From Pontiella sp. (GTDB lineage: Bacteria > Verrucomicrobiota > Kiritimatiellia > Kiritimatiellales > Pontiellaceae), in the NCBI GenBank assembly GCA_050290185.1, contig JBNKHE010000001.1, positions 674,713 through 738,712 of the forward strand: a stretch of DNA of 64,000 nt. The letters are read 5' to 3'. Below the pieces are notes generated by a model. That model had not been told where the DNA came from and ran no database searches. It was given only the letters and a program-made list of their open reading frames with translations. Shown here in pieces: positions 1 to 64,000 of the stretch. Each line of letters opens with the position of its first letter. Position 1 is the first letter of the stretch. A program made the translations under genes and the position numbers.

Positions 1-51
1 GAAGCATTCCTTTCTTTGAGTCCTTCGTGACTTAGTGTTAAATATTCATTC

Positions 52-747
52 ATGGATTCAGAGATAAAAATCAGGCCGATTGGAGTGATCCGGTCGTGCT
101 ACGGTGAAAAGTTCGGCATTCCGCGCCAGCCGGGACTGGTAAAAAGCGCGACGGCAGCATTGGATCTTATCCCGCCGTTCAACACAGTCGAAGCGCTGCG
201 CGGACTCGAGGCGTTTTCCCACGTCTGGATTCTGTTCGTGTTCCATCAGTCGATTCAGGATTCGTGGAAAGCGACCGTGCGGCCGCCGCGGCTGGGCGGA
301 AATGAGCGGGTCGGCGTTTTTGCTTCACGCTCGAACTTTCGCCCCAATCCTATCGGGTTGTCGGTCGTGGAACTGCTGGATATCGATGGGACCACGCTGA
401 AGCTCGGCGGCGGCGATTTTCTGGATGGCACACCGGTGCTGGACATCAAACCGTATATTCCCTACGTCGACAGCATGCCCGAGGCAAAGGGTGCGTTTGC
501 TTCATCTGCACCAGAAGCGGTCAACGCGGTTGATTTCATGCCCGAAGCAGAATGCGCGGTGGAGAAACTCGAAAACAAAGACCGCCCTGCCCTGCGTCAA
601 CTGATCTGCGACATGCTGGCCTATAATCCGCGTCCGGCCTATCAGAACGATGACCCGGATCGTATCTTCGGAACCCGCCTGTTTGACCTCGAAGTCCGAT
701 GGAAACAGGCGGAGAACAAGATTACGGTAGTGGAGATTAAAAGGTAG
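52..747 (+). CDS. trmO: tRNA (N6-threonylcarbamoyladenosine(37)-N6)-methyltransferase TrmO/TsaA
   Basis: KFGIPRQPGL, TVRPPRLGGNERVGVFASRSNFRPNPIGLS and DGTPVLDIKPY motifs typical of YaeB/TsaA. Confidence 0.95.
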   Translation: MDSEIKIRPIGVIRSCYGEKFGIPRQPGLVKSATAALDLIPPFNTVEALRGLEAFSHVWILFVFHQSIQDSWKATVRPPRLGGNERVGVFASRSNFRPNPIGLSVVELLDIDGTTLKLGGGDFLDGTPVLDIKPYIPYVDSMPEAKGAFASSAPEAVNAVDFMPEAECAVEKLENKDRPALRQLICDMLAYNPRPAYQNDDPDRIFGTRLFDLEVRWKQAENKITVVEIKR

Positions 748-798
748 GGCGGAGCGGCCCCACTCTGCCGCGGACGACCGAGGTCAGTCCTTCCTACC
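743..798. repeat. REP-like palindrome (GGTAG...CTACC), family A
   Basis: GGTAGGGCGG...GCGGACGACCGAGGTCAGTCCTTCCTACC between convergent trmO and dctM; related copies at 28528-28579 and 29567-29614. Confidence 0.6.
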
Positions 799-2322
799 CT
801 ATTCCACTGGTTTTGTATCGTTGGCGTCAGCTTCCTTCGGCGCATTCATGAAGGTGGCCTTGTCGACATCGACCTGCTTGATCTGCTTGGTTTGCAGCGG
901 CAGCCAGAGCGACGTGGCAGGGATATAGGTAATCACCATCAGCGAAGCGATCATGGCGCCGAAGAACGGCAACATGGTCTTCGTGACCTTCGCGATCGTT
1001 GTCTTTCCCACCCCGCACCCAATGAACAGACAGGTGCCAACCGGAGGCGTGCAAAGGCCGATGCAGAGATTGGTAATCATCATGATGCCGAAGTGCACTT
1101 CGTGCATGCCAAGTTCCTTGACGACCGGCAGAAAAATGGGCGTAAAAATCAGGACCGCAGGCGTCATGTCCATGAACGTCCCAACGAACAGCAGCAGCAC
1201 ATTGATGGTAAGCAGGATGACGATCGGATTATCGGAAAGACCGAGCAATGCATCACTCACGGTTTGCGGAATGTTGGCCATGGTCATGATCCAGCTCATG
1301 CCCGAGCTGGCGCCGATGAGCAGCATGACGATCGCGGTCGTAATCCCGGTCTGTAGCAACAGTTCCGGTATTTCCTTCAGCTTGATTTCGCGATAGACCA
1401 CCACCGAAAGGAAGAAGGCGTAAACCACCGCGATGGCGGCGGCTTCCGTTGCCGTGAACACCCCTTTCAGAATACCACCGATCACAATCAGGATCAGCAG
1501 CAGGGTCAGAAAGGCCCGGCGGAAGGTCGTGAAGCAGGCGCAACAGGTTATGGAGATTAAAGCAAACCAGATCAGCCCATTGCCGAGATGCATGGAGCCC
1601 ACATTGACGCCTATATCCGCTATTCCCTTTTTCGACAGAAGAATGGACAGGATGATGATTCCAACAATCCCCGTCGCCGCGACCGGCTTCCAATGCGGCA
1701 TTTCGATGACATCGCCGCGGTAGCCGGAAAAAACGGAAATGATACCGGCCACGAGCATGATGAACAGCCCCATGATGATCCCGGGGATAAAGCCTGCCAT
1801 GAACATGGCGGCGATCGACACCGATCCAGCGGCCACAGAGTAGACAATCATGATGTTGCTGGGTGGAATCAGCAAACCGGTCGTGGCAGCCGTAGTGGTA
1901 ACGGCGACGTTGAATTCGCGGCCATAGCCCTTGCGGTTCATTTCCGGAATCATAAAACCGCCGACCGAGGAAACTGCGGCCGCAGCCGAGCCGGAGATGG
2001 ATCCGAACAGCATGCAGGTGAGCGTATTGACATACCCGAGCCCCCCCGGAAGGCGGCCAACCAGCGTGGCGGCAAAATCAATCAAACGCCGGGCAAGACC
2101 GCCCCGTCCCATCAGATGGCCTGAGAGAATGAAGAACGGTATGGCCAGCAGCGCAAAGCTGTTAACCCCGTTCGCCATTTTACTGGCAATGACGATGGTG
2201 GGATCCGAGCCCGCAGCGACCACAGCAAAGAACGAGGCCAGGGCAATCGATACCGCGATCGGCACATTCATGACCAGCAGCAAAATGAAAACAGCAACGA
2301 GGATGATAGCGACCATACCCAT
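799..2322 (-). CDS. dctM: TRAP transporter large permease DctM
   Basis: LLAIPFFILSG, FGSISGSAAA, LIPPS, FTATEAAA, IGLCTPPVG motifs; start overlaps dctQ stop. Confidence 0.95.
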   Translation of the reverse strand: MGMVAIILVAVFILLLVMNVPIAVSIALASFFAVVAAGSDPTIVIASKMANGVNSFALLAIPFFILSGHLMGRGGLARRLIDFAATLVGRLPGGLGYVNTLTCMLFGSISGSAAAAVSSVGGFMIPEMNRKGYGREFNVAVTTTAATTGLLIPPSNIMIVYSVAAGSVSIAAMFMAGFIPGIIMGLFIMLVAGIISVFSGYRGDVIEMPHWKPVAATGIVGIIILSILLSKKGIADIGVNVGSMHLGNGLIWFALISITCCACFTTFRRAFLTLLLILIVIGGILKGVFTATEAAAIAVVYAFFLSVVVYREIKLKEIPELLLQTGITTAIVMLLIGASSGMSWIMTMANIPQTVSDALLGLSDNPIVILLTINVLLLFVGTFMDMTPAVLIFTPIFLPVVKELGMHEVHFGIMMITNLCIGLCTPPVGTCLFIGCGVGKTTIAKVTKTMLPFFGAMIASLMVITYIPATSLWLPLQTKQIKQVDVDKATFMNAPKEADANDTKPVE

Positions 2323-2849
2323 CAGTCCACCTCCGATGCTGACTCCGGCTCATGCAGTTCCGACGCGGGAGTAAGCAACGTTTCGATGAGATTCTCGAGG
2401 GTGTAGATCACCATGAAAACACCGGAAATCGGAAGCGCCATATAGACATAGCCCATCAGCCATGGCAGCGCCGAAGTCCTTTGCTCCATGGCAAGCGCAT
2501 CCGCTACCACCCGCCAGCCCCCGTAAACAAAGATCGACCCGGCAAAAAAGAGCACCACCAGATGGGCGAACACCGCCATGAGCTTGCGGGCGTCGGGATC
2601 AAACTTGCCGACAAAATAATCGACGCCCAAATGGCCTTTAGTGCCAAACGCCACCGCGCCGCCGAGCAGCGATACCCAGATCAGGAGAAAGCGCGCCAGC
2701 TCTTCGGTCCATTTCGCCTGCTCGCCCATGACGTAGCGCGTGAAGACCCCCCAGACCACATCAATGACCAGTGCGAATACCGCAATGATCAACCCCCAAT
2801 TGAGAACGGTGGTCATTCCCTTCCTGAATTTAACCAGAGCGGTCAGCAT
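2322..2849 (-). CDS. dctQ: TRAP transporter small permease DctQ
   Basis: Four TM segments, WTEELARFLLIW and HLGVD motifs; lies between dctP and dctM. Confidence 0.93.
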   Translation of the reverse strand: MLTALVKFRKGMTTVLNWGLIIAVFALVIDVVWGVFTRYVMGEQAKWTEELARFLLIWVSLLGGAVAFGTKGHLGVDYFVGKFDPDARKLMAVFAHLVVLFFAGSIFVYGGWRVVADALAMEQRTSALPWLMGYVYMALPISGVFMVIYTLENLIETLLTPASELHEPESASEVD

Positions 2850-3868
2850 TACTTCACCTCGGAAATCTGTTTGAGCAGTTCGCGGACTTCAGGATTCTCG
2901 ACATTCCGAAGCATGGGTTGAACCTTGGCCGCGAATGCCGCGGTATCGACCTTGTACACCGTAACGCCTTCCGCCTTGGCCTGTTCGAGTGCTTCAACGG
3001 TTTTTTCCTGCCATAGCTTGCGTTCATATTCCGATGATTCATCGGCCGCCTGCTGAACCCACGCCTTAACCTGAGGATCAAGCTTGTCCCATACCTTCGT
3101 ACTCATGATCAACATGTCCGGAATGCGGGTATGTCCATCGAGGGTGAAATGTTTGCAGACCTCGTAGTGCTTATTGGAAGTGAAGCTGGGCGGATTGTTT
3201 TCGGCACCATCAACCGCCCCCTGTGCCAGCGCGGAATAAAGCTCGCCCCACGCAATCGGCGTCGGGGCCCCGCCCATCGCCTTGACCATGTCGATGGCAG
3301 TTTTACTGTTCATGACGCGAATCTTGAGGCCCTTCAGATCATCCGGTGTGCGGATCGGTGTATCCTTGGTGTAGAAGTTCCGGCTTCCGGCATCGTAGTA
3401 GCAAAGCCCGTACAAAAACTTGGATTGCCCTTTTTCGAGCAACTGTTTTCCGATCGGGCCGTTGATGACCTTCCAGTAGTGGTCGTTATCACGAAAGATG
3501 TAGGGCAGTCCAAAAACAGCCATGGATGGAATAAAGTTTTCCATGGCAGCGGCCGAGGTCTTGGTCATTGCCAGCGTTCCGTTCTGCAACATTTCAATGC
3601 ATTGGGTTTCAGAACCCAGGACCGAACTCGGATAGATATTAATGGTCACGGTTCCCCCGGAAAGTTCCTCCAGCCGGGTTTTCATAAACTCCATGGCCTT
3701 GTGCACCGGATGCCCGGTGTCGAGACTGTGCGCCAGCTTGAGAACCAGTTGGTTTCCGCCTCCTTTACCACTATTGATCTGGGCCCGTTGGCTGAGCGAA
3801 AAACCGGCTGCGGCAAGAAAGGCACCTACGAGAACCCCCCCCACAAAAAACGACGCTGATTTAGTCAT
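2849..3868 (-). CDS. dctP: TRAP substrate-binding protein DctP
   Basis: LKLAH, DLKGLKIRVM, WGELYSALAQGAVDGAENN motifs; N-terminal hydrophobic leader. Confidence 0.95.
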   Translation of the reverse strand: MTKSASFFVGGVLVGAFLAAAGFSLSQRAQINSGKGGGNQLVLKLAHSLDTGHPVHKAMEFMKTRLEELSGGTVTINIYPSSVLGSETQCIEMLQNGTLAMTKTSAAAMENFIPSMAVFGLPYIFRDNDHYWKVINGPIGKQLLEKGQSKFLYGLCYYDAGSRNFYTKDTPIRTPDDLKGLKIRVMNSKTAIDMVKAMGGAPTPIAWGELYSALAQGAVDGAENNPPSFTSNKHYEVCKHFTLDGHTRIPDMLIMSTKVWDKLDPQVKAWVQQAADESSEYERKLWQEKTVEALEQAKAEGVTVYKVDTAAFAAKVQPMLRNVENPEVRELLKQISEVK

Positions 3869-3893
3869 AAGCTTCCCTTTCCCCTACATATGT

Positions 3894-5219
3894 TTACGGT
3901 TGCTCCAGCACAAGTCCCACGATGTCGCAATCGTATTTCTTGTATGTCTCATAATCCCCTCGCAACCAGACCAGCACCTGGTACCCATCGCCCGCCACGA
4001 TAATCGGACGAAGGTTGCGCTTATCCGAACCCGCTGTAATCGGCTTCCATCGAATCGAATGGATATTGTCATCGGCATCGACCTTCGCCACATAGATTTC
4101 GTGCTGCCCCCCCAGATCCTTTCCGGTTCCGGGATCAACATCGGTTGAAATGGCCACTTTGGTCGGATCGACAGGATCCAGCGCAATCAGACCGGTATAA
4201 CTGCTTTCCGCCGTATAGAGGCATTTCCCGCCATAGGCCACTTCGCGGTCGATCCAGCGCTTGCCATTCCATGATGCCATGCGGTAGCGGTGGTCATCGT
4301 TGCTCAGATACAGCGTATAGCCGAGGTGCGGATTCCCTGCCGCATCAGCGGCCATGGCACAGCACCAGGCACTATCGGGAACGCTTTCAAATCCCTCGGG
4401 CTTTTTCTTCGTTTCGCTCCCGCGATAGATGCACTCGGCTTCGGACGGCTTGAGCGGTCCATCTGCCAGATCCTTGATTTTTTTCCCGTTGGCTTGATAA
4501 AATGAGCCGCCCCGGAACTCGGCATAATACAGGTTGTTGCCATACTGCCGGGGGTGCGCATCCGTGAAGGAAACCCCAACGGTATTGGCATCGCGCTGCA
4601 GGTACCGGGCATAGGGACGCTGCCAACCCAGCTCATCGGTAATAAAGTGCGTGCGGTTGCCCCAGGTTTTGCCCTGGTCCGCAGAGGTTATGAACGACGG
4701 ATTGATGTTCATGCCATCCCGGAAAAAGTTATAGAGCACCCCCTCGTCTTCCATGTAGAAGAGGTTCATGTAGGTGACGCCCCAGCCCCCTTCATATTCA
4801 TGAACGAACTCCTGTTCCGCACTCCATTTGAGATAGTTGTCGGGATCGGAAATCCGATAGCGATGGATATGGTCGTTGGCATGCCTGGTATAGACCGCAA
4901 GGATGCTTCCATCGGGACGGGCATAAAGTGCCGGCGCATCGTGGTCGTCGGCCTCAAAGGCTCCGTGCAACACAACCGTGCCGAGGTTTTTTCCGTTTTC
5001 GAGATCATAGATGCCGACTTTGACATCACCGTTTTGGCCGTCGATTCCGCCCACAATCAGCTTTCCGTTTGCGATGATGGCACGCGGATCCTGGTACCAG
5101 CACCAGCCGGCATCCTTCATAAAGGTGATGGATTCTGTATCGAGATCTGCCGGGCTGGCCGCCAGGCAACCTGACAGTAACCCAAGCATAGCCACCAATA
5201 TTGATGTAACACACTTCAT
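3894..5219 (-). CDS. BNR-4 repeat beta-propeller lipoprotein, candidate polysaccharide lyase or glycosidase
   Basis: Start moved to ATG 5219 (GGGAG RBS upstream); LSGC lipobox; WCWYQDPRA, DDHDAPAL, Asp-box SADQGKTW, RPY and TDAHPR motifs. Confidence 0.75.
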   Translation of the reverse strand: MKCVTSILVAMLGLLSGCLAASPADLDTESITFMKDAGWCWYQDPRAIIANGKLIVGGIDGQNGDVKVGIYDLENGKNLGTVVLHGAFEADDHDAPALYARPDGSILAVYTRHANDHIHRYRISDPDNYLKWSAEQEFVHEYEGGWGVTYMNLFYMEDEGVLYNFFRDGMNINPSFITSADQGKTWGNRTHFITDELGWQRPYARYLQRDANTVGVSFTDAHPRQYGNNLYYAEFRGGSFYQANGKKIKDLADGPLKPSEAECIYRGSETKKKPEGFESVPDSAWCCAMAADAAGNPHLGYTLYLSNDDHRYRMASWNGKRWIDREVAYGGKCLYTAESSYTGLIALDPVDPTKVAISTDVDPGTGKDLGGQHEIYVAKVDADDNIHSIRWKPITAGSDKRNLRPIIVAGDGYQVLVWLRGDYETYKKYDCDIVGLVLEQP

Positions 5220-5332
5220 CAACACATCTCCCGCAAACATACTCAAACGATAAAGGAAAGAACAATGCACAATACACATGCCCAAACCCAAATCAATATT
5301 TTATCGAGTCTACCACAGAGGAGAAAAGGTGC

Positions 5333-5365
5333 AAAAAAACGGCGCCGGAAATTCCGGCGCCGTTT
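5333..5365 (-). terminator. Intrinsic terminator after the kduD-like gene
   Basis: AAACGGCGCCGG-AATTT-CCGGCGCCGTTT hairpin followed by a T run on the minus strand. Confidence 0.85.
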
Positions 5366-5386
5366 GCACTGACCGATCGAAGTGAT

Positions 5387-6184
5387 TTACACGTCGTTTT
5401 CGCCTTTTACGTAGCCAAAGTTGGCCAGAATACCGCCGTCCACATAGAGGATGTGGCCGTTGACGAAATCTGCCGCCTTGGAAGACAGAAAGAGTGCGGC
5501 ATTGCCGATATCTTCCGGCTCGCCCCAGCGGGCGGCAGGCGTACGCATCATCACCAAATCGTTGAACGGATGGCCGCCTTCGCGGATCGGAGCCGTCTGC
5601 GCCGTAGCGATGTAGCCCGGCCCGATGCCGTTGACCTGGATGTTGTGCTTGGCCCATTCGCAGCACATGTTGGCAGTCAGCAGCTTCAGCCCGCCTTTGG
5701 CAGAGGCGTAGGCGGAAACCGAGTTGCGGCCATACACGCTCATCATGGAGCACATGTTGATAATCTTGCCGCCGCCCTTCTTGATCATGTTTGGCGCAAC
5801 GCGCTTGCCGACGATGAACGGAGCGATGAGGTCGACGTCGATGACCATCTTGTAATCTTCAACCGGCATGTCGAGAATCGGCACGCGCTTGATGATGCCG
5901 GCATTGTTGACGAGGATATCGATCGTGCCGACATCCTGCTCAATCTTCGAAATGCCCGCATCCACTTCTGCTTCGTCGGTTACGTTAAATTTAACCGTGT
6001 AGGCATCGATGCCGTTAGCCGCGTATTCGACCTTGGCGGATTCCAGCTTGGAATCGTCGATGTCGTTTACGCAGATTTTTGCGCCGGCCTTGCCCAGTAC
6101 CGTTCCAACGGCCATGCCGATGCCGTGCGTTCCGCCGGTAACCAATACCACCTTGTCCTTAATATCAAACAGTTCCTGAATCAT
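5387..6184 (-). CDS. kduD: SDR of the gluconate 5-dehydrogenase / 2-keto-3-deoxygluconate dehydrogenase type (KduD role)
   Basis: TGGTHGIG, NNAGI, YASAK, NGIGPGY; directly downstream of kduI; start at ATG 6184 with GGAG RBS. Confidence 0.82.
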   Translation of the reverse strand: MIQELFDIKDKVVLVTGGTHGIGMAVGTVLGKAGAKICVNDIDDSKLESAKVEYAANGIDAYTVKFNVTDEAEVDAGISKIEQDVGTIDILVNNAGIIKRVPILDMPVEDYKMVIDVDLIAPFIVGKRVAPNMIKKGGGKIINMCSMMSVYGRNSVSAYASAKGGLKLLTANMCCEWAKHNIQVNGIGPGYIATAQTAPIREGGHPFNDLVMMRTPAARWGEPEDIGNAALFLSSKAADFVNGHILYVDGGILANFGYVKGENDV

Positions 6185-6295
6185 GATTTTCTCCTTATTT
6201 TCCAGACATGGGAGGCAAGGCGCCAGGCACAAGTGAAATGCTTGATGCGGATACCCTGTCCTCCCCCCGGTTGCCTTATGCTTATTTACTAATGC

Positions 6296-7123
6296 CTATT
6301 TGAGATCAGCGACCTGGATATGATCCATATCGTCGAACCGCTGGTTTTCGCCGCCCATCGCCCAACAGAAGGTATAGGCGCGCGTTCCGCAACCCGAGTG
6401 GATCGACCACATCGGCGAAATAACCGCCTGTTCGTTGGCCACGGCAATGTGGCGGGTTTCTTCGCCCGGCCCCATGAAGTGGAATACCTTGGAGGTTTCT
6501 TCCAAGCCAAAATACATATAGACCTCGGTACGGCGCTCGTGGGTATGGCACGGCATGGTGTTCCAGACACTGCCCGGCTCCAACGCCGTGAAGCCCATCA
6601 CGAGCTGGCAGCTCTTGATGCCGTTTTCATGAATGTACTGGTAGATCGTGCGCTTGTTGGAATCTTCCAGCGAACCCAGGTTGATGGCATTGGCATCGGC
6701 CTTCTTGGCCTGCGTGGTCGGGTATTCGGTATGCGCCGGATAGCTGACCATGTGGAAACGGGCCGGATTGGCAGCATCCACGCTGGAGAAGGAAATTTCC
6801 TTGCTTCCGCGACCGATGTAGAGACCGTCAAGGTTGTCCATGCTGTATTCAGTGCCGTCGACCGTAACCGTTCCAGTTGCCCCAATGTTCAGCACGCCGA
6901 TTTCGCGGCGCTGGCAGAAATAATCCGCCGCCAGCTCCTTGCCGGCTTCAAGCTTCAGCGTACTACTGGTTGGAACGGCCGCCCCGACAATCGAGCGCTC
7001 CACTTCGGTATAGAGCAGATTGAGCTTTCCTTCTTCGAACAGGCTGACCAGAAATGCGTCGCGCAGTTCCTGCGTGCTCATGCCTTTGTATTCGTTTTTT
7101 CCTACCGTGTATCTTACGTCCAT
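6296..7123 (-). CDS. kduI: 5-dehydro-4-deoxy-D-glucuronate isomerase
   Basis: RREIGVLNIG, SCQLVMG, WNTMPCHTHERRTEVYMYF, SPMWSIHSGCG, WAMGGEN. Confidence 0.97.
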   Translation of the reverse strand: MDVRYTVGKNEYKGMSTQELRDAFLVSLFEEGKLNLLYTEVERSIVGAAVPTSSTLKLEAGKELAADYFCQRREIGVLNIGATGTVTVDGTEYSMDNLDGLYIGRGSKEISFSSVDAANPARFHMVSYPAHTEYPTTQAKKADANAINLGSLEDSNKRTIYQYIHENGIKSCQLVMGFTALEPGSVWNTMPCHTHERRTEVYMYFGLEETSKVFHFMGPGEETRHIAVANEQAVISPMWSIHSGCGTRAYTFCWAMGGENQRFDDMDHIQVADLK

Positions 7124-7147
7124 TTTTTCTCCTTTGTATTCAAATCA

Positions 7148-8032
7148 CTACAGCTGCCTTGCAAACGTGTTCAGGTATTCCATCCAGTCCTTGTCGGTCT
7201 TGATTTCGCCGGCGCGCTCCCAGCCATAGCCCGACCACCAAGTGACCTGCCCCCTTTTGTCGGCCCTGGAAATAAAGAGCACATGGCTTGAATCCGGCTC
7301 ATCCGCTTCGTTCCGCTTGAATTTTTCAATGGAGCGGGGATCCATCACGACCCCGGTTCCAAGACCCGAGCCATCAATCGTTTCCCAGCATGCGAGCCAT
7401 CCTTTACGCATTTGGTGGTCGACCTCGGCCTTGCCATCGTGAGTACTCAAACCGATGGCAACCGGCAGGTTTTTCGCCAGCTCGCCATCCTTCCAGAACG
7501 TTGCTTCCGTCTTGAAGAGCCTGTCGCCCAATTTAATGGTCATGCGTTTGGTGAGCTTGTACTCGTTGCCGCCGTGCTCCCAGGCATAGTTCAGTTCGAA
7601 GATGGATTCCGCCGGCTCGCACTGTATCACCTTGTAGTCGGTGAAGGTTTCGGTCGTAACCAGCTCGCCGTCGATCCACAGGCCGATCCCCCCGCAACCA
7701 AGCGTACTGCCGACATGGTAGGGATCGTACCCTTCCCCATGGTCGGTATGGTAGGGCTTGCCGTCCTTGTCCTGCTTGTACCATTTGTCAATGATCGGAT
7801 AGTCCACGCGCTTAAGCCAGCAGTCGACTCCGCCGTTTTCATTCCCTTTACGCAGGGCCGGCCCGTAGGCGCGAAAGGCAACCTTGTCGTTTTCCCAGGC
7901 AAAGTCGTCCGAACGCTCGGGAACAAAACGACAGAAGGTGCGGGGCGATGTCTCTTCTGCACAGGCACTCGCCAGGGCCATCAGCCCGAAAGCCGCCACG
8001 GCGGCCATACAGTTTGCAGGTTTCTTTTTCAT
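7148..8032 (-). CDS. DUF4861-like secreted protein
   Basis: Signal peptide; RFVPERSDDFAWENDKVAFRAYGP, GVDCWLKR, DHGEGYDPYHVG-TLGCGG motifs; start at ATG 8032. Confidence 0.8.
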   Translation of the reverse strand: MKKKPANCMAAVAAFGLMALASACAEETSPRTFCRFVPERSDDFAWENDKVAFRAYGPALRKGNENGGVDCWLKRVDYPIIDKWYKQDKDGKPYHTDHGEGYDPYHVGSTLGCGGIGLWIDGELVTTETFTDYKVIQCEPAESIFELNYAWEHGGNEYKLTKRMTIKLGDRLFKTEATFWKDGELAKNLPVAIGLSTHDGKAEVDHQMRKGWLACWETIDGSGLGTGVVMDPRSIEKFKRNEADEPDSSHVLFISRADKRGQVTWWSGYGWERAGEIKTDKDWMEYLNTFARQL

Positions 8033-8094
8033 AGTCCCCCAATCTAATCCTCTCCACCGCCGGAGCAATTTGGATGTTCATTTATTTTTACTTT

Positions 8095-8110
8095 TGTTCA
8101 AATATGAACA
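8095..8110. promoter_or_regulatory. Candidate IclR operator TGTTCA-N4-TGAACA
   Basis: Perfect inverted repeat in the 88-bp divergent gap; extra half-sites at 8075-8080 and 8122-8127. Confidence 0.7.
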
Positions 8111-8120
8111 TCATATCCAT

Positions 8121-8882
8121 ATGAACAAATACCACATCCCCAATCTCGACAAGGCCTGCCAGGTGATCGAGCTCGTGGCCAGCACTCAGGGCGGATGCCC
8201 GCTGAAAGAGCTTTCCGCCCAACTTGATATTCCGCGCACAACCGCCCTGCGTATCGTGCAAACCTTGCAGGAACGAAATTTCCTGGCGCAAACCGGGGAT
8301 AAGTATTTTACGCCGGGAACGGCCTTGGTCCACCTGGGCGTGATGGCACTCGACAGCCTTGATATCCGCGGCTTTGCCCGTCCGGTTCTAAAGAAGCTAT
8401 CCCAAGAAACGGGGGAATCTTCCCATATCGCGATGTTGAATGGCGACAAATCGCTGCTTGTCGAGGTGTGCGACAGCCCCCACCCCATCCGGATCGCCTC
8501 CCGCCCCGGCACACTGGTGGACCTGCACTGTTCATCAACGGGAAAGGTATTCCTCGCCTTCAACATTCCCGAACCCTCGAAATTCTGCAGGACGCTGAAC
8601 CTGGTCGAACACACGGAAAACACCAGCACGACCATTGAAGAGGTTTTGGCCGACATTGAGCAAACCCGGAAACAAGGCTATGGCATCGATGAAGAGGAAT
8701 ATCTACCTGGCGCCCGCTGCATTGCCGCCCCCATCATGAACGCCTTCGGAAAAACCATTGCTGCCATCGGCATCACAGCTTCCACCAGCACTTTTACTAA
8801 AACCAAAATACCCACGATGAGCGCCCGTCTCAAAAAAGCCGCTGCAGAGATCTCCACCAGCATGGGCTTCAGCCACCAATAA
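8121..8882 (+). CDS. IclR-family transcriptional regulator (KdgR-like role)
   Basis: N-terminal HTH (LDIPRTTALRIVQTL), LHCSSTGK, GYGIDEEE..PGARCIAAPI; real start is ATG 8121, not 7884. Confidence 0.93.
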   Translation: MNKYHIPNLDKACQVIELVASTQGGCPLKELSAQLDIPRTTALRIVQTLQERNFLAQTGDKYFTPGTALVHLGVMALDSLDIRGFARPVLKKLSQETGESSHIAMLNGDKSLLVEVCDSPHPIRIASRPGTLVDLHCSSTGKVFLAFNIPEPSKFCRTLNLVEHTENTSTTIEEVLADIEQTRKQGYGIDEEEYLPGARCIAAPIMNAFGKTIAAIGITASTSTFTKTKIPTMSARLKKAAAEISTSMGFSHQ

Positions 8883-8901
8883 ACATCACCCCACAGCAAA
8901 C

Positions 8902-8926
8902 AAAAAGGCCGCTCCAACGAGCGGCC
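8902..8926 (-). terminator. Intrinsic terminator between convergent iclR and the thioredoxin genes
   Basis: GGCCGCTC-loop-GAGCGGCC hairpin with a T5 tail on the minus strand. Confidence 0.75.
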
Positions 8927-8952
8927 GGCATCTGTCGAAATGCAGAAGCTCT

Positions 8953-9411
8953 CTATTTGGAATCCCCGATCAGCTTTTTGATGTGCTCGACATACGCTTC
9001 CGCCCCGCCGGCCTGATAACCGGTTTTGGCGATAATATTTCCTTCAGGACTGATAATGAACATCGTTGGGAAACCGCGCACATTGAAACAGCGCGCCAGT
9101 TTTTCCTTTTGCTGAGAGGTTTCATCATTGGCGTTCAGTTCCTGAGAAAAATCCACAACCAGTACTATCAGGTTCTTTTCCACGTAATCCTGAAAAACCG
9201 AACTGGACGATACTTCCCTGTTGAATTTGATGCACCAGTCACACCAATCCGATCCGGTAAACTCCAAGAACAGGTATTTATCTTCCGCTTTCGACATTGC
9301 CAACGCGGCGCTGTAATCCGCATTATTAATTTTGCATACATCGCGATCTCGAAATAACACCGCAACCGCAACCAACCCCATCAATAACCCAACCAGCAGG
9401 ATCCGATTCAT
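8953..9411 (-). CDS. Membrane-anchored or exported thioredoxin-family protein (DsbH/SoxW-like)
   Basis: N-terminal hydrophobic segment, FTGSDWCDWC, cis-Pro motif GFPT. Confidence 0.88.
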   Translation of the reverse strand: MNRILLVGLLMGLVAVAVLFRDRDVCKINNADYSAALAMSKAEDKYLFLEFTGSDWCDWCIKFNREVSSSSVFQDYVEKNLIVLVVDFSQELNANDETSQQKEKLARCFNVRGFPTMFIISPEGNIIAKTGYQAGGAEAYVEHIKKLIGDSK

Positions 9412-9864
9412 CTAGCCCGCTTTCTTAGATGCTTCAGTCTCATTTTTCTTCACCTGATCGATAATCTCCTGCAACTCCTTTTGCTTATGCAATCCAGATA
9501 CACCCTTCTTGAGCTCTCCATCCTTGAATACCAACAGCGTCGGAAACTGATATACACCTAAAGCCCTGACCAAATTTTCGTTTTCATCAACATTAACCTT
9601 GGCCACTACTACATTCTTGCCAACGGTCTTGGCAAATTCCTCCAGAATAGGTCCCTGGACCTGGCAAGGCGGGCACCACGTCGCCCAGAAGTCCACCAGC
9701 ACGATCTCATGGGCCTTGATGGTCTGATAGAAATTGTCCTGCGTAAGAACAAGTACTGCAGACTTCTCCTCAGATACATCAGGCTTAGTTTGCTCTGTTT
9801 CAGCGGCAAAGGCCGTGTGCAGGGAAACACCTGCCACAACCAAAAACGATAACATTTTACTCAT
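9412..9864 (-). CDS. Exported thioredoxin
   Basis: Signal peptide ending AFA, LVDFWATWCPPC, KVNVDEN, FPT. Confidence 0.9.
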   Translation of the reverse strand: MSKMLSFLVVAGVSLHTAFAAETEQTKPDVSEEKSAVLVLTQDNFYQTIKAHEIVLVDFWATWCPPCQVQGPILEEFAKTVGKNVVVAKVNVDENENLVRALGVYQFPTLLVFKDGELKKGVSGLHKQKELQEIIDQVKKNETEASKKAG

Positions 9865-10065
9865 ACATCTCCTATACAGGGTTAATTTAATTTGACTGAT
9901 TTAACAATGTTATTGTTTATGACACCTATTGGGGTGATCCGTTCACTACCGGATATTGAAGAAGTGCATGCAGAGCGCCTCAATGAGAGTCTTTCCCGTT
10001 CACTATCCTTGTATTCTCCCATCTATTTATGCCTTTATTCAAAATCACAAAAAAAGAGGTGACTT

Positions 10066-11391
10066 ATGCGCAAAGCATCACACTTGATTAAACACGCCGC
10101 CGGACTGAAACTACTTCCCGCTCTGACTGTACTGGGTATGACCCTATTCAGCGCCCAAACTGCCGAGGCCGTAGAACTACGCACCCCTACCCTGTGGGAC
10201 CTGTTTAAGCCCAGCCAGCCCCAGGTCAGTCCCAACACCCTAGAGGAGCTGATCGATCATATCCGGCACGGAAATGAATCCGCTACTTCGCTTAAGGAAC
10301 GATTCGGCGACCGCATTGCCGAATCCGCTAAAGCACTACGATACCTCGCGGACCGGTTCGCCAGCGAAGGAACCCCGAAACAGGCAAAGGAGATGTATGA
10401 AGCATCCATCGCGCTTAAACCCAACACAGAAAACCTGACGGCGATGGCGCGGTTCCTCCTTTCACAGGGCGATGAAGAGGGCTGGCTCAAAACCATGGAG
10501 CGGCGCCTCGACCTACCGTTCGACCTGTGGAACGACACAATCACCAACTTCGAGATCGCCTACCACTTTATCGATCAGGGCGAATGGGAAAAGGCCCTGC
10601 CCTATGCCGAAGCCGCCGCCATGCGTGGAGACAACGCGGCCTACAACCTGGCCGCATGGCTCAACGGCGCATTGGGTAATACCCAGCAAGGGCTTGCCCT
10701 ATCGGAACAGAATGCATTGCACAACTTAAGTGATTGCATCGCTACCTACGTCCTAGCCTTCGGTGCCACCCCTTCCGACTGGACCAATCAACTGCTCGAC
10801 TACTACTATGAAGCGCATTCACATGGTACCCCCATTGAGCGAGCACGATGTGTGAGCATTGCCTTGCTCCAGGAAAAATATGATGAAGCCGTGTCACTGA
10901 TGGAATGGTCACTGCAACAATCCAATGATCCCTGGTACGGTTTGCACGCCGCATTCATCTGCGAGGAGCAGGGCTGGATAGAGCGTAGGGACCAAATTCT
11001 TCAGGAGGCCGTAAAGCGCTGGCCGCGTTTCCCCAATCCCAACCGGAACCGAAAAAACACAAAAGCCTGCATCGATCTCTACATCCAAGCCAACCAGACA
11101 CAGGAACTGTCTGATGAACTTAAGGCGAAACTACAACATCTCTTCGATTCCTGCGGCCGGGGAAAATCGGCCTTTAACGGAGCGTACGCTGGAGAACTGT
11201 GCCGCCTGAGAGGCGAGCCGGAGATGGCTAAAGAGATGTACTGTGAAATCATCTCTGTAAAGCGCCTCAACAACGTCAGCGATTATGTTGCCTTCCGCGG
11301 GCTTCGGCTGCTCGGCGAAGATCCCGTCAAGATTTTGCAGACACAAAGAAACGTAATCCAACTGCACACGGAAATGCAGCCATCAGAATAG
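10066..11391 (+). CDS. Secreted TPR-like hypothetical protein A1
   Basis: 441-aa ORF with GAGGTG RBS, signal peptide (AEA), helical TPR-like segments; paralog at 14017-15357. Confidence 0.8.
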   Translation: MRKASHLIKHAAGLKLLPALTVLGMTLFSAQTAEAVELRTPTLWDLFKPSQPQVSPNTLEELIDHIRHGNESATSLKERFGDRIAESAKALRYLADRFASEGTPKQAKEMYEASIALKPNTENLTAMARFLLSQGDEEGWLKTMERRLDLPFDLWNDTITNFEIAYHFIDQGEWEKALPYAEAAAMRGDNAAYNLAAWLNGALGNTQQGLALSEQNALHNLSDCIATYVLAFGATPSDWTNQLLDYYYEAHSHGTPIERARCVSIALLQEKYDEAVSLMEWSLQQSNDPWYGLHAAFICEEQGWIERRDQILQEAVKRWPRFPNPNRNRKNTKACIDLYIQANQTQELSDELKAKLQHLFDSCGRGKSAFNGAYAGELCRLRGEPEMAKEMYCEIISVKRLNNVSDYVAFRGLRLLGEDPVKILQTQRNVIQLHTEMQPSE

Positions 11392-11402
11392 GGAGGCCCA
11401 TC

Positions 11403-13790
11403 ATGAATATCATCCATTCCATCTTAAAATCGCCCTCCCGTTGTCTCCTTGCATTGGCATGCCTCCTTCTCCTATTGCCGGCCAGCCGTGCTGAACGATG
11501 GGATTGGAAATCCATGAACAACGACGAACAAGCCTTCTGCGACCAGCATATGCCTCGCATTCTGGAAATCCATAAAACCCAGGGCACCGAGGCGGCACTG
11601 GCCGCAATCGAAAAAACATACCAGTTGGCGGAGAGAACATTCCGCAACCCCTACTTTTTCAACCGGGCTGTCTGGTACGAGGCGCAGGTGAAAGGAGGCA
11701 AGGAAGACGAAGAATGGGGATTGGCCGCTTTTCAATATCTATGGGACCGAGATTTAAAAACACATCCCGAATACGCAATCCGCCTACCAAGCAACCAGTA
11801 TTGTTTGCTTGATAACATCATTGAAAAGAATGCGGAACTTGGAAGGATGGCACAGGCTCGCGCCGTTCGATTGCAGTCCGAAAACTACCTCACCACTCAA
11901 AAAGGACTGGACACCAGCGGAACGTCCTACACGGATATGGGACCGATCTATTCGTTCCTGCCTGAAGCCCGCAAACGCGACTTCCCGATCTATGAACACG
12001 AACTGCCCATGCGCTACCGGGATCCGACCACAGAAACCAAGAAGGACTTTATCGAATACCCCAACATCTATGTGCTTGGTGGGATTGCCGATATGGCACA
12101 AAACTCCGGCGACTGGATCAAAGCCGCTGAATTGAGCATCTGGTGTGCCCGATATGCAGATAAGTACGTTCCAGGCAAAAACCACATGCACAGCGAAGTC
12201 GACAGAATTCTCGCCTTTGGATCCGCCGCACGCCTGGCCGACATTGCCCTGTTGCACGGATATCCCCAGGAGGCACGGCATTTTCTCGAAGAATACGTAG
12301 AGAATTCGGCCGGAAAATACAACTCATGGAAATGTATCTTATATAGGGCTAAACTGGAGCTTGCGGTCACAAAAATCAAGACAGGAGGCTTGGTCGAGGA
12401 AGACATGGTCATGGCCGACGAAGCGGTAGAACTAATCATAGAAGATCCCTACTACGGTCGATCAACCAACATCGGCAGTATCCTGAACAAAGCCCGCATC
12501 TACCATGCATTGGGGCACAAGCAGGAAGCGTGGAGCATGGTCGACAACCTGATGGCCGAAGCGGAAACCGACGTCAACCCCTACCATTGGGTCAGGATGC
12601 TCACCACCGCCATCGACTTGGCACTCGATGACGGAGCCATCCGGCCAGAGCTGGAGAAGTGGTTGGTATTGGCGCTGGATAATGCGCGACAAGCCGGCAA
12701 CAAATTTGAAGAGCTCCCTCTTTACGAAAAATATGCCCACTTCCTCATGATGAAGGGGCGCTATGCCGAAGCCGTCCAGATCCAACAGGAAGCCGTCCGC
12801 CTCGCCAAAGCCATGAGCCTGCCCAAACGCCTGCAGGAGAACCTCGACAAGCTCGCCGACATGCAGCGGCAGATCAGCGATAGACAACTTGCCATGGATT
12901 CCAAGCCGCAGCAGGAAGAAAATCAACCGCAAACCGCCCCTGCTGAAAACTCTCCGGCGGAAGATCGCTCAACACCCCGCCATGGAGGGCTTTCAGCATC
13001 TACCCCTTCCGTGGACATCCAGCCGCGCTCCAGCCTGTCGGCGGCGTTGCCGGGACGACCCGCATACGGTCGTTTCTACCTCCACAACCCGGCCGCCGTT
13101 TCCCAGCAAGGCACGCTTCAGCTGACCGGAGCCATCGATCAACCCGAATGGCGCAACCAACAATGGTTCACCGTCAGCGCCAGCCCAATGTTTGAATCGG
13201 TTCAGCTCGAGAAGACCTTAAACCTGGAGCCGGGAGCATCCTGCATCATCGACATCCTGGGGCTTCCGCTGGAAAACGGCGATGATGCCGAAGTGTCCTG
13301 CCAATGGGTTCCAACCGGGCAGGAACAAGCCGGCGCTACCGGCACATGGAAATATGAATCCGCCGACAACGGCAAACGCACCGCCGTCATCGATGCCCAC
13401 GAGCTGCTGGATAACCCGTTCTACCTTATCCCGATCCACCACATGCTCCAGCGGATCGATTCCGATACGGAGGAGACGATCGACTTCACGGTGGAAGCCT
13501 CCGCCCCCATGCGGATCGAAGCCTACGATGCGCTATCGGGCGAGCTGCTGGCCATCGATGCCAACGGGGACGGCGATTTCATGGACCGGGGCGACCAGAT
13601 TGTCGGCGACGGCAACCGCAACAGCTGGCCCGACCTCGTGTTTGGCAAAAGCCAGCAACTCGCCTCGCTGGTGATGTACGTCAAGCCCACCCAGGCCATG
13701 ACGAACGATGTGGAACTGACAGTCAGCATTCGCGTCAATGACGAGTGGCAGGTCGACTCCATCGACGTCATAAAGCCAGCGGCCCCATAG
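11403..13790 (+). CDS. Secreted TPR-like hypothetical protein B1 with C-terminal beta-rich domain and DxNxDG motif
   Basis: 795 aa, GGAGG RBS, signal peptide, TPR-like GRYAEAVQIQQEAVRLA, low-complexity linker, DANGDGDF; paralog at 15354-17720. Confidence 0.8.
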   Translation: MNIIHSILKSPSRCLLALACLLLLLPASRAERWDWKSMNNDEQAFCDQHMPRILEIHKTQGTEAALAAIEKTYQLAERTFRNPYFFNRAVWYEAQVKGGKEDEEWGLAAFQYLWDRDLKTHPEYAIRLPSNQYCLLDNIIEKNAELGRMAQARAVRLQSENYLTTQKGLDTSGTSYTDMGPIYSFLPEARKRDFPIYEHELPMRYRDPTTETKKDFIEYPNIYVLGGIADMAQNSGDWIKAAELSIWCARYADKYVPGKNHMHSEVDRILAFGSAARLADIALLHGYPQEARHFLEEYVENSAGKYNSWKCILYRAKLELAVTKIKTGGLVEEDMVMADEAVELIIEDPYYGRSTNIGSILNKARIYHALGHKQEAWSMVDNLMAEAETDVNPYHWVRMLTTAIDLALDDGAIRPELEKWLVLALDNARQAGNKFEELPLYEKYAHFLMMKGRYAEAVQIQQEAVRLAKAMSLPKRLQENLDKLADMQRQISDRQLAMDSKPQQEENQPQTAPAENSPAEDRSTPRHGGLSASTPSVDIQPRSSLSAALPGRPAYGRFYLHNPAAVSQQGTLQLTGAIDQPEWRNQQWFTVSASPMFESVQLEKTLNLEPGASCIIDILGLPLENGDDAEVSCQWVPTGQEQAGATGTWKYESADNGKRTAVIDAHELLDNPFYLIPIHHMLQRIDSDTEETIDFTVEASAPMRIEAYDALSGELLAIDANGDGDFMDRGDQIVGDGNRNSWPDLVFGKSQQLASLVMYVKPTQAMTNDVELTVSIRVNDEWQVDSIDVIKPAAP

Positions 13791-13799
13791 GCAAAGGTG

Positions 13800-13829
13800 A
13801 AAAAAGCCGCCCCGCAAGGGACGGCTTTT
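13800..13829. terminator. Intrinsic terminator ending cassette copy 1
   Basis: AAAAAAGCCGCCCCGCAAGGGACGGCTTTT. Confidence 0.8.
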
Positions 13830-14016
13830 ACAACTCCATCGCGGGATGGACTAGTTGACACCAACAATATACACGTTATGATAGCGGTTCACCCAAATTG
13901 CTCACCACGAATCAGCACCTCACCAATTCGATGGACAGCGCTTTTCCCGAAGCGCATTCTTGCATAAGTCCTTTAAAATATGCCTTTAATCGAAATAAAT
14001 CCCTAAAGGGAAAAGC

Positions 14017-15357
14017 ATGAATAAACCATCGCACGCACTCTATCGTTTTCTTGGCGCAAGCTTGTTTGCAGGCATCACCGTTATCGGCGCACTTGTCCTG
14101 CTACCCCAAACCGGCGACGCAGTACAGCTTCGTACGCCCAGCATCTGGGACCTGCTCGTGCCGACGCAACCGCAGTCCCATCCTGAAACCATGGAGGAAC
14201 TGGTCGACCACATCCGCTATGGAAACGAATCGGCGAAAAAACTGCAGGAACGTTTTGCTGATCGTATCGCCGAGTCCGCCGAGGCCACGCGCTATCTCGG
14301 CGAACGCTTCGCACACGAAGGCAATCCGGAACAGGCCATTAAAACATACGAACAATCCATTGAGCTCAAACCCGGCAAGGAAAACCTGACGGCGTTGGCC
14401 AACCTGCTCCTTTCGCAGGGCGACGAGGACAGCTGGCTGGCGACCATGAAAAAACGGCTCGATCTGCCGTTCGACCGATGGAACGATGCAGAGACGAATC
14501 ATGGGATTGCAGCTCATTTTATCGAAACCGGAAAATGGGAACAGGCCCTCCCCTATGCAGAAGCCGCCGCCATGCGTGGCTACTGGTGGGATTACCGCCA
14601 AGCAGCATGGCTCAATGCCGCCTTGGACAACATCCAGCACGGTCTGGAGTGGATGGAGCAGGAACAGGCCAGATGGGGGGATTCCGGCCTATACACCTAT
14701 GTTGCCGCGTTCGACCCAAGACCAACAGATTGGACCAACGAACTGCTCGATAACTACTGTTCGAGATTTTCGCAAGGCAATGCCATTGTACGGGCTCAAT
14801 GCATGAGTATTGCCGTCTTTCGGGAAGATTATGACACCGCAGCTTCACTCATGGAATGGGGACTACTCCATACAAACGATCCATGGTACGGTTTGCACGC
14901 TGCTCTAATTTGCGAGGAACAGGGCTGGATCGAGCGCCGGGACCGAATACTCACGGAGGCGGTCGAACGCTGGGAGGCTTTCCCCAATCAAGACCGATGC
15001 CGCAGGAACATGAAAACATTCATCGACCTGTATATTCAAGCCAACAATCACACGACACTCACCCCGAAACTCAAACGGCAATTACAGACGCTCTTTGATT
15101 CCTGCGGCCGGCGAAAGGCGGATTTCAACGGAGCCTATGTCGGGGAATTATGCCGCCTGAAAGGTGAACCGGAAATGGCTAGGAAGATGTACTCGGAAAT
15201 GGTTTCCGTGCTTCCCCTTGCCAACATCAGCGACTATGTCGCCTTCCGCGGCCTTCGGCTTATCGGCGAAGATCCCGTCAAGATCATGCAAGCACATAGG
15301 GAAAAGCTTCTTGAACAGAACAAGAAGAAATCAGCGGATCCAGGAGTAACATTATGA
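14017..15357 (+). CDS. Secreted or anchored TPR-like hypothetical protein A2
   Basis: Colinear paralog of A1 (LRTPxxWDL, ALPYAEAAAMRG, NDPWYGLHAA, SDYVAFRGLRL). Confidence 0.8.
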   Translation: MNKPSHALYRFLGASLFAGITVIGALVLLPQTGDAVQLRTPSIWDLLVPTQPQSHPETMEELVDHIRYGNESAKKLQERFADRIAESAEATRYLGERFAHEGNPEQAIKTYEQSIELKPGKENLTALANLLLSQGDEDSWLATMKKRLDLPFDRWNDAETNHGIAAHFIETGKWEQALPYAEAAAMRGYWWDYRQAAWLNAALDNIQHGLEWMEQEQARWGDSGLYTYVAAFDPRPTDWTNELLDNYCSRFSQGNAIVRAQCMSIAVFREDYDTAASLMEWGLLHTNDPWYGLHAALICEEQGWIERRDRILTEAVERWEAFPNQDRCRRNMKTFIDLYIQANNHTTLTPKLKRQLQTLFDSCGRRKADFNGAYVGELCRLKGEPEMARKMYSEMVSVLPLANISDYVAFRGLRLIGEDPVKIMQAHREKLLEQNKKKSADPGVTL

Positions 15358-17720
15358 AATTTATGCACAACAAAATCGCTCTGTTCATCCTGATAACAGC
15401 ATTCTCCCTGCTCCATTCTGCCAGCGCTGGTCGTTGGAATTGGGAATCATTTGGTCCAGACAAGGACGCTTTCTGCGAAGAACACATGCCGCGCATTCTC
15501 GAAATCCGCAGCACACAAGGAACCGAAGCCGCGCTTGCTGCCATTGAAAAAACCTTCAGGTTGGCCGAAAAACAGTTTTCAGATCCCTACTTTTTCCATA
15601 GCGCGATCTGGCACGAAGCCCAGGTCATGACAGGGAACGAAGACGAAGCATGGGGGTTGGCGGTGTACGAATACCTTTGGGATCGGGACATGCGCAAGCA
15701 TCCTGAATACGCACTCCGACTTCCGGGCAGCGAATACCTGTTGCTAGACTGCATCAGCAGCAGTAATTGGCAACTCGGCAGGGCAGCGCAGGCCCGAGCA
15801 CTTCTTTTTCAGGAGGAAGACTATCTGACCACCCAAAAGGGATTGGATACTGACTGCACGACCTACCTCGATAATGGCCCGATTTTTTCATTCCTCCCGG
15901 CCGCTCGCAAACGGATATTCCCAATCCGCGAGCAAGACCTTCCCATGCGTTATCGGGGACCGACAGAAATGACGAAAGAGGACTTCATCTACTATCCCTA
16001 CATCTACACACTGACTTTTATTGCAGGTTCCGCGCAAGCTTCCGGCGACTGGATCAAGGCCGCCGAACTTAGCGCATGGGGCATCCGCTATGCCGACGCC
16101 TACATGGAGGCAGAAGATTTTTTTCAGGGAGAAATCGGAAGAGTGGTGGGATATGGCTCGCACAAGCGACTTGCTGATCTGGCCCTATTGCATGGATATC
16201 CGGAAGAGGCCGCTGGCTTTCTCCGCACTTTTATTGAAAAAGCAGAGAGCTACTATGAAACCGGCGAATGGGATATTCTCCTTGCGAAGCTTGCCTTGGC
16301 CGTTATCCGAATCCAGCTCGGAGAACTGACCGAGGATGATTTGGACCTGGCCGATAAAGCACAGAAAGAGATTGCGGGAAACCAATGGAACAGCCGCTCG
16401 ACCGTATTGAGTGGATCATTAAACAAGGCACGCGTCTACTATGCACTTGGCCATAAGCAGAAAGCATGGGAGATGGTCGAAACCTTATTCGAAAAAACCG
16501 CCTCGGATGTAAATCCCTACCACTGGGTTTGCATACTGGGCACGGCCATCGACCTTGCGTTGGAGGATGGCGCCGCACGCCCCGAGCTGGAAGAATGGCT
16601 CGTGCTGGCACTGGAGAATGCGCGCCGAACCGGCAATAAATTCGAGGAGCTTCCGCTCTATGAAAAATATGCACGGTTTCTCATGATCAAAGGGCGTTAT
16701 GCCGAAGCTGTTCAAATCCAACAGGAGGCCATCCGGCTCGCCAAAGCCATGAGCCTGCCCAAACGGTTGCAGGACAACCTCGATGTACTGGCAGACATGC
16801 AGCAACGGATCGCGAATGAAGCCGTGGCCGATGTTCCGGATTCGCAAAGCATCGATCCAACACCGGAAATCGTAGAAACCGAGCCGCCGACAAAAACCAT
16901 CCGACCGATTACAGGTGGCGCGACTCAAACTATTCCAGCCATTGATATCCAGCCGCGCTCCAGCCTGTCTGCGGCGTTACCGGGACAACCCGCGTACGGC
17001 CGCTTCTACCTCCACAACCCGGCCGCCGTTGCCCAACAAGGAACGTTTCAACTGACCGGCGCCATCGATCAACCCGAATGGCAAAACAAACAATGGTTCA
17101 CCATCAGCGCCAGTCCGGCATTTGCAACGGTCCAGCTTGAGAACACCTTAAACCTGGAGCCGGGAGCATCCTGCATCATCGACATTCTGGGATCGCCGTT
17201 GGAAAACGGCGAAGGCGCGGGCGTTTCCTGCCAATGGGTTCCAACCGGGCAGGAACAAACCGGCATTACCGGAACCTGGGAATATGAGTCGGCCGACAAC
17301 AGCAAACGCACCGCCGTCATCGATGCGCACGAGTTGCAGGAGAACCCGTTCTACCTTATCCCGATCCACCATATGCTCCAGCGCACTGATACGGAAGGAA
17401 GCGCAATTGTCGATTACACCATCGAAGCCTCCTCCCCCATGCGGATCGAATCCTACGACGCGTTTACGGGCGAGCTGCTGGCCGTGGACGCAAACGGTGA
17501 TGGCGATTTTCTGGATGAGGGCGACCAGATCGTCGGCGACGACAACCGCAACAGCTGGCCCGACCTCGTGTTTGATGAAAACCAGCATCTCGCCTCGCTG
17601 GTGATGTATGTCAAGCCCACCCAAGCCATGACGACCGATACGGAGCTGACGGTCAGCATTCGCGTCAACGACGCGTGGCAGGTCGACTCCATCGACGTCA
17701 TAAAGCCATCGACACCATAA
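15354..17720 (+). CDS. Secreted TPR-like hypothetical protein B2
   Basis: Colinear paralog of B1; ATGA overlap with A2. Confidence 0.8.
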   Translation: MKFMHNKIALFILITAFSLLHSASAGRWNWESFGPDKDAFCEEHMPRILEIRSTQGTEAALAAIEKTFRLAEKQFSDPYFFHSAIWHEAQVMTGNEDEAWGLAVYEYLWDRDMRKHPEYALRLPGSEYLLLDCISSSNWQLGRAAQARALLFQEEDYLTTQKGLDTDCTTYLDNGPIFSFLPAARKRIFPIREQDLPMRYRGPTEMTKEDFIYYPYIYTLTFIAGSAQASGDWIKAAELSAWGIRYADAYMEAEDFFQGEIGRVVGYGSHKRLADLALLHGYPEEAAGFLRTFIEKAESYYETGEWDILLAKLALAVIRIQLGELTEDDLDLADKAQKEIAGNQWNSRSTVLSGSLNKARVYYALGHKQKAWEMVETLFEKTASDVNPYHWVCILGTAIDLALEDGAARPELEEWLVLALENARRTGNKFEELPLYEKYARFLMIKGRYAEAVQIQQEAIRLAKAMSLPKRLQDNLDVLADMQQRIANEAVADVPDSQSIDPTPEIVETEPPTKTIRPITGGATQTIPAIDIQPRSSLSAALPGQPAYGRFYLHNPAAVAQQGTFQLTGAIDQPEWQNKQWFTISASPAFATVQLENTLNLEPGASCIIDILGSPLENGEGAGVSCQWVPTGQEQTGITGTWEYESADNSKRTAVIDAHELQENPFYLIPIHHMLQRTDTEGSAIVDYTIEASSPMRIESYDAFTGELLAVDANGDGDFLDEGDQIVGDDNRNSWPDLVFDENQHLASLVMYVKPTQAMTTDTELTVSIRVNDAWQVDSIDVIKPSTP

Positions 17721-17729
17721 GCGAAGACG

Positions 17730-17756
17730 AAAAAAGCCGCCCCGAGGGACGGCTTT
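17730..17756. terminator. Bidirectional terminator between B2 and fbaA
   Basis: AAAAAAGCCGCCCCGAGGGACGGCTTT; near copy of 13800-13829. Confidence 0.8.
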
Positions 17757-17778
17757 ATCGAACCAATCGAAAGATTGG

Positions 17779-18849
17779 TTAGTTGACGCCGATGGCGTTG
17801 AGGTCTTCGAAAGCCTGCTTAATGCGAGCTGTCATGCTTTCCTGACCCTTGCGGAGCCATATGCGCGGATCGTAGAACTTCTTGTTGGGCTTGTCTTCGC
17901 CTTCCGGGTTGCCGAGCTGGCCCTGCAGGTAGGCTTCGTTGGCCTTGTAGAAGTTCAGCACCCCTTCCCAGGTGGCCCACTGCGTGTCGGTGTCGATGTT
18001 CATCTTGATGACACCGTAACCGATAGCCTCCTCGATCTGCTCCGGAGCGGAACCGGAACCGCCGTGGAACACGAAGTTGAGCGGCTTTTCGGCGAGACCA
18101 AACTTTTCAGCCACATAGGTCTGCGAATCACGCAGGATGGTAGGCGTCAGCTTGACGTTGCCGGGCTTGTATACGCCGTGCACGTTGCCGAAGGAGGCGG
18201 CGATGGTGAAGTTCGGGCTGATGGCAACCATTTTTTCATAGGCATAGGCCACGTCTTCGGGCTGGGTGTACAGCTTGGATTCATCCATGTCGGTATTGTC
18301 GACGCCGTCTTCCTCGCCACCGGTGCAGCCCAGTTCGATTTCCAGCGTCATGCCGATCTTGCTCATGCGCTCAAGATACTTGCAGGAGATTTCAATGTTT
18401 TCCTCGAGGGTTTCCTCGGAGAGATCGATCATGTGCGAGCTGAAGAGCGGACGGCCCTTCTCTTCAAACCACTTTTCACCTTCGTCGAGCAGGGCATCGA
18501 TCCAGGGCAGCAACTTCTTTGCGGCATGGTCGGTGTGGAGAATGACCGGAACGCCATAGGCTTCGGCCATCATGTGCACATGCTGGGCACCGGAGATGGC
18601 ACCGATAACCGGGCCGTTTGCAGGGCAGCCCTTGCCGGCGGTGAACGCCGCGCCGCCATTCGAGAACTGGATGATAACGGGTGAGTTTACCGCTGCGGCG
18701 GCTTCGAGCACCCCATTGATGGAGTCGCTACCGACCACGTTTACAGCGGGCAGTGCGAATTTGTTTTCCTTGGCAAGCTGGAAAACCTTGGCAACGTCGT
18801 CGCCAAAAAGTACGCCTGGTTTTACAACGTCTAGAACCTTAGCTGACAT
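17779..18849 (-). CDS. fbaA: Class II fructose-bisphosphate aldolase
   Basis: ILHTDH, FSSHMIDLSEE, GCTGGEEDG, FGNVHGVYKPG, FHGGSGS, KMNIDTDTQW; start at ATG 18849 with AGGA RBS. Confidence 0.97.
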   Translation of the reverse strand: MSAKVLDVVKPGVLFGDDVAKVFQLAKENKFALPAVNVVGSDSINGVLEAAAAVNSPVIIQFSNGGAAFTAGKGCPANGPVIGAISGAQHVHMMAEAYGVPVILHTDHAAKKLLPWIDALLDEGEKWFEEKGRPLFSSHMIDLSEETLEENIEISCKYLERMSKIGMTLEIELGCTGGEEDGVDNTDMDESKLYTQPEDVAYAYEKMVAISPNFTIAASFGNVHGVYKPGNVKLTPTILRDSQTYVAEKFGLAEKPLNFVFHGGSGSAPEQIEEAIGYGVIKMNIDTDTQWATWEGVLNFYKANEAYLQGQLGNPEGEDKPNKKFYDPRIWLRKGQESMTARIKQAFEDLNAIGVN

Positions 18850-18922
18850 GATATGTTCCTTCCTTTTGAGTGAAGCTGGATTACTATTTAATAGCCAATG
18901 AATTTGGCAAAAATTCGCGGGA

Positions 18923-18950
18923 ACTATATCAGGATCCGCCGGACGGTCAA
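18923..18950 (-). promoter_or_regulatory. Putative sigma70 promoter of fbaA
   Basis: TTGACC-N16-TATAGT with extended -10 TG. Confidence 0.55.
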
Positions 18951-19053
18951 TCCCGCTCCGGCGGTTAAATAAGCGGGTGACGCGATGACGGGGAGAACGG
19001 GAGGGTACGCCGCCCTGCTTCGATTCCCCCACTCCGGGAAGGGCGCGCAGACG

Positions 19054-19326
19054 CTAGCGGGGAGGAAAGTCGAAGTGCGTTTCAAAGAGGTCGACAAGCT
19101 TATGAGCCATTTCTTCTTCGTTCGGGCCACTGACCTGGATCTGAACTTCAGCCCCCTTCTCCAGCCCAAGCATGATCATCTCCAATGCCGAAGTGAGCGT
19201 GCATGTCCCCGATTCAGCGGTAATCAGGATCTCGCCTTCATAAGCACATCCCTCCTTGACCAGAATGGCAGAAGGCCGGCAGTGAATGCCGGCCTCGTTT
19301 TGTACAACAGCCTTCACCTCAACCAT
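19054..19326 (-). CDS. ptsH: HPr-family phosphocarrier protein
   Basis: 90 aa; GIHCRPSA (His15 motif) and a Ser46-equivalent in TLTSALEM. Confidence 0.88.
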   Translation of the reverse strand: MVEVKAVVQNEAGIHCRPSAILVKEGCAYEGEILITAESGTCTLTSALEMIMLGLEKGAEVQIQVSGPNEEEMAHKLVDLFETHFDFPPR

Positions 19327-19673
19327 TATTTTTCGGCCTTGGTGATGGCATCCTCGTAGACCACTTTGCCATTGACGGCATAGACATGAGCGTCAGAGAT
19401 AACTCCGTATTCTTTACGGTTTGCATTACACTCGGCAACAGCTACCTGATACGCTTCCTTCTTGGTCTCTTTTCCTGCGTCGTAGCCAACGGCAAAATCA
19501 CCATTAGGATCGATCGCAACCACAAACACCTTATTGTCCGGCAGAGACTGGTAGTCCATGAACATAGCCTGAGCATGAGTGGGAAGAGTTGGAACATACG
19601 GACCATTGCTGGCACACCCAGCGACCAACGCCGTAAACATTCCGACACATAGGATTCTAGTTAACACCTTCAT
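19326..19673 (-). CDS. Small hypothetical lipoprotein
   Basis: ATG 19673 with GGAGG RBS; VAGC lipobox; stop overlaps the HPr start. Confidence 0.7.
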   Translation of the reverse strand: MKVLTRILCVGMFTALVAGCASNGPYVPTLPTHAQAMFMDYQSLPDNKVFVVAIDPNGDFAVGYDAGKETKKEAYQVAVAECNANRKEYGVISDAHVYAVNGKVVYEDAITKAEK

Positions 19674-19731
19674 AGCACCTCCAATTATCGATGGTATGGG
19701 GAATATCGGGGAAAATCCGGGCATAGTCAAT

Positions 19732-20574
19732 CTAGCAAAGCAATGAAAACGCAATTTCTGAAAAATGCTTTGCAATCCTGTCGCATACCAGCGGCTCTCC
19801 CTTTACATCGATCACCACATCTTTGACAACCTCAAAGTACGAATCCCCGATATCCAGCGTAAAACGCGGGGTGGCGTCAAACTTCCATTCCCGGCTGTGT
19901 TGACGGTTGATGAGCACGTCGAGAGAAGCCATCTCCAGATCGGCCTCTCCCCAATGCGTCACATCGCCGCCAGAATAGTGCGCAACGAAGCTTTCCCGTA
20001 AAGCCGAGGCCAAGCCCTCTTGATCCAATTCCAGGTTCATTACCGGTGCCGGAACAGATGCAATAGCATGGGTTTCAATGCCGTCGAACATGGAACCGAG
20101 GTAGCGGTTGAGCCGCTCAAGATCAGTGTGGAGCAATAAGGTTCCATGATGCATCGCACGCCCCTTGCGGAAGCAGAAGGCATTGCCGGAAAACTTGAAT
20201 CCGTTTACACTAAGGTTGCTCTTGCCGGTTTTCTCTCCCTTGATGCCAAACGAATCCAATGCCGAAAGCACCATATCGTAGGCCTGCTGTTCACGGTATT
20301 CGCGCCGGTCGGAGATCACACAATAGTTGAGGTTCCCCACATCATGATAGACTGCCCCTCCCCCCGATATGCGCCGGGCCAGCGGCACACCATCGTCCCG
20401 CATCAGGTCGAGTCGACACTCTTTCCACGGATTCTGGTTCTTGCCCATTACCACCGCGCAATCACTCTGCCACAGAAACAGGACGGGGCCATGATCCACC
20501 GCATGCTCCATCAGGTATTCCTCAATAGCGAGGTTGCGGTAGACATCCATACTCTGGGATTCAACGATCAACAC
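19732..20574 (-). CDS. lplA: Lipoate-protein ligase A
   Basis: NLAIEEYL, GKNQNPWKE, RRISGGGAVYHD, KFSGNA, HHGTLL; GTG start. Confidence 0.92.
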   Translation of the reverse strand: MLIVESQSMDVYRNLAIEEYLMEHAVDHGPVLFLWQSDCAVVMGKNQNPWKECRLDLMRDDGVPLARRISGGGAVYHDVGNLNYCVISDRREYREQQAYDMVLSALDSFGIKGEKTGKSNLSVNGFKFSGNAFCFRKGRAMHHGTLLLHTDLERLNRYLGSMFDGIETHAIASVPAPVMNLELDQEGLASALRESFVAHYSGGDVTHWGEADLEMASLDVLINRQHSREWKFDATPRFTLDIGDSYFEVVKDVVIDVKGEPLVCDRIAKHFSEIAFSLLC

Positions 20575-20579
20575 GTTTA

Positions 20580-20647
20580 TCTTCCTCGTCCTTCCTCCTC
20601 GACCATCGTACTCGGTTTTCGACGACGAGAACGAGTTCGATGACGAT
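20580..20647. repeat. Degenerate palindrome built from TCGTCC-like and GACGAG-like short units
   Basis: CTTCCTCGTCCTTCCTCCTCG...ATCGTACTCG / CGACGACGAGAACGAGTTCGATGACGAT between divergent lplA and add. Confidence 0.45.
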
Positions 20648-20704
20648 CATGATTATTCATTTTATGTGGAACGAACCGCCCGTAGCGATTAAGTTGTGCC
20701 TACC

Positions 20705-21907
20705 ATGTCAAAGATCACCGAGCAATTCATCCAGAAAATACCCAAGACCGACCTGCATGTGCATCTCGACGGTTCACTGCGCCTCCCGACCCTCATCGAA
20801 ATGGCCAAAGCGGCAAAGGTAGAACTTCCCTCCTACGAAGAAGCCGGACTCAACGAGTTGGTCTTCAAGAAGCGCTACTCCAACCTGGGAGAATACCTGA
20901 CCGGCTTTGCCTTCACCGTCGCGGCCCTGCAAAACCCTGAACACCTTGAACGGGCCGCCTATGAACTGGCCCAGGACTCCTACACCGAAGGCGTCCGCTA
21001 CATCGAAGTCCGTTTTGCCCCGCAGCTGCACGTCACCCACATGACGGAAGTTTCCGCCATCGTGAAAGCCGTCCATCGCGGACTCGAACGGGCCAAAAAG
21101 CAGCTTAACTCCTCGGCACCTGAACAAGATCTACCCTTCGAATATGGGATCATACTCTGCGCCATGCGCCGCTTTAACCGCGCCATGTCCCCCTACTACG
21201 ATCGGCTCATCACCCGCGCCGGCACCACCAACATCCGCTACACCTACGCCCGTGCCTCGCTCACCCTCGTAAAAGAAGCCATCAAGCTGCGCGACGAAGG
21301 GGTGCCCATCGTCGGTTTCGATCTCGCCGGCGAGGAGGCCGGCTATCCCGCTATCCACCACAAGTCCGCCTTCCAGCTCGCCCACAGCAATTTCCTGCGC
21401 AAGACCGTCCATGCCGGCGAAGCCTACGGCCCCGAATCCATTTTCCAGGCCATCGCCGAATGCTACGCCAACCGCATCGGCCACGGCACTTTTCTCTTTT
21501 CCGAAGAGGCGATAAAACTAAAATCCATTAAGGATAAAGCCCGTTACATTGCGCAGCTCACCGAATATATTGCCAACCAGCGCATCACCATCGAAGTCTG
21601 CCCCACCAGCAACCTGCAAACCATCCCCGAACTGGACACCCTTGAAAACCACCCTGTCCAGCAGATGATCGACAACGGCCTCTCCGTCAGCATCAGCACC
21701 GACAACCGCCTCGTATCGCATACCACCGTCTGCCGCGAACTCAAGCTCTGCGCCGACCACCTCACCCTCACCGACAGCCAATTCCGCGATCTCGTCCTCG
21801 CCGGCTTCAAGCGCTCCTTCTTCCCTGGCTCCTACGCCGAAAAACGAACCTATGTCCGCCGCGCCATCGGCCTCTACGACCGCCTCGCCAAGCAGTATTT
21901 AGCTTAA
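20705..21907 (+). CDS. add: Adenosine deaminase family protein
   Basis: PKTDLHVHLDGS, GFDLAGEE, TVHAGE, RIGHG, EVCPTSN, STDN. Confidence 0.92.
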   Translation: MSKITEQFIQKIPKTDLHVHLDGSLRLPTLIEMAKAAKVELPSYEEAGLNELVFKKRYSNLGEYLTGFAFTVAALQNPEHLERAAYELAQDSYTEGVRYIEVRFAPQLHVTHMTEVSAIVKAVHRGLERAKKQLNSSAPEQDLPFEYGIILCAMRRFNRAMSPYYDRLITRAGTTNIRYTYARASLTLVKEAIKLRDEGVPIVGFDLAGEEAGYPAIHHKSAFQLAHSNFLRKTVHAGEAYGPESIFQAIAECYANRIGHGTFLFSEEAIKLKSIKDKARYIAQLTEYIANQRITIEVCPTSNLQTIPELDTLENHPVQQMIDNGLSVSISTDNRLVSHTTVCRELKLCADHLTLTDSQFRDLVLAGFKRSFFPGSYAEKRTYVRRAIGLYDRLAKQYLA

Positions 21908-22151
21908 GATCGGCATGTGTAGCGCAGACGGTTGATAAATCTAAACATGGGTGCAGGACGCGCTTTTCCGGAACATAGTTGATCGTGAATAACGTATAAT
22001 CTGGCTCGTAAAACCTCCGTGCCCCGTCGGTGCCCTCTGTGGTGAAAATCCATGTTTCGATCTTTTTCCATCTAATTTCTGTTGGAGCGATTTTGGCGAA
22101 CTGATAGTTTTCCGTCTTTCAACCATTCCCAACCGAAAGGCACCAATTAAA

Positions 22152-23225
22152 ATGAGAGCATACAATTTCTCCGCTGGCCCGGCGATTCTGCCGGAAGAAG
22201 TACTGAAGCAGGCACAGGCCGAACTGGTCGACTACCAGGGAACCGGCATGTCCATCATGGAAATGAGCCATCGCGGCAAGGAATATTCCGCTGTCCATGA
22301 CGAATGCATTGCCAACATCAAGGAACTGCTCAACATTCCTGAAGGCTACAGCGTCCTCTTCCTGACCGGCGGCGCCTCCACCCAATTCGCCATGATCCCC
22401 ATGAACCTGCTCGGTTCCGGCCAGACCGCCGACTACACCAACTCCGGCGCCTGGGCCGCCAAGGCCATCAAGGAAGCCAAGATGCTTGGTAACGTCAACA
22501 TCGCGGCCGACTGCGGCAAGGACATCCCCACCCGCGTTCCGACTGTTGACGAACTGCAACTGACTGACGGCGCTGCCTACCTGCACATTACCTCCAACGA
22601 AACCATTTCCGGCGCACAGTGGAAGGAGTTCCCCGAACACGACTGCCTGATCGCCGACATGTCTTCCGACATTCTGTCCAAGCCGATCGACGTTTCCAAA
22701 TTCGGCCTGATCTACGCCGGATCGCAGAAAAACCTGGCACCGGCCGGCATCACCCTCGTCATCATCAAGGACGAACTCGCCGAGCGCTGCCCGGAAACCG
22801 TTCCGACAATTATGCGCTACAAAACGCATATCGAAAATAATTCGCTCTACAACACCGTGCCGACCTTCCCCGTTTATATGCTCTGTCTCGTCACCCGCTG
22901 GCTCAAAGCCAACGGCGGACTTGAAGGCATGCAGAAGATCAACGAGGAAAAGGCCGGCAAGCTGTACGATACGATCGATGCCTCCGACTTCTACACCGGC
23001 ACCGCCGTCAAGGAGTTCCGTTCCGACATGAACGTGACATGGCGCCTGCCGACCGAAGAACTGGAAGCCCAGTTCATCGCCGAAGCCGCTAAGCAGAATC
23101 TCAAAACGCTCAAGGGCCACCGCTCCGTCGGTGGGATCCGCGCCTCCATCTACAACGCCTTCCCGACCGAAGGCGTGGACGCGCTGATTTCGTTCATGAA
23201 GGAATTTGAAGCAAAAAACGGATAA
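22152..23225 (+). CDS. serC: Phosphoserine aminotransferase
   Basis: NFSAGPA, MEMSHR, GGASTQF, DMSS, GSQKN, LKGHRSVGGIRASIYNA. Confidence 0.97.
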   Translation: MRAYNFSAGPAILPEEVLKQAQAELVDYQGTGMSIMEMSHRGKEYSAVHDECIANIKELLNIPEGYSVLFLTGGASTQFAMIPMNLLGSGQTADYTNSGAWAAKAIKEAKMLGNVNIAADCGKDIPTRVPTVDELQLTDGAAYLHITSNETISGAQWKEFPEHDCLIADMSSDILSKPIDVSKFGLIYAGSQKNLAPAGITLVIIKDELAERCPETVPTIMRYKTHIENNSLYNTVPTFPVYMLCLVTRWLKANGGLEGMQKINEEKAGKLYDTIDASDFYTGTAVKEFRSDMNVTWRLPTEELEAQFIAEAAKQNLKTLKGHRSVGGIRASIYNAFPTEGVDALISFMKEFEAKNG

Positions 23226-23240
23226 ACGGCAGTTGCGTAT

Positions 23241-23308
23241 TGTAGGGCGGGAATGGTTGAAAACCTTCCCGCCGCAGCAGGATGGTCGATGGTCATTCTG
23301 GACCTACA
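23241..23308. repeat. REP-like element (TGTAGG...CCTACA), family B
   Basis: Hairpin GGCGGGAA..GTTGAAAAC..TTCCCGCC; related copy begins at 29914. Confidence 0.6.
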
Positions 23309-23330
23309 GCACCTTGGGCTTTGTTTTTTA

Positions 23331-23359
23331 TTGCGGCCTCGCCGTATTCCCCCTATAAA
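23331..23359 (+). promoter_or_regulatory. Putative sigma70 promoter of tRNA-Arg(CCG)
   Basis: TTGCGG-N17-TATAAA ending 13 nt before the tRNA. Confidence 0.55.
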
Positions 23360-23372
23360 TCCGGCCTTTCGT

Positions 23373-23447
23373 GCGCCCATAGTTCAATGGATAGAATAGT
23401 GGCCTCCGAAGCCATAGATACAGGTTCGACTCCTGTTGGGCGCACCA
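23373..23447 (+). tRNA. tRNA-Arg(CCG)
   Basis: Acceptor GCGCCCA/TGGGCGC, anticodon arm GTGGC-CTCCGAA-GCCAT, GGTTCGACTCC T-arm, encoded CCA. Confidence 0.96.
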
Positions 23448-23526
23448 TTTTAAAATCGTGACGAGTGACGCTTGATTCGTGATTCACGGCTCACGCCTTA
23501 CTTTTCACCTACCGAAGGTAAAACCC

Positions 23527-23895
23527 ATGACCGAAAACTCACTCGAAAACATCCAGATCGACGCCGACAACCTCTGGAAAGAGGAAAACTTTACCGACCT
23601 GAAGGTGGGCTCTATTCGCAAAATGACTCCCATCAAAGCCGATGGCACTGAAGACGAGTCCCGCACGGCCACCTTTTCCGCCACCACCAACATCATGACC
23701 CCCGGCGGCGCGTTGCCGGTCTCCGGCGAAATCGAAGCCGGCACTCTGGCAGAAGCGATTGAAAAGTTTCCGGATGCCATCAACGCCGCTATCAAGCAAC
23801 TGCAGGACGACATGATCAAATACCAGCAGGAACAGGCATCAAAAATCGTCACCCCCGATGAACTGCGCGGCGGCAAGAACGACATTATTATCTAG
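23527..23895 (+). CDS. Small acidic hypothetical protein
   Basis: 122-aa ORF with host-like codon use, followed by a terminator; EENFTDLKVGSIRKMTP. Confidence 0.75.
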   Translation: MTENSLENIQIDADNLWKEENFTDLKVGSIRKMTPIKADGTEDESRTATFSATTNIMTPGGALPVSGEIEAGTLAEAIEKFPDAINAAIKQLQDDMIKYQQEQASKIVTPDELRGGKNDIII

Positions 23896-23917
23896 CAGGC
23901 CGACTAAAGGTGATAAC

Positions 23918-23947
23918 AAAAAGGACCGGCATTCTCCGGTCCTTCTT
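23918..23947. terminator. Bidirectional terminator
   Basis: AAAAAGGACCGG-CATTCT-CCGGTCCTTCTT between convergent genes. Confidence 0.8.
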
Positions 23948-23952
23948 CATTT

Positions 23953-24768
23953 CTACATAGCGGTACTGGTCATCCATGCTTTGTAGGCATCCCACCATTC
24001 GGAACCGCCCAGCATCCAGATGAGGGCGGCGAGGGCGATGTAGGGCCCGAACGGGATCTTGCTCTGCCACTCCTTCTGCCCCATGGCGATCAGCGACACG
24101 CCGATGATCGAGCCAAGCAACGAGGATACGAAGACAATAAAGACGATCGACTCAAAGCCAAGAAACGCGCCCAGCGCCCCCATCAGCTTGACGTCGCCAA
24201 ACCCCATGGCCTCTTTCTTGAAAGCCAGTTTTCCAAAGAAGCCGACCGACCATAGCAAGCCAAAGCCAAAGGCGAGGCCAAACAAGGAACGGATTAAGGC
24301 AGCCCAGTGCACATCGGTTCCGTGCATCGCGGGAATCAGAAAACTAAAGATGGGTCCGATGATCATTCCGCCGATCGTGCAGCGGTCCGGCAACCACATT
24401 TCGTCAATGTCCACCATGCTCCCAAGAATCAGGCCGAACACCAGCACCCAGTACGGCCCGACCAGCGGCTGATAGGGAAAACGCAGCCAGACCAGCGCGA
24501 AAAGAATGGCGGTAATCAGTTCAATAATTGGATAACGCGGCGAAATGGGAGCTTTGCAATAGCGGCATTTTCCGCCAAGCACCAGCCAGCCAAAAATGGG
24601 AATATTATCGCGCCAGGAAAGATCAGTCATGCACTTCGGACAGCGTGATCGTGGCTTGACCACCGACAGCTCGGCAGGGATCCGATAAATGCAGACATTC
24701 AGGAAACTGCCCCAGCAGGCCCCGAAAAGAAAAACCACAAACGCAAAATACCAATCGATAAAATCCAT
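23953..24768 (-). CDS. pilD: Type IV prepilin peptidase / N-methyltransferase
   Basis: GSFLNVCIYRIP, RSRCPKC, GKCRYC, AMGFGDVKL, IPFGPYIA; start at ATG 24768. Confidence 0.94.
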   Translation of the reverse strand: MDFIDWYFAFVVFLFGACWGSFLNVCIYRIPAELSVVKPRSRCPKCMTDLSWRDNIPIFGWLVLGGKCRYCKAPISPRYPIIELITAILFALVWLRFPYQPLVGPYWVLVFGLILGSMVDIDEMWLPDRCTIGGMIIGPIFSFLIPAMHGTDVHWAALIRSLFGLAFGFGLLWSVGFFGKLAFKKEAMGFGDVKLMGALGAFLGFESIVFIVFVSSLLGSIIGVSLIAMGQKEWQSKIPFGPYIALAALIWMLGGSEWWDAYKAWMTSTAM

Positions 24769-24850
24769 GCCAACCCGTCCTTCTTCTCGTGAAGAGTGAA
24801 ACATGAGCCGTGATTCTATTGCCAGGCAATCACGTCTCAATTGTCATGCA

Positions 24851-25711
24851 TCACTCGCCGTAAACCGCCTCTTCCAGCGCATTGCGCATCGCCGGAACCG
24901 ACGGCTTTACGCCGGTCCATATTTCGAAGGCGCGCGCGCCTTGATGCAAAAGCATGCCTAAACCATTAGCAATCTGTGCGCCAGCTTCACGCGCGGTGGT
25001 CAGGAACTTGGTTTCGGGATACATGTAGATCAGATCGAAAACCCGCTGCCCTTCAGAGAATGCACGATGCGGAAATAATGAAGGATCTTTCTTATCCATG
25101 CCCACGGGAGAAGCCTGAACAACTAAGTCAGAAGCACTAGACCATTCAAATAGTTGGTCAGCATCCATAGTCCAATCGACTTTGACACCAAGATTGAGCG
25201 CCTCTATCTCTTTCTTTAATGCGATGGTCCGAGCATCCATAGTGTCAGTTAGCACCAATCTTTTGACGCCACTCGTTGCCGCCTGCAATGCAATAGCCCT
25301 TCCCGCCCCACCACAACCAAGGATTAGAACGGAATCGCCCTCGACTGTTTTACCGAACGCCTCTTCCAGTGCCTTCAGAAATCCATAACCATCAGTATTG
25401 TGCCCGACCAAGCCATCATCGGTGAACTGCACTGTGTTGGCTGCGCCGAACAGTTTGGCGCTCTCGTCCAGCTTGTCCAGCCCGCGAAAAGCGATCTCCT
25501 TGTGCGGCACGGTCAGGTTGACTCCGGCAAACCCCATCTTGGCCATCGACGGAAGGATCTCCATCAGCTCGTCGGGATGCACATCCAGCGCCAGATAGAT
25601 GCCGTCAAAGCCCAGTTCCTCCATCGAGGCATTGTGCATCACCGGCGAAAGTGTATGTCCGATCGGATGCCCTAGCACGGCAAACGGTTTGGTATGTCCA
25701 CTCAGCTTCAT
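24851..25711 (-). CDS. aroE: Shikimate dehydrogenase
   Basis: GHPIGHTLSPVMHN, NLTVPHK, GAANT, NTDGYGF, GCGGAGRA, GLGMLLHQG. Confidence 0.95.
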   Translation of the reverse strand: MKLSGHTKPFAVLGHPIGHTLSPVMHNASMEELGFDGIYLALDVHPDELMEILPSMAKMGFAGVNLTVPHKEIAFRGLDKLDESAKLFGAANTVQFTDDGLVGHNTDGYGFLKALEEAFGKTVEGDSVLILGCGGAGRAIALQAATSGVKRLVLTDTMDARTIALKKEIEALNLGVKVDWTMDADQLFEWSSASDLVVQASPVGMDKKDPSLFPHRAFSEGQRVFDLIYMYPETKFLTTAREAGAQIANGLGMLLHQGARAFEIWTGVKPSVPAMRNALEEAVYGE

Positions 25712-25720
25712 AAACTTTCC

Positions 25721-27397
25721 TTACTTTTTCGCAATGCGGTTGAGGCCGGCCACGATGGCACGGACCGCGGCTTGGTCGATGTTCGAGTCAGCACCAACGC
25801 CGAAGATGACGCCGTCACCGGCAAGCTTGAGCGGGACGTAGGCCAAGGCCTGCGCATCCGCGCCCTTGCCAATCGCCTGTTCGTGGTAGTCATCCACGCT
25901 GAAGTCGACCTCGACGATCTGATTGATGGCTTTAACGAATGCGGAGATCGGGCCATTACCGTCGGCGACGACCTTCTTCTCCTCGCCATTGACCTTCACC
26001 TGGACTTCACCGTGAATAAACGTCGGATCGTTATCATCCGGTCGAGGCCAGTAACCAACCAATTCATACGGTCCTTCTGGCGCCACAAACTCGTTCTGGA
26101 AAACCGTATGCACCTCTTCGCTGCTGATTTCCCGTCCCACTGATTCGCTATAAGCCTGAACATATTTACTGAGCTCCGGCTGCATCGCCTTCGGCACCTC
26201 GATATCGAAATCCTGCTCAAGCACCCACGCGATTCCACCCTTGCCGGATTGCGAATTGATGCGGATGAGCCGTTCGAAACGCCGGCCGAGATCGGCCGGA
26301 TCGACATGAAGATATGGCACCTTCCAGGCCATCCCGAAACGTTCCGGCGCTTCGGGCAACTTGTGCATGCCCTTGTTGATGGCATCCTGATGCGATCCGG
26401 AAAACGCGGTGAACGCATATTCACCCGCATACGGCTGGCGGTAGTAGATCGGCATTCCGGTCAACCGTTCGACCGTTTCAGCAACGTCAGCCAGATCGGA
26501 AAAATCGATGCCGGTATCGATACCGCGCGAATAGAGGTTATTGATGCACGTCACCAAATCGACGTTGCCCGTACGCTCACCGTGACCGAAGAGTGTGCCT
26601 TCCACGCGGTCGGCTCCGGCCATGAGCGAAAGTTCGGTGGCCGCCACAGCCATGCCCTGGTCGTTGTGCGAATGGAGCGATACCAAGATGCTGTCACGCT
26701 TCGAAAAGTTACGGCAGAAATATTCGATCATGTCCGCATAGTGGTTCGGCGGGCGGCGCTCGACGGTGGCCGGCAGATTCATGATCACCGGCTTTTCGGG
26801 CGTTCCCTTGCCCCACGCTTCGAATACGGCTTCGCAAAGCTCGATCGAAAAATCGACGTCCGTATCAGTGTATTCCTCCGGCGAAAACTCGTAGCGGATG
26901 TCCGATTCCGGCATCGTATCGGCCAACTCGCGGATCTGCTTTGTGGCCGCCACGGCGGTTTCGATCAACTGCGGACGCTCCATGCCGAACACCTGTTTCA
27001 TGTGGAGATCGGACGGCGCGATATACGCGTGCACGATACCGCGCTTGCAACCCTTGAACGCCTCAAGAGTGCGCTCGATCAAGTGCGGGCGCGACTGCGT
27101 AAGCCCCATGATGAACACGTCCTCAGGAATAAGATCTTCCTCAATCAAACGGCGGAAAAAATCAAACTCGTCCTGGCTGGCCGATGGGAACCCGACTTCG
27201 ATATGCTTGAAGCCGGCCTTGCAGAGCATCTGAAAATATTCAAGTTTCTGGTCCGGATCCATCGGATCGGGAAGCGCCTGGTTGCCGTCGCGCAAATCGA
27301 CGGAACACCAGATCGGTGATTTTGTGATGCTCTTCGACGGCCATTGGCGGTCAGGGAGATCGATCATCTCCGGAATCTTGTACTTGGGCACACTCAT
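25721..27397 (-). CDS. leuA: 2-isopropylmalate synthase (yeast/Actinobacteria type)
   Basis: WCSVDLRDGNQAL, IEVGFPSAS, FSPE, NLPATVE, HSHNDQG, GERTGN, AFSGSHQDAI, RINSQSGKGG. Confidence 0.96.
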   Translation of the reverse strand: MSVPKYKIPEMIDLPDRQWPSKSITKSPIWCSVDLRDGNQALPDPMDPDQKLEYFQMLCKAGFKHIEVGFPSASQDEFDFFRRLIEEDLIPEDVFIMGLTQSRPHLIERTLEAFKGCKRGIVHAYIAPSDLHMKQVFGMERPQLIETAVAATKQIRELADTMPESDIRYEFSPEEYTDTDVDFSIELCEAVFEAWGKGTPEKPVIMNLPATVERRPPNHYADMIEYFCRNFSKRDSILVSLHSHNDQGMAVAATELSLMAGADRVEGTLFGHGERTGNVDLVTCINNLYSRGIDTGIDFSDLADVAETVERLTGMPIYYRQPYAGEYAFTAFSGSHQDAINKGMHKLPEAPERFGMAWKVPYLHVDPADLGRRFERLIRINSQSGKGGIAWVLEQDFDIEVPKAMQPELSKYVQAYSESVGREISSEEVHTVFQNEFVAPEGPYELVGYWPRPDDNDPTFIHGEVQVKVNGEEKKVVADGNGPISAFVKAINQIVEVDFSVDDYHEQAIGKGADAQALAYVPLKLAGDGVIFGVGADSNIDQAAVRAIVAGLNRIAKK

Positions 27398-27470
27398 TGT
27401 TTCTCTCCTAAAATGGGTCGTAATCTAAACAACCCAGCTATTGTTATCCATTTCATTTCCATATTTTCTA

Positions 27471-27532
27471 GCCACGGATAAAACCCGATTTACACGGATT
27501 CCCATCTGCGTTCTTCCGTGTTTATCCGTGGC
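27471..27532. repeat. Small palindromic element GCCACGGATAAA...TTTATCCGTGGC
   Basis: 12-bp perfect terminal inverted repeat with an inner ACACGGA/TCCGTGT pair, inside the leuA 5' UTR. Confidence 0.7.
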
Positions 27533-27540
27533 CCAAACAC

Positions 27541-27574
27541 AAAAAAAACCTCCCCAGTTTCCTGCGGAGGTTTT
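27541..27574 (-). terminator. leu attenuator terminator
   Basis: Minus strand AAAACCTCCGCAG-GAAA-CTGGGGAGG followed by T8. Confidence 0.88.
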
Positions 27575-27599
27575 AAAATCGGTCGAATTAACGAACAAC

Positions 27600-27680
27600 C
27601 TATAGGCGTAGCGCCTCCACAGGATCATTCCCATTGAGTAGTAGCAGGCCTAGTAGCAGATTGTTGAATTCGTTTCTCAT
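27600..27680 (-). CDS. leuL: leu leader peptide MRNEFNNLLLGLLLLNGNDPVEALRL (26 aa)
   Basis: Hand-translated; CTG CTA CTA GGC CTG CTA CTA CTC run upstream of the terminator and leuA. Confidence 0.9.
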   Translation of the reverse strand: MRNEFNNLLLGLLLLNGNDPVEALRL

Positions 27681-27690
27681 ATCGGCCGGG

Positions 27691-27720
27691 AACATAGCCC
27701 CAACCTTTGGAAAGTGTCAA
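27691..27720 (-). promoter_or_regulatory. sigma70 promoter of leuL-leuA
   Basis: TTGACA-N18-TATGTT, 10 nt upstream of the leader ATG. Confidence 0.7.
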
Positions 27721-27807
27721 TTCATAAAAAAAGCGTAGACCTCGCCGCTTTCCGGTCTTGTCCGACGTGGCCCTGGCGAAGACGCTTGGCGCAGGCGGAA
27801 AGAACAA

Positions 27808-28068
27808 ATGACAGCATCAACTTTCAAGCCGTTCAATCCAGCAGGCCGGGTACCATCAGCGGCATGGTGCATACTCGAGTGGATCACCCGGCCGCATACG
27901 CAATACGAAGTTTGGTTTACCGCCGCATTGAGCAATAGCTGGTCACTCACCGAAACCATACCGACATCCACGGAGCCCACCCTCATGCGCGAATACCTTC
28001 CCGACCCGGAAAGCCCCGCCAGCCTCATCGTGGTCTTCGACAATACCATCGCTCCCGTGAACGATTGA
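27808..28068 (+). CDS. Short hypothetical ORF or gene remnant
   Basis: 86 aa; [23 protein letters not shown] resembles small C-terminal beta domains of secreted proteins; weak RBS. Confidence 0.3.
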
Positions 28069-28151
28069 CGCGGGCACATCGCTTGCATTCCCCGATTGGC
28101 ACCGCTAACTTAGATTTCCGAAAACCGATCGTGACGAACAGGGAAGCCGCC

Positions 28152-28481
28152 ATGAAGAAATGTCCATTCTGCGCCGAAGAAATTCAGGACGAAGCCATCA
28201 AGTGCAAACACTGCGGCGAATTCCTCGACGGATCAACACGCAAGCCGGCGACAAAGGAAAAGGTTCCGTGGCTCTACCGCACATCGACGATTGTCATCGC
28301 CGTCTGCTGCGTCGGGCCCCTGGCCCTGCCGTTGCTATGGTTGCGTCCAAACACATCGTTAGCCCTGAAAATCGTCTGGTCCATCGTGATTCTGGCGGTT
28401 TCCTACATCATGATCGCCGTCACCATTCGCTCCATCGGCAACATCCGCGAACTCTACGAAATGCTCGACACGCTGTATTAG
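28152..28481 (+). CDS. Zinc-ribbon (UPF0547-like) membrane protein
   Basis: [23 protein letters not shown] followed by two TM helices. Confidence 0.85.
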
Positions 28482-28527
28482 CCAGTAGTAATTGGTTATC
28501 AGCTTCTCCCCCCCCCCCACCCAATGC

Positions 28528-28579
28528 TGTAGGCGGGTGCCCTCACCTGGCGCGGATGACTCGACGATCCGTCCCTACC
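28528..28579. repeat. REP-like palindrome, family A
   Basis: TGTAGG...CGCGGATGACTCGACGATCCGTCCCTACC. Confidence 0.5.
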
Positions 28580-28644
28580 TTTTTAAGGTTCAATTCCAAA
28601 TCCAGGCCTGCTAGCCTCATGCTCAACTTTTTGGAAGGAAAAAC

Positions 28645-29541
28645 ATGAAACCAGCTCTGATCATCATGGCCGCTGGCATGGGCAGTCGCTACGGCGGACT
28701 CAAGCAAATGGACCCCGTGGGCCCCAATGGAGAATGCCTGCTGGAATATTCGATCTACGACGCCATCCGCGCCGGTTTCGGCAAAATCGTTTTCGTTATC
28801 CGGCACGACTTTGAAACTGAATTCAAGGAACAGGTCGGGCGGCGCTTTGAAGACAAGATCGTTGTTGAATATGCCTTCCAAACCCTCGAAAACCTACCCA
28901 AGGGATTTGCTGTTCCCGAAGGGCGAACGAAGCCATGGGGCACCGGTCAGGCTGTGCTCGCCTGCAGGGATCTGATTCACGAACCCTTTGTCGTACAAAA
29001 CGCCGACGACTTCTACGGCGCCGAAGCCTATCAGGTGATTGCCAACGCGTTTGGTTCACTGGCGAAAGATGAAAGCGCCATGGTTGGCTATCGACTGCGC
29101 AACACCCTGTCCCCCCATGGCTCGGTTTCGCGCGGTGTTTGCGAAACGGTCGACGGCTATCTTTCCACAGTGACCGAGCGGGTTAGTATAGCCACCAACG
29201 AGGCCGGCACCATCCAGTATGTCGAAGACGGAAAATCCATCGACATGACCGGCGACGAAATCTGCTCGATGAATTTCTGGGGATTCCAGCCCTGCCTGTT
29301 CGATACGCTGGAGAAAAAGTTTATCGCCTTTCTTGAAGCAAAGGGCCAGGAACTGAAGTCTGAGTGGTATATCCCGAACATTATCCAGGATGCGATCGAC
29401 CACGGTGAAACGCGCGTCAAGATCCTCAGCTCCGACAGCCAATGGTTCGGCGTCACCTACCCCGAAGACCGCCCCTCCGTCGTCGCCAGTCTGAAATCGA
29501 TGCACGATGCCGGGAAATATCCGCCGAAGCTGTGGGAATAG
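28645..29541 (+). CDS. Sugar-phosphate nucleotidyltransferase family protein
   Basis: MAAGMGSRYGGLKQ, RTKPWGTG, NADDFYG, SMNFWGF, WFGVTY. Confidence 0.9.
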   Translation: MKPALIIMAAGMGSRYGGLKQMDPVGPNGECLLEYSIYDAIRAGFGKIVFVIRHDFETEFKEQVGRRFEDKIVVEYAFQTLENLPKGFAVPEGRTKPWGTGQAVLACRDLIHEPFVVQNADDFYGAEAYQVIANAFGSLAKDESAMVGYRLRNTLSPHGSVSRGVCETVDGYLSTVTERVSIATNEAGTIQYVEDGKSIDMTGDEICSMNFWGFQPCLFDTLEKKFIAFLEAKGQELKSEWYIPNIIQDAIDHGETRVKILSSDSQWFGVTYPEDRPSVVASLKSMHDAGKYPPKLWE

Positions 29542-29566
29542 CCCATTTGTCCCACAACCTGCCAGC

Positions 29567-29614
29567 GGTGGAGGGCTGCACGAACGGCGGACGACGGGGA
29601 CAGTCGTTCCCACC
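29567..29614. repeat. REP-like palindrome, family A
   Basis: GGTGG...GCGGACGACGGGGACAGTCGTTCCCACC. Confidence 0.5.
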
Positions 29615-29622
29615 CGAAAGGC

Positions 29623-29648
29623 AAAAAAAAGCGTTCCTTGCGGAACGC
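29623..29648 (-). terminator. Terminator after tRNA-Arg(ACG)
   Basis: GCGTTCC-GCAA-GGAACGC followed by T8 on the minus strand. Confidence 0.88.
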
Positions 29649-29659
29649 GGGGAAATAAG

Positions 29660-29736
29660 TGGCGCAGCCATCAGGAGTCGAACCTGAAACCTCCTGATTC
29701 GTAGTCAGGTGCTCTATCCAATTGAGCTATGGCTGC
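29660..29736 (-). tRNA. tRNA-Arg(ACG)
   Basis: Acceptor GCAGCCA/TGGCTGC, D-arm AGCTCAATTGGATAGAGC, anticodon arm CCTGA-CTACGAA-TCAGG, encoded CCA. Confidence 0.96.
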
Positions 29737-29781
29737 ACGGTAAAAGCTTTTCAGCGTTCCTCCTTCCACTTGATAAAATCT

Positions 29782-29824
29782 TCCCGCTGCCGCGGAATGC
29801 TCTATCCAATGGAGCTATGGATGC
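29782..29824 (-). pseudogene. Relic 5' half of a tRNA-Arg
   Basis: GCATCCATAGCTCCATTGGATAGAGCA matches the first 27 nt of the adjacent tRNA with 2 mismatches; no T-arm or 3' acceptor strand. Confidence 0.7.
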
Positions 29825-29839
29825 GCTTAAGAGGTGGGG

Positions 29840-29868
29840 AATTTATAGAGAACCCCCTTTCCGGTCAA
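29840..29868 (-). promoter_or_regulatory. Putative sigma70 promoter for the tRNA relic and tRNA-Arg(ACG)
   Basis: TTGACC-N17-TAAATT followed by a C-rich discriminator. Confidence 0.6.
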
Positions 29869-29913
29869 CGGGAAAAAGCGAGAAAAGTAAAAAGTAAAAT
29901 CGTGGGTAGTGAT

Positions 29914-30013
29914 TGCAGGGCAGGAACAGTCGAAGACCTTCCTGCCGCCGCCTGTTCAACCGCTCATTTACCCGCTATGCGGCGCAAAGGTCTCCGCCCA
30001 TTAGCGCCCTACA
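29914..30013. repeat. REP-like element, family B
   Basis: First 35 nt match 23241-23275 at 28/35 positions; ends in CCTACA. Confidence 0.55.
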
Positions 30014-30054
30014 ATGCACATAACATCCGACGAGTGAAGAAATTCGCCAGTCAT

Positions 30055-31014
30055 TCATGATTGGTGCAGGGCGTCCAGCTCAGGTTTGCATAGCTCGTAG
30101 AAATTGCATTGGCTGCAGTTGGCGGAATCAAGGGTCAGCTCCCATTCCTCCTTGGGCAAGGGTTCGTTTTTCTCGCGGTCGCAATCGATGAGATATTCGG
30201 TCATTTCGCCGACGGAATCGCTCATCAAGACCTTGGTTTCCTCCATATCAGCTTCGGTCAGCTGAAAGGGCAGCACCTGTCCCTCGTTGAGGTATTCGAC
30301 GTAGAGAAAAATATTCTCGAGCTTCGCCCCATGTTTGACGATGGCCCAAAGCGCGTAGAGCGAGAGCTGGAGCCGATGCTGCTCGGCTTTGATTTTTCCG
30401 GCTTTCCAATCGTGGATGTGCACTTCGTCGCTGACTTTGTAGGCATAGTCGGGAATGGAGTAGATCTTCACCCCCTCGTAGACGAAGTGTTCCACATCGC
30501 CGCCCTGCTCGGGCGTGGCAATCTGGAATTCCTGGGCGGGGGAAATGCTTCCCACACGGGGAAGTACCTTGTCGATAAAGTTTGCGATGCAATTCTGCAC
30601 CTGGGAAGCGACCTGCCGCTTGGCCTCGTTTTCGTCTTCCATGGTTTTATAATAGTGCTCGCGTAGACAGCAAAACTGCTTGGGAGAATTACGCCAGTTT
30701 CCTTCGGCCGACTCCTTCCACTTCCGGGTCAGGAACGGACGGGCAACCTGGTCCCAGCCAGCCTTGGCATCAACCGGGATTCCCTGTTGGTGCTGCTTAA
30801 GCACCCACATGATGGCGTTTTCCGCCGCCTGCCCCATCAGGCCCCAGCGATTGTCCATCTTGTTCAGGCGATAGGCCGCCTTCTGTTCGGGCGATGCGTT
30901 GCGCGCCCAGCCCCCCCACATGCCGTACTTGCTCCAGTAACGCCGCCGCCGGCACGCCTCGAAATCCGCCGACGCGCTGAACGACCATGAAAACGTATTC
31001 TTTAGCTCTGCCAC
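30055..31014 (-). CDS. PD-(D/E)XK nuclease, Cas4/AddB/RecB-like
   Basis: WSFS..ACRRR, IPD, IHDWKAG, QLSLYA, C-terminal CxxCxxxxxC; GTG start. Confidence 0.85.
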   Translation of the reverse strand: MAELKNTFSWSFSASADFEACRRRRYWSKYGMWGGWARNASPEQKAAYRLNKMDNRWGLMGQAAENAIMWVLKQHQQGIPVDAKAGWDQVARPFLTRKWKESAEGNWRNSPKQFCCLREHYYKTMEDENEAKRQVASQVQNCIANFIDKVLPRVGSISPAQEFQIATPEQGGDVEHFVYEGVKIYSIPDYAYKVSDEVHIHDWKAGKIKAEQHRLQLSLYALWAIVKHGAKLENIFLYVEYLNEGQVLPFQLTEADMEETKVLMSDSVGEMTEYLIDCDREKNEPLPKEEWELTLDSANCSQCNFYELCKPELDALHQS

Positions 31015-31712
31015 TTCAATCCTCCAAAATCATAGCAAGGCATACTGCCCAGTGGTTTGTCCGTCACAACTGCGGCGGCATATTTTGATCCAGACTCAAG
31101 ATAATGATATATCCATCCATCCTTCTCGACGTTGTCTTCCAAAGGGACAGATACCCGCTTCAGCTCGGTAAACAATGTTGATCCGCAAGCCTTCACATAG
31201 GCCTCCTTGCGCGCCCACAGTTTAAAAAATACCGCGTGCGGGTCGTGGGACTTTTTAACCCATTCCACTTCCTGCGGTGAATAATAGCGTTCAGCGATTG
31301 CGGTCACATCCATTTCCCGCTTGATCTGTTCGATGTCGACGCCAATAGAGCGATCCCGTCCAAAAGCCAGGACCACCCATGCTCCGGAATGAGAGACATT
31401 GAAATCCACCTCCGAACCGGCTACGTGCGGTTTCCCGTTTTCGGAATAATCGAACTTGATTTCGGACGCGGCCATCCCGGCATAGCCGGCAAGCAGTACA
31501 CGCAGTGCTCCGCGGGCGACGATGGAGGATTGGCGGTCGGCGTCCCGCTGGAAACGATCGGCTTTTTCGCATTCACGGTCAGAAAGCAAGCCCTGAAGAG
31601 TCTCCATCTGACTCAGCATATCCGGCACATGCACGCCCCAGATATGAATGGAATCGGTAGCCAGCGGGAGCAAACTGTGAATGTTTTTTATGACTTCCAT
31701 GAGTGCGTTCAT
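31002..31712 (-). CDS. Sfp-type 4'-phosphopantetheinyl transferase
   Basis: GKP, FNVSHSG, IGVDIE, FFKLWARKEAYVKACG; start uncertain (31712 or 31700). Confidence 0.92.
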   Translation of the reverse strand: MNALMEVIKNIHSLLPLATDSIHIWGVHVPDMLSQMETLQGLLSDRECEKADRFQRDADRQSSIVARGALRVLLAGYAGMAASEIKFDYSENGKPHVAGSEVDFNVSHSGAWVVLAFGRDRSIGVDIEQIKREMDVTAIAERYYSPQEVEWVKKSHDPHAVFFKLWARKEAYVKACGSTLFTELKRVSVPLEDNVEKDGWIYHYLESGSKYAAAVVTDKPLGSMPCYDFGGLKWQS

Positions 31713-31819
31713 TGTTAACGAGGCCCTGGGCGCATTCAACATTGCATTCGCCCTTTCTGCACATTGACGCATATAGACCCGTGCTGGTACTCTTTCGATA
31801 ATTAAATGGAGATTTCTAC

Positions 31820-32470
31820 ATGAGCCAGACGGAACGAAAAACCGCCGGTGTGCCGACCATTAAACGATTGCCGCTTTATCTCCGCCTGTTGCGAAAAATG
31901 AAGGCGGATGGAGAGGAATATGCATCGGGCACGGTAGTGGCGCGCGAACTGGGACTCGATCCGATTGTCGTACGGAAGGATTTAGCGATCACCGGGGCCG
32001 TCGGACGGCCGAGGCTTGGATTTCCGACGGACGAAATTATCGCCGCTATCGAGGATTTTCTGGGTTGGTCCAACACCAGCGATGCCATTCTTGTGGGAGT
32101 GGGCAACCTGGGACGTGCCTTGCTGGGTTACACCGGCTTCGAACAGCACGGAATGCGAATTGTTGCAGCATTCGACAGCAACCCGGATATCATCGGCACC
32201 CAGGTTCACGGCAAAACCGTAATCGATGTCCAAAGGCTGCCCGCGATAGCCAAGGAGATGCACGTGCAGATCGGCGTCCTGACGGTGACCGCATCGGTCG
32301 CGCAACAGGTAGCCAATGCGATGATCGAAGGCGGCATCCGGGCCATCTGGAACTTCACACCGACCACTCTTGATATTCCGGCGGAAGTCATCCTGCAGCG
32401 CGAAGAGCTGGCCTCCAGTCTGGCCGTCCTTTCACATCGGCTACTCGTTGAGGGCGGTCGGACCCCCTAG
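31820..32470 (+). CDS. rex: Redox-sensing transcriptional repressor Rex
   Basis: TIKRLPLYLRLL, VRKDL, VGVGNLGRAL, AIWNFTP. Confidence 0.95.
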   Translation: MSQTERKTAGVPTIKRLPLYLRLLRKMKADGEEYASGTVVARELGLDPIVVRKDLAITGAVGRPRLGFPTDEIIAAIEDFLGWSNTSDAILVGVGNLGRALLGYTGFEQHGMRIVAAFDSNPDIIGTQVHGKTVIDVQRLPAIAKEMHVQIGVLTVTASVAQQVANAMIEGGIRAIWNFTPTTLDIPAEVILQREELASSLAVLSHRLLVEGGRTP

Positions 32471-32473
32471 ACG

Positions 32474-32501
32474 AAAAAAGCCAAGGCAGATACCTTGGCT
32501 T
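32474..32501. terminator. Terminator at the end of the polysaccharide cluster and rex
   Basis: AAAAAAGCCAAGG-CAGATA-CCTTGGCTT; T6 tail on the minus strand. Confidence 0.8.
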
Positions 32502-32524
32502 CGAGATCCGTCTGCAACAGACAG

Positions 32525-33184
32525 TCAGGCAGAGAACACGGTCTTACGCGCATAAAAACCTTCAGCGTAGCCGGACGGGGAACAGGATTCCATGCCGCGG
32601 ATGCGCATCAGCCCCAAAAAAAGCTCCTCGCAAAACCAATGCTTGGATTGCTGTGTACCAAAGAACCGCATGAGCGCAACGGCCTTTGCCCTGGCGACCT
32701 CTTCCGACACCGGAATGTAAAAATTGGGAGATCCCATGTCTCCATCGTATTTTGGGATTTCATACTCCAGCACGAAGTGATTGCGAAAGGTGTTCCCGGA
32801 GAGTTGGTTTATGATGCGGTGGTCCTGATGGGAATCGTCCCGGTAGTGCGTAAAGATGATGTCCGGCTCGAAGGAGCTCTTGAGCCGCTCAAAAGTCTCC
32901 TTTATCCCAGCCCATTCGTTCGGAAAAAATCCGTCTCGGAAGCTATGAAAATCTGTGGCCTTGGCCTCCACCGCATCAAGCCAGTAGCCGGCGCTGACTT
33001 TAGCTTCCTCCGCCCGCGAACGGTCGCCGCTGAACACCACCCACCGTACGTCGAGCGGCTGACCGCTTTCGTGAAGCTGCAAAAGAGAGGCACCACAGCC
33101 GATTTCAATATCATCGCTATGGGCGCCCAGGCACAACACCCGCAAAGGGCTTCCGCTTTCCAATTTCGGGGTCAATTCAAGCAT
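32525..33184 (-). CDS. PIG-L/LmbE family deacetylase
   Basis: GAHSDDIEIGCG and HQDH motifs. Confidence 0.9.
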   Translation of the reverse strand: MLELTPKLESGSPLRVLCLGAHSDDIEIGCGASLLQLHESGQPLDVRWVVFSGDRSRAEEAKVSAGYWLDAVEAKATDFHSFRDGFFPNEWAGIKETFERLKSSFEPDIIFTHYRDDSHQDHRIINQLSGNTFRNHFVLEYEIPKYDGDMGSPNFYIPVSEEVARAKAVALMRFFGTQQSKHWFCEELFLGLMRIRGMESCSPSGYAEGFYARKTVFSA

Positions 33185-33202
33185 CGGACCATCCCTTTCC
33201 GT

Positions 33203-33976
33203 TTAATCGTTTCTCCAGGGAGCATTGCCTTGCTCGTACAAGTCGTCGAGCATCTGCTTTTCCTTGAACGTATCCATGCAGCCCCAAAATCCAGTATACT
33301 TATGTGCATATAACTTGGATTCGGCAATCAACCGCTGGAAAGGCTGCATGACCAGCTCGTCACCTTCCTCAATGTAGTCGAAGATTTCAGGACTCAAAAC
33401 GAAGTAGCCCCCATTGACCCAAAAGTCCGCGGCGTTGGTATCCTCGATTTTTTTTACCAGCCCGGTTTTGGCATCGGCATCGACGCAATGAAAACTGTGA
33501 TAGGGCTTGATACACAAAAAGCTCGCGATGGCTCCGCGCCGCCTGTGCTCCTCGACCAGCTCCGGAATCGGTTGGTCCGTGAGTCCATCGCTGTAGTTGG
33601 CCAAGAAGACTTCCTCGCCGTCAAGATGCTCCTTCACCGCCATCAGACGCTCGGCAATGGTGGACTTCAATCCGGTATCCACGAAGGTAATGCGCCAATC
33701 ATCAATGTCGCTATGGAGCAATGTGATGTCACGGCCACCGTTTTCCATGACAAAATCGTTAGTGAGGCTTTCATCATAGTTCAGGAAGTAGCTCTTGATC
33801 GCATCGGCCTTGTAGCCCAGACAAAGGATGAAATCCTTGTAGCCGAACCTGGCATAGTATTCCATTACATGCCACAGCACCGGCCGGTAGCCGATCGGAA
33901 CCATGGGCTTGGGAATCTGGTCGGAATAATCCCGAAGACGTGTGCCCAATCCCCCGCAGAACAGAACCACTTTCAT
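33203..33976 (-). CDS. Glucose-1-phosphate cytidylyltransferase-like protein (paralog 2)
   Basis: LFCGGLGTRL, PKPMVPIG, VDTG, NYSDG, VNGGYF, CMDTFKEK. Confidence 0.88.
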   Translation of the reverse strand: MKVVLFCGGLGTRLRDYSDQIPKPMVPIGYRPVLWHVMEYYARFGYKDFILCLGYKADAIKSYFLNYDESLTNDFVMENGGRDITLLHSDIDDWRITFVDTGLKSTIAERLMAVKEHLDGEEVFLANYSDGLTDQPIPELVEEHRRRGAIASFLCIKPYHSFHCVDADAKTGLVKKIEDTNAADFWVNGGYFVLSPEIFDYIEEGDELVMQPFQRLIAESKLYAHKYTGFWGCMDTFKEKQMLDDLYEQGNAPWRND

Positions 33977-34006
33977 GATGCTTCCTCCACTTGCATGCCA
34001 ACTCTC

Positions 34007-35248
34007 TTACTCGACAACGTCTATCTCGGGGATCGGCACAATAAACCGACATCCCCAAGAGCGCACATGCGCCACGTTCGCCATGATCTCTTTTTTTAGG
34101 TTCCAAGGCAAAATTAAAAGATAGTCGGGACGCGCTTCGTCAATTTTTTCCAGGGGATAGACCGGAATTCGCGACCCGGGGAGCAACCGCCCATGCTTAT
34201 ACGGGTTCCGGTCCACGGTAAAGTCGATGAAGTCGGTCCCGATACCGCAGTAGTTCAACAGGGTATTGCCTTTGCCGGGAGCACCATAGCCGGCAATCGA
34301 CTTGCCACTTTGCTTGAGCTCAATCAACAACGACAGCAGGGCCCGTTTCGCCGCCTTCACCCGCGCGCCAAAACCTTCATAGGTCGCTATTTCAGCATAA
34401 CCTGCCTCCAGCTCCCGGCGACGCATGTCGAGCACCCGCGGCGTTATGTCCGCTGCGTGGGCTCCCTCGTGACAGGCATAGATGCGGATCGACCCGCCAT
34501 GGCTTGGAAGTTCTTCCACATCGAACAGGCGCAAGCCATGCGCCGCAAAGATGCGTTCTGCCACGAGAAACGAAAAATAGCTGAAATGTTCATGGTAGAT
34601 CGTGTCGTACTGGCACTGGTCGATCAACTGCATCAGATGCGGGAATTCCAGGGTTGCAACGCCGGTCGGCCGGAGCAGAACCCGGATACCTTCCACAAAC
34701 CCGTTTAGATCCGGAACCTGCGCAAGCACATTGTTGCCGATGACCAGATCCGCCTGCTGGCCTTCGGCAACCATTTTCCGCGCAACTGCGGCATTGAAGA
34801 ATTCCATCAGAGTGGGCACGCCGACCTCTTCCGCAGCCCGGGCCACGTTCTCCGCGGGCTCCACACCGAGACATGGAATCCCTTTCTCGCAAAAATTGCG
34901 GAGCAGGTAACCATCATTGCTCGCCAGCTCGACGACGAAGCTTTCCGAGTCGAGTCCAAAACGTTCCGTCACCATCGCGGCATAATCCGCGGCATGTCGC
35001 ATCCATGAATCGGAAAATGAGGAGAAATAGGCATAGTCCTTAAAAATATGCTCCGGGCTCACATACTCATCAAGTTGCAGCAACAGACAGTTTCCACACG
35101 CCATAAGCTTCAATGGATAGAAGGGCTCCATCGCGTTGTACTGGTCCGGCTCAACAAAGGATTCGCACAGCGGCGACATGCCCAAATCGACCACCGTATG
35201 TTCGAGCGGTTGGCCACAAAACCGACATAATGATTTTTGTTCGTACAT
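34007..35248 (-). CDS. NDP-hexose C3-methyltransferase family (zinc finger plus SAM)
   Basis: CRFC, CGNC, ELASNDGYLL, DTIYHEHFSY, HGGS, GYGAPGKGNTLLNYCG, LPWN. Confidence 0.9.
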   Translation of the reverse strand: MYEQKSLCRFCGQPLEHTVVDLGMSPLCESFVEPDQYNAMEPFYPLKLMACGNCLLLQLDEYVSPEHIFKDYAYFSSFSDSWMRHAADYAAMVTERFGLDSESFVVELASNDGYLLRNFCEKGIPCLGVEPAENVARAAEEVGVPTLMEFFNAAVARKMVAEGQQADLVIGNNVLAQVPDLNGFVEGIRVLLRPTGVATLEFPHLMQLIDQCQYDTIYHEHFSYFSFLVAERIFAAHGLRLFDVEELPSHGGSIRIYACHEGAHAADITPRVLDMRRRELEAGYAEIATYEGFGARVKAAKRALLSLLIELKQSGKSIAGYGAPGKGNTLLNYCGIGTDFIDFTVDRNPYKHGRLLPGSRIPVYPLEKIDEARPDYLLILPWNLKKEIMANVAHVRSWGCRFIVPIPEIDVVE

Positions 35249-35375
35249 AAATAAAATAAGGGCCCGCAGGCTCCAAGGGTTGATCCCCCATCAACCGGTC
35301 CAATGACGACCGAAGGCCGGGATGCTTTGTCCCAAGGGGCGGGGCAAGGTAAAGAGTTGATGTTTAATTTCGAAA

Positions 35376-35900
35376 TTAAAGAAGTGGCCAGCGCTGATCC
35401 TTATCGCTCACAATTTTCGGTTCGACTGGCCATTCGATCCCCAGCTTCGGATCATTGTAACGCACACCACGCTCGCACTCCGGAGCATAGAAGCCCCCGA
35501 CAAGATAGTAGGCCTGGCTGTCCGGTTTCAGCGTCAGAAAACCATGTGCAAAATGGGCCGGAACAAAAAGCATCTTCTGATTTTCCGGCGTCAATTCGAT
35601 TCCGAAATGCTGCATGTATGTGGGTGATTCAGGCCGCATATCGACGATCACATCGTAGATGGCTCCACGAGTGCAACGCATGAACTTGGTCTCGGGAACG
35701 GGATCGACTTGGTAATGCATGCCACGCAACGTGCCGGCATCGCGGCTGAACGAGGTATTGCACTGCACAAAGGTCGAGGGCATGCCGTGCTCCTCAAACT
35801 CCTTTTGGCAGAACGCTCGGGCGAAATAGCCGCGTTCGTCGCCAATCGGGGTTTCGGTAACGATCCATGCGCCTTTCAGGGGAGTGGGTTCAAACTGCAT
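35376..35900 (-). CDS. rfbC: dTDP-4-dehydrorhamnose 3,5-epimerase family
   Basis: DERGYF, GTLRGMHYQ, DVIVDMRPESPT, FAHGF, SDKD. Confidence 0.92.
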   Translation of the reverse strand: MQFEPTPLKGAWIVTETPIGDERGYFARAFCQKEFEEHGMPSTFVQCNTSFSRDAGTLRGMHYQVDPVPETKFMRCTRGAIYDVIVDMRPESPTYMQHFGIELTPENQKMLFVPAHFAHGFLTLKPDSQAYYLVGGFYAPECERGVRYNDPKLGIEWPVEPKIVSDKDQRWPLL

Positions 35901-35903
35901 AGA

Positions 35904-36683
35904 CTAATCCTTCCATACTTTCCAGGGAGCGTTGTTTTTGGACCAGAGATCTTCCAGCACATGCTTGTCACGAAGCGTATCCATGGGATGCCAGAAATCC
36001 TCATGCCGGAATGCGTTCAACTGCCCTTCGTGCGCCAATTGCTGCAAGGGCCGGCGTTCCCAGACCTCCGCGTCGGATTCGATGTAATCGAGCACTTTGG
36101 GTTCCAGCACAAAATAACCGCCATTAATCCACGCTCCATCGCCATGGGGCTTTTCCTGAAAATGCGTGACTTCGACCTGGTCATGCTCCAGCGTGAACGC
36201 GCCAAAACGTCCCGGAGCCATAACGGCGGCCATGGTTGCCAAACTGCCGGATTGGCGATGGAAATCGATCTCTGCCGTAATATCGATATTGCAAACACCG
36301 TCACCATAGGTCATGCAGAAGGTCTCGTCGTCAAGGTATTCACGTACACGAAGCAATCGCCCGCCCGTCATGGTTTCCTGCCCGGTATCGACACAGGTAA
36401 CGCGCCATGGCTCAACCTTTCTATGATGATATTCCGCCGTGTTGTTCGCCAGATCAAACGTCACGTCGGCTCCTGACAGAAACATCCTCGAAAAATAGTC
36501 CTTGATCATGAAGCCCTTGTATCCACACGCCACGATAAAATCGGTGATGCCATGGGAGGCATAGGTTTTCATGATATGCCATAAAATCGGCTGATCCCCG
36601 ATGCCAACCATGGGCTTGGGCCTAACGGCGCTCTCTTCGCTGATACGCGTTCCGTATCCTCCGGCTAAAATCACTGCTTTCAT
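35904..36683 (-). CDS. rfbF: Glucose-1-phosphate cytidylyltransferase
   Basis: [43 protein letters not shown]; start at ATG 36683. Confidence 0.94.
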
Positions 36684-36702
36684 CGCTTCCTCGAATTCTT
36701 CG

Positions 36703-37911
36703 TTAACTGTTTTGGAGCTTTTCAATTTCATCGACCATATAGGCCGTAAAAGGAATAGAACAGGTCCACCCCGGGGAAACCGAGTTCAACACATGGAATG
36801 ACCGGTCATCGCCCTCAAACACGAAATCCATCTCCAGACTTTTCTTTTTTAGATTGAGCAGCTGCGCACGAATGCCCGACGGCCCCCAGTGGGTCAGTGT
36901 CGGAAAATCCAGCCCGGTGGCCAACGACTGCGACAGCCTGACAAGGTGGGCGCGGTGGTATTTGCGCAGCTCTTCGCACGCGAGGCGCCGGAAATTGAAA
37001 TCGGCCTTAAGCATCAGCTGCGAGCCCAGCCCCATGGTCTGGAGCAGCTCACCAAAATTAAAGTGCTCCATGCCCTTGTATTGCTCGCGCCAGAACGCCG
37101 GAATCGCAGTAGGGCCAATCTTGTGGTGGCCATCAACAGTGACCGTCACATGCACACCAAGAAACGGATTCTGAAGATTGGGGACCGGATATATGTTGGT
37201 CTTAAAACTGCCGGCAGGTTCGCTGGATTTAAGGTAGAGCCCCTTGAACGGCAAAATCGCATAGTTCTTTCCAAACCCAAATTGGTGCGCCACCTTGTCG
37301 GCATAGAGCCCGGCGGCGTTGATGACATAGCCCGCATTGAACTCCAGACTTTGGGTCCACACCCGGTTCCCCTTGGATTTCACAAAAGGCTCGGAGCAGA
37401 GGAACTCAATGCCCTGTTCCGAGGCATCTTTGCGGAAGGCCGCCAACACGGGCCTAGGATCGGCCGTTGCCGTTGCGGGACTCCACAAGGCATGCTTGCA
37501 GGTCTTGACCCGCGGTTCGATTTCCAATGCTTCTTTTTCGGATATCTTATGTAACTCGACGCCATTGGCCTGACCGCGCATCAGCAGCTCATCCAGGACC
37601 GCCAGTTCCGATTCATCCTTCGCCACCACCAGCTTGCCGCATTCGTTCAGCGGAATGCCGTGCTCACGGATATAGTCCTTCATTGCGGCATTGCCGTCGC
37701 GTGTAAAGCGCGCTTTCAGACTGTTGGCCGTATAGTAGAACCCGGCATGTACAACACCACTGTTGCGCCCGCTTCCATGGAGCCCCAATGTCGGCTCCTT
37801 ATCCACCACACATACCGATACCGCGGGATTACGCCGCTTCAGATGCAACGCCATGTTGATGCCGATAACGCCGCCGCCAATAATCAGATAATCTACTGTT
37901 CTTGCTGCCAT
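36703..37911 (-). CDS. lhgO: L-2-hydroxyglutarate oxidase-like FAD oxidoreductase
   Basis: [48 protein letters not shown]. Confidence 0.85.
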
Positions 37912-37927
37912 TTACGTTCTTTTCCCA

Positions 37928-38716
37928 CTAGGTTGCCGGCTTGTGTTCCCGACAGGGAAGGTACTTCCGTACGTAAGCCGAAATCTCCTCGAACGAGATG
38001 CTTTCCACCAAAGCGAAGGACAATGTGAACGGGACGGTTTCAACCAGAAAGCCAAATCCATCCTTATCGGTGCGCCCAAAGCCAAAGACCGTCATACCGC
38101 CCTTCCCGCCCATCGGCCAATAGGTGTCGACAAAGGAGTCCGGCCCATCGTAAGCCATGGCGAGACTTCGTTTTGTTTTTGGATCGCAGAATGCCACCCA
38201 TTTGGGGTCGGGGGTTGGTTCCCTGAACCTTTCCGAACACCCTCTACAAGTGCCATCCGACCAATAGACAAATTGCTTCTGCGGGTTGAATTTTCCGCCC
38301 GGAGTTCCTTCGTAAAGCAACCACACCGGCTCCGCAATCCGATGAGCAGTCATAACCGCATGGGAGGTATAGATGCTCCAGTCCACCTCCCACGCGCCGG
38401 CGGCAGCCGTTGACTTCAACGTGGCGGATGACTCTGTTTCATCCAGCAGTTCCGTTTGTCCCGTCACATAGCCCGGGTGCCCGAAGGTGTTGTAGCCCAT
38501 ATTCGGTATACCGCGATAATCGCCCCGCTCTTTCCCTTTTGGATGATAGCCGATCCAGTCGTTTCCATCCCGATCAATCAAACTGGAAAAAGCGCAGCCT
38601 TGCTTGTGATACCGATAGATAGCCCGTTCCGTCTGTATTTCAAACGACTCCTGCCCCTCATCCACCAATCCATCCCGGCATGCCACGGTCCGTTTCATCG
38701 TCTGCTCCGGATTCAT
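37928..38716 (-). CDS. Hypothetical protein (Gly/aromatic-rich)
   Basis: 262-aa ORF coupled (TAATG) to the upstream gene; no family recognised. Confidence 0.7.
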   Translation of the reverse strand: MNPEQTMKRTVACRDGLVDEGQESFEIQTERAIYRYHKQGCAFSSLIDRDGNDWIGYHPKGKERGDYRGIPNMGYNTFGHPGYVTGQTELLDETESSATLKSTAAAGAWEVDWSIYTSHAVMTAHRIAEPVWLLYEGTPGGKFNPQKQFVYWSDGTCRGCSERFREPTPDPKWVAFCDPKTKRSLAMAYDGPDSFVDTYWPMGGKGGMTVFGFGRTDKDGFGFLVETVPFTLSFALVESISFEEISAYVRKYLPCREHKPAT

Positions 38717-41001
38717 TACTGGGCGGCATCCACTCGATAGAAAAACGTGTTGCTGGACTCAACCGGAAGTTGCCAGAACACGGCATCACCGGCGTTGGTC
38801 CAGTTGACCAGATCGAATGATTTTTTCAGCTGGATCCAGAGCGTTGCCGTCCCGTTTGAAACCACATACGCTGACTGTCCCATCGCGAGGTCAACCACCG
38901 AGTTCGAAGGATACAGATCGTAGGCCGAGCCGTTATTGCGGATATAATCCACGCGCCACAGATCGCTCTGTAACGGATCCCCGCCATTGGCTACTTCGAG
39001 CCCGTCATCAAATGTGTCTCCGTCACTGTCGGAATTCACCGGGCTCGTGCCCGCATTGAACTCTTCAAGATTGGAGAGCCCGTCTGCATCGGCATCGTTC
39101 GTCGAAGCGGCATTGGTGCCATACAGCCCGTAACTGCCCGCCCAGACATCCAGCGGCGTAATTTCAATCGTTGCGGAATAGACCACGGCGTTACTGGAAG
39201 CAATCGACAGCCGGACGTACACGTTGGTGGCCGGCACCGCGTCCATCCGGTTGGTCACCGTCTCGAACCCGTTGCTCAAGGACGACGTACCCATCACGGC
39301 ATAGCCGCTGTTCGTCCAGCTTCCCGGCACCGCGTTGCTGCCCAGCTCGACCACGTAGGAAAGGTCCAACGCGGCGGCATTCGTTCGCCGGGCATGGATG
39401 TAGTCCACCCAGTTGGTTCCGCCCGCCGGCGAGACCACATAGAAAGGCGCATAGCCGCTGTCGACGGCGTTGGTCGGGTTGCCGCCCATGGCGAATTCGT
39501 AGAGGTCCGGATTACCATCGACATCCGCATCGGCCAACGCATTGGTTAAAAGCGGATCAAGACCATACCCGGCCTCCCAGCCGTCGGGCATAGCATCGCC
39601 ATCGGTGTCTGCGTCCAGAGGATCGGATAAGTAGATATTCACTTCATCTCCATCACTCAGGCCGTCTGCATCGCTATCGGCAACCAACGGATCCGTGCCA
39701 TGGGTATTGATTTCGTCGCCGTCGCTAAGCCCATCAACGTCCGTATCGGCAACCAGAGGATCGGAACCATATGTGTTCACCTCAGTGCCGTCCAAAAGGT
39801 TGTCGTCATCACTGTCGCTATCCCGAGGGTCGGTGCCGAGGCTGTATTCATTCGTATTGAGCAGACCATCGCCATCTGCATCGTCGGAGAAGGTTGCTGT
39901 GATCGACTTGTTGGTATTGATAATCAAGTTCGTACTCGATGTGGTATATCCGCCGGACAGGTCGCCGCTCCATCCCACGAATAGCCAGTTTGTCTCAGGC
40001 GTCGCAATCATAGCGAGGTTGGTACCGATCACATACCAGCCGTTGCTCACGTTGACCGAGCCGTTCCCGTCAAGTATCACCTGTAGCTCGTAATAAGTGG
40101 GAGGCAACGCTGCGACCCGAAATCCGACCTCTGCATGCTCATGGGTAGGACTGAAAGAACTGTGGCGGTATCCGGCAGACATGTGGCTCTCATTTACGTA
40201 GTAGTCGCCGCCACGAATAACCCGATTTGTATTAAGATTGTCGTTGAGAGATCCTTCGTAGGCACTTTCGCACCACTCATAGAGATTCCCGTTCATGTCA
40301 TAGGTGCCGTTTTGTTCCTGTCCCCCGAAGCCCGTCTCCCAGACATAGTTGGGCGAACTGTTCGCATAATGGACCTCCAGAGTTGGATTCCATACCCATT
40401 CGGCATAGTTCCAGCCATTCGTGGTGCCTCGCAACGGCAGGTTCTGCCCGGAGGTCGAACCATTCGCGTATACCGCATACGATCCATCATTTACCGGCTT
40501 GTAGTAGGCCGCCTTAAACCACTCGTTCTCGCTGGGCAGCACATAGACTGTGCCATAAGAAAACATGGCGGCATAGCGATCCACGGCCACTAGCGTACCG
40601 TTGGTATCGAACTGATAGGCACCTGCATAGGCATCGCCGGAGGTCAACCAGTTGGCAAACCGGGCGGCCTCATACCAGGAGACACGAGCAACGGGGGCAC
40701 CGGGGCCGACCGTGCGGGTACCATCATTCCAGTAGTCCTCGTTGCCACTGCCAATGCGGCTGTCCTCGGCTCTGGCCTTGAAAAACTGTTCGACACTAAC
40801 TTCGTACGTCCCGATGCTATAGGTATGATCGACGGAACCAAACCCGGAAGAATCCGCCAGGTTTCCGGGATTTCCGATCTCCAGGAAAGCCATGGAAAAC
40901 TGATTGGAGCCCGTACCAAACGTCGCCGCCTCTACGCTGGCAACCGCCAGCGTTACGGCGAATAGTATGGTTCCTTTCACTCTGTTCATGGTCGTTTCCA
41001 T
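38716..41001 (-). CDS. Secreted SUMF1/FGE-sulfatase-domain protein with InlB B-repeat-like and DxDxDG Ca-binding repeats
   Basis: Signal peptide; [49 protein letters not shown]; tandem DxDxDGLxDGxE repeats. Confidence 0.85.
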
Positions 41002-41041
41002 AAACCAATGGGTTCCATTAGTCTATAACTTCTAAGAAACA

Positions 41042-42211
41042 TTACAATCCCAACATTTCCGGATAAAGGCCTCGCTCCGCCAGACTTTGGCGAATCTCCT
41101 CCATATACACGGAGTTCATGACGATAACGACATCGGGTTGGTAATCCTGCAGGAAGTCGGGGTCTACATACTGGATCCCGATACCCGGAATGAAGTTGCC
41201 TTTCATGTGCGGATTGATATCCACCACGTGCTCGACAACCTCCAGATCCGCAAACTGAGTCAGGAACCCAACAGATTTGGAACCTCCGCCCCAAACAACC
41301 ACTTTTTTACCTTCCGCTTTGTAGGCTTCAAGGTTCCGACGCCAATCGCCCAGCTGAGCATTGATTTTTTTCACAAACACCTTGGTTTTGGCTTTGAGTT
41401 CCTCGATCGATTCCTCCAGCGGATGGATCTTTTCCGACGGCTCACCCACCGGCCGGGCCTCGATAAAGAGATACTGGCTGTCGTATTCCAGATACATATC
41501 GAGCACTTCAAATCCCCCCTTGCGGAACAAACGGGCAAACGATCCGGGGCTGAAGTAGGAGCAGTGTTCATAGAAGATATCCCAGAAGGCCTGGATGTCC
41601 AGAATGCGCACAATACTGGGAACCTCAAAGAACAAGACCGGTTTCGAATCGCGGCATGACGAACGAACCGTTTCCATGATCCCGATGGTATCATGTATAT
41701 GCTCCATGGTGTGGCGACAGGTAATGCAGTCCGCCTCGATGTCTCCGTGTTCGCGGGAATAGAACTCCTTGATGAAACGGACATTGGGATCCTCTTCACC
41801 GCGGCCAGGCACCCAGGCCGGATCAATACCGACCCCTTTATTATCGCCAAGCTTGCTGACCAAACGGATAAAATCCCCCTTGCCGCAGCCGATCTCTACG
41901 ACCTGCTTGTTGCGAATGCCATGCTTGTCCAGGAAGCGTTCGGTGACGCCGGTGATGAACTTGACAAACGTTGGGGAGAAGCCCTGCTGGTCTTCATAAC
42001 CCTGCGTGTAATAGTCGATCGATGTATCGAACGCGCTGTTGAAGATAAATCCGCAGGAGTTGCAAAACGTAAGCACGATATCCTGACGGGGAATCGAAAG
42101 GGCCTCCTCGCGGGTCTTGATCGTCACCAAACTCTGGGTTGGCGCATTACGGATCGTGAAAAAATCCTCCAGATCCCCGCCACGACAGTTAGGACAGGCG
42201 GTGTGTTTCAT
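41042..42211 (-). CDS. NDP-sugar C-methyltransferase family (paralog 2)
   Basis: CPNC, CNSC, EIGCGKG, WDIFYEHCSYFS, WGGGSK, VDINP. Confidence 0.87.
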   Translation of the reverse strand: MKHTACPNCRGGDLEDFFTIRNAPTQSLVTIKTREEALSIPRQDIVLTFCNSCGFIFNSAFDTSIDYYTQGYEDQQGFSPTFVKFITGVTERFLDKHGIRNKQVVEIGCGKGDFIRLVSKLGDNKGVGIDPAWVPGRGEEDPNVRFIKEFYSREHGDIEADCITCRHTMEHIHDTIGIMETVRSSCRDSKPVLFFEVPSIVRILDIQAFWDIFYEHCSYFSPGSFARLFRKGGFEVLDMYLEYDSQYLFIEARPVGEPSEKIHPLEESIEELKAKTKVFVKKINAQLGDWRRNLEAYKAEGKKVVVWGGGSKSVGFLTQFADLEVVEHVVDINPHMKGNFIPGIGIQYVDPDFLQDYQPDVVIVMNSVYMEEIRQSLAERGLYPEMLGL

Positions 42212-43255
42212 CTAAATCCACTCCAGGTTGTCGTTGAGCCGCCCAAGGCTGCGATGGCGAGCCAACGTCTTCAGGCGAATGTATTGCGACTCGCGAAAGT
42301 TGGAATCGTTGAAGTTCATTTCAACCAGATTATTTCTCACCTCACGAATCGTATCTTCGAGGTTCCATACCGGCTGGTGATCCGGAGCCAGCTTCTTGTA
42401 GAGGTCAAAATTAACGCGATAGGAGCGTTTGTCCGGTACGGCGTCGGTATTCACAGTCACCTTTGCACCCGGAATCTGGACGGCAATGGCTTCGGCCAGA
42501 GGCTTGACCTGGGTATTCCATTCCGTGCAACCCGTATTGATGGCCAGAAACGCTCCTCCGTTGTCCGGCTTGCGCAACACGCCCCACTCGAAGGCCCGGG
42601 CCATATCCTTCGTGTTGATCATCGGACGCCACGGCGTACCGTCACTCAGAATGCCAATCTCCTTGTTGACGAGAGCTCCGGCGACAAAATCGTTGAGCAC
42701 CAGGTCCAGACGGAGGCGGCTGGTGAAGCCGCAAGCCGTCGCAAAACGCAGACAGGTGATGGAAAATCCTTCATCAGCGAGCGGTTCCAGATCTTTTTCT
42801 GCGGCTACCTTGGAACGGGCATAGGCCGTTAGAGGGTTGAGTTCATCGTCTTCCTTTTTCGGGAATTCGCTCGCCGCTCCGTACATACTGCAGCTGGAGG
42901 CGTAAACAAAGTTTTTCACCCCCTTGCGCTTGCACATTTCGGCCAGCCGGATGGCTGCCCGGTAGTTGACATCCATAGTGACTTCCTCGAACTGGTTGCC
43001 CATGGGATCGTTCGAAATGGCCGCCAGGTCGATCACGGCATCAACCCCGTCGAGCAACTCTTCCGGGAACTGCCGGATATCTGCAAACACCTGCCGGTTG
43101 AGCTTGAGTTCGGGAAGGAAACCCGCGTTGCTCAGACAATGTGCGAAGTATCCGATATCAACGCCGATCAGCTCGGCGTCTGGAAAGGTTTCGCGCAACC
43201 GCTCTGCCACGCTGGGACCAATGTACCCAAGATTTCCAACGATGATGATTTTCAT
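42212..43255 (-). CDS. NAD-dependent epimerase/dehydratase (extended SDR)
   Basis: GNLGYIG, LAAISNDP, ASSCSMYG, YARSK, LRFATA, SDGTPWRP. Confidence 0.9.
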   Translation of the reverse strand: MKIIIVGNLGYIGPSVAERLRETFPDAELIGVDIGYFAHCLSNAGFLPELKLNRQVFADIRQFPEELLDGVDAVIDLAAISNDPMGNQFEEVTMDVNYRAAIRLAEMCKRKGVKNFVYASSCSMYGAASEFPKKEDDELNPLTAYARSKVAAEKDLEPLADEGFSITCLRFATACGFTSRLRLDLVLNDFVAGALVNKEIGILSDGTPWRPMINTKDMARAFEWGVLRKPDNGGAFLAINTGCTEWNTQVKPLAEAIAVQIPGAKVTVNTDAVPDKRSYRVNFDLYKKLAPDHQPVWNLEDTIREVRNNLVEMNFNDSNFRESQYIRLKTLARHRSLGRLNDNLEWI

Positions 43256-44334
43256 GTAGCACTCCCGTTTGTTGTTTTATTTTTAAAATTCGACATGGCC
43301 AGCCAGCCTAGAAGACCGCCAATCAGTGCGCCAGTCAGGTTGTAAACCAGGTCCGGTGCACATGGCACCCGGTTCATGATATAGCGTTGCAGACATTCAA
43401 TCGTCAGGCTTGCGGCCCCTCCGAAGAGTAGCGGGATCACCACGGCCGCTAGTAATCTACGCTGTTCCAGACGCTCGGGAAGAAGCAGGTAGACAAAGAT
43501 CCCCAGCGGAATAAATCCCGCAATGTTAAAGAAACAGTCATCTAAGTTGCATGCGATCTCATCATGCATAACGAACAGGTTTCGATAGTGCAAAGGTCGC
43601 AATCCCATGGACCGAAGCCCGGACTTCCGCGTCACGGCATCAAAGTCATATGCCAGAACAGCCCCGGGCACCTCTTCATCCTGAGCCAGCCGCTTTGCTT
43701 CGCCGGCGGTTAGCGTACGATCATATAACGCCACGCGCCAAATATGCCCCGCCCAGCCGTCTCCGCCTGGCGGAAGATCCCCAAGCAACAGGACCTGATC
43801 CCGACCCCAGTTCTTAAAACCGCCATTCAGTTCATCCGATTCAGCCCGCAGTATTCCATCCACATAGAGCGCGGTATAGTCGCCGTCATACGTCACCACG
43901 ACGTGCTGCACCCGGTTGGTATCCAGACTCTGCGGCACAATCAGCCTGCCCCGCAATCCACCATGATCCGTCCGCGTGGTTCGCAGACGGAAATCCAAGG
44001 CGTTGCCTTCCTGCCCGAGAGAAAAATTGCGGTTCATGTTACCGCGCGCATATCCAAAGATGTTGGCGGCACCCACCTGCTTTAATGAATCCGTCTGAAG
44101 GCATGCCTCGATCGACAGCTGTCCCGTCTGCATCAGCGCTTCACGAATATGTTTTCCACCGCGACGGTCTTCCAGTGCGGCATCGCGCTGCACGTGCACT
44201 GCACCATCAGCAAAAGCGAGATCAGCCGGCGCGTATTGCAGGCCGCGGATCGGTCTAAAGGGGCGGAAGGCAAAATAGACCATCACCAACAGATAGAGGC
44301 CCGCCAATATACCAATCAGCCGCTTGTTCGTCAT
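43252..44334 (-). CDS. Membrane protein with LamG/ConA-like domain and VanZ-like domain
   Basis: N-terminal TM; HVVVTYDG..LYVDG and VALYDRTLT (LamG3); NIAGFIPLG, IECLQ..R..DLVYN (VanZ). Confidence 0.82.
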   Translation of the reverse strand: MTNKRLIGILAGLYLLVMVYFAFRPFRPIRGLQYAPADLAFADGAVHVQRDAALEDRRGGKHIREALMQTGQLSIEACLQTDSLKQVGAANIFGYARGNMNRNFSLGQEGNALDFRLRTTRTDHGGLRGRLIVPQSLDTNRVQHVVVTYDGDYTALYVDGILRAESDELNGGFKNWGRDQVLLLGDLPPGGDGWAGHIWRVALYDRTLTAGEAKRLAQDEEVPGAVLAYDFDAVTRKSGLRSMGLRPLHYRNLFVMHDEIACNLDDCFFNIAGFIPLGIFVYLLLPERLEQRRLLAAVVIPLLFGGAASLTIECLQRYIMNRVPCAPDLVYNLTGALIGGLLGWLAMSNFKNKTTNGSAT

Positions 44335-47093
44335 GGTTGCCGCACCGGTGTCTCTAATGTCCGTTGAATAATTTCGCCCATTTCTGGAATATCAAGCACA
44401 TCGGTATGGCTGCCGCCAATGGCATGCGCCTCGAAATTTCCATCGCAAAGATCCGCAAATCCGAGAAACGGATCTTCCCACCATCCCGGCAGGCCAAAAT
44501 AGCGTCCGACAACACAATCCGAACGGAAATAAAGCATGTCCCCTTTCAAACGCGAACTGCGGTGCCGTCTGACCGCTTTGACCATCGAACGCAAGCAATG
44601 CTCTGCGCGCCATTCCATTGGGATGGATTGGCCCGCCAGGTGGATCTTCAAAATCTTCCAACGTAACGGCAAAAGCTTCCATTCGCGCTTCATTTCCTTG
44701 CCCCATCGCAGCAGCCTGATCAGACCCGGAATCGCCCGGATCTTCGCGGCGTTGCCCACCGGAGGCGTATAATCGGATTCGGGCAGTTGATAGTGATCGC
44801 CCGTGTCCAGCCGGATGGCCTCGAGATCGGCTTTCATTTTATTAAACAGTTCAATATTGCGGGCGCTGTCCCATGGCTCATCCCGGCGATAGTGCCGCGA
44901 TTCCAGATTGGGTGAATCCCAGACCATCAACGGATAGATTACTTCCCGTCCCATCGTCTCCAGCTCCCGAACCAGTTCGATGGCAATCATCCCCCCGATA
45001 CAGTAGCCCCCCAACCGGACCGGACCTTCAGGGAGGAAGCGAACCAGCTCGTTGCAGTATTCCTTCGCCATCTGGCGGATATTCGCGGAGCCGGGTCGGC
45101 CATCCCACCCCGGCCACTGAAAGGCGTATACCGGTTGCCGACGGTCCATCATGTGCACAAAATCATGGTATACAAGTACGTTCCCTTGGCCTCCATGCAC
45201 CAGAAACAGCGGAGGAATGCCGGACTCTCCCTGCTGGATCATTTTCAACGACCGGAATGCCGAAAGGTCGGGGATATCGCTTTCTCCGTCGATCAACCTG
45301 GCCAACTCCGCAATGGTGGAGGCGTGGGTCAGTGTGGAAAGGGACAGATCCATTCCAAAGTGCTGCTGGATCTTCAGGAACAAAGTAACAGCGCGCAGCG
45401 AATCGCCGCCCAGCTCAAAAAAATCGGCCACACGCGGAATGCCGTCGAGCCCCAACAGTTCACTCCAAATTTCAGCAAGCCCCTCTTCGGTCGCCGATTC
45501 GTAGCGGACTTCTTCTCCGGCATACTGACTGTTTTCAATCGACGGCTTCGGCAGCGATTTGAGATCAACCTTGCCGCTTGGAGCATACGGAATCCGCTCG
45601 ATCTGGATCAGAAACGCCGGAACCATATAATCGGGCAGCTTGGCATCAAGATGGCAACGCAACTCCGCAAAAGACACTGAAGCCCCGTCCTGCACGGTGT
45701 AATATGCCGCCAGTTGCTGCGCACCATCCGAACCGACAAAGGCATGCGTCAGGCATTGGCTGATGCCCGCCAGCTGTGAAGCGGCATTGTTGATTTCGCC
45801 CGGCTCGATCCGATGCCCGAGTATCTTGACCTGATGATCCCGCCGTCCATGGAAAAGGATACTTCCGTCCGGAGCATAGGAGGCCAGATCTCCCGTTTTA
45901 TAGAGTATGGGGCGCTCCGGGACTTCGAATGGATTGAGATGAAACGCCTGCTTCGTGAGGTCATCGCGTCCAATGTAGCCATGCGCCAGGTTGCGCCCGG
46001 CCAAATAGAGCTCGCCGGTTTCACCGTCGGCAACGGGTTGCATGCATTCATCGAGGATGCAGGTTCCACAGTTCTTGAGCGGCGTTCCGATAGAAGGGAG
46101 ATCGGGCCAGCGTGAAGGATCGCCTTCCAGAAGATACGCCGTGATGACGTGCGTTTCCGAGGGCCCGTATTGATTATCCAAAGAAGAGCCTTCAACCTTC
46201 CGGAAAAACGTTCTGACCGTGTCGTCGACCCGGAGTTGTTCTCCGGCGGTGATTACCTCTTTAAGCGAGCGTGGATAGATGCCGATCATATGGGCAGCCT
46301 CAATCATGCTACGCATGGCGACATAAGGAAGGAAGAGCCGCTCCAGCCGTTGCCCGACCAGATAGTCCAGCAGCTTACGCGGATCTTTACGGTCATCATT
46401 GGTAATCAGGTGCAACACTCCGCCCGAGGCAAGCGTCGTGGCAATTTCCTGGAAGGAAACATCAAAGCTGATACTTGAATACTGGAGCACCCGCGCAGAC
46501 GGTTTGAAGGTTGTGCGTTCCAGCTGCCATTCAATCAGGTTGGCCAGCGCCCGGTGCGGCATGGCAATTCCCTTCGGCCGGCCGGTGGAGCCGGAGGTGA
46601 AGATCACGTAGGCCACGGTCTCGGGATCGATCTCGATCCCAACCGGATCCGCAGGTTCGCCAGGCAGGCACTTTTCAAGATCCTCCCAAACGAAAACCGT
46701 TCCATTTTCGTCGTCAAACATTTCAGCATGACTACGATGCGACAGAATACAGCGCAACCCGGCATCTTCCTGCATCATGGCCAGCCGCTCCGCCGGATAG
46801 GCCGGATCGAGGGGCACATAGGCGGCACCAACCTTGAGAATTCCCAATAGGGACGCAACCATTTCAATGGAGCGGTCCAGACATATTCCGACGCAATCAC
46901 CCGGCTGGACACCGGCATGCAACAGGTAATGAGCAATCTGGTTGGATTGGCAATCCAGCTCGCCATAGGTTAGCGACCGGCTACCGAAAACCAGAGCCGG
47001 CTGCGAAGAGTGGACGGCCATGGCGACATCGATCCATTCCACCACGGTGGCATGGAGCATCGGTTCATCGGGAAGTGGAAGTAGATGATTCAT
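44331..47093 (-). CDS. Stand-alone NRPS-like A-T-TE protein without a C domain
   Basis: LTYGEL, YVIFTSGSTGRPKG, FDVS, YGPSE, YKTGD, RIEPGEI, LPDYMVP, GKVD; T motif FFELGGDSL; TE motifs HGGQG, GYCIG, GSH. Confidence 0.93.
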   Translation of the reverse strand: MNHLLPLPDEPMLHATVVEWIDVAMAVHSSQPALVFGSRSLTYGELDCQSNQIAHYLLHAGVQPGDCVGICLDRSIEMVASLLGILKVGAAYVPLDPAYPAERLAMMQEDAGLRCILSHRSHAEMFDDENGTVFVWEDLEKCLPGEPADPVGIEIDPETVAYVIFTSGSTGRPKGIAMPHRALANLIEWQLERTTFKPSARVLQYSSISFDVSFQEIATTLASGGVLHLITNDDRKDPRKLLDYLVGQRLERLFLPYVAMRSMIEAAHMIGIYPRSLKEVITAGEQLRVDDTVRTFFRKVEGSSLDNQYGPSETHVITAYLLEGDPSRWPDLPSIGTPLKNCGTCILDECMQPVADGETGELYLAGRNLAHGYIGRDDLTKQAFHLNPFEVPERPILYKTGDLASYAPDGSILFHGRRDHQVKILGHRIEPGEINNAASQLAGISQCLTHAFVGSDGAQQLAAYYTVQDGASVSFAELRCHLDAKLPDYMVPAFLIQIERIPYAPSGKVDLKSLPKPSIENSQYAGEEVRYESATEEGLAEIWSELLGLDGIPRVADFFELGGDSLRAVTLFLKIQQHFGMDLSLSTLTHASTIAELARLIDGESDIPDLSAFRSLKMIQQGESGIPPLFLVHGGQGNVLVYHDFVHMMDRRQPVYAFQWPGWDGRPGSANIRQMAKEYCNELVRFLPEGPVRLGGYCIGGMIAIELVRELETMGREVIYPLMVWDSPNLESRHYRRDEPWDSARNIELFNKMKADLEAIRLDTGDHYQLPESDYTPPVGNAAKIRAIPGLIRLLRWGKEMKREWKLLPLRWKILKIHLAGQSIPMEWRAEHCLRSMVKAVRRHRSSRLKGDMLYFRSDCVVGRYFGLPGWWEDPFLGFADLCDGNFEAHAIGGSHTDVLDIPEMGEIIQRTLETPVRQP

Positions 47094-48268
47094 TCAGTTC
47101 CTTCAAAATAGTAGTTGTTCACAACGCGTGCGCCATCAGGCTGGCTCAGGACGTCGACATGGTTGCCACCCACGACATATCCCTTGAAATCGCCGGTGCA
47201 CAGATCGCCGAAGCCCAGGAATGGATCTGACCACCATCCCTGCAAATTCATCGGACGTCCAAGAATTACATCGGAACGGAAGTAGGTCACGGAACCGGGA
47301 TAACGGACCGTGAACCGCTTTTTCAAAGCGAAGTAGCTTGTTGTCATGCAATAGATCCAGCGCCATTTAACCTGCACCGGCCTATTGAAGAAGAGACGTA
47401 GCTTCATCGGGATCGTGCCAACGATGATTTGCGTGGTGCGGGCAAAAGTATAGATCCTGGGGAATCGGCGCAGCATTTCGTACGTTCCGCTGAACTGAGT
47501 CGGAGTGACCAACGGCTCGCAGTCGGCCTTCAATGCGCATCGATGCTCTTCCAACTCCGACACCATCCGCCGGAATTGAACGTAATCATCAGATGAATAC
47601 CATGGCTCCCGGCGGTGATAGCTGCTGGAACCGACATTCGGAGCATCCCATATAAATACAGGCCCCTCGATTTCCCGTCCTTTCGACTGGAGTATCTGCG
47701 CCACTTCGAGCGCAATCAGGCCGCCAATGCAATACCCCCCGAGACGCAACGGCCCGGTGGGATGAAAGCGGATCAGTTCATCCGCATAAGTCGTTGCCAT
47801 GGCGTGCAACGTTTTATCGCCCCGGCGCCCATCCCATCCGGTCCAGCGGAAGGCATAAACCGGAATTCTGGAATCCAGAAGTTTCGTCAAACGACGAAAT
47901 ACCCTGGCGTTTCCATCCCCTCCGTGTACCAGAAACAGCGGAATCACGTCAGGATCTCCCGGCCGAATACACTTAAGAGCCCTGTACTGTTCCGCGCCAT
48001 GAGTCTTCAGAGCGTGATCGATAACCTGTGCCAGATTGCGGATCGTGGGAGGTAACGAAAGGTCAAAAAGCGGGATTTCCTGTCGATGGTGCCGACGAAC
48101 CCGTTCATACACCTGCAGCGCCAGCAGCGAGTCGCCGCCGATATTGAAAAAATCATCGTCCAGGCCCACGTCGGGCAGATGCAGGAGTTCCTTGCATAAA
48201 TCGAGCAGGAGCTTCTCGGACGATGTGGGTTCGGGCATGGAAGTTGAAGGTTTCATGGCTTTATTCAT
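47090..48268 (-). CDS. Stand-alone T-TE didomain protein
   Basis: DFFNIGGDSL carrier motif; HGGDG, GYCIG, WDAP, GNH; paralogous to the C-terminal part of the A-T-TE. Confidence 0.9.
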   Translation of the reverse strand: MNKAMKPSTSMPEPTSSEKLLLDLCKELLHLPDVGLDDDFFNIGGDSLLALQVYERVRRHHRQEIPLFDLSLPPTIRNLAQVIDHALKTHGAEQYRALKCIRPGDPDVIPLFLVHGGDGNARVFRRLTKLLDSRIPVYAFRWTGWDGRRGDKTLHAMATTYADELIRFHPTGPLRLGGYCIGGLIALEVAQILQSKGREIEGPVFIWDAPNVGSSSYHRREPWYSSDDYVQFRRMVSELEEHRCALKADCEPLVTPTQFSGTYEMLRRFPRIYTFARTTQIIVGTIPMKLRLFFNRPVQVKWRWIYCMTTSYFALKKRFTVRYPGSVTYFRSDVILGRPMNLQGWWSDPFLGFGDLCTGDFKGYVVGGNHVDVLSQPDGARVVNNYYFEGTE

Positions 48269-48313
48269 GGCCGGGTGTGATTCGGAAGAATCGTTTCAGA
48301 CAGGAATCAAACG

Positions 48314-49093
48314 CTATTTACCGCCGTGAAAAAACTGGCGAAGTTTGCTGAGGTTTTTCCAGGCCAGCGTATGCCCCCCTCCGATTTTGTGACGGCGGAT
48401 GACCTGCCAGTCTTCTTTCATCTTCTGGATGATATGCCCCAGACTGCGGTTACTGATTCCGCCAACCCGCATCTTGACCAACATCATTCGAAGGTATGCG
48501 GGTTCCACCTCGTATTTCGAAAGAATGCGCATCATAAAATCATAATCAGCCGCACAACTGAACGATGTGTCGAAATACTCACCATTGTCCAGCATGGCGC
48601 GCTCATACACCTCGCGCCGGAGGTACAGCGTCGGATGCGGCGGCATCCAACCCCACTTCAAATTGCGATGGTAGTAAATGCCGCTCTCCCAGTGACGGAC
48701 AACAGCAAATCCCCCGTCCGGATTCGGCCTTACATACTGCAAATCGCCATACACGGCCTCGGCCCCGGAATTTTCGAAAGCGCATGAAACCCGGCTAAGC
48801 ACGTTGGGGCTTGCGAAGAAATCATCGGCATGCAAAAACCCGACAACATCTCCCGAGGCCATCCGCACCCCTTTGTTCAATGCATCGTAGATGCCGTTGT
48901 CCCTTTCCGACAGCAACCGGTCAGGCTGGAACTCCGAATCCTTGATCACGTGCAAGGTTCGATCCGAGGACGCACCATCCACCACAATCCATTCGATCTG
49001 GTCGCGCGGGAAGTCCTGTTCGGCGATCGATCGCTGTGTATCGGCAATGCTGGCCTCGGAATTGTATGTTGCTGTGATGATGGAAAACTTCAT
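48314..49093 (-). CDS. GT2 glycosyltransferase (WcaE/WfgS-like)
   Basis: SIITATYN, VDGASSD, GIYDALNKG, LHADD, PPHP, DYD; start at ATG 49093. Confidence 0.9.
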   Translation of the reverse strand: MKFSIITATYNSEASIADTQRSIAEQDFPRDQIEWIVVDGASSDRTLHVIKDSEFQPDRLLSERDNGIYDALNKGVRMASGDVVGFLHADDFFASPNVLSRVSCAFENSGAEAVYGDLQYVRPNPDGGFAVVRHWESGIYYHRNLKWGWMPPHPTLYLRREVYERAMLDNGEYFDTSFSCAADYDFMMRILSKYEVEPAYLRMMLVKMRVGGISNRSLGHIIQKMKEDWQVIRRHKIGGGHTLAWKNLSKLRQFFHGGK

Positions 49094-49100
49094 CGGCTTC

Positions 49101-50060
49101 TTATTGTTGGTTATAGACCTTGAACCATTCGACGAACCGGACCAGTCCTTCCTGGAGACCGGTGGCGGGTTGATATCCGAGCTTGGCCTTGGCTTTTTCA
49201 ATATCAGCATAGGTAACCGGCACATCACCGGGTTGCATCGGCAACATTTCCATCTGCGGCTCGATGCCGAGCGCATCGCCGAGATATTTAATCATATCCA
49301 TCAGCAGCTCGGGCTGGTTGTTACCGAGGTTGAACACTTCGTATTGCTCTAGTCCATCAGCAAACAAGGCGGCAACCACGCCCTGAACAATATCGTCGAT
49401 ATAGGTGAAGTCTCGCTTCATATCCCCGTGGTTGAACACCTTGATCGGCTGCCCCTTCAGCATGGCGTCGGAAAAGAGCCAATAGGCCATATCCGGGCGA
49501 CCTTCTGGCCCATACACCGTGAAGAAGCGCAGTCCAATCGACTGAAACCCGTAGAGGTACGTATAGCTATGCGCCATCAGCTCATTAGCCTTCTTCGTAG
49601 CGGCGTAAAGACTGACGGGATGGTCGACCAGATCGCTTTCCGAAAAGGGAACCTTCTCATTCCCGCCATACACGCTTGAACTCGAAGCATAGACCAGCCG
49701 CGGTACATCATGATGACGGCAGCATTCGAGAATATTCAAATGGCCCGCAAGGTTGGATTGCTCGTAGGCAAAAGGGTTCTGCAACGAGTAGCGCACACCG
49801 GCCTGGGCAGCGAGATGGCAGACCCGATCAAATTTATGTTCGCCGAAGAGTGATGATAGCAGTTCATAGTCGATCAAATCACCACGCACTCCCACAAATC
49901 CCTCGCGTGCCTCCAGCCGCGCATGCCGCGCTTCTTTCAGGGCGATAGGATAATAGTCGTTAAAGTTATCCAGGCCGACCACCTCATGCCCTTCATCCAA
50001 TAACGCGTGCGCTACATAGGAACCAATAAAACCAGCAGTACCTGTTATAAAAACCTTCAA
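49101..50060 (-). CDS. UDP-glucuronate 4-epimerase-like SDR
   Basis: TGTAGFIG, HLAAQAGVRYS, YASSSSVYG, YAATKK, LRFFTVYGP.GRPDMA; TTG start. Confidence 0.92.
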   Translation of the reverse strand: MKVFITGTAGFIGSYVAHALLDEGHEVVGLDNFNDYYPIALKEARHARLEAREGFVGVRGDLIDYELLSSLFGEHKFDRVCHLAAQAGVRYSLQNPFAYEQSNLAGHLNILECCRHHDVPRLVYASSSSVYGGNEKVPFSESDLVDHPVSLYAATKKANELMAHSYTYLYGFQSIGLRFFTVYGPEGRPDMAYWLFSDAMLKGQPIKVFNHGDMKRDFTYIDDIVQGVVAALFADGLEQYEVFNLGNNQPELLMDMIKYLGDALGIEPQMEMLPMQPGDVPVTYADIEKAKAKLGYQPATGLQEGLVRFVEWFKVYNQQ

Positions 50061-50902
50061 AGCGAACTCCCCTCGGACATTTGTTTGTATCTTAATTCAA
50101 CGACTTTCAAATCAATCATAAACTCATATACGGACCGCATCATGGAATAGCGAAACCCGGGTCGGCCATCAAGAAAGCCCATCCGGAAAAAATAGAGATA
50201 AACAAACATCAGCAACGGCCTTCCGGGCATGCGGTAGGCCAGCGTTTTGAGCGCCCGACGCTTAGTGGCCGCGTCGGAAGAAAAAAGTTCCCGAAAGCGG
50301 AAGCGACCGGACACCTCCTCGATCAAATCCTGTGCTTCCATGTTTGAATAGCGGTTGTGCCGATCAAACCAATGGCCAATACCATGCGAAAAAGGATGAT
50401 GGATGATATGCCCGTTCAGCGTTCCGGTTTCGCCGTCCACGACGGCCACGGGATTCACCAGCCGTTCGTATCGGATTTTATCCGGACGGAACACCCGGGT
50501 GATCCAGGTCGGGTAAAGTTGAGAGCGCTTAAGCCACCGGCCCATGAAATAGTCCTTCCGGCGCACCTGAAAAGCCGCAACGTTCCGGACAGATTCGTCA
50601 AGCCGCTCAAGCTCCTGCCGAAGCTCGTCATCGCAGGTTTCATCTGCATCGGTATAGTACACCCAGGGGTGCTTGAACTGAATATTCTGCACCGCCCAAT
50701 TCTGGTGAGCCGACCAGTTGTCAAACTCCCGCCGAACAATCCGGGCACCCATTTTTTCCGCCAGCTCAACCGTTCGGTCATCGCTGAGCGAGTCATACAC
50801 GACAATATCATCAGACCAGGATACGGCCTGAATGCACCGTTCGATGTTGATCTCTTCGTTCTTGGTAAGGATCAGGATGGAAACCGGAGGCATGCTACTC
50901 AT
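50057..50902 (-). CDS. GT2 glycosyltransferase (KdtX-like)
   Basis: ILTKNEE, DSLSDDRT, DADE, HNRYS, GFLDG; start may be 50893. Confidence 0.88.
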   Translation of the reverse strand: MSSMPPVSILILTKNEEINIERCIQAVSWSDDIVVYDSLSDDRTVELAEKMGARIVRREFDNWSAHQNWAVQNIQFKHPWVYYTDADETCDDELRQELERLDESVRNVAAFQVRRKDYFMGRWLKRSQLYPTWITRVFRPDKIRYERLVNPVAVVDGETGTLNGHIIHHPFSHGIGHWFDRHNRYSNMEAQDLIEEVSGRFRFRELFSSDAATKRRALKTLAYRMPGRPLLMFVYLYFFRMGFLDGRPGFRYSMMRSVYEFMIDLKVVELRYKQMSEGSSL

Positions 50903-51452
50903 TTCCCTTCAGTGTACGCTGTTTGACGACCCGCGCCGGATTGCCGGCAACAATATCCCATGGTTCAACATCCCGCGTGACGACCGCGCACGCCCCCACC
51001 ACAGCTCCATCCCCTACAGTCACGCCCGGTCCAACGAATGCATCCGCACAAATCCAAGCCTGCCGGCCAATCGATATAGGCGGTGTCAGCAACGGGAGCG
51101 ATGGATCCCGGTAATCATGGGTGCCCGCGCACAAGTGTGCCCGTTGAGAAATGGTGACCTTATCGCCGATCCGGATCACACCCAGGTTATAGATATAGGC
51201 ATGTTCCCCGATGGCCGACCAGTCACCGACCTCCAGATTCCACGGGAAATAGATCGTTGCGGTATTCGCAATGTTCACATTGCGGCCGACCTTCGCCCCG
51301 AACAGGCGGAGCAGGAACCTCCTTGGTGCCTGGACCGGCCGGGGCACCAGCCGAAAAAAGATGCGTACAACAGCCCACAAAACGCGCAGGATCTGAATCC
51401 GCAACGAATACTTCCGGTCTCCCCGGTTTTGGCTGATATCCAGTTCGCTCAT
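50895..51452 (-). CDS. wcaF: WcaF-like hexapeptide acetyltransferase
   Basis: LRLFGAKVG, FPWNL, SQRAHLCAGTHD, GNPA. Confidence 0.88.
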   Translation of the reverse strand: MSELDISQNRGDRKYSLRIQILRVLWAVVRIFFRLVPRPVQAPRRFLLRLFGAKVGRNVNIANTATIYFPWNLEVGDWSAIGEHAYIYNLGVIRIGDKVTISQRAHLCAGTHDYRDPSLPLLTPPISIGRQAWICADAFVGPGVTVGDGAVVGACAVVTRDVEPWDIVAGNPARVVKQRTLKGNE

Positions 51453-51725
51453 ATTTCCTCAACGTTCCCGTGATCATCGCCTACCCAAGGCGCTCACACA
51501 AGAGTTCTGTTTATCGAGCAGCATCACGATAATCCAGATGATTGCAGTCAGGTCCGGCAAAAGGCACACCAGACCCAGACACTAACTCACGGGAGAGAAC
51601 GAAGTCCTCCCCAAACCGATACTTAAACACAGTCCGGAAGAGGCTTCTGGAACACCGCGCATTTTTAGCCTCCCACAGGCCATCCGAGGATGGGCATAGG
51701 CACGAGCACCAGATGGCCAGCTTCG

Positions 51726-52874
51726 TTAATCCATGATGATACACTCTGGCGGTGTTCCGGACGGGTCGATACACCAGGCATAAACGGATTGCATTTGTTC
51801 CGCGATCCGCATCCAGGAAAAACGGTTCTCTACCAATGCCCGGCCATTGCTACCCATGACATTCCGCTCGGCATCACTGAACGCAAAAAACTGCTTCAGC
51901 CCCTGCATGATATTGTCCGCATCCGGCTCGATACGGAAAGCCGCCCCGTTTTCAAACCCTTCCGGCAGGTTGCAGAAATCCGTCTTAATGACCGGTAGAC
52001 CGTACGACCACGCTTCAAGCACCGACATAGGCAATCCCTCCGAGAACGAGGGGAGAATGAACGCATCGACACTTCGAAGCAGCCTGTCCTTTTCATCGCC
52101 ATAGACGGGACCGGCAAAGTCAACAGATGCTTCGATTTTCAACTCTCCGGCAAGCGCCTTCAAGCCAGCATCGTGTCCGCCATCGTCCCATCCCGCGATG
52201 ATCAGCTGCCAGTCATCATTTCCTTCAGCATCACGTTGCCGCATGGCCCAGGCCTGCAGCAATTCCTTGAGCCCTTTCTTCGGATGGATTCGGCCCAGGA
52301 AAAGTAGTTTTTTCGGACCACCCCGATTCTGCGGTACGGCAGCCAGATCTGGAAGAACAACACCGTTGGGAATCACGGCGACCGGGTTTTTCAATCCATA
52401 GGCCCGTATGGAATCCACCTCTGATTGGCACAGCGCATTGATGCAGGTTGCGCGCTCAAGCGCTTCGCTGGCAAACAGTCGTTCCACCACTCGTTTCTTC
52501 CATGAGGAATTTCGAAGCGCCCAGGGATCAAGCATTCCCCGGGGTGAGACGACGACCGGCGTGGCATTCCGCTTCTGCCGTTTCAAAGCCGCCCATTGCG
52601 AATCGAGCCAAATTCCGTGTACATGGATAAGATCGGTATCCATCGCCATCAGGCGGCGGCGCATAGCGGGAGAAGACTGCAATGGCCCGTATGCGGGAAA
52701 CAGTTCTACCGGGAGCGGATGCCACTCCCCCGCATCTTCAGCCGAATACGTGTCTCGCGGACTCAACACCACAGGAGAACAGCCCCGTTCGGCCAGCGCC
52801 TTGGAAAGCCCTCGGACCGAATAATACAGCCCGCCGGCCATACGTGAAATAGTCGTCAGCACCGCAACGTTCAT
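51726..52874 (-). CDS. GT4 glycosyltransferase
   Basis: HVHGIW, SPRGML, GRIHPKKG, SEGLPMSVLEA. Confidence 0.92.
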   Translation of the reverse strand: MNVAVLTTISRMAGGLYYSVRGLSKALAERGCSPVVLSPRDTYSAEDAGEWHPLPVELFPAYGPLQSSPAMRRRLMAMDTDLIHVHGIWLDSQWAALKRQKRNATPVVVSPRGMLDPWALRNSSWKKRVVERLFASEALERATCINALCQSEVDSIRAYGLKNPVAVIPNGVVLPDLAAVPQNRGGPKKLLFLGRIHPKKGLKELLQAWAMRQRDAEGNDDWQLIIAGWDDGGHDAGLKALAGELKIEASVDFAGPVYGDEKDRLLRSVDAFILPSFSEGLPMSVLEAWSYGLPVIKTDFCNLPEGFENGAAFRIEPDADNIMQGLKQFFAFSDAERNVMGSNGRALVENRFSWMRIAEQMQSVYAWCIDPSGTPPECIIMD

Positions 52875-53998
52875 GCCCCACTCCAGTTCGCCAGCGCATC
52901 CACCAACCGGTCGGCATTTTTTTTCGGTGTAAATTGTTCATAAAAAATCCTCGCCGAACCGGCTCCATGTTCTGCGCATAATTGCGGCGATGATACATAT
53001 CGGTTCATGGCGTCGGCAAGTGACCCGACGGATGCCGCCCGGATGCGATATCCATTGACCCCGGAATCAATCACATGCCATGAGGCACCGCACAGGTCGG
53101 TGCCAATCAGGGGAAGCCCCAACGAAGCGGCTTCGTTCAATACGGCTCCCCAGCCATCAAACCGCGAAGCGAGAACAAATACATCCGAAGCCGCATACAC
53201 TTCAGCAATACGTTCCGACGGATAGGCTCCGAGAAAGCATACCCGGCCTTCCAGCCCCAGCTTTTGGCTCAGCGCTTCATAGGCCCGGTCGGATCGGTCC
53301 AAACCGCAAAGCACCAGACACCATTCATTACTCTTCAACCGGGCAAAGGCTTTAAGCAGAACATCCACTCCTTTGCGGCGGCACAACGCACCAACTGCAA
53401 GAAACACCTTCCGGCCCGATGCAAATTCCCGAACCTTTTCACTCGGCTCGAGCGGATTCAGGCCATTCGGAACATAGTAAAGATCCGCGATTTTTCTATC
53501 CGGAATCCCCATCCGGCGAAACGCCTTGCGGGCCAGAACCCCCTGCCCAAACGCCCCCAGAGCATGCTCCCGAATTCGCCGGCCATCCCGGTGCTTGCAC
53601 CGGTGCATCAGGGGGATAAACAAGCGAAACAATGGTGTGCGGTAGCCCACCACCTCAGCCAGCCGAATCCCCGGCTGCTCCGACCAGTGGCACCAGCGCG
53701 CTTTTTCGCGGCAGAACAGGTCGATCAATCCGGCGGAAAAATATCCGCAGATCAGATGCGTTCGTTCCCGCCAGTCCGGCAGCAGCGCATCAATATTCAA
53801 AACCAAATCAACGCCTTCTGCGTTGTGTTCAAACGGTTGATAATCGTGATCATCCCGCCAGCCTTCGGCCGCACGTGTTTTCGAAGCCCCATTGAGGTAC
53901 ACGACCCGCAGATCAACATCCTCCCGCTCCGCAAGCACATGAAAAAAAGCCGACTGGTAATGGGACGGTATATTCATCCAGATACATATGCTAAACAT
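52871..53998 (-). CDS. GT4 glycosyltransferase
   Basis: RKGVDVLLKA, DVFVLASRFDGWGAVLNEA; start at ATG 53998. Confidence 0.9.
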   Translation of the reverse strand: MFSICIWMNIPSHYQSAFFHVLAEREDVDLRVVYLNGASKTRAAEGWRDDHDYQPFEHNAEGVDLVLNIDALLPDWRERTHLICGYFSAGLIDLFCREKARWCHWSEQPGIRLAEVVGYRTPLFRLFIPLMHRCKHRDGRRIREHALGAFGQGVLARKAFRRMGIPDRKIADLYYVPNGLNPLEPSEKVREFASGRKVFLAVGALCRRKGVDVLLKAFARLKSNEWCLVLCGLDRSDRAYEALSQKLGLEGRVCFLGAYPSERIAEVYAASDVFVLASRFDGWGAVLNEAASLGLPLIGTDLCGASWHVIDSGVNGYRIRAASVGSLADAMNRYVSSPQLCAEHGAGSARIFYEQFTPKKNADRLVDALANWSGA

Positions 53999-55073
53999 GG
54001 GTTGTCTCCTCAAGCACACGAAGGAGCTGCTCTGCCCGGTCCGTCCAGGTAATCTTCGTTGACGGATCCTCAATCCGCATATCTTCCAGACGAGCGTCGA
54101 CCGCCTGTATAAAATCATCCGCGGAGCTGCACACAGCCACCCGGTCTCCAAACGCGTTGACCTGATCACAGGCATCGGTGGCCACAAGTGCAGCCGAGGA
54201 AGCAAGGTGGTCAAACAGCCGCATCGGCGAACAGAGCCGGTTGAACTCGGATCGGACATACGGAATCAGCCCCAGATCAAGGCAGTGGAACCAGGTGTGA
54301 ATCAATGCATGCGGCTGCGCGCCGACAGCAACGCATTTATCGTGTTGCAGCAATGTTTCCAGCTGATCCGACCGTTGCCGGGGCAGCGGCCCGACCAGAA
54401 GCAGCGTACCGAGTCGGGGCAGATCCGCACACCGCCGCAGCAACTCAAAATCCAGCCGGTCGTTGATCCCCCCCACCACACCGACGACCGGACGTTTCAG
54501 GTCATCGAACGGCGGATCAACCGGAGATCTTTTCTCTGAGGAAAAGAACCGTGACTCCGTGGCATTCATGCTGACGGATAACTTTTTCGGATCGGAACCG
54601 TATTCCTTCTGCGCCCGTTCCAGAAGTCCCTCCGAAACAAAGAACGTGTGGTCGACACGGTCGATGAGTTCCTTTTCATGATCAACGACCGAACCCCAGC
54701 CTTCGTAGCTGCGATAGTCATCCGACGCATAGTAAACGGTTTTCAGATCACCGGGAATGTACTTCAGCATCGGGAGGTAATGAGGGCTGGTCACAGCGAG
54801 CCAGTCAATCTGCTTTCCCTCCCGCCGGGCATGGCGCGTTATGCTGCGCCAAAGCATGCGTTGTCCAAGCCATGATGTACGCGAGGCCCATCCGGGAGGC
54901 AATGCCACCGGCATGACGTCCAGCGCTCCGCCAGATGGAGCCCCGTTGAAGTCAGGATGGTTGCGCGCTACCTTCCAGTCCGCAGGGGCAATCCCAAGGG
55001 TATCCGTAATCTCCGCCAACGCCGCAAATGGCTTGCGGCGCCAGACCTCATTGATATCGCAAACTACAATCAT
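53991..55073 (-). CDS. GT-B glycosyltransferase (TuaH-like)
   Basis: VYYASDDY, VGGINDRLD, GLIPY..SPMRLFDHLA; start at ATG 55073. Confidence 0.8.
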   Translation of the reverse strand: MIVVCDINEVWRRKPFAALAEITDTLGIAPADWKVARNHPDFNGAPSGGALDVMPVALPPGWASRTSWLGQRMLWRSITRHARREGKQIDWLAVTSPHYLPMLKYIPGDLKTVYYASDDYRSYEGWGSVVDHEKELIDRVDHTFFVSEGLLERAQKEYGSDPKKLSVSMNATESRFFSSEKRSPVDPPFDDLKRPVVGVVGGINDRLDFELLRRCADLPRLGTLLLVGPLPRQRSDQLETLLQHDKCVAVGAQPHALIHTWFHCLDLGLIPYVRSEFNRLCSPMRLFDHLASSAALVATDACDQVNAFGDRVAVCSSADDFIQAVDARLEDMRIEDPSTKITWTDRAEQLLRVLEETTHV

Positions 55074-55074
55074 C

Positions 55075-56214
55075 TTACTTAGTGGACTGAAATATATCTT
55101 CCAGCTGTTCGGCTGCAGAGCGCCAGTTGAATTTTTTTGCATGGGTTCTACCCACGCGGCTCATCTCATCCCGTCGCGCGGGGGAATCAATTATTGAATG
55201 AATGGCATCAAGGTGCTCACTCGCAGAATCCATATCGCATAGAAGCGCGGCACGGCCTGCTATTTCAGGAATCGATGCGGCATTACTGGCAACCACGGGA
55301 GCTCCGGCAGACATCGCTTCGATAACCGGCATTCCAAATCCTTCATAGCGGGACGGGAACCAAACCAAGGCAGAACTGCTGTAAAGCGCATTTAGCATTT
55401 CATCAGAAACATATCCGGTCTGAATAATGTTGGCATACTTTGCCGCCTTCAGTTTTTCCTTATACTCCGGGCTGCTCGATCCGGCGATGACGACCTTTAT
55501 CTCCGGCATTTTCTGCGCTATCAGCGCAATGGTTCGAAGTACCAAATCTGCATTCTTACGTAACGAAAGCCCTCCCGGAACCAGCACATATGGGCTGTTG
55601 AGCGTGACATCATCCACCTTCTTTTTCATCTCCTCAGAAACAGGTGAACCGAAGATATAGTGTGGTGCATTGTAAATCACCCGCAGCTTGTTCTCCAGCC
55701 CCGGGAAAAAGTGTGCAATCCGCGACGCGGAAAAACTGGAAACCGTGACCACGGCATCAGCGTGTTCCGCCATCCGCCGGAACATCATGCTCCACTTTAA
55801 GCGGTGCATCCGATTGCTCAAGGTGCTGGGATAGAGATCTTCTTCAAAGCCGGCGACATCATGAATCGTACATACCAGCCCGGCCTTGCGAGTGGGCACA
55901 TATGATTCCGCAGGACAATAGACCACATCCACATCCTCCCAATATTGCTCGGCATAGGGGTGGTTTTTCCATATCCATTGGGCCTGCGTCCATGAAGTTC
56001 TTCCTTTGAACGGGATAAAGGAAATTTTTTTCCAGAAATCATCGAGCTCCGCATAACATTGATCATACAGGTCCTTGGCCACGAGTATGCGATGGCTAGC
56101 ATCTGGATATTGATCGACATGATGCGCAATCAGACGATCAATCACCCGACCAACACCGGATGGATTCGGCAAACGATTTACATGGATATAGGAAAGTATA
56201 TTCATAGAGATCAA
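55075..56214 (-). CDS. GT4 glycosyltransferase (MtfB-like)
   Basis: TIHD, TVSSFS, RKN, FPSRYEGFGMPVIEAM. Confidence 0.92.
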   Translation of the reverse strand: MISMNILSYIHVNRLPNPSGVGRVIDRLIAHHVDQYPDASHRILVAKDLYDQCYAELDDFWKKISFIPFKGRTSWTQAQWIWKNHPYAEQYWEDVDVVYCPAESYVPTRKAGLVCTIHDVAGFEEDLYPSTLSNRMHRLKWSMMFRRMAEHADAVVTVSSFSASRIAHFFPGLENKLRVIYNAPHYIFGSPVSEEMKKKVDDVTLNSPYVLVPGGLSLRKNADLVLRTIALIAQKMPEIKVVIAGSSSPEYKEKLKAAKYANIIQTGYVSDEMLNALYSSSALVWFPSRYEGFGMPVIEAMSAGAPVVASNAASIPEIAGRAALLCDMDSASEHLDAIHSIIDSPARRDEMSRVGRTHAKKFNWRSAAEQLEDIFQSTK

Positions 56215-57308
56215 AGGGTTTTATTCAACGCAATCTTGTAGATATCGACCACGCGGCGGGATATCGGTTTCCACGCATATTTATCATTCGTTTTCTTAAC
56301 ATTTGCATCAATCGCGCTGCGACAACCGTAGGTTTCCGGCCGACGGAGGAACTGTCGGATATCTTCATCCGTCCACGCATCCTCAATTTCTTCCGCGGAA
56401 AACTCACGCAGCAGTTGTACGGCTCCTCCGCCCTCGGTCACGGGAAACGATATAATCGGCAGGCCGCAGGCGACGGCCTCCAGAATCACCAATCCGAATG
56501 GCTCGTGATAGGAGGTAAACAAAAAGGCATCCGCCACTTTGTAATAGTTTTCAGGAGCTTCCACCGATCCAACCAAAACGATCCGTCCCTGCTCAATGAA
56601 CGGCTTCTGCCGTTCCAGAATGGCGTTGTATTCTGGCCCGTTACCTACCAGTACCAACACCATATCCTCCGGAAGAAGCCCCACCAGTCGTTCAACCCGG
56701 TCCAGCCCCTTCATTTTACGGTGCAATCTTCCCACCCACAGCAGGACTCGCTTATCAACAGGGAGGTTGAAACGTTTACGCAACTGTATTTTCGCCTCTT
56801 GATCGACCGGGTGGAAGCGCCCCAGATCAACGCCGTTAGGGATGTAATGAATCTGCGAAGGCGGATAGCCTTTGCCCACCCATGTGTCAATGGTATGCAG
56901 TGAAATCCCAATCAACAGGTCAGAAGTGCTCTTGATCAACCATCGGCTGAAGGGATGGCCGGTTTCGCCCAACGGCAGGTGCGTATGTGTAATCACTTTG
57001 GTTTTCAAGCACGCCAACGGAAGTCGGGGCCAGACAATACCGTCATGCGAATGGATAATATCCGGCTTGATCCGGAGGATGGCGGCATGCAGCTTAAACA
57101 TCCCTAGAATGGCCTTTTCCGATGACGGGAGGCCCAGGCAAACAACCTGACCGGCCAGCGAGGAACACACATGGCCGGGATCTCCATACAGAAAAAGAAG
57201 CCAGACATCGTGTCCGGCCGCTCGCTGGGACCGAACCAATGCTTCCGCCACACGCAGCGAACCGCCGGTGTCGGGATCATCCCTTTGACATATGTGCAGA
57301 ATACGCAT
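56211..57308 (-). CDS. GT4 glycosyltransferase
   Basis: IPNGVD, VGRL..KG, EPFGLVILEA. Confidence 0.92.
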   Translation of the reverse strand: MRILHICQRDDPDTGGSLRVAEALVRSQRAAGHDVWLLFLYGDPGHVCSSLAGQVVCLGLPSSEKAILGMFKLHAAILRIKPDIIHSHDGIVWPRLPLACLKTKVITHTHLPLGETGHPFSRWLIKSTSDLLIGISLHTIDTWVGKGYPPSQIHYIPNGVDLGRFHPVDQEAKIQLRKRFNLPVDKRVLLWVGRLHRKMKGLDRVERLVGLLPEDMVLVLVGNGPEYNAILERQKPFIEQGRIVLVGSVEAPENYYKVADAFLFTSYHEPFGLVILEAVACGLPIISFPVTEGGGAVQLLREFSAEEIEDAWTDEDIRQFLRRPETYGCRSAIDANVKKTNDKYAWKPISRRVVDIYKIALNKTL

Positions 57309-57322
57309 TGCGGTTGGAACGG

Positions 57323-58252
57323 CTAAATCCGGTTCGGGCGCTCACTCGTCGCTTTTTTCCCGGTGGCAAGCAGCTTAAAGAAGCAACCGGCATATTCACA
57401 ATAGCCGCTGCGGTAGGCCTTCATAGAGATCCTTCGTAACGGACGCAGGCTTTGCCAGCAGAACTCCTTAAGCAAAGACCCCATCAATTGAGCCTTCTGC
57501 AGGAACGGAAGCTTCTTATGATGGAAAACCCGGAACTTGGTATACAATCCCTGCGTGGGATAGAAAAAGGGCTTCTCCATCATTTCCTCAGTCAGGCTCC
57601 CTGACCAGACACCGACAAAGCAGAGCGGCTTATCCACATGGACTACATTGCGATGCAGACAGCTTTCGATAAAGAAATCCCAATCTGCCGTGATTGTTCT
57701 TCGGTCGTATCGCCCCAGAGATTCAAAAAGCGAGCGGGTAAATAGGGTGGCGGAAGGTATGGAACAGGGCGCATACGGAAGCCGCCAGATTTCTTTGCTG
57801 TAGCCAGTTGTTCTTCTCCCGCTCTCAGGCGGATGTTTCAGCATCTCTCGCATTCCTTCAGGCTCGGTGCCAAACTCGAACTTCTGCACCCCAACGACCA
57901 CCAGCGTTTCGTCATCTATAAAAGGAACGGTCTGCGTTAAAAAGTCCGGATGCATTAAATCGTCGTCACACAGGGGCTTGATGATCTCGTGGGAACACAG
58001 CTCAACACATCGGTTCATATTGCCGGCAAACCCGGTATTTTCCTCCGCCCGGAACACCTTGAGTCGGGGGTCCTTGATGGATGCCAGAGCATCGGCAGCC
58101 CGGACCGGACCGGGGTTTTCAGATACCACCACCTCAAAATCAGAATAGCGCTGAGCCAATACAGACTCACATGTCTTGCGCAGTACCTCTCCCCGTTCTT
58201 CCGACGACAGGTAGGTCACAATGAATATGGATACAGGCGGATATTCTTTCAC
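57323..58252 (-). CDS. GT2 glycosyltransferase
   Basis: VSIFIVTY, SVLAQ, N.GFAGNMN, CDDD; GTG start. Confidence 0.85.
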   Translation of the reverse strand: MKEYPPVSIFIVTYLSSEERGEVLRKTCESVLAQRYSDFEVVVSENPGPVRAADALASIKDPRLKVFRAEENTGFAGNMNRCVELCSHEIIKPLCDDDLMHPDFLTQTVPFIDDETLVVVGVQKFEFGTEPEGMREMLKHPPESGRRTTGYSKEIWRLPYAPCSIPSATLFTRSLFESLGRYDRRTITADWDFFIESCLHRNVVHVDKPLCFVGVWSGSLTEEMMEKPFFYPTQGLYTKFRVFHHKKLPFLQKAQLMGSLLKEFCWQSLRPLRRISMKAYRSGYCEYAGCFFKLLATGKKATSERPNRI

Positions 58253-58264
58253 GGTATTTTCTCC

Positions 58265-59455
58265 TTACATCTTGGCGACTTCTTCAACCACCTGAATCAA
58301 GCGTTGTTTCCATTGCTCCATCGTAAAATTCCCGGCCTGCTGAAGAGCCCCTTCGGCCAGACGGTTGCGGAGTGCGCGGTCGTTCACAATGCGACCCAAT
58401 GTGTCGGCCAGTGCGGCGGCGTCGCCAGCGGGCACGGTCATGCCGCATCCATCCTCAAAGTCCACGCCGCTCTCCCGGGTTGCCACGACCGGACACCCGC
58501 AGGCCATCGCCTCCAGCAGCACGCCGGCCTGACCTTCCGAAAGCGATGGAAGAACAAAAACATCGGCTTCTTCGTATTCACGATGCATCTGATCCATCGG
58601 AAGGCGGCCAAGACAATTAAGTTCCTCCCGATGCTCCATCCATAGAATCGAAGACGGATCAACTCCGGCTACACGGACTTCAATATCGCTTCCGGATGCC
58701 CGCAGGAGATGAGCCGCTTCAGCCAAGTAATGCAACCCTTTTCTCAACGCTTCCCGGCCGGCAAAAAGAATGCGTCCCGGCCGCGTATGAGTGTTGATGG
58801 AATCCCGGCTCTCCAGACTGCTACCATAAGGAACGATACGGAGCTTATCTGCATATTCCGGATTGAATGAACGCACCCCCTCCGCAACCCATTCGGAGGG
58901 ACATAGTAAAATGTCGGCCAACTTCAACGTTCGCTCTGTATGCCGATCTTCGGCGGCAATCTTCCCGGCCACGGAGCCCGGGGAATCCAGGTAGCGGGAT
59001 TCCTCTTCCGCAAAAATACGGTTCGTTGATGGATGAACGAATACATCCACAATAATTCGAGCTCCCTGCTCCTTGGCCCACTCCAGAAATCCGGCATCTT
59101 CGCCGTACATGCTGTATATGACCTGCGCACCTTGCAGCCCCCAGTGCCGATATACCCCCGAGAGATCATTCGAACATCCCGGTAAACGGGGGGCCAGCGC
59201 CCGATCAGAACTAAAAATCTTTTTACCCGGAATCCCCCCAGGTACACGCGAAGCAAGTGCAACCAGTCCCGCAGACCGTACCCCTGCGGCCACAACCAGG
59301 CTAGCCAGTCGACCCGCCGCACTATAGGCGGAAGAATCGGTGTACAACGCAGCTAACAAGCCTGATTCCTCCAGCAACCGAGGCACGGCATACCGCCTTC
59401 GAGCACCTCGCTGACAGGCAAGGACAAGGGCATTTCCCGCCGGATTACGCGACAT
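58265..59455 (-). CDS. GT4 glycosyltransferase
   Basis: LCPS, RKGLHYL, DVFVLPSLSEGQAGVLLEAMACG; start at ATG 59455. Confidence 0.9.
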   Translation of the reverse strand: MSRNPAGNALVLACQRGARRRYAVPRLLEESGLLAALYTDSSAYSAAGRLASLVVAAGVRSAGLVALASRVPGGIPGKKIFSSDRALAPRLPGCSNDLSGVYRHWGLQGAQVIYSMYGEDAGFLEWAKEQGARIIVDVFVHPSTNRIFAEEESRYLDSPGSVAGKIAAEDRHTERTLKLADILLCPSEWVAEGVRSFNPEYADKLRIVPYGSSLESRDSINTHTRPGRILFAGREALRKGLHYLAEAAHLLRASGSDIEVRVAGVDPSSILWMEHREELNCLGRLPMDQMHREYEEADVFVLPSLSEGQAGVLLEAMACGCPVVATRESGVDFEDGCGMTVPAGDAAALADTLGRIVNDRALRNRLAEGALQQAGNFTMEQWKQRLIQVVEEVAKM

Positions 59456-60758
59456 GGGAAACCTCACTCCCTGAAAAAGCGCCCTTTTGCCGGGCAAAAT
59501 ACATCAAAGGATAGCCCAGAGCAAAAAAGTAAACCCACATCGAAACCAGTACGCGGTGGGTTTCATGCGAAACGGAATGCATGGCAGGGCTTAGCATATA
59601 TACATAGAGCAATTGGCCGAGGAAGTGCCCCTGCATTGCATGCCGATAAAGCACCCCCATCATCCAGCCTATCAGGATGAACTTGATAAAACCAAACCAC
59701 CCGAAAGAAGCAAAGGCATCCCGATAGCCCGTCGCGGTCGATCCCGTTCTATATACATGTCCATAGCGAGATTCAGCCACCCGTACAGGATCAGCTTCTA
59801 TACCAATCATCAGCCCCTCCTTTACGGAACGTCCGACAATCTGTGCGGGCACAAAATTGTATACGAACCGGTTCCAATGATTCAGGCCATAGTCGTAACA
59901 GTGGTCTTCTGCGGTGACCAAGCGATAGTACAGATAATTATCAAACTCCGCCCCACCTTCATCCATCACCTCCGAAGTCGACGAAGTATAGTCGGCCTGA
60001 GCCGCCTCGGACAGGCGCTGCCGGAAGGATTCATCTTTGTTTTTCATGATAGAGCGGTAGGTGCCTATGGCATTTACCAGCAGCAGACCGAACGATAAAC
60101 AGCCCAGAATCATCCAGCGGGGAATTGCGATGCGCCGAACAAACCACAGACTGATAACCGTATAAGCCAGCAGGCTCATCATCGCGGAGCGGCGACCGCT
60201 AAGAAAAGCGGCATCCAAGAGCAGCATCAGACTGGGTACGATGAACAACAACAGGCGCGGCACGATCCGTTTGCGCTGACTCAAATAGATCAACCATAAA
60301 GCAATGAACCCAAAAATAAAAATGTTGGACAAAAACAGATACTTTACTGCGGCGCCCGACCACTGGGACGATTCCAGCATTTCCTTCGGAAGGGTTCTCA
60401 ACTTGTACTGGAAGAAAAAACCGCAGGCACAAAGCGTTGCACCTGCCATGTACAGGCGGTTCACCTCGAACTGTGCATCCAGCCAGCTGGATCGAGAAGG
60501 ACTTCGCCCTACCCCCTGGGCATATCCTGCCCACACCCCCAGCGAACAGAGCGTCGCAAACAACAACGCATTCGCATACGCGTTGTCCGGATAATGCTCA
60601 ACCTGCCCCAATGCGCCGATGGCTTGCGGAAGGAACCAACCCAGCGTAAGCGCACCCAACCAGAAAGGAAACTCGTAGAAGCCGCTCCGATTGCGGAGGT
60701 AGTAGGCCACCATAGCCAGATTGGCACTGCCAAACAGAATAAGTGCTGTTAGATTCAT
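59445..60758 (-). CDS. Putative Wzy polysaccharide polymerase
   Basis: About 10-11 TM segments, GRRS motif and a large periplasmic loop, located among GTs. Confidence 0.7.
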   Translation of the reverse strand: MNLTALILFGSANLAMVAYYLRNRSGFYEFPFWLGALTLGWFLPQAIGALGQVEHYPDNAYANALLFATLCSLGVWAGYAQGVGRSPSRSSWLDAQFEVNRLYMAGATLCACGFFFQYKLRTLPKEMLESSQWSGAAVKYLFLSNIFIFGFIALWLIYLSQRKRIVPRLLLFIVPSLMLLLDAAFLSGRRSAMMSLLAYTVISLWFVRRIAIPRWMILGCLSFGLLLVNAIGTYRSIMKNKDESFRQRLSEAAQADYTSSTSEVMDEGGAEFDNYLYYRLVTAEDHCYDYGLNHWNRFVYNFVPAQIVGRSVKEGLMIGIEADPVRVAESRYGHVYRTGSTATGYRDAFASFGWFGFIKFILIGWMMGVLYRHAMQGHFLGQLLYVYMLSPAMHSVSHETHRVLVSMWVYFFALGYPLMYFARQKGAFSGSEVSHVA

Positions 60759-60772
60759 ACCGAAGATTTTGG

Positions 60773-61783
60773 CTACCTTATGGGATCATAATACAGCTCC
60801 CGCATACGTCTGATGCCGGGAATATGATAGCACATCCGAGCCAAGCCCCTTAATGAAGCAGACAGCATGTAGCAGTTATATTTTAGATTGTAGACCACTC
60901 GGGCGGTGTGCGGTTTGCGCTTCCACTCATCAAAGGCCGGTGCAATGTGGTTTTCGAGCACCTGGACCCAACGCAAAGCAATGGCATCGGTTGTAAACTC
61001 ACGGGCCCGCTCAGCCCCTGCGGCAACCAGTTCTCCATACGCTTTCGGGTTTTCCTTAAGCCTTAATATAGATAAAACCAGATCCTCGTGCGTATCTACG
61101 CGCAGGTAGTCCCGTCCAGGGTTGCCGACTTGTTCAAAGGCCGAATCCCAGCCAGCGATGAATGGTATGTTGGCATGCCAGGCATTAATCAGCTTGCTCG
61201 CCGGTTTGCGCTCATACCGCTTCTTTCCAAAATTCCGGATCCCCACCAAAATATCGATATGGTTCAAGTCCCGCCATTCATCCAATGCCAGGAATCGAAT
61301 GCCATGGGGATTCAAGTCGGCATTCAGCCGTCCAACATCCAAATCCGTAAACCCGATGCGGCCCTGATAGGCCACGGTTTCCACAACCTTTCTACTGGGA
61401 TCCCGCGGAATTTGGCCAATCTGCGGCCACAACGGCACGTGGAAACTGTTATCATCAACTTGGTTCTGATTCTGCACCAGATGAATCTGCGCCAACGGGA
61501 AACGAGGGTAATCAGCTTGAAGCGAGACTCCGAAAACACCGGCATTCCTGCCCATTTTGCGCCACAGGTTACCATGCGCAAGGTTGATGGCCTCCGGCAA
61601 GGGCTTCGTAGATAACGTCAGCTTTAACCCGCTCTGCATAAGCAGATAGTAACTCTGTAGCCCCCAGCAATATTCACCCTCGGCGTAGAGATCCGCATAC
61701 CGGTTAAGGTCACCCTTCCGCAAGGCATCAATCGGATGCTTACGGTCCTCTGGAACAATAAAGTTATAGGTGGGACTGCTCAT
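60773..61783 (-). CDS. Putative GT-B glycosyltransferase-like protein
   Basis: RKPASKLINAWHA motif reminiscent of GT-B C-terminal domains; start at ATG 61783 with GGAG RBS. Confidence 0.6.
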   Translation of the reverse strand: MSSPTYNFIVPEDRKHPIDALRKGDLNRYADLYAEGEYCWGLQSYYLLMQSGLKLTLSTKPLPEAINLAHGNLWRKMGRNAGVFGVSLQADYPRFPLAQIHLVQNQNQVDDNSFHVPLWPQIGQIPRDPSRKVVETVAYQGRIGFTDLDVGRLNADLNPHGIRFLALDEWRDLNHIDILVGIRNFGKKRYERKPASKLINAWHANIPFIAGWDSAFEQVGNPGRDYLRVDTHEDLVLSILRLKENPKAYGELVAAGAERAREFTTDAIALRWVQVLENHIAPAFDEWKRKPHTARVVYNLKYNCYMLSASLRGLARMCYHIPGIRRMRELYYDPIR

Positions 61784-61820
61784 TCGGCGGTACTCCAGAT
61801 TTCTCCTTAAGCGATCAATC

Positions 61821-62909
61821 TTAATTGCTTCCGACGGCTCGTGCCAGAATCCGCTCAAAATCCCCTGCGCATTCAGCTACACCATAGGTCTGCCCGGAAA
61901 GCACACGGTCAATCACCCGACCAGGTTTGGAGACAAGAAAGAACCGGTCTGCGGGCACCACGCGCTTCGACGCCCCGATTCGTTTGCAAAAGTCGCGGGT
62001 TTTGCTTCGGATGTTTAAAACGGAACGAAGACCGGAATAGCTGTAGTAGTCTGAAGATACGAAAGGAGTGCGGAAAAAAGCACTCAAAACAATGGGGTGG
62101 AAGCGCTCTCCCACGTAGCCCGCCGCATTGGCCAGCAAGGCAAGCCACTCCAACGGATCCAGAACCTCTTCCACGCAATAGTCAGCAATTGCTTGCGCAA
62201 AAGGGCGGTCGGGATGAGGAATGAAACAGGTTTTCAGTCCCCTGGCATGCGCTTCATTGGTCATGCGTTTCAGCCAAGATTCCGCCCGGCTCGATTCAGA
62301 AAAGGTCAACATGATGTATTTCCCGCGTTCCAGCCCCCCGGGCAAGCTAGCACTGGAAAAATCAACCAACTGGGGCAGACAGGAAGTTGGATCGAATACG
62401 AGGTCATAGCTGGAGACTCCAGCCCACATCATAAATTTTTCCGTCCAGTTATCCCGCACGGAAATATAGTCGAATGATGCCAGATCTTTGGCGATCTGCT
62501 GCCGCTGCGAACGGGAGCATTTGGGAAACATCACCCCCATGCAGCTTGCGGCAATAAGCGCCTTGCGCACCGGCAAATCATCCGCCCACCGCAGCCAGAA
62601 CGGATTGGGATAGGCTCCACGTCCCGCAGCAGTGTTGGGAAGAAACCAGAGTACGGCATCGCTGCCAACCAACACCGTATCGATTTCATGCCGCAACGTC
62701 GCCGAACGGAAGTCTTCGTCGACCAAACACTTCTCCGTCAGCCTGAAATGGCCTTCCGCAAAACGGCGGCAGGCATGTTCGGCATTCTCCTGATTGTCGT
62801 ATACAAACACCTCGTGCCCTTGTCGCTCAAGCGCCTTGGCGCTCGCATATAACTGCAGGCTGGCTCCATAGTTCAGGCAACTGTGGTACGTCAGAATTCC
62901 AATGCGCAT
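61821..62909 (-). CDS. Polysaccharide pyruvyl transferase family protein
   Basis: ILTYH..NYGASLQ, VGSD, ISVRD, DPT, RFH. Confidence 0.85.
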   Translation of the reverse strand: MRIGILTYHSCLNYGASLQLYASAKALERQGHEVFVYDNQENAEHACRRFAEGHFRLTEKCLVDEDFRSATLRHEIDTVLVGSDAVLWFLPNTAAGRGAYPNPFWLRWADDLPVRKALIAASCMGVMFPKCSRSQRQQIAKDLASFDYISVRDNWTEKFMMWAGVSSYDLVFDPTSCLPQLVDFSSASLPGGLERGKYIMLTFSESSRAESWLKRMTNEAHARGLKTCFIPHPDRPFAQAIADYCVEEVLDPLEWLALLANAAGYVGERFHPIVLSAFFRTPFVSSDYYSYSGLRSVLNIRSKTRDFCKRIGASKRVVPADRFFLVSKPGRVIDRVLSGQTYGVAECAGDFERILARAVGSN

Positions 62910-62938
62910 GATAGATCGTCCTGGGGAAAATGAGGTGA

Positions 62939-64000
62939 TTATGCAGATAGGTGAAGGGCCATTCTGATCCGAGCGGGGATCATATCGATCAGTACTCGTT
63001 TTTCATCCTTATGAAGCACCAGCCACCAGCCCAGAATAGACGCCATGATCACGACAAATATACCCTGAAGCACAATCCCGGGATATGTATCGAGACTCAA
63101 CCCGACCAATGCGGCAATCGGAAGGTTGGATATCAGATAGATAACCCCCGTAACCAATACACCACTCAGCGTGTACCCCAGCAGTTTAAACCACGATAAC
63201 TTCATGATATAGGATGCATAAACCGGTACGAACAATGTATTTTTCAGCGACAGCACAACGGCAGTCGCCACCGCAACACCAATAGCTCCCATCCCAAGCG
63301 TTACCCCGAGCCAATAGGAAGCCAGTACATTGACAACGCCCAGTGCAAAAGTGAGCATGGCCGGCAATTTAACCGAATTGCTTGCGGTGTTTAAGGTAAA
63401 CAACGGAAGCACCGATAAATTAACCGGGAGATGGATGCAGAGAATCAGCAACAGAAAGGAAAACTGCGAAAAATCGTCGCCCAGCCAAAGCCCGAGTATG
63501 TGATGCCCATTTGCACAGATATAGGCCACAGGAACCGCCATCGCGAACGCCAATACCTTGACCATGAAAACCAAGAGCCGGCGGAGCGATACCATATCCT
63601 CCTTCGCCCAATAGTTCATGATAGACGGAGCCAATTGGTTGCTGAACTGGTTACCCAACTGCCGCACAAAATTGGCGATCACCAAAATTGCGGCATATTG
63701 CCCGGCAGCGACCTCCGAAATAAATTTATTGATAATCCAAATATCACTCCGGAGATACAACAGAGAGCCCAAACGATTCAATAATGTCCATGACGACATG
63801 GCGAATACCGGTTTCAGCAACTTCCAGTCAATGGCCCGATATGAAAAGTTAAGCTCAGGCGTAATGATACGCCAAATTTTGATCGCCACGCCCAAAAAGA
63901 AGATCTGCAGACCTAGATCGACATACCCGATGAAGCGCAGTTGCGGTTCAAATACCAGAAACAGCGCCACAATCAGACAAAATCGGGCAATCAAACTCCC
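62939..64000 (-). CDS. Wzx-type flippase (MATE-like), 5' part outside the window
   Basis: Multi-TM; LYLRSDIWII, AAGQYA, LWLG, GAIGVAVAT; frame open to the window edge. Confidence 0.85.
   Translation of the reverse strand, partial: GSLIARFCLIVALFLVFEPQLRFIGYVDLGLQIFFLGVAIKIWRIITPELNFSYRAIDWKLLKPVFAMSSWTLLNRLGSLLYLRSDIWIINKFISEVAAGQYAAILVIANFVRQLGNQFSNQLAPSIMNYWAKEDMVSLRRLLVFMVKVLAFAMAVPVAYICANGHHILGLWLGDDFSQFSFLLLILCIHLPVNLSVLPLFTLNTASNSVKLPAMLTFALGVVNVLASYWLGVTLGMGAIGVAVATAVVLSLKNTLFVPVYASYIMKLSWFKLLGYTLSGVLVTGVIYLISNLPIAALVGLSLDTYPGIVLQGIFVVIMASILGWWLVLHKDEKRVLIDMIPARIRMALHLSA

Follow-up and report, generated by a model that had tools for sequence, protein, structure and literature searches.

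Why would a polysaccharide locus of a Pontiella sp. encode two thioesterases (TEs) that carry Cys as nucleophile and follow a carrier domain, with no condensation domain beside them? We analysed a stretch of 64,000 nucleotides (the window), in which two genes encode these TEs:

44331..47093, minus strand: A-T-TE enzyme, 920 aa, without a condensation domain (Pfam AMP-binding, PP-binding and Thioesterase; TIGR01733 above cut-off)
47090..48268, minus strand: T-TE paralogue, 392 aa, no A domain (Pfam)

The stop codon of the T-TE gene overlaps the start of the A-T-TE gene, and T-TE would measure 382 aa from its second ATG. In both proteins the TE is C-terminal to the carrier domain (carrier Ser565 in A-T-TE, Ser47 in T-TE) and has an alpha/beta hydrolase fold according to Pfam and fold matches; structure comparison returned the TEs of AB3403, EntF and Pks13 at Z 18-20. 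The two proteins are paralogues by sequence comparison (37% identity over 360 aa), so their two GGYCIGG sites reflect one evolutionary event, not two. T-TE belongs to a clade of its own comprising 11 sequences, all of which (11/11) keep the carrier Ser and the triad intact; since dN (0.29-0.44) also lies far below dS (2.7 or saturated), we rejected the idea that T-TE is a pseudogene. Membership in the exosortase A-associated pair of acyl-CoA ligase and hydrolase (TIGR03098) was likewise rejected, at a score of 161.4 against a cut-off of 592.35. A scan for promoters and terminators found sites no more numerous than in shuffles, and comparison with a protein atlas returned generic thioesterase clusters only.

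Are these TEs built to work with Cys? The residues in question are:

45000..45002, minus strand: Cys698 of A-T-TE, nucleophile elbow GGYCIGG (codon TGT; strand-helix position in the model)
47729..47731, minus strand: Cys180 of T-TE, nucleophile elbow GGYCIGG (codon TGC; model)
44916..44918, minus strand: Asp726 of A-T-TE (WDSP), triad acid after strand 6 (sequence; model)
47645..47647, minus strand: Asp208 of T-TE (WDAP) (sequence; model)
44406..44408, minus strand: His896 of A-T-TE (GGSH) (sequence; model)
47159..47161, minus strand: His370 of T-TE (GGNH) (sequence; model)

An earlier note on this DNA had placed Cys codons in the GGYCIGG elbows of both TEs and had described the Asp (WDSP/WDAP) and His (GSH/GNH) as retained; all were found where it had put them. 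Structure prediction, which it had suggested as a check, agrees. In AlphaFold models of high quality (mean pLDDT 90.4 and 93.0), both TEs have Cys at the elbow between a strand and a helix, Asp after the next strand and His after the last strand, in triad order. Chance or artefact was rejected as a source of the motif: GYCIGG occurs exactly twice among 7,150,216 six-frame positions of the genome, both times at these TE elbows, and GC and GC3 of both genes are similar to those of their neighbours and of the genome.

The Cys is also a property of a family, whose TEs (93 non-redundant sequences) form one clade in the tree (support 0.996). The earlier note had held that homologs alternating freely between Ser and Cys would weigh against its reading. 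They do not alternate: the nucleophile is Cys in 92 of 93 members, Ser in none and Gly in one, a degenerate copy. Asp follows strand 6 in 82/93, the residue found after strand 7 varies, with Asp in 33/93, and the triad acid is absent at both known positions in 11 members; the family thus lacks the ObiF/SulM-type triad, with Asp after strand 7 and none after strand 6. Cys is not unique to the A-T-TE/T-TE pair, as it occupies 54 of 60 readable elbows among 72 matches in a search biased towards the query; in a more distant TE set it was found in 14/109 readable elbows. Cys TEs were already known (ObiF, SulM, MacB and AB3403; about 2% of TEs), and what is new is the family, not the Cys thioesterase as such.

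The best match of the family profile to a solved structure is AB3403 (A1S_0115, Acinetobacter baumannii, PDB 4ZXH/4ZXI; E 5.6e-19), which also ties as the best fold match (Z 19.6, rmsd 5.2, 226 aligned). Its elbow reads GGWCFGG and, like the TEs described here, it has a Cys nucleophile and Asp after strand 6 (PMC11298585), but it is a C-A-T-TE enzyme of a lipopeptide cluster, with about 20% identity and sequence similarity confined to the first 100 residues. The chemistry of its TE is itself uncharacterised. ObiF, SulM and MacB/PmxB also carry Cys in a TE fold and favour bond formation over hydrolysis (PMC13288461, PMC11298585, PMC10510592). They differ in that they end C-domain assembly lines and close a ring within one molecule; moreover, the Asp of ObiF and SulM follows strand 7, whereas that of most family TEs follows strand 6. 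In MacB-TE the Cys is needed for amide formation, and C89S leads mainly to hydrolysis (PMC13288461).

What bond might the Pontiella TEs form? A condensation domain was found neither in this genome nor in 28 of 29 other family genomes with the gene, which leaves the TE as the only bond-forming site in sight, and if an unmodified aminoacyl-T were hydrolysed, the ATP spent on it would be lost for nothing. The Cys elbow, together with the presence of the family in exopolysaccharide clusters with exchangeable A domains, points to a likely handover of the amino acid to a sugar-chain precursor. That both TEs pass the amino acid through a Cys thioester to a glycan precursor, and not to water, we put at about an even chance. 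The surroundings of the genes bear on this reading:

43252..44334, minus strand: LamG + VanZ-like membrane protein, whose start overlaps the A-T-TE stop (Pfam; hydrophobic segments)
48314..51452, minus strand: upstream flank with WcaF-type acetyltransferase, GT2, NDP-sugar epimerase and GT2 (profile matches)
51726..64000, minus strand: glycosyltransferases, pyruvyltransferase, Wzy-like and flippase-like genes (profile matches)
59445-60758, minus strand: Wzy-like gene (weak match below cut-off)
62939 onward, minus strand: flippase-like gene (by inspection only; no Pfam or NCBIfam match)
32525..43255, minus strand: downstream sugar-nucleotide cassette with epimerase, two methyltransferases, LhgO-like oxidase, two RfbF-like genes, 3,5-epimerase and PIG-L deacetylase (profile matches)
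31002..31772, minus strand: HetI/Sfp-type phosphopantetheinyl transferase (PPTase; profile matches)

Just outside the window are Wzc and Wza (locus L044). Of 28 family-level genomes whose flanks could be read, 27 have polysaccharide or nucleotide-sugar genes next to the family gene. Among metagenome loci with flanks, 6 of 10 have a glycosyltransferase or Wzc as neighbour, including loci at 40% and 66% GC; because a single genus supplies most loci, they do not count as independent. The remaining four metagenome loci (L115, L116, L118 and L119) are ambiguous in context, and the G445 member lies outside the polysaccharide locus, beside a PhyH dioxygenase. The same locus occurs without the gene in G444, G416, G299, G445 and G128, as expected of an optional decoration.

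A dedicated partner gene was sought and rejected. The PPTase, present in 50/54 family genomes, is not specific to the cassette. VanZ-LamG is found in 20/54 family genomes, in 17 directly downstream of the family gene; about 12 carriers lack it, and G128 has it without the enzyme. The upstream GT2 also occurs without the enzyme, so no partner is constant. Nor is an MBOAT gene, seen in 3/32 clustered stretches and in none of the 29 window ORFs scanned.

Could the neighbours instead act on the amino acid while it is tethered? CmaE and SyrC are alpha/beta hydrolases with a GxCxG elbow. Like the type II TE LgnA, they shuttle aminoacyl groups between carriers (PMC8748450); they are free-standing, whereas the TEs here are type I, fused in cis to the carrier. 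By analogy, carrier-held proline might be altered by the oxidase or methyltransferases and then released to water by the TE, or moved to another carrier, for later tailoring of a sugar or polymer. The LhgO-like oxidase, a DRL oxidoreductase and methyltransferases do often travel with the gene, the pairing with PhyH in G445 would fit, and carrier-to-carrier shuttling has its precedent in CmaE/SyrC. We nevertheless consider this route quite unlikely: each of these enzymes is missing from some loci, loci that lack the NRPS gene can contain them too, and the same neighbours stand beside Pro-, Val- and Gly-type members. Moreover, hydrolysis has no need of Cys, and LgnA shuttles with Ser (PMC8748450).

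In handover to a glycan precursor, the lid of the TE would be a candidate for holding the acceptor. Taken from Asp+1 to just before strand 7, the lids are:

44550..44915, minus strand: lid of A-T-TE, residues 727-848, 122 aa, net +10, helical, with invariant Arg829 (sequence; model)
47303..47644, minus strand: lid of T-TE, residues 209-322, 114 aa, net +10, with invariant Arg303 (sequence)

The earlier note had described an insert of roughly 100 aa rich in Arg, Lys and Trp. A long, basic lid is indeed present, with Arg and Lys making up 16.7% in T-TE and 20.5% in A-T-TE, but Trp accounts for only three residues (2.6%) and five residues (4.1%), respectively. The Asp-to-His spacing is 162 in T-TE and 170 in A-T-TE, compared with 132 as the median for large NRPSs (72 Ser TEs), so the lid is some 30-40 aa longer than usual and is not an extra 100-aa insertion. 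Lids of solved NRPS TEs span 54-101 aa (PMC11298585), compared with the 114-122 aa found here. All 93 family TEs have the lid Arg. Basic lids are also found in 11 related Ser TEs (median net +7), and a tie between the basic lid and Cys was therefore rejected.

The earlier note had further proposed that these enzymes are membrane-associated. A stronger version of this idea, in which the lid would bind to the inner membrane and the amino acid would go to a membrane lipid or glycolipid and not to a polymer precursor, draws on the distribution of charge, which in both TEs lies wholly in the second half of the lid (net +12 to +13, with aromatic residues), on the contrast with the Ser TEs of large NRPSs (median lid charge -3) and on the overlap of the VanZ-LamG gene with the A-T-TE stop codon. 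We regard it as very improbable. A transmembrane anchor was rejected, as neither protein has a transmembrane helix (maximum 19-residue hydropathy 1.35 and 1.55). Hydrophobic moments give no clear sign of the amphipathic lid that the earlier note had suggested checking: family medians are 0.20-0.40 for five longer lid segments and 0.55 for one 7-residue segment, overlapping those of core helices (0.29-0.48), and one 18-mer reaches 0.54 in A-T-TE and 0.32 in T-TE (family median 0.33; controls 0.26-0.30; core helices up to 0.60). Related Ser TEs reach the same score, and the most basic stretch of the lid is among the least conserved (column conservation 0.37 versus 0.64-0.68 in the core).

Which amino acid would be handed over? 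The pocket code of A-T-TE, DVQFIAQVIK, is of the Pro type with the amino-binding Asp present, and the pocket region is closest to the Pro-activating GrsB and TycB structures; the A domain is thus predicted to activate proline or a close analogue. The non-reducing NRPS-like enzymes AcyN and the atromentin type share the A-T-TE domain order, lack a C domain and form a bond on their TE, but activate aryl alpha-keto acids (PMC9047271), a selection at odds with the predicted pocket here; family members have Pro-, Val- or Gly-type codes and lie in glycan loci. Across the family, TEs are fused to A domains predicted to select Pro, Val, Gly or other amino acids. In their tree, which shows mismatches with the TE tree, these A domains group with Pro-, Val/Ile- and Gly-type reference domains, among which they form three nested clades. 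On the favoured reading the A domain would be an exchangeable selector of cargo, with three lineages placed on one TE clade. Polysaccharide context and exchangeable A domains are stronger signals than the points raised in the earlier note.

Tandem members with differing pockets (three in G402, three in G417 and two in G407) raise the possibility that two tethered amino acids, one on the TE Cys and one on the carrier, are condensed to a dipeptide or diketopiperazine such as cyclo(Pro-Pro). T-TE would give the second unit, mixed products would arise where Pro, Val and Gly types co-occur, and the polysaccharide locus would be a co-regulated home. There is a precedent in non-reducing A-T-TE enzymes, in which two identical substrates are joined on the TE (PMC9047271), and Cys TEs favour amide formation (PMC13288461). 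This account is unlikely, in our view: it leaves the link to glycan genes across loci of very different GC unexplained, and a small neutral product gives no reason for a long basic lid.

How, then, would transfer to a glycan precursor proceed? The A domain would activate proline, the predicted cargo, and load the carrier; the PPTase at 31002-31772 is predicted to prime, and likely primes, both carrier domains. The prolyl group would move from the carrier to the TE Cys as a thioester, and the TE would deliver it to a glycan precursor in the cytoplasm, onto a hydroxyl or an amine. This acceptor may be anionic, either a nucleotide sugar or a lipid-linked repeat unit, and the basic lid with its invariant Arg would hold it; SulM-TE handles an anionic substrate with the help of a lid Arg and a basic pocket (PMC11298585). 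T-TE would be loaded in trans by its neighbour's A domain and serve a second site or a second step. With the TE fixing the acceptor and the A domain selecting the cargo, the polymer could receive an optional, strain-variable decoration. Of the earlier note's proposal of transacylases rather than release hydrolases, the transfer part is consistent with Cys never replaced by Ser in 93 sequences, the elbow of both predicted structures and the lack of a C domain; its membrane part finds no support in the lid and hydropathy analyses.

Parts of this scheme have precedents. FrsA and Sln9 are single-module NRPSs whose TEs carry out intermolecular aminoacyl transfer to a separate molecule (PMC7794379), as proposed here, although they are C-A-T-TE enzymes with a cyclic peptide as acceptor. 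AlmEFG glycylates lipid A, with an A enzyme and carrier delivering to the envelope. Dlt brings alanine to a wall polymer by an A enzyme and carrier (PMC13721041), but with separate proteins, MBOAT and DltD as transferases and no TE; A-T-TE is not a DltA-type enzyme (NF003417 236.8 against a cut-off of 476; TIGR01734 214.6 against 559.85). For Collimonas carenaemin, an NRPS/PKS product is proposed to be coupled to a Wzy-pathway repeat unit, but by a multimodular system at a separate locus (PMC8313283).

Several points count against transfer to a glycan: the G445 context, the ambiguous metagenome loci, the inconstant partners and the members without a triad acid. The characterised Cys TEs compared here close rings within one molecule. 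A literature search, largely of openly available papers, found no A-T-TE enzyme described as aminoacylating a polysaccharide. To our knowledge, no proline-substituted bacterial exopolysaccharide is known, which also weighs against transfer.

More broadly, and at somewhat less than an even chance, the TE clade may be a dedicated glycan aminoacyltransferase, a condensation-free NRPS module in one protein that attaches amino acids, by ester or amide bonds, to the repeat unit of a polysaccharide exported by Wza/Wzc; swapping or stacking A domains (Pro, Val, Gly and others) would then change the amino-acid coat of marine exopolymers. If true, this would name the enzymes of a new route for adding amino acids to bacterial exopolysaccharides, which would parallel teichoic-acid alanylation in a Gram-negative setting but use other components. 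The thioesterase would be a modular sugar aminoacyltransferase with cargo set by an exchangeable A domain, which would help to explain how marine degraders of polysaccharides diversify their own surface and might offer a tool for glycan aminoacylation. If false, the family would still stand as a clearly delimited group of Cys TEs whose lids exceed those of solved NRPS TEs in length. NCBI names one member (P0236) as a Pontiella desulfatans protein; this species is in culture and produces exopolymer (PMC7356697).

Two genes of the window, recognized by Pfam matches and ORF reading, encode thioesterases (TEs):

47090-48268, minus strand: T-TE, 392 aa, carrier and thioesterase
44331-47093, minus strand: A-T-TE, 920 aa, adenylation, carrier and thioesterase

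The genes overlap by 4 bases, and their products share 37% identity across 360 residues. The earlier note's Cys nucleophile is present in both: the elbow reads GGYCIGG at Cys180 in T-TE and Cys698 in A-T-TE, with Asp208 and His370, and Asp726 and His896, retained. In the AlphaFold model of each TE domain (pLDDT 90.4 and 93.0), the Cys lies at a strand-turn-helix elbow, as predicted, with the Asp after the next strand and the His after the last, so that position in the models suggests Cys-Asp-His triad geometry in both. The best fold matches are tied between AB3403 (Z 19.6, rmsd 5.2, 226 aligned), EntF (18.9, 2.5, 188) and Pks13 (18.8, 4.3, 227); a second fold comparison gave a similar result. 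Genome-wide, these two are the sole thioesterase matches above the Pfam cut-off and the sole GYCIGG sites in six frames, and A-T-TE holds the only NRPS-type A domain. T-TE is under purifying selection and is present in just 3 of the 54 genomes examined in the window's family.

How far do these enzymes extend? Among named relatives, Pontiella and Kiritimatiellales MAGs are closest. Matches at E<=0.001 occur in 33 of the 54 genomes: 29 at E<1e-25, one more in G433, where a contig end cuts the gene, and three that are distant TEs. Among 401 sampled genomes of the phylum, E<1e-50 matches came from the window's genus only. Members beyond the genus are found in a Granulosicoccus MAG, metagenome contigs of 40-67% GC and a MAG named as Pseudomonadales, whose protein (P0252) has the C-A-T-TE form and a Pro-type pocket. 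The 101 pooled TE sequences were reduced to 93 by dropping duplicates. Ser and Cys do not alternate among these homologs: 92 have a Cys nucleophile, none has Ser, and the remaining one, a degenerate copy also missing its carrier Ser and His, has Gly. Triads are Cys-Asp-His in 77 members, Cys-Gly-His in 11 and Cys-Asp-Glu in one; three more are truncated. A FastTree tree of 92 family and 49 outgroup TEs (141 in all) places the family in a single clade (support 0.996), in which 11 T-TE proteins have their own clade (support 1.0) among Pro-type members.

Several members depart from this pattern. The 11 Cys-Gly-His TEs, including L075:6952-12625, L078:7118-12947, P0089, P0238, P0240, P0241, P0243, P0244 and L109:1-765, have Gly at both the triad-acid and the alternative position, and possibly use a Cys-His dyad; they are Gly-type and DVxLMGxVNK-type members, one being a fragment without an A domain. 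P0111, a T-TE lacking carrier Ser, nucleophile and His, is full length (395 aa) and a possible pseudo-enzyme. Members of 1058-1121 aa (L086:7369, L087:13061, L088:12915, L080:13476, L078:9771) share a ~200-aa N-terminal extension with no Pfam match that may be a condensation-domain remnant. In G410, the gene at L083:8231-11466 is split at the carrier motif into 751-aa and 315-aa frames and is probably broken or mis-assembled.

Measured from the residue after the Asp to just before strand 7, the lid is 114 aa in T-TE and 122 aa in A-T-TE; lids of solved NRPS TEs are reported at 54-101 aa, under a boundary definition that may differ by a few residues (PMC11298585). Each carries net +10, the first half being slightly acidic and the second +13 (T-TE) or +12 (A-T-TE). 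A control set of 149 proteins gave TE matches in 128, with Asp and His both readable in 72 Ser TEs. Because Asp-to-His spacing (162 and 170 versus a control median of 132) and charge (control median -3) exceed these values, the lid is long and basic relative to ordinary NRPS TEs. Median charge is also +7 in 11 nearer Ser TEs and +9 in 63 other Cys TEs, and a basic lid is thus neither unique nor Cys-linked. The long, basic, Trp-rich lid proposed earlier holds in length and charge, but only weakly in Trp (2.6% in T-TE, 4.1% in A-T-TE). The tests made here gave no support to membrane association through an amphipathic lid: both proteins lack a transmembrane stretch, and the amphipathicity of lid helices does not in general exceed that of helices in the core. 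Docking on the membrane to reach a lipid acceptor is, in our judgment, very unlikely. Conservation is poor in the basic middle of the lid, but Arg829 (A-T-TE)/Arg303 (T-TE) is invariant. Since a lid Arg and basic pocket serve an anionic substrate in SulM (PMC11298585), an anionic acceptor would account for such a lid no less well than a membrane.

What is the predicted cargo? The pocket code of the window's A domain is DVQFIAQVIK, and the pocket region best matches gramicidin S synthetase 2 (E 1.8e-25) and tyrocidine synthetase 2 (5.8e-23), the next match being at 6e-9. GrsB1 activates proline (PMC11610984), and a published code table gives DVQFVAQVVK for Pro and DAFWLGGTFK for Val (PMC9113097). 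Among the 93, 46 are Pro-type (DVQ), plus 2 variants or partials; 7 are Val-type (position 278 read as Trp), plus 1 variant; 3 have DAFxLGAVIK, 7 DVxLMGxVNK and 3 a Gly-type pocket, whose best match is glycine-bound AB3403; 24 have no readable A domain. In a tree of 62 family and 86 reference domains, family A domains do not group together but split into three clades, which lie within Pro-, Val/Ile- and Gly-type reference domains. Inspection of the two trees shows mismatches: P0233 joins a Val-type A domain to a TE of the Pro-type cluster, and the Pro- and Val-type genes of G407 carry closely related TEs. A C domain occurs in 4 of the 54 genomes, only one of which holds a family gene, with the C domain on another contig. 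An A-T-TE enzyme that loads a standard amino acid but has no C domain leaves three options: bond formation on the TE, modification of the tethered residue, or wasted ATP. As MacB-TE C89S mainly hydrolyses (PMC13288461), a Cys never swapped for Ser points to bond formation by the TE rather than hydrolysis.

The genes lie in a polysaccharide locus that includes:

just beyond the window (stretch L044): Wza and Wzc, start of the locus
within the locus: flippase-like gene, assigned by inspection only
within the locus: Wzy-like gene, a weak match

Glycosyltransferases, a WcaF-type acetyltransferase, an epimerase and a GT2 follow in that order, then T-TE and A-T-TE, and beyond them a LamG-VanZ membrane protein, sugar-nucleotide genes and a PPTase. 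Thirty genomes hold a family gene, two on contigs too short to read; in 27 of the other 28, polysaccharide or nucleotide-sugar genes adjoin it, mostly at the same slot. In five genomes the slot is present but the gene is missing; G128, one of them, has LamG-VanZ directly after GT2. Of 11 high-scoring metagenome loci, 6 adjoin a glycosyltransferase or Wzc (three near-identical), 4 are ambiguous and 1 lacks flanks. A uniform BLAST measure, rough because of short contigs and the limited size of the reference set, found a polysaccharide gene in 5/11 high-scoring and 6/69 weaker TE loci. Context counts are given without a statistic because related loci are not independent.

The simplest reading of this context is that a glycan precursor would accept the aminoacyl unit; with no signal or membrane segment in either protein, this step would be cytoplasmic. 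Moving an aminoacyl unit from one molecule to another is within the repertoire of TEs (PMC7794379), and we judge the chances of transfer to a glycan precursor here to be about even. Dipeptide or diketopiperazine formation agrees with how domains are arranged in known A-T-TE enzymes (PMC9047271) and with tandem copies (G402 and G417 each have three, with three different pockets), but is unlikely, leaving the glycan-gene link unexplained. The one exception among the 28, G445, has its gene beside a PhyH dioxygenase, with Glu replacing His. This neighbor, and the oxidases frequent near family genes, agree with tethering, modification and release of the amino acid; no modifying neighbor is constant, however, and we consider this quite unlikely. 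The G445 member (L100:2733-5537), outside the polysaccharide locus, has a variant pocket (DAEYIAQVIK) and HDG for HGG, and is possibly repurposed.

Cys TEs make up ~2% of TEs (PMC13288461) and include ObiF and SulM (PMC10510592, PMC11298585); the family belongs to this known subclass. AB3403, encoded in a cluster associated with a small lipopeptide (PMC5376624), is likewise a Cys TE. The family lacks the triad layout of ObiF and SulM. Membership tests placed A-T-TE outside the keto-acid A-T-TE enzymes and its A domain outside DltA; the logic of aminoacyl transfer to a glycan precursor would resemble Dlt with different parts. We found no description of a polysaccharide-aminoacylating A-T-TE system in the literature searched, and 'peptide synth' and 'amide' are absent from the main text of the Pontiella exopolymer paper (PMC7356697). 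The feature is real: the nucleophile is of a known kind, the family that carries it is new and well bounded, and the proposed role is specific and predicted only.

Other features of the locus and window were recorded. A cassette of RfbF, 3,5-epimerase, LhgO-like oxidase, DRL oxidoreductase, C-methyltransferase, DUF4910 and PIG-L (window 32525-43255, L086, L087, L110, L112) recurs in varying subsets beside family genes in distant genomes. Surface proteins with FGE-sulfatase domains lie inside the polysaccharide locus (window 38716-41001; L044:3817-4983), one with a weak PEP-CTERM match, as does a conserved 262-aa ORF (window 37928-38716) with no Pfam or NCBIfam match. Window 10066-17720 holds a tandem duplicated gene pair (441+795 aa; 446+788 aa) with signal-like N-terminal starts.
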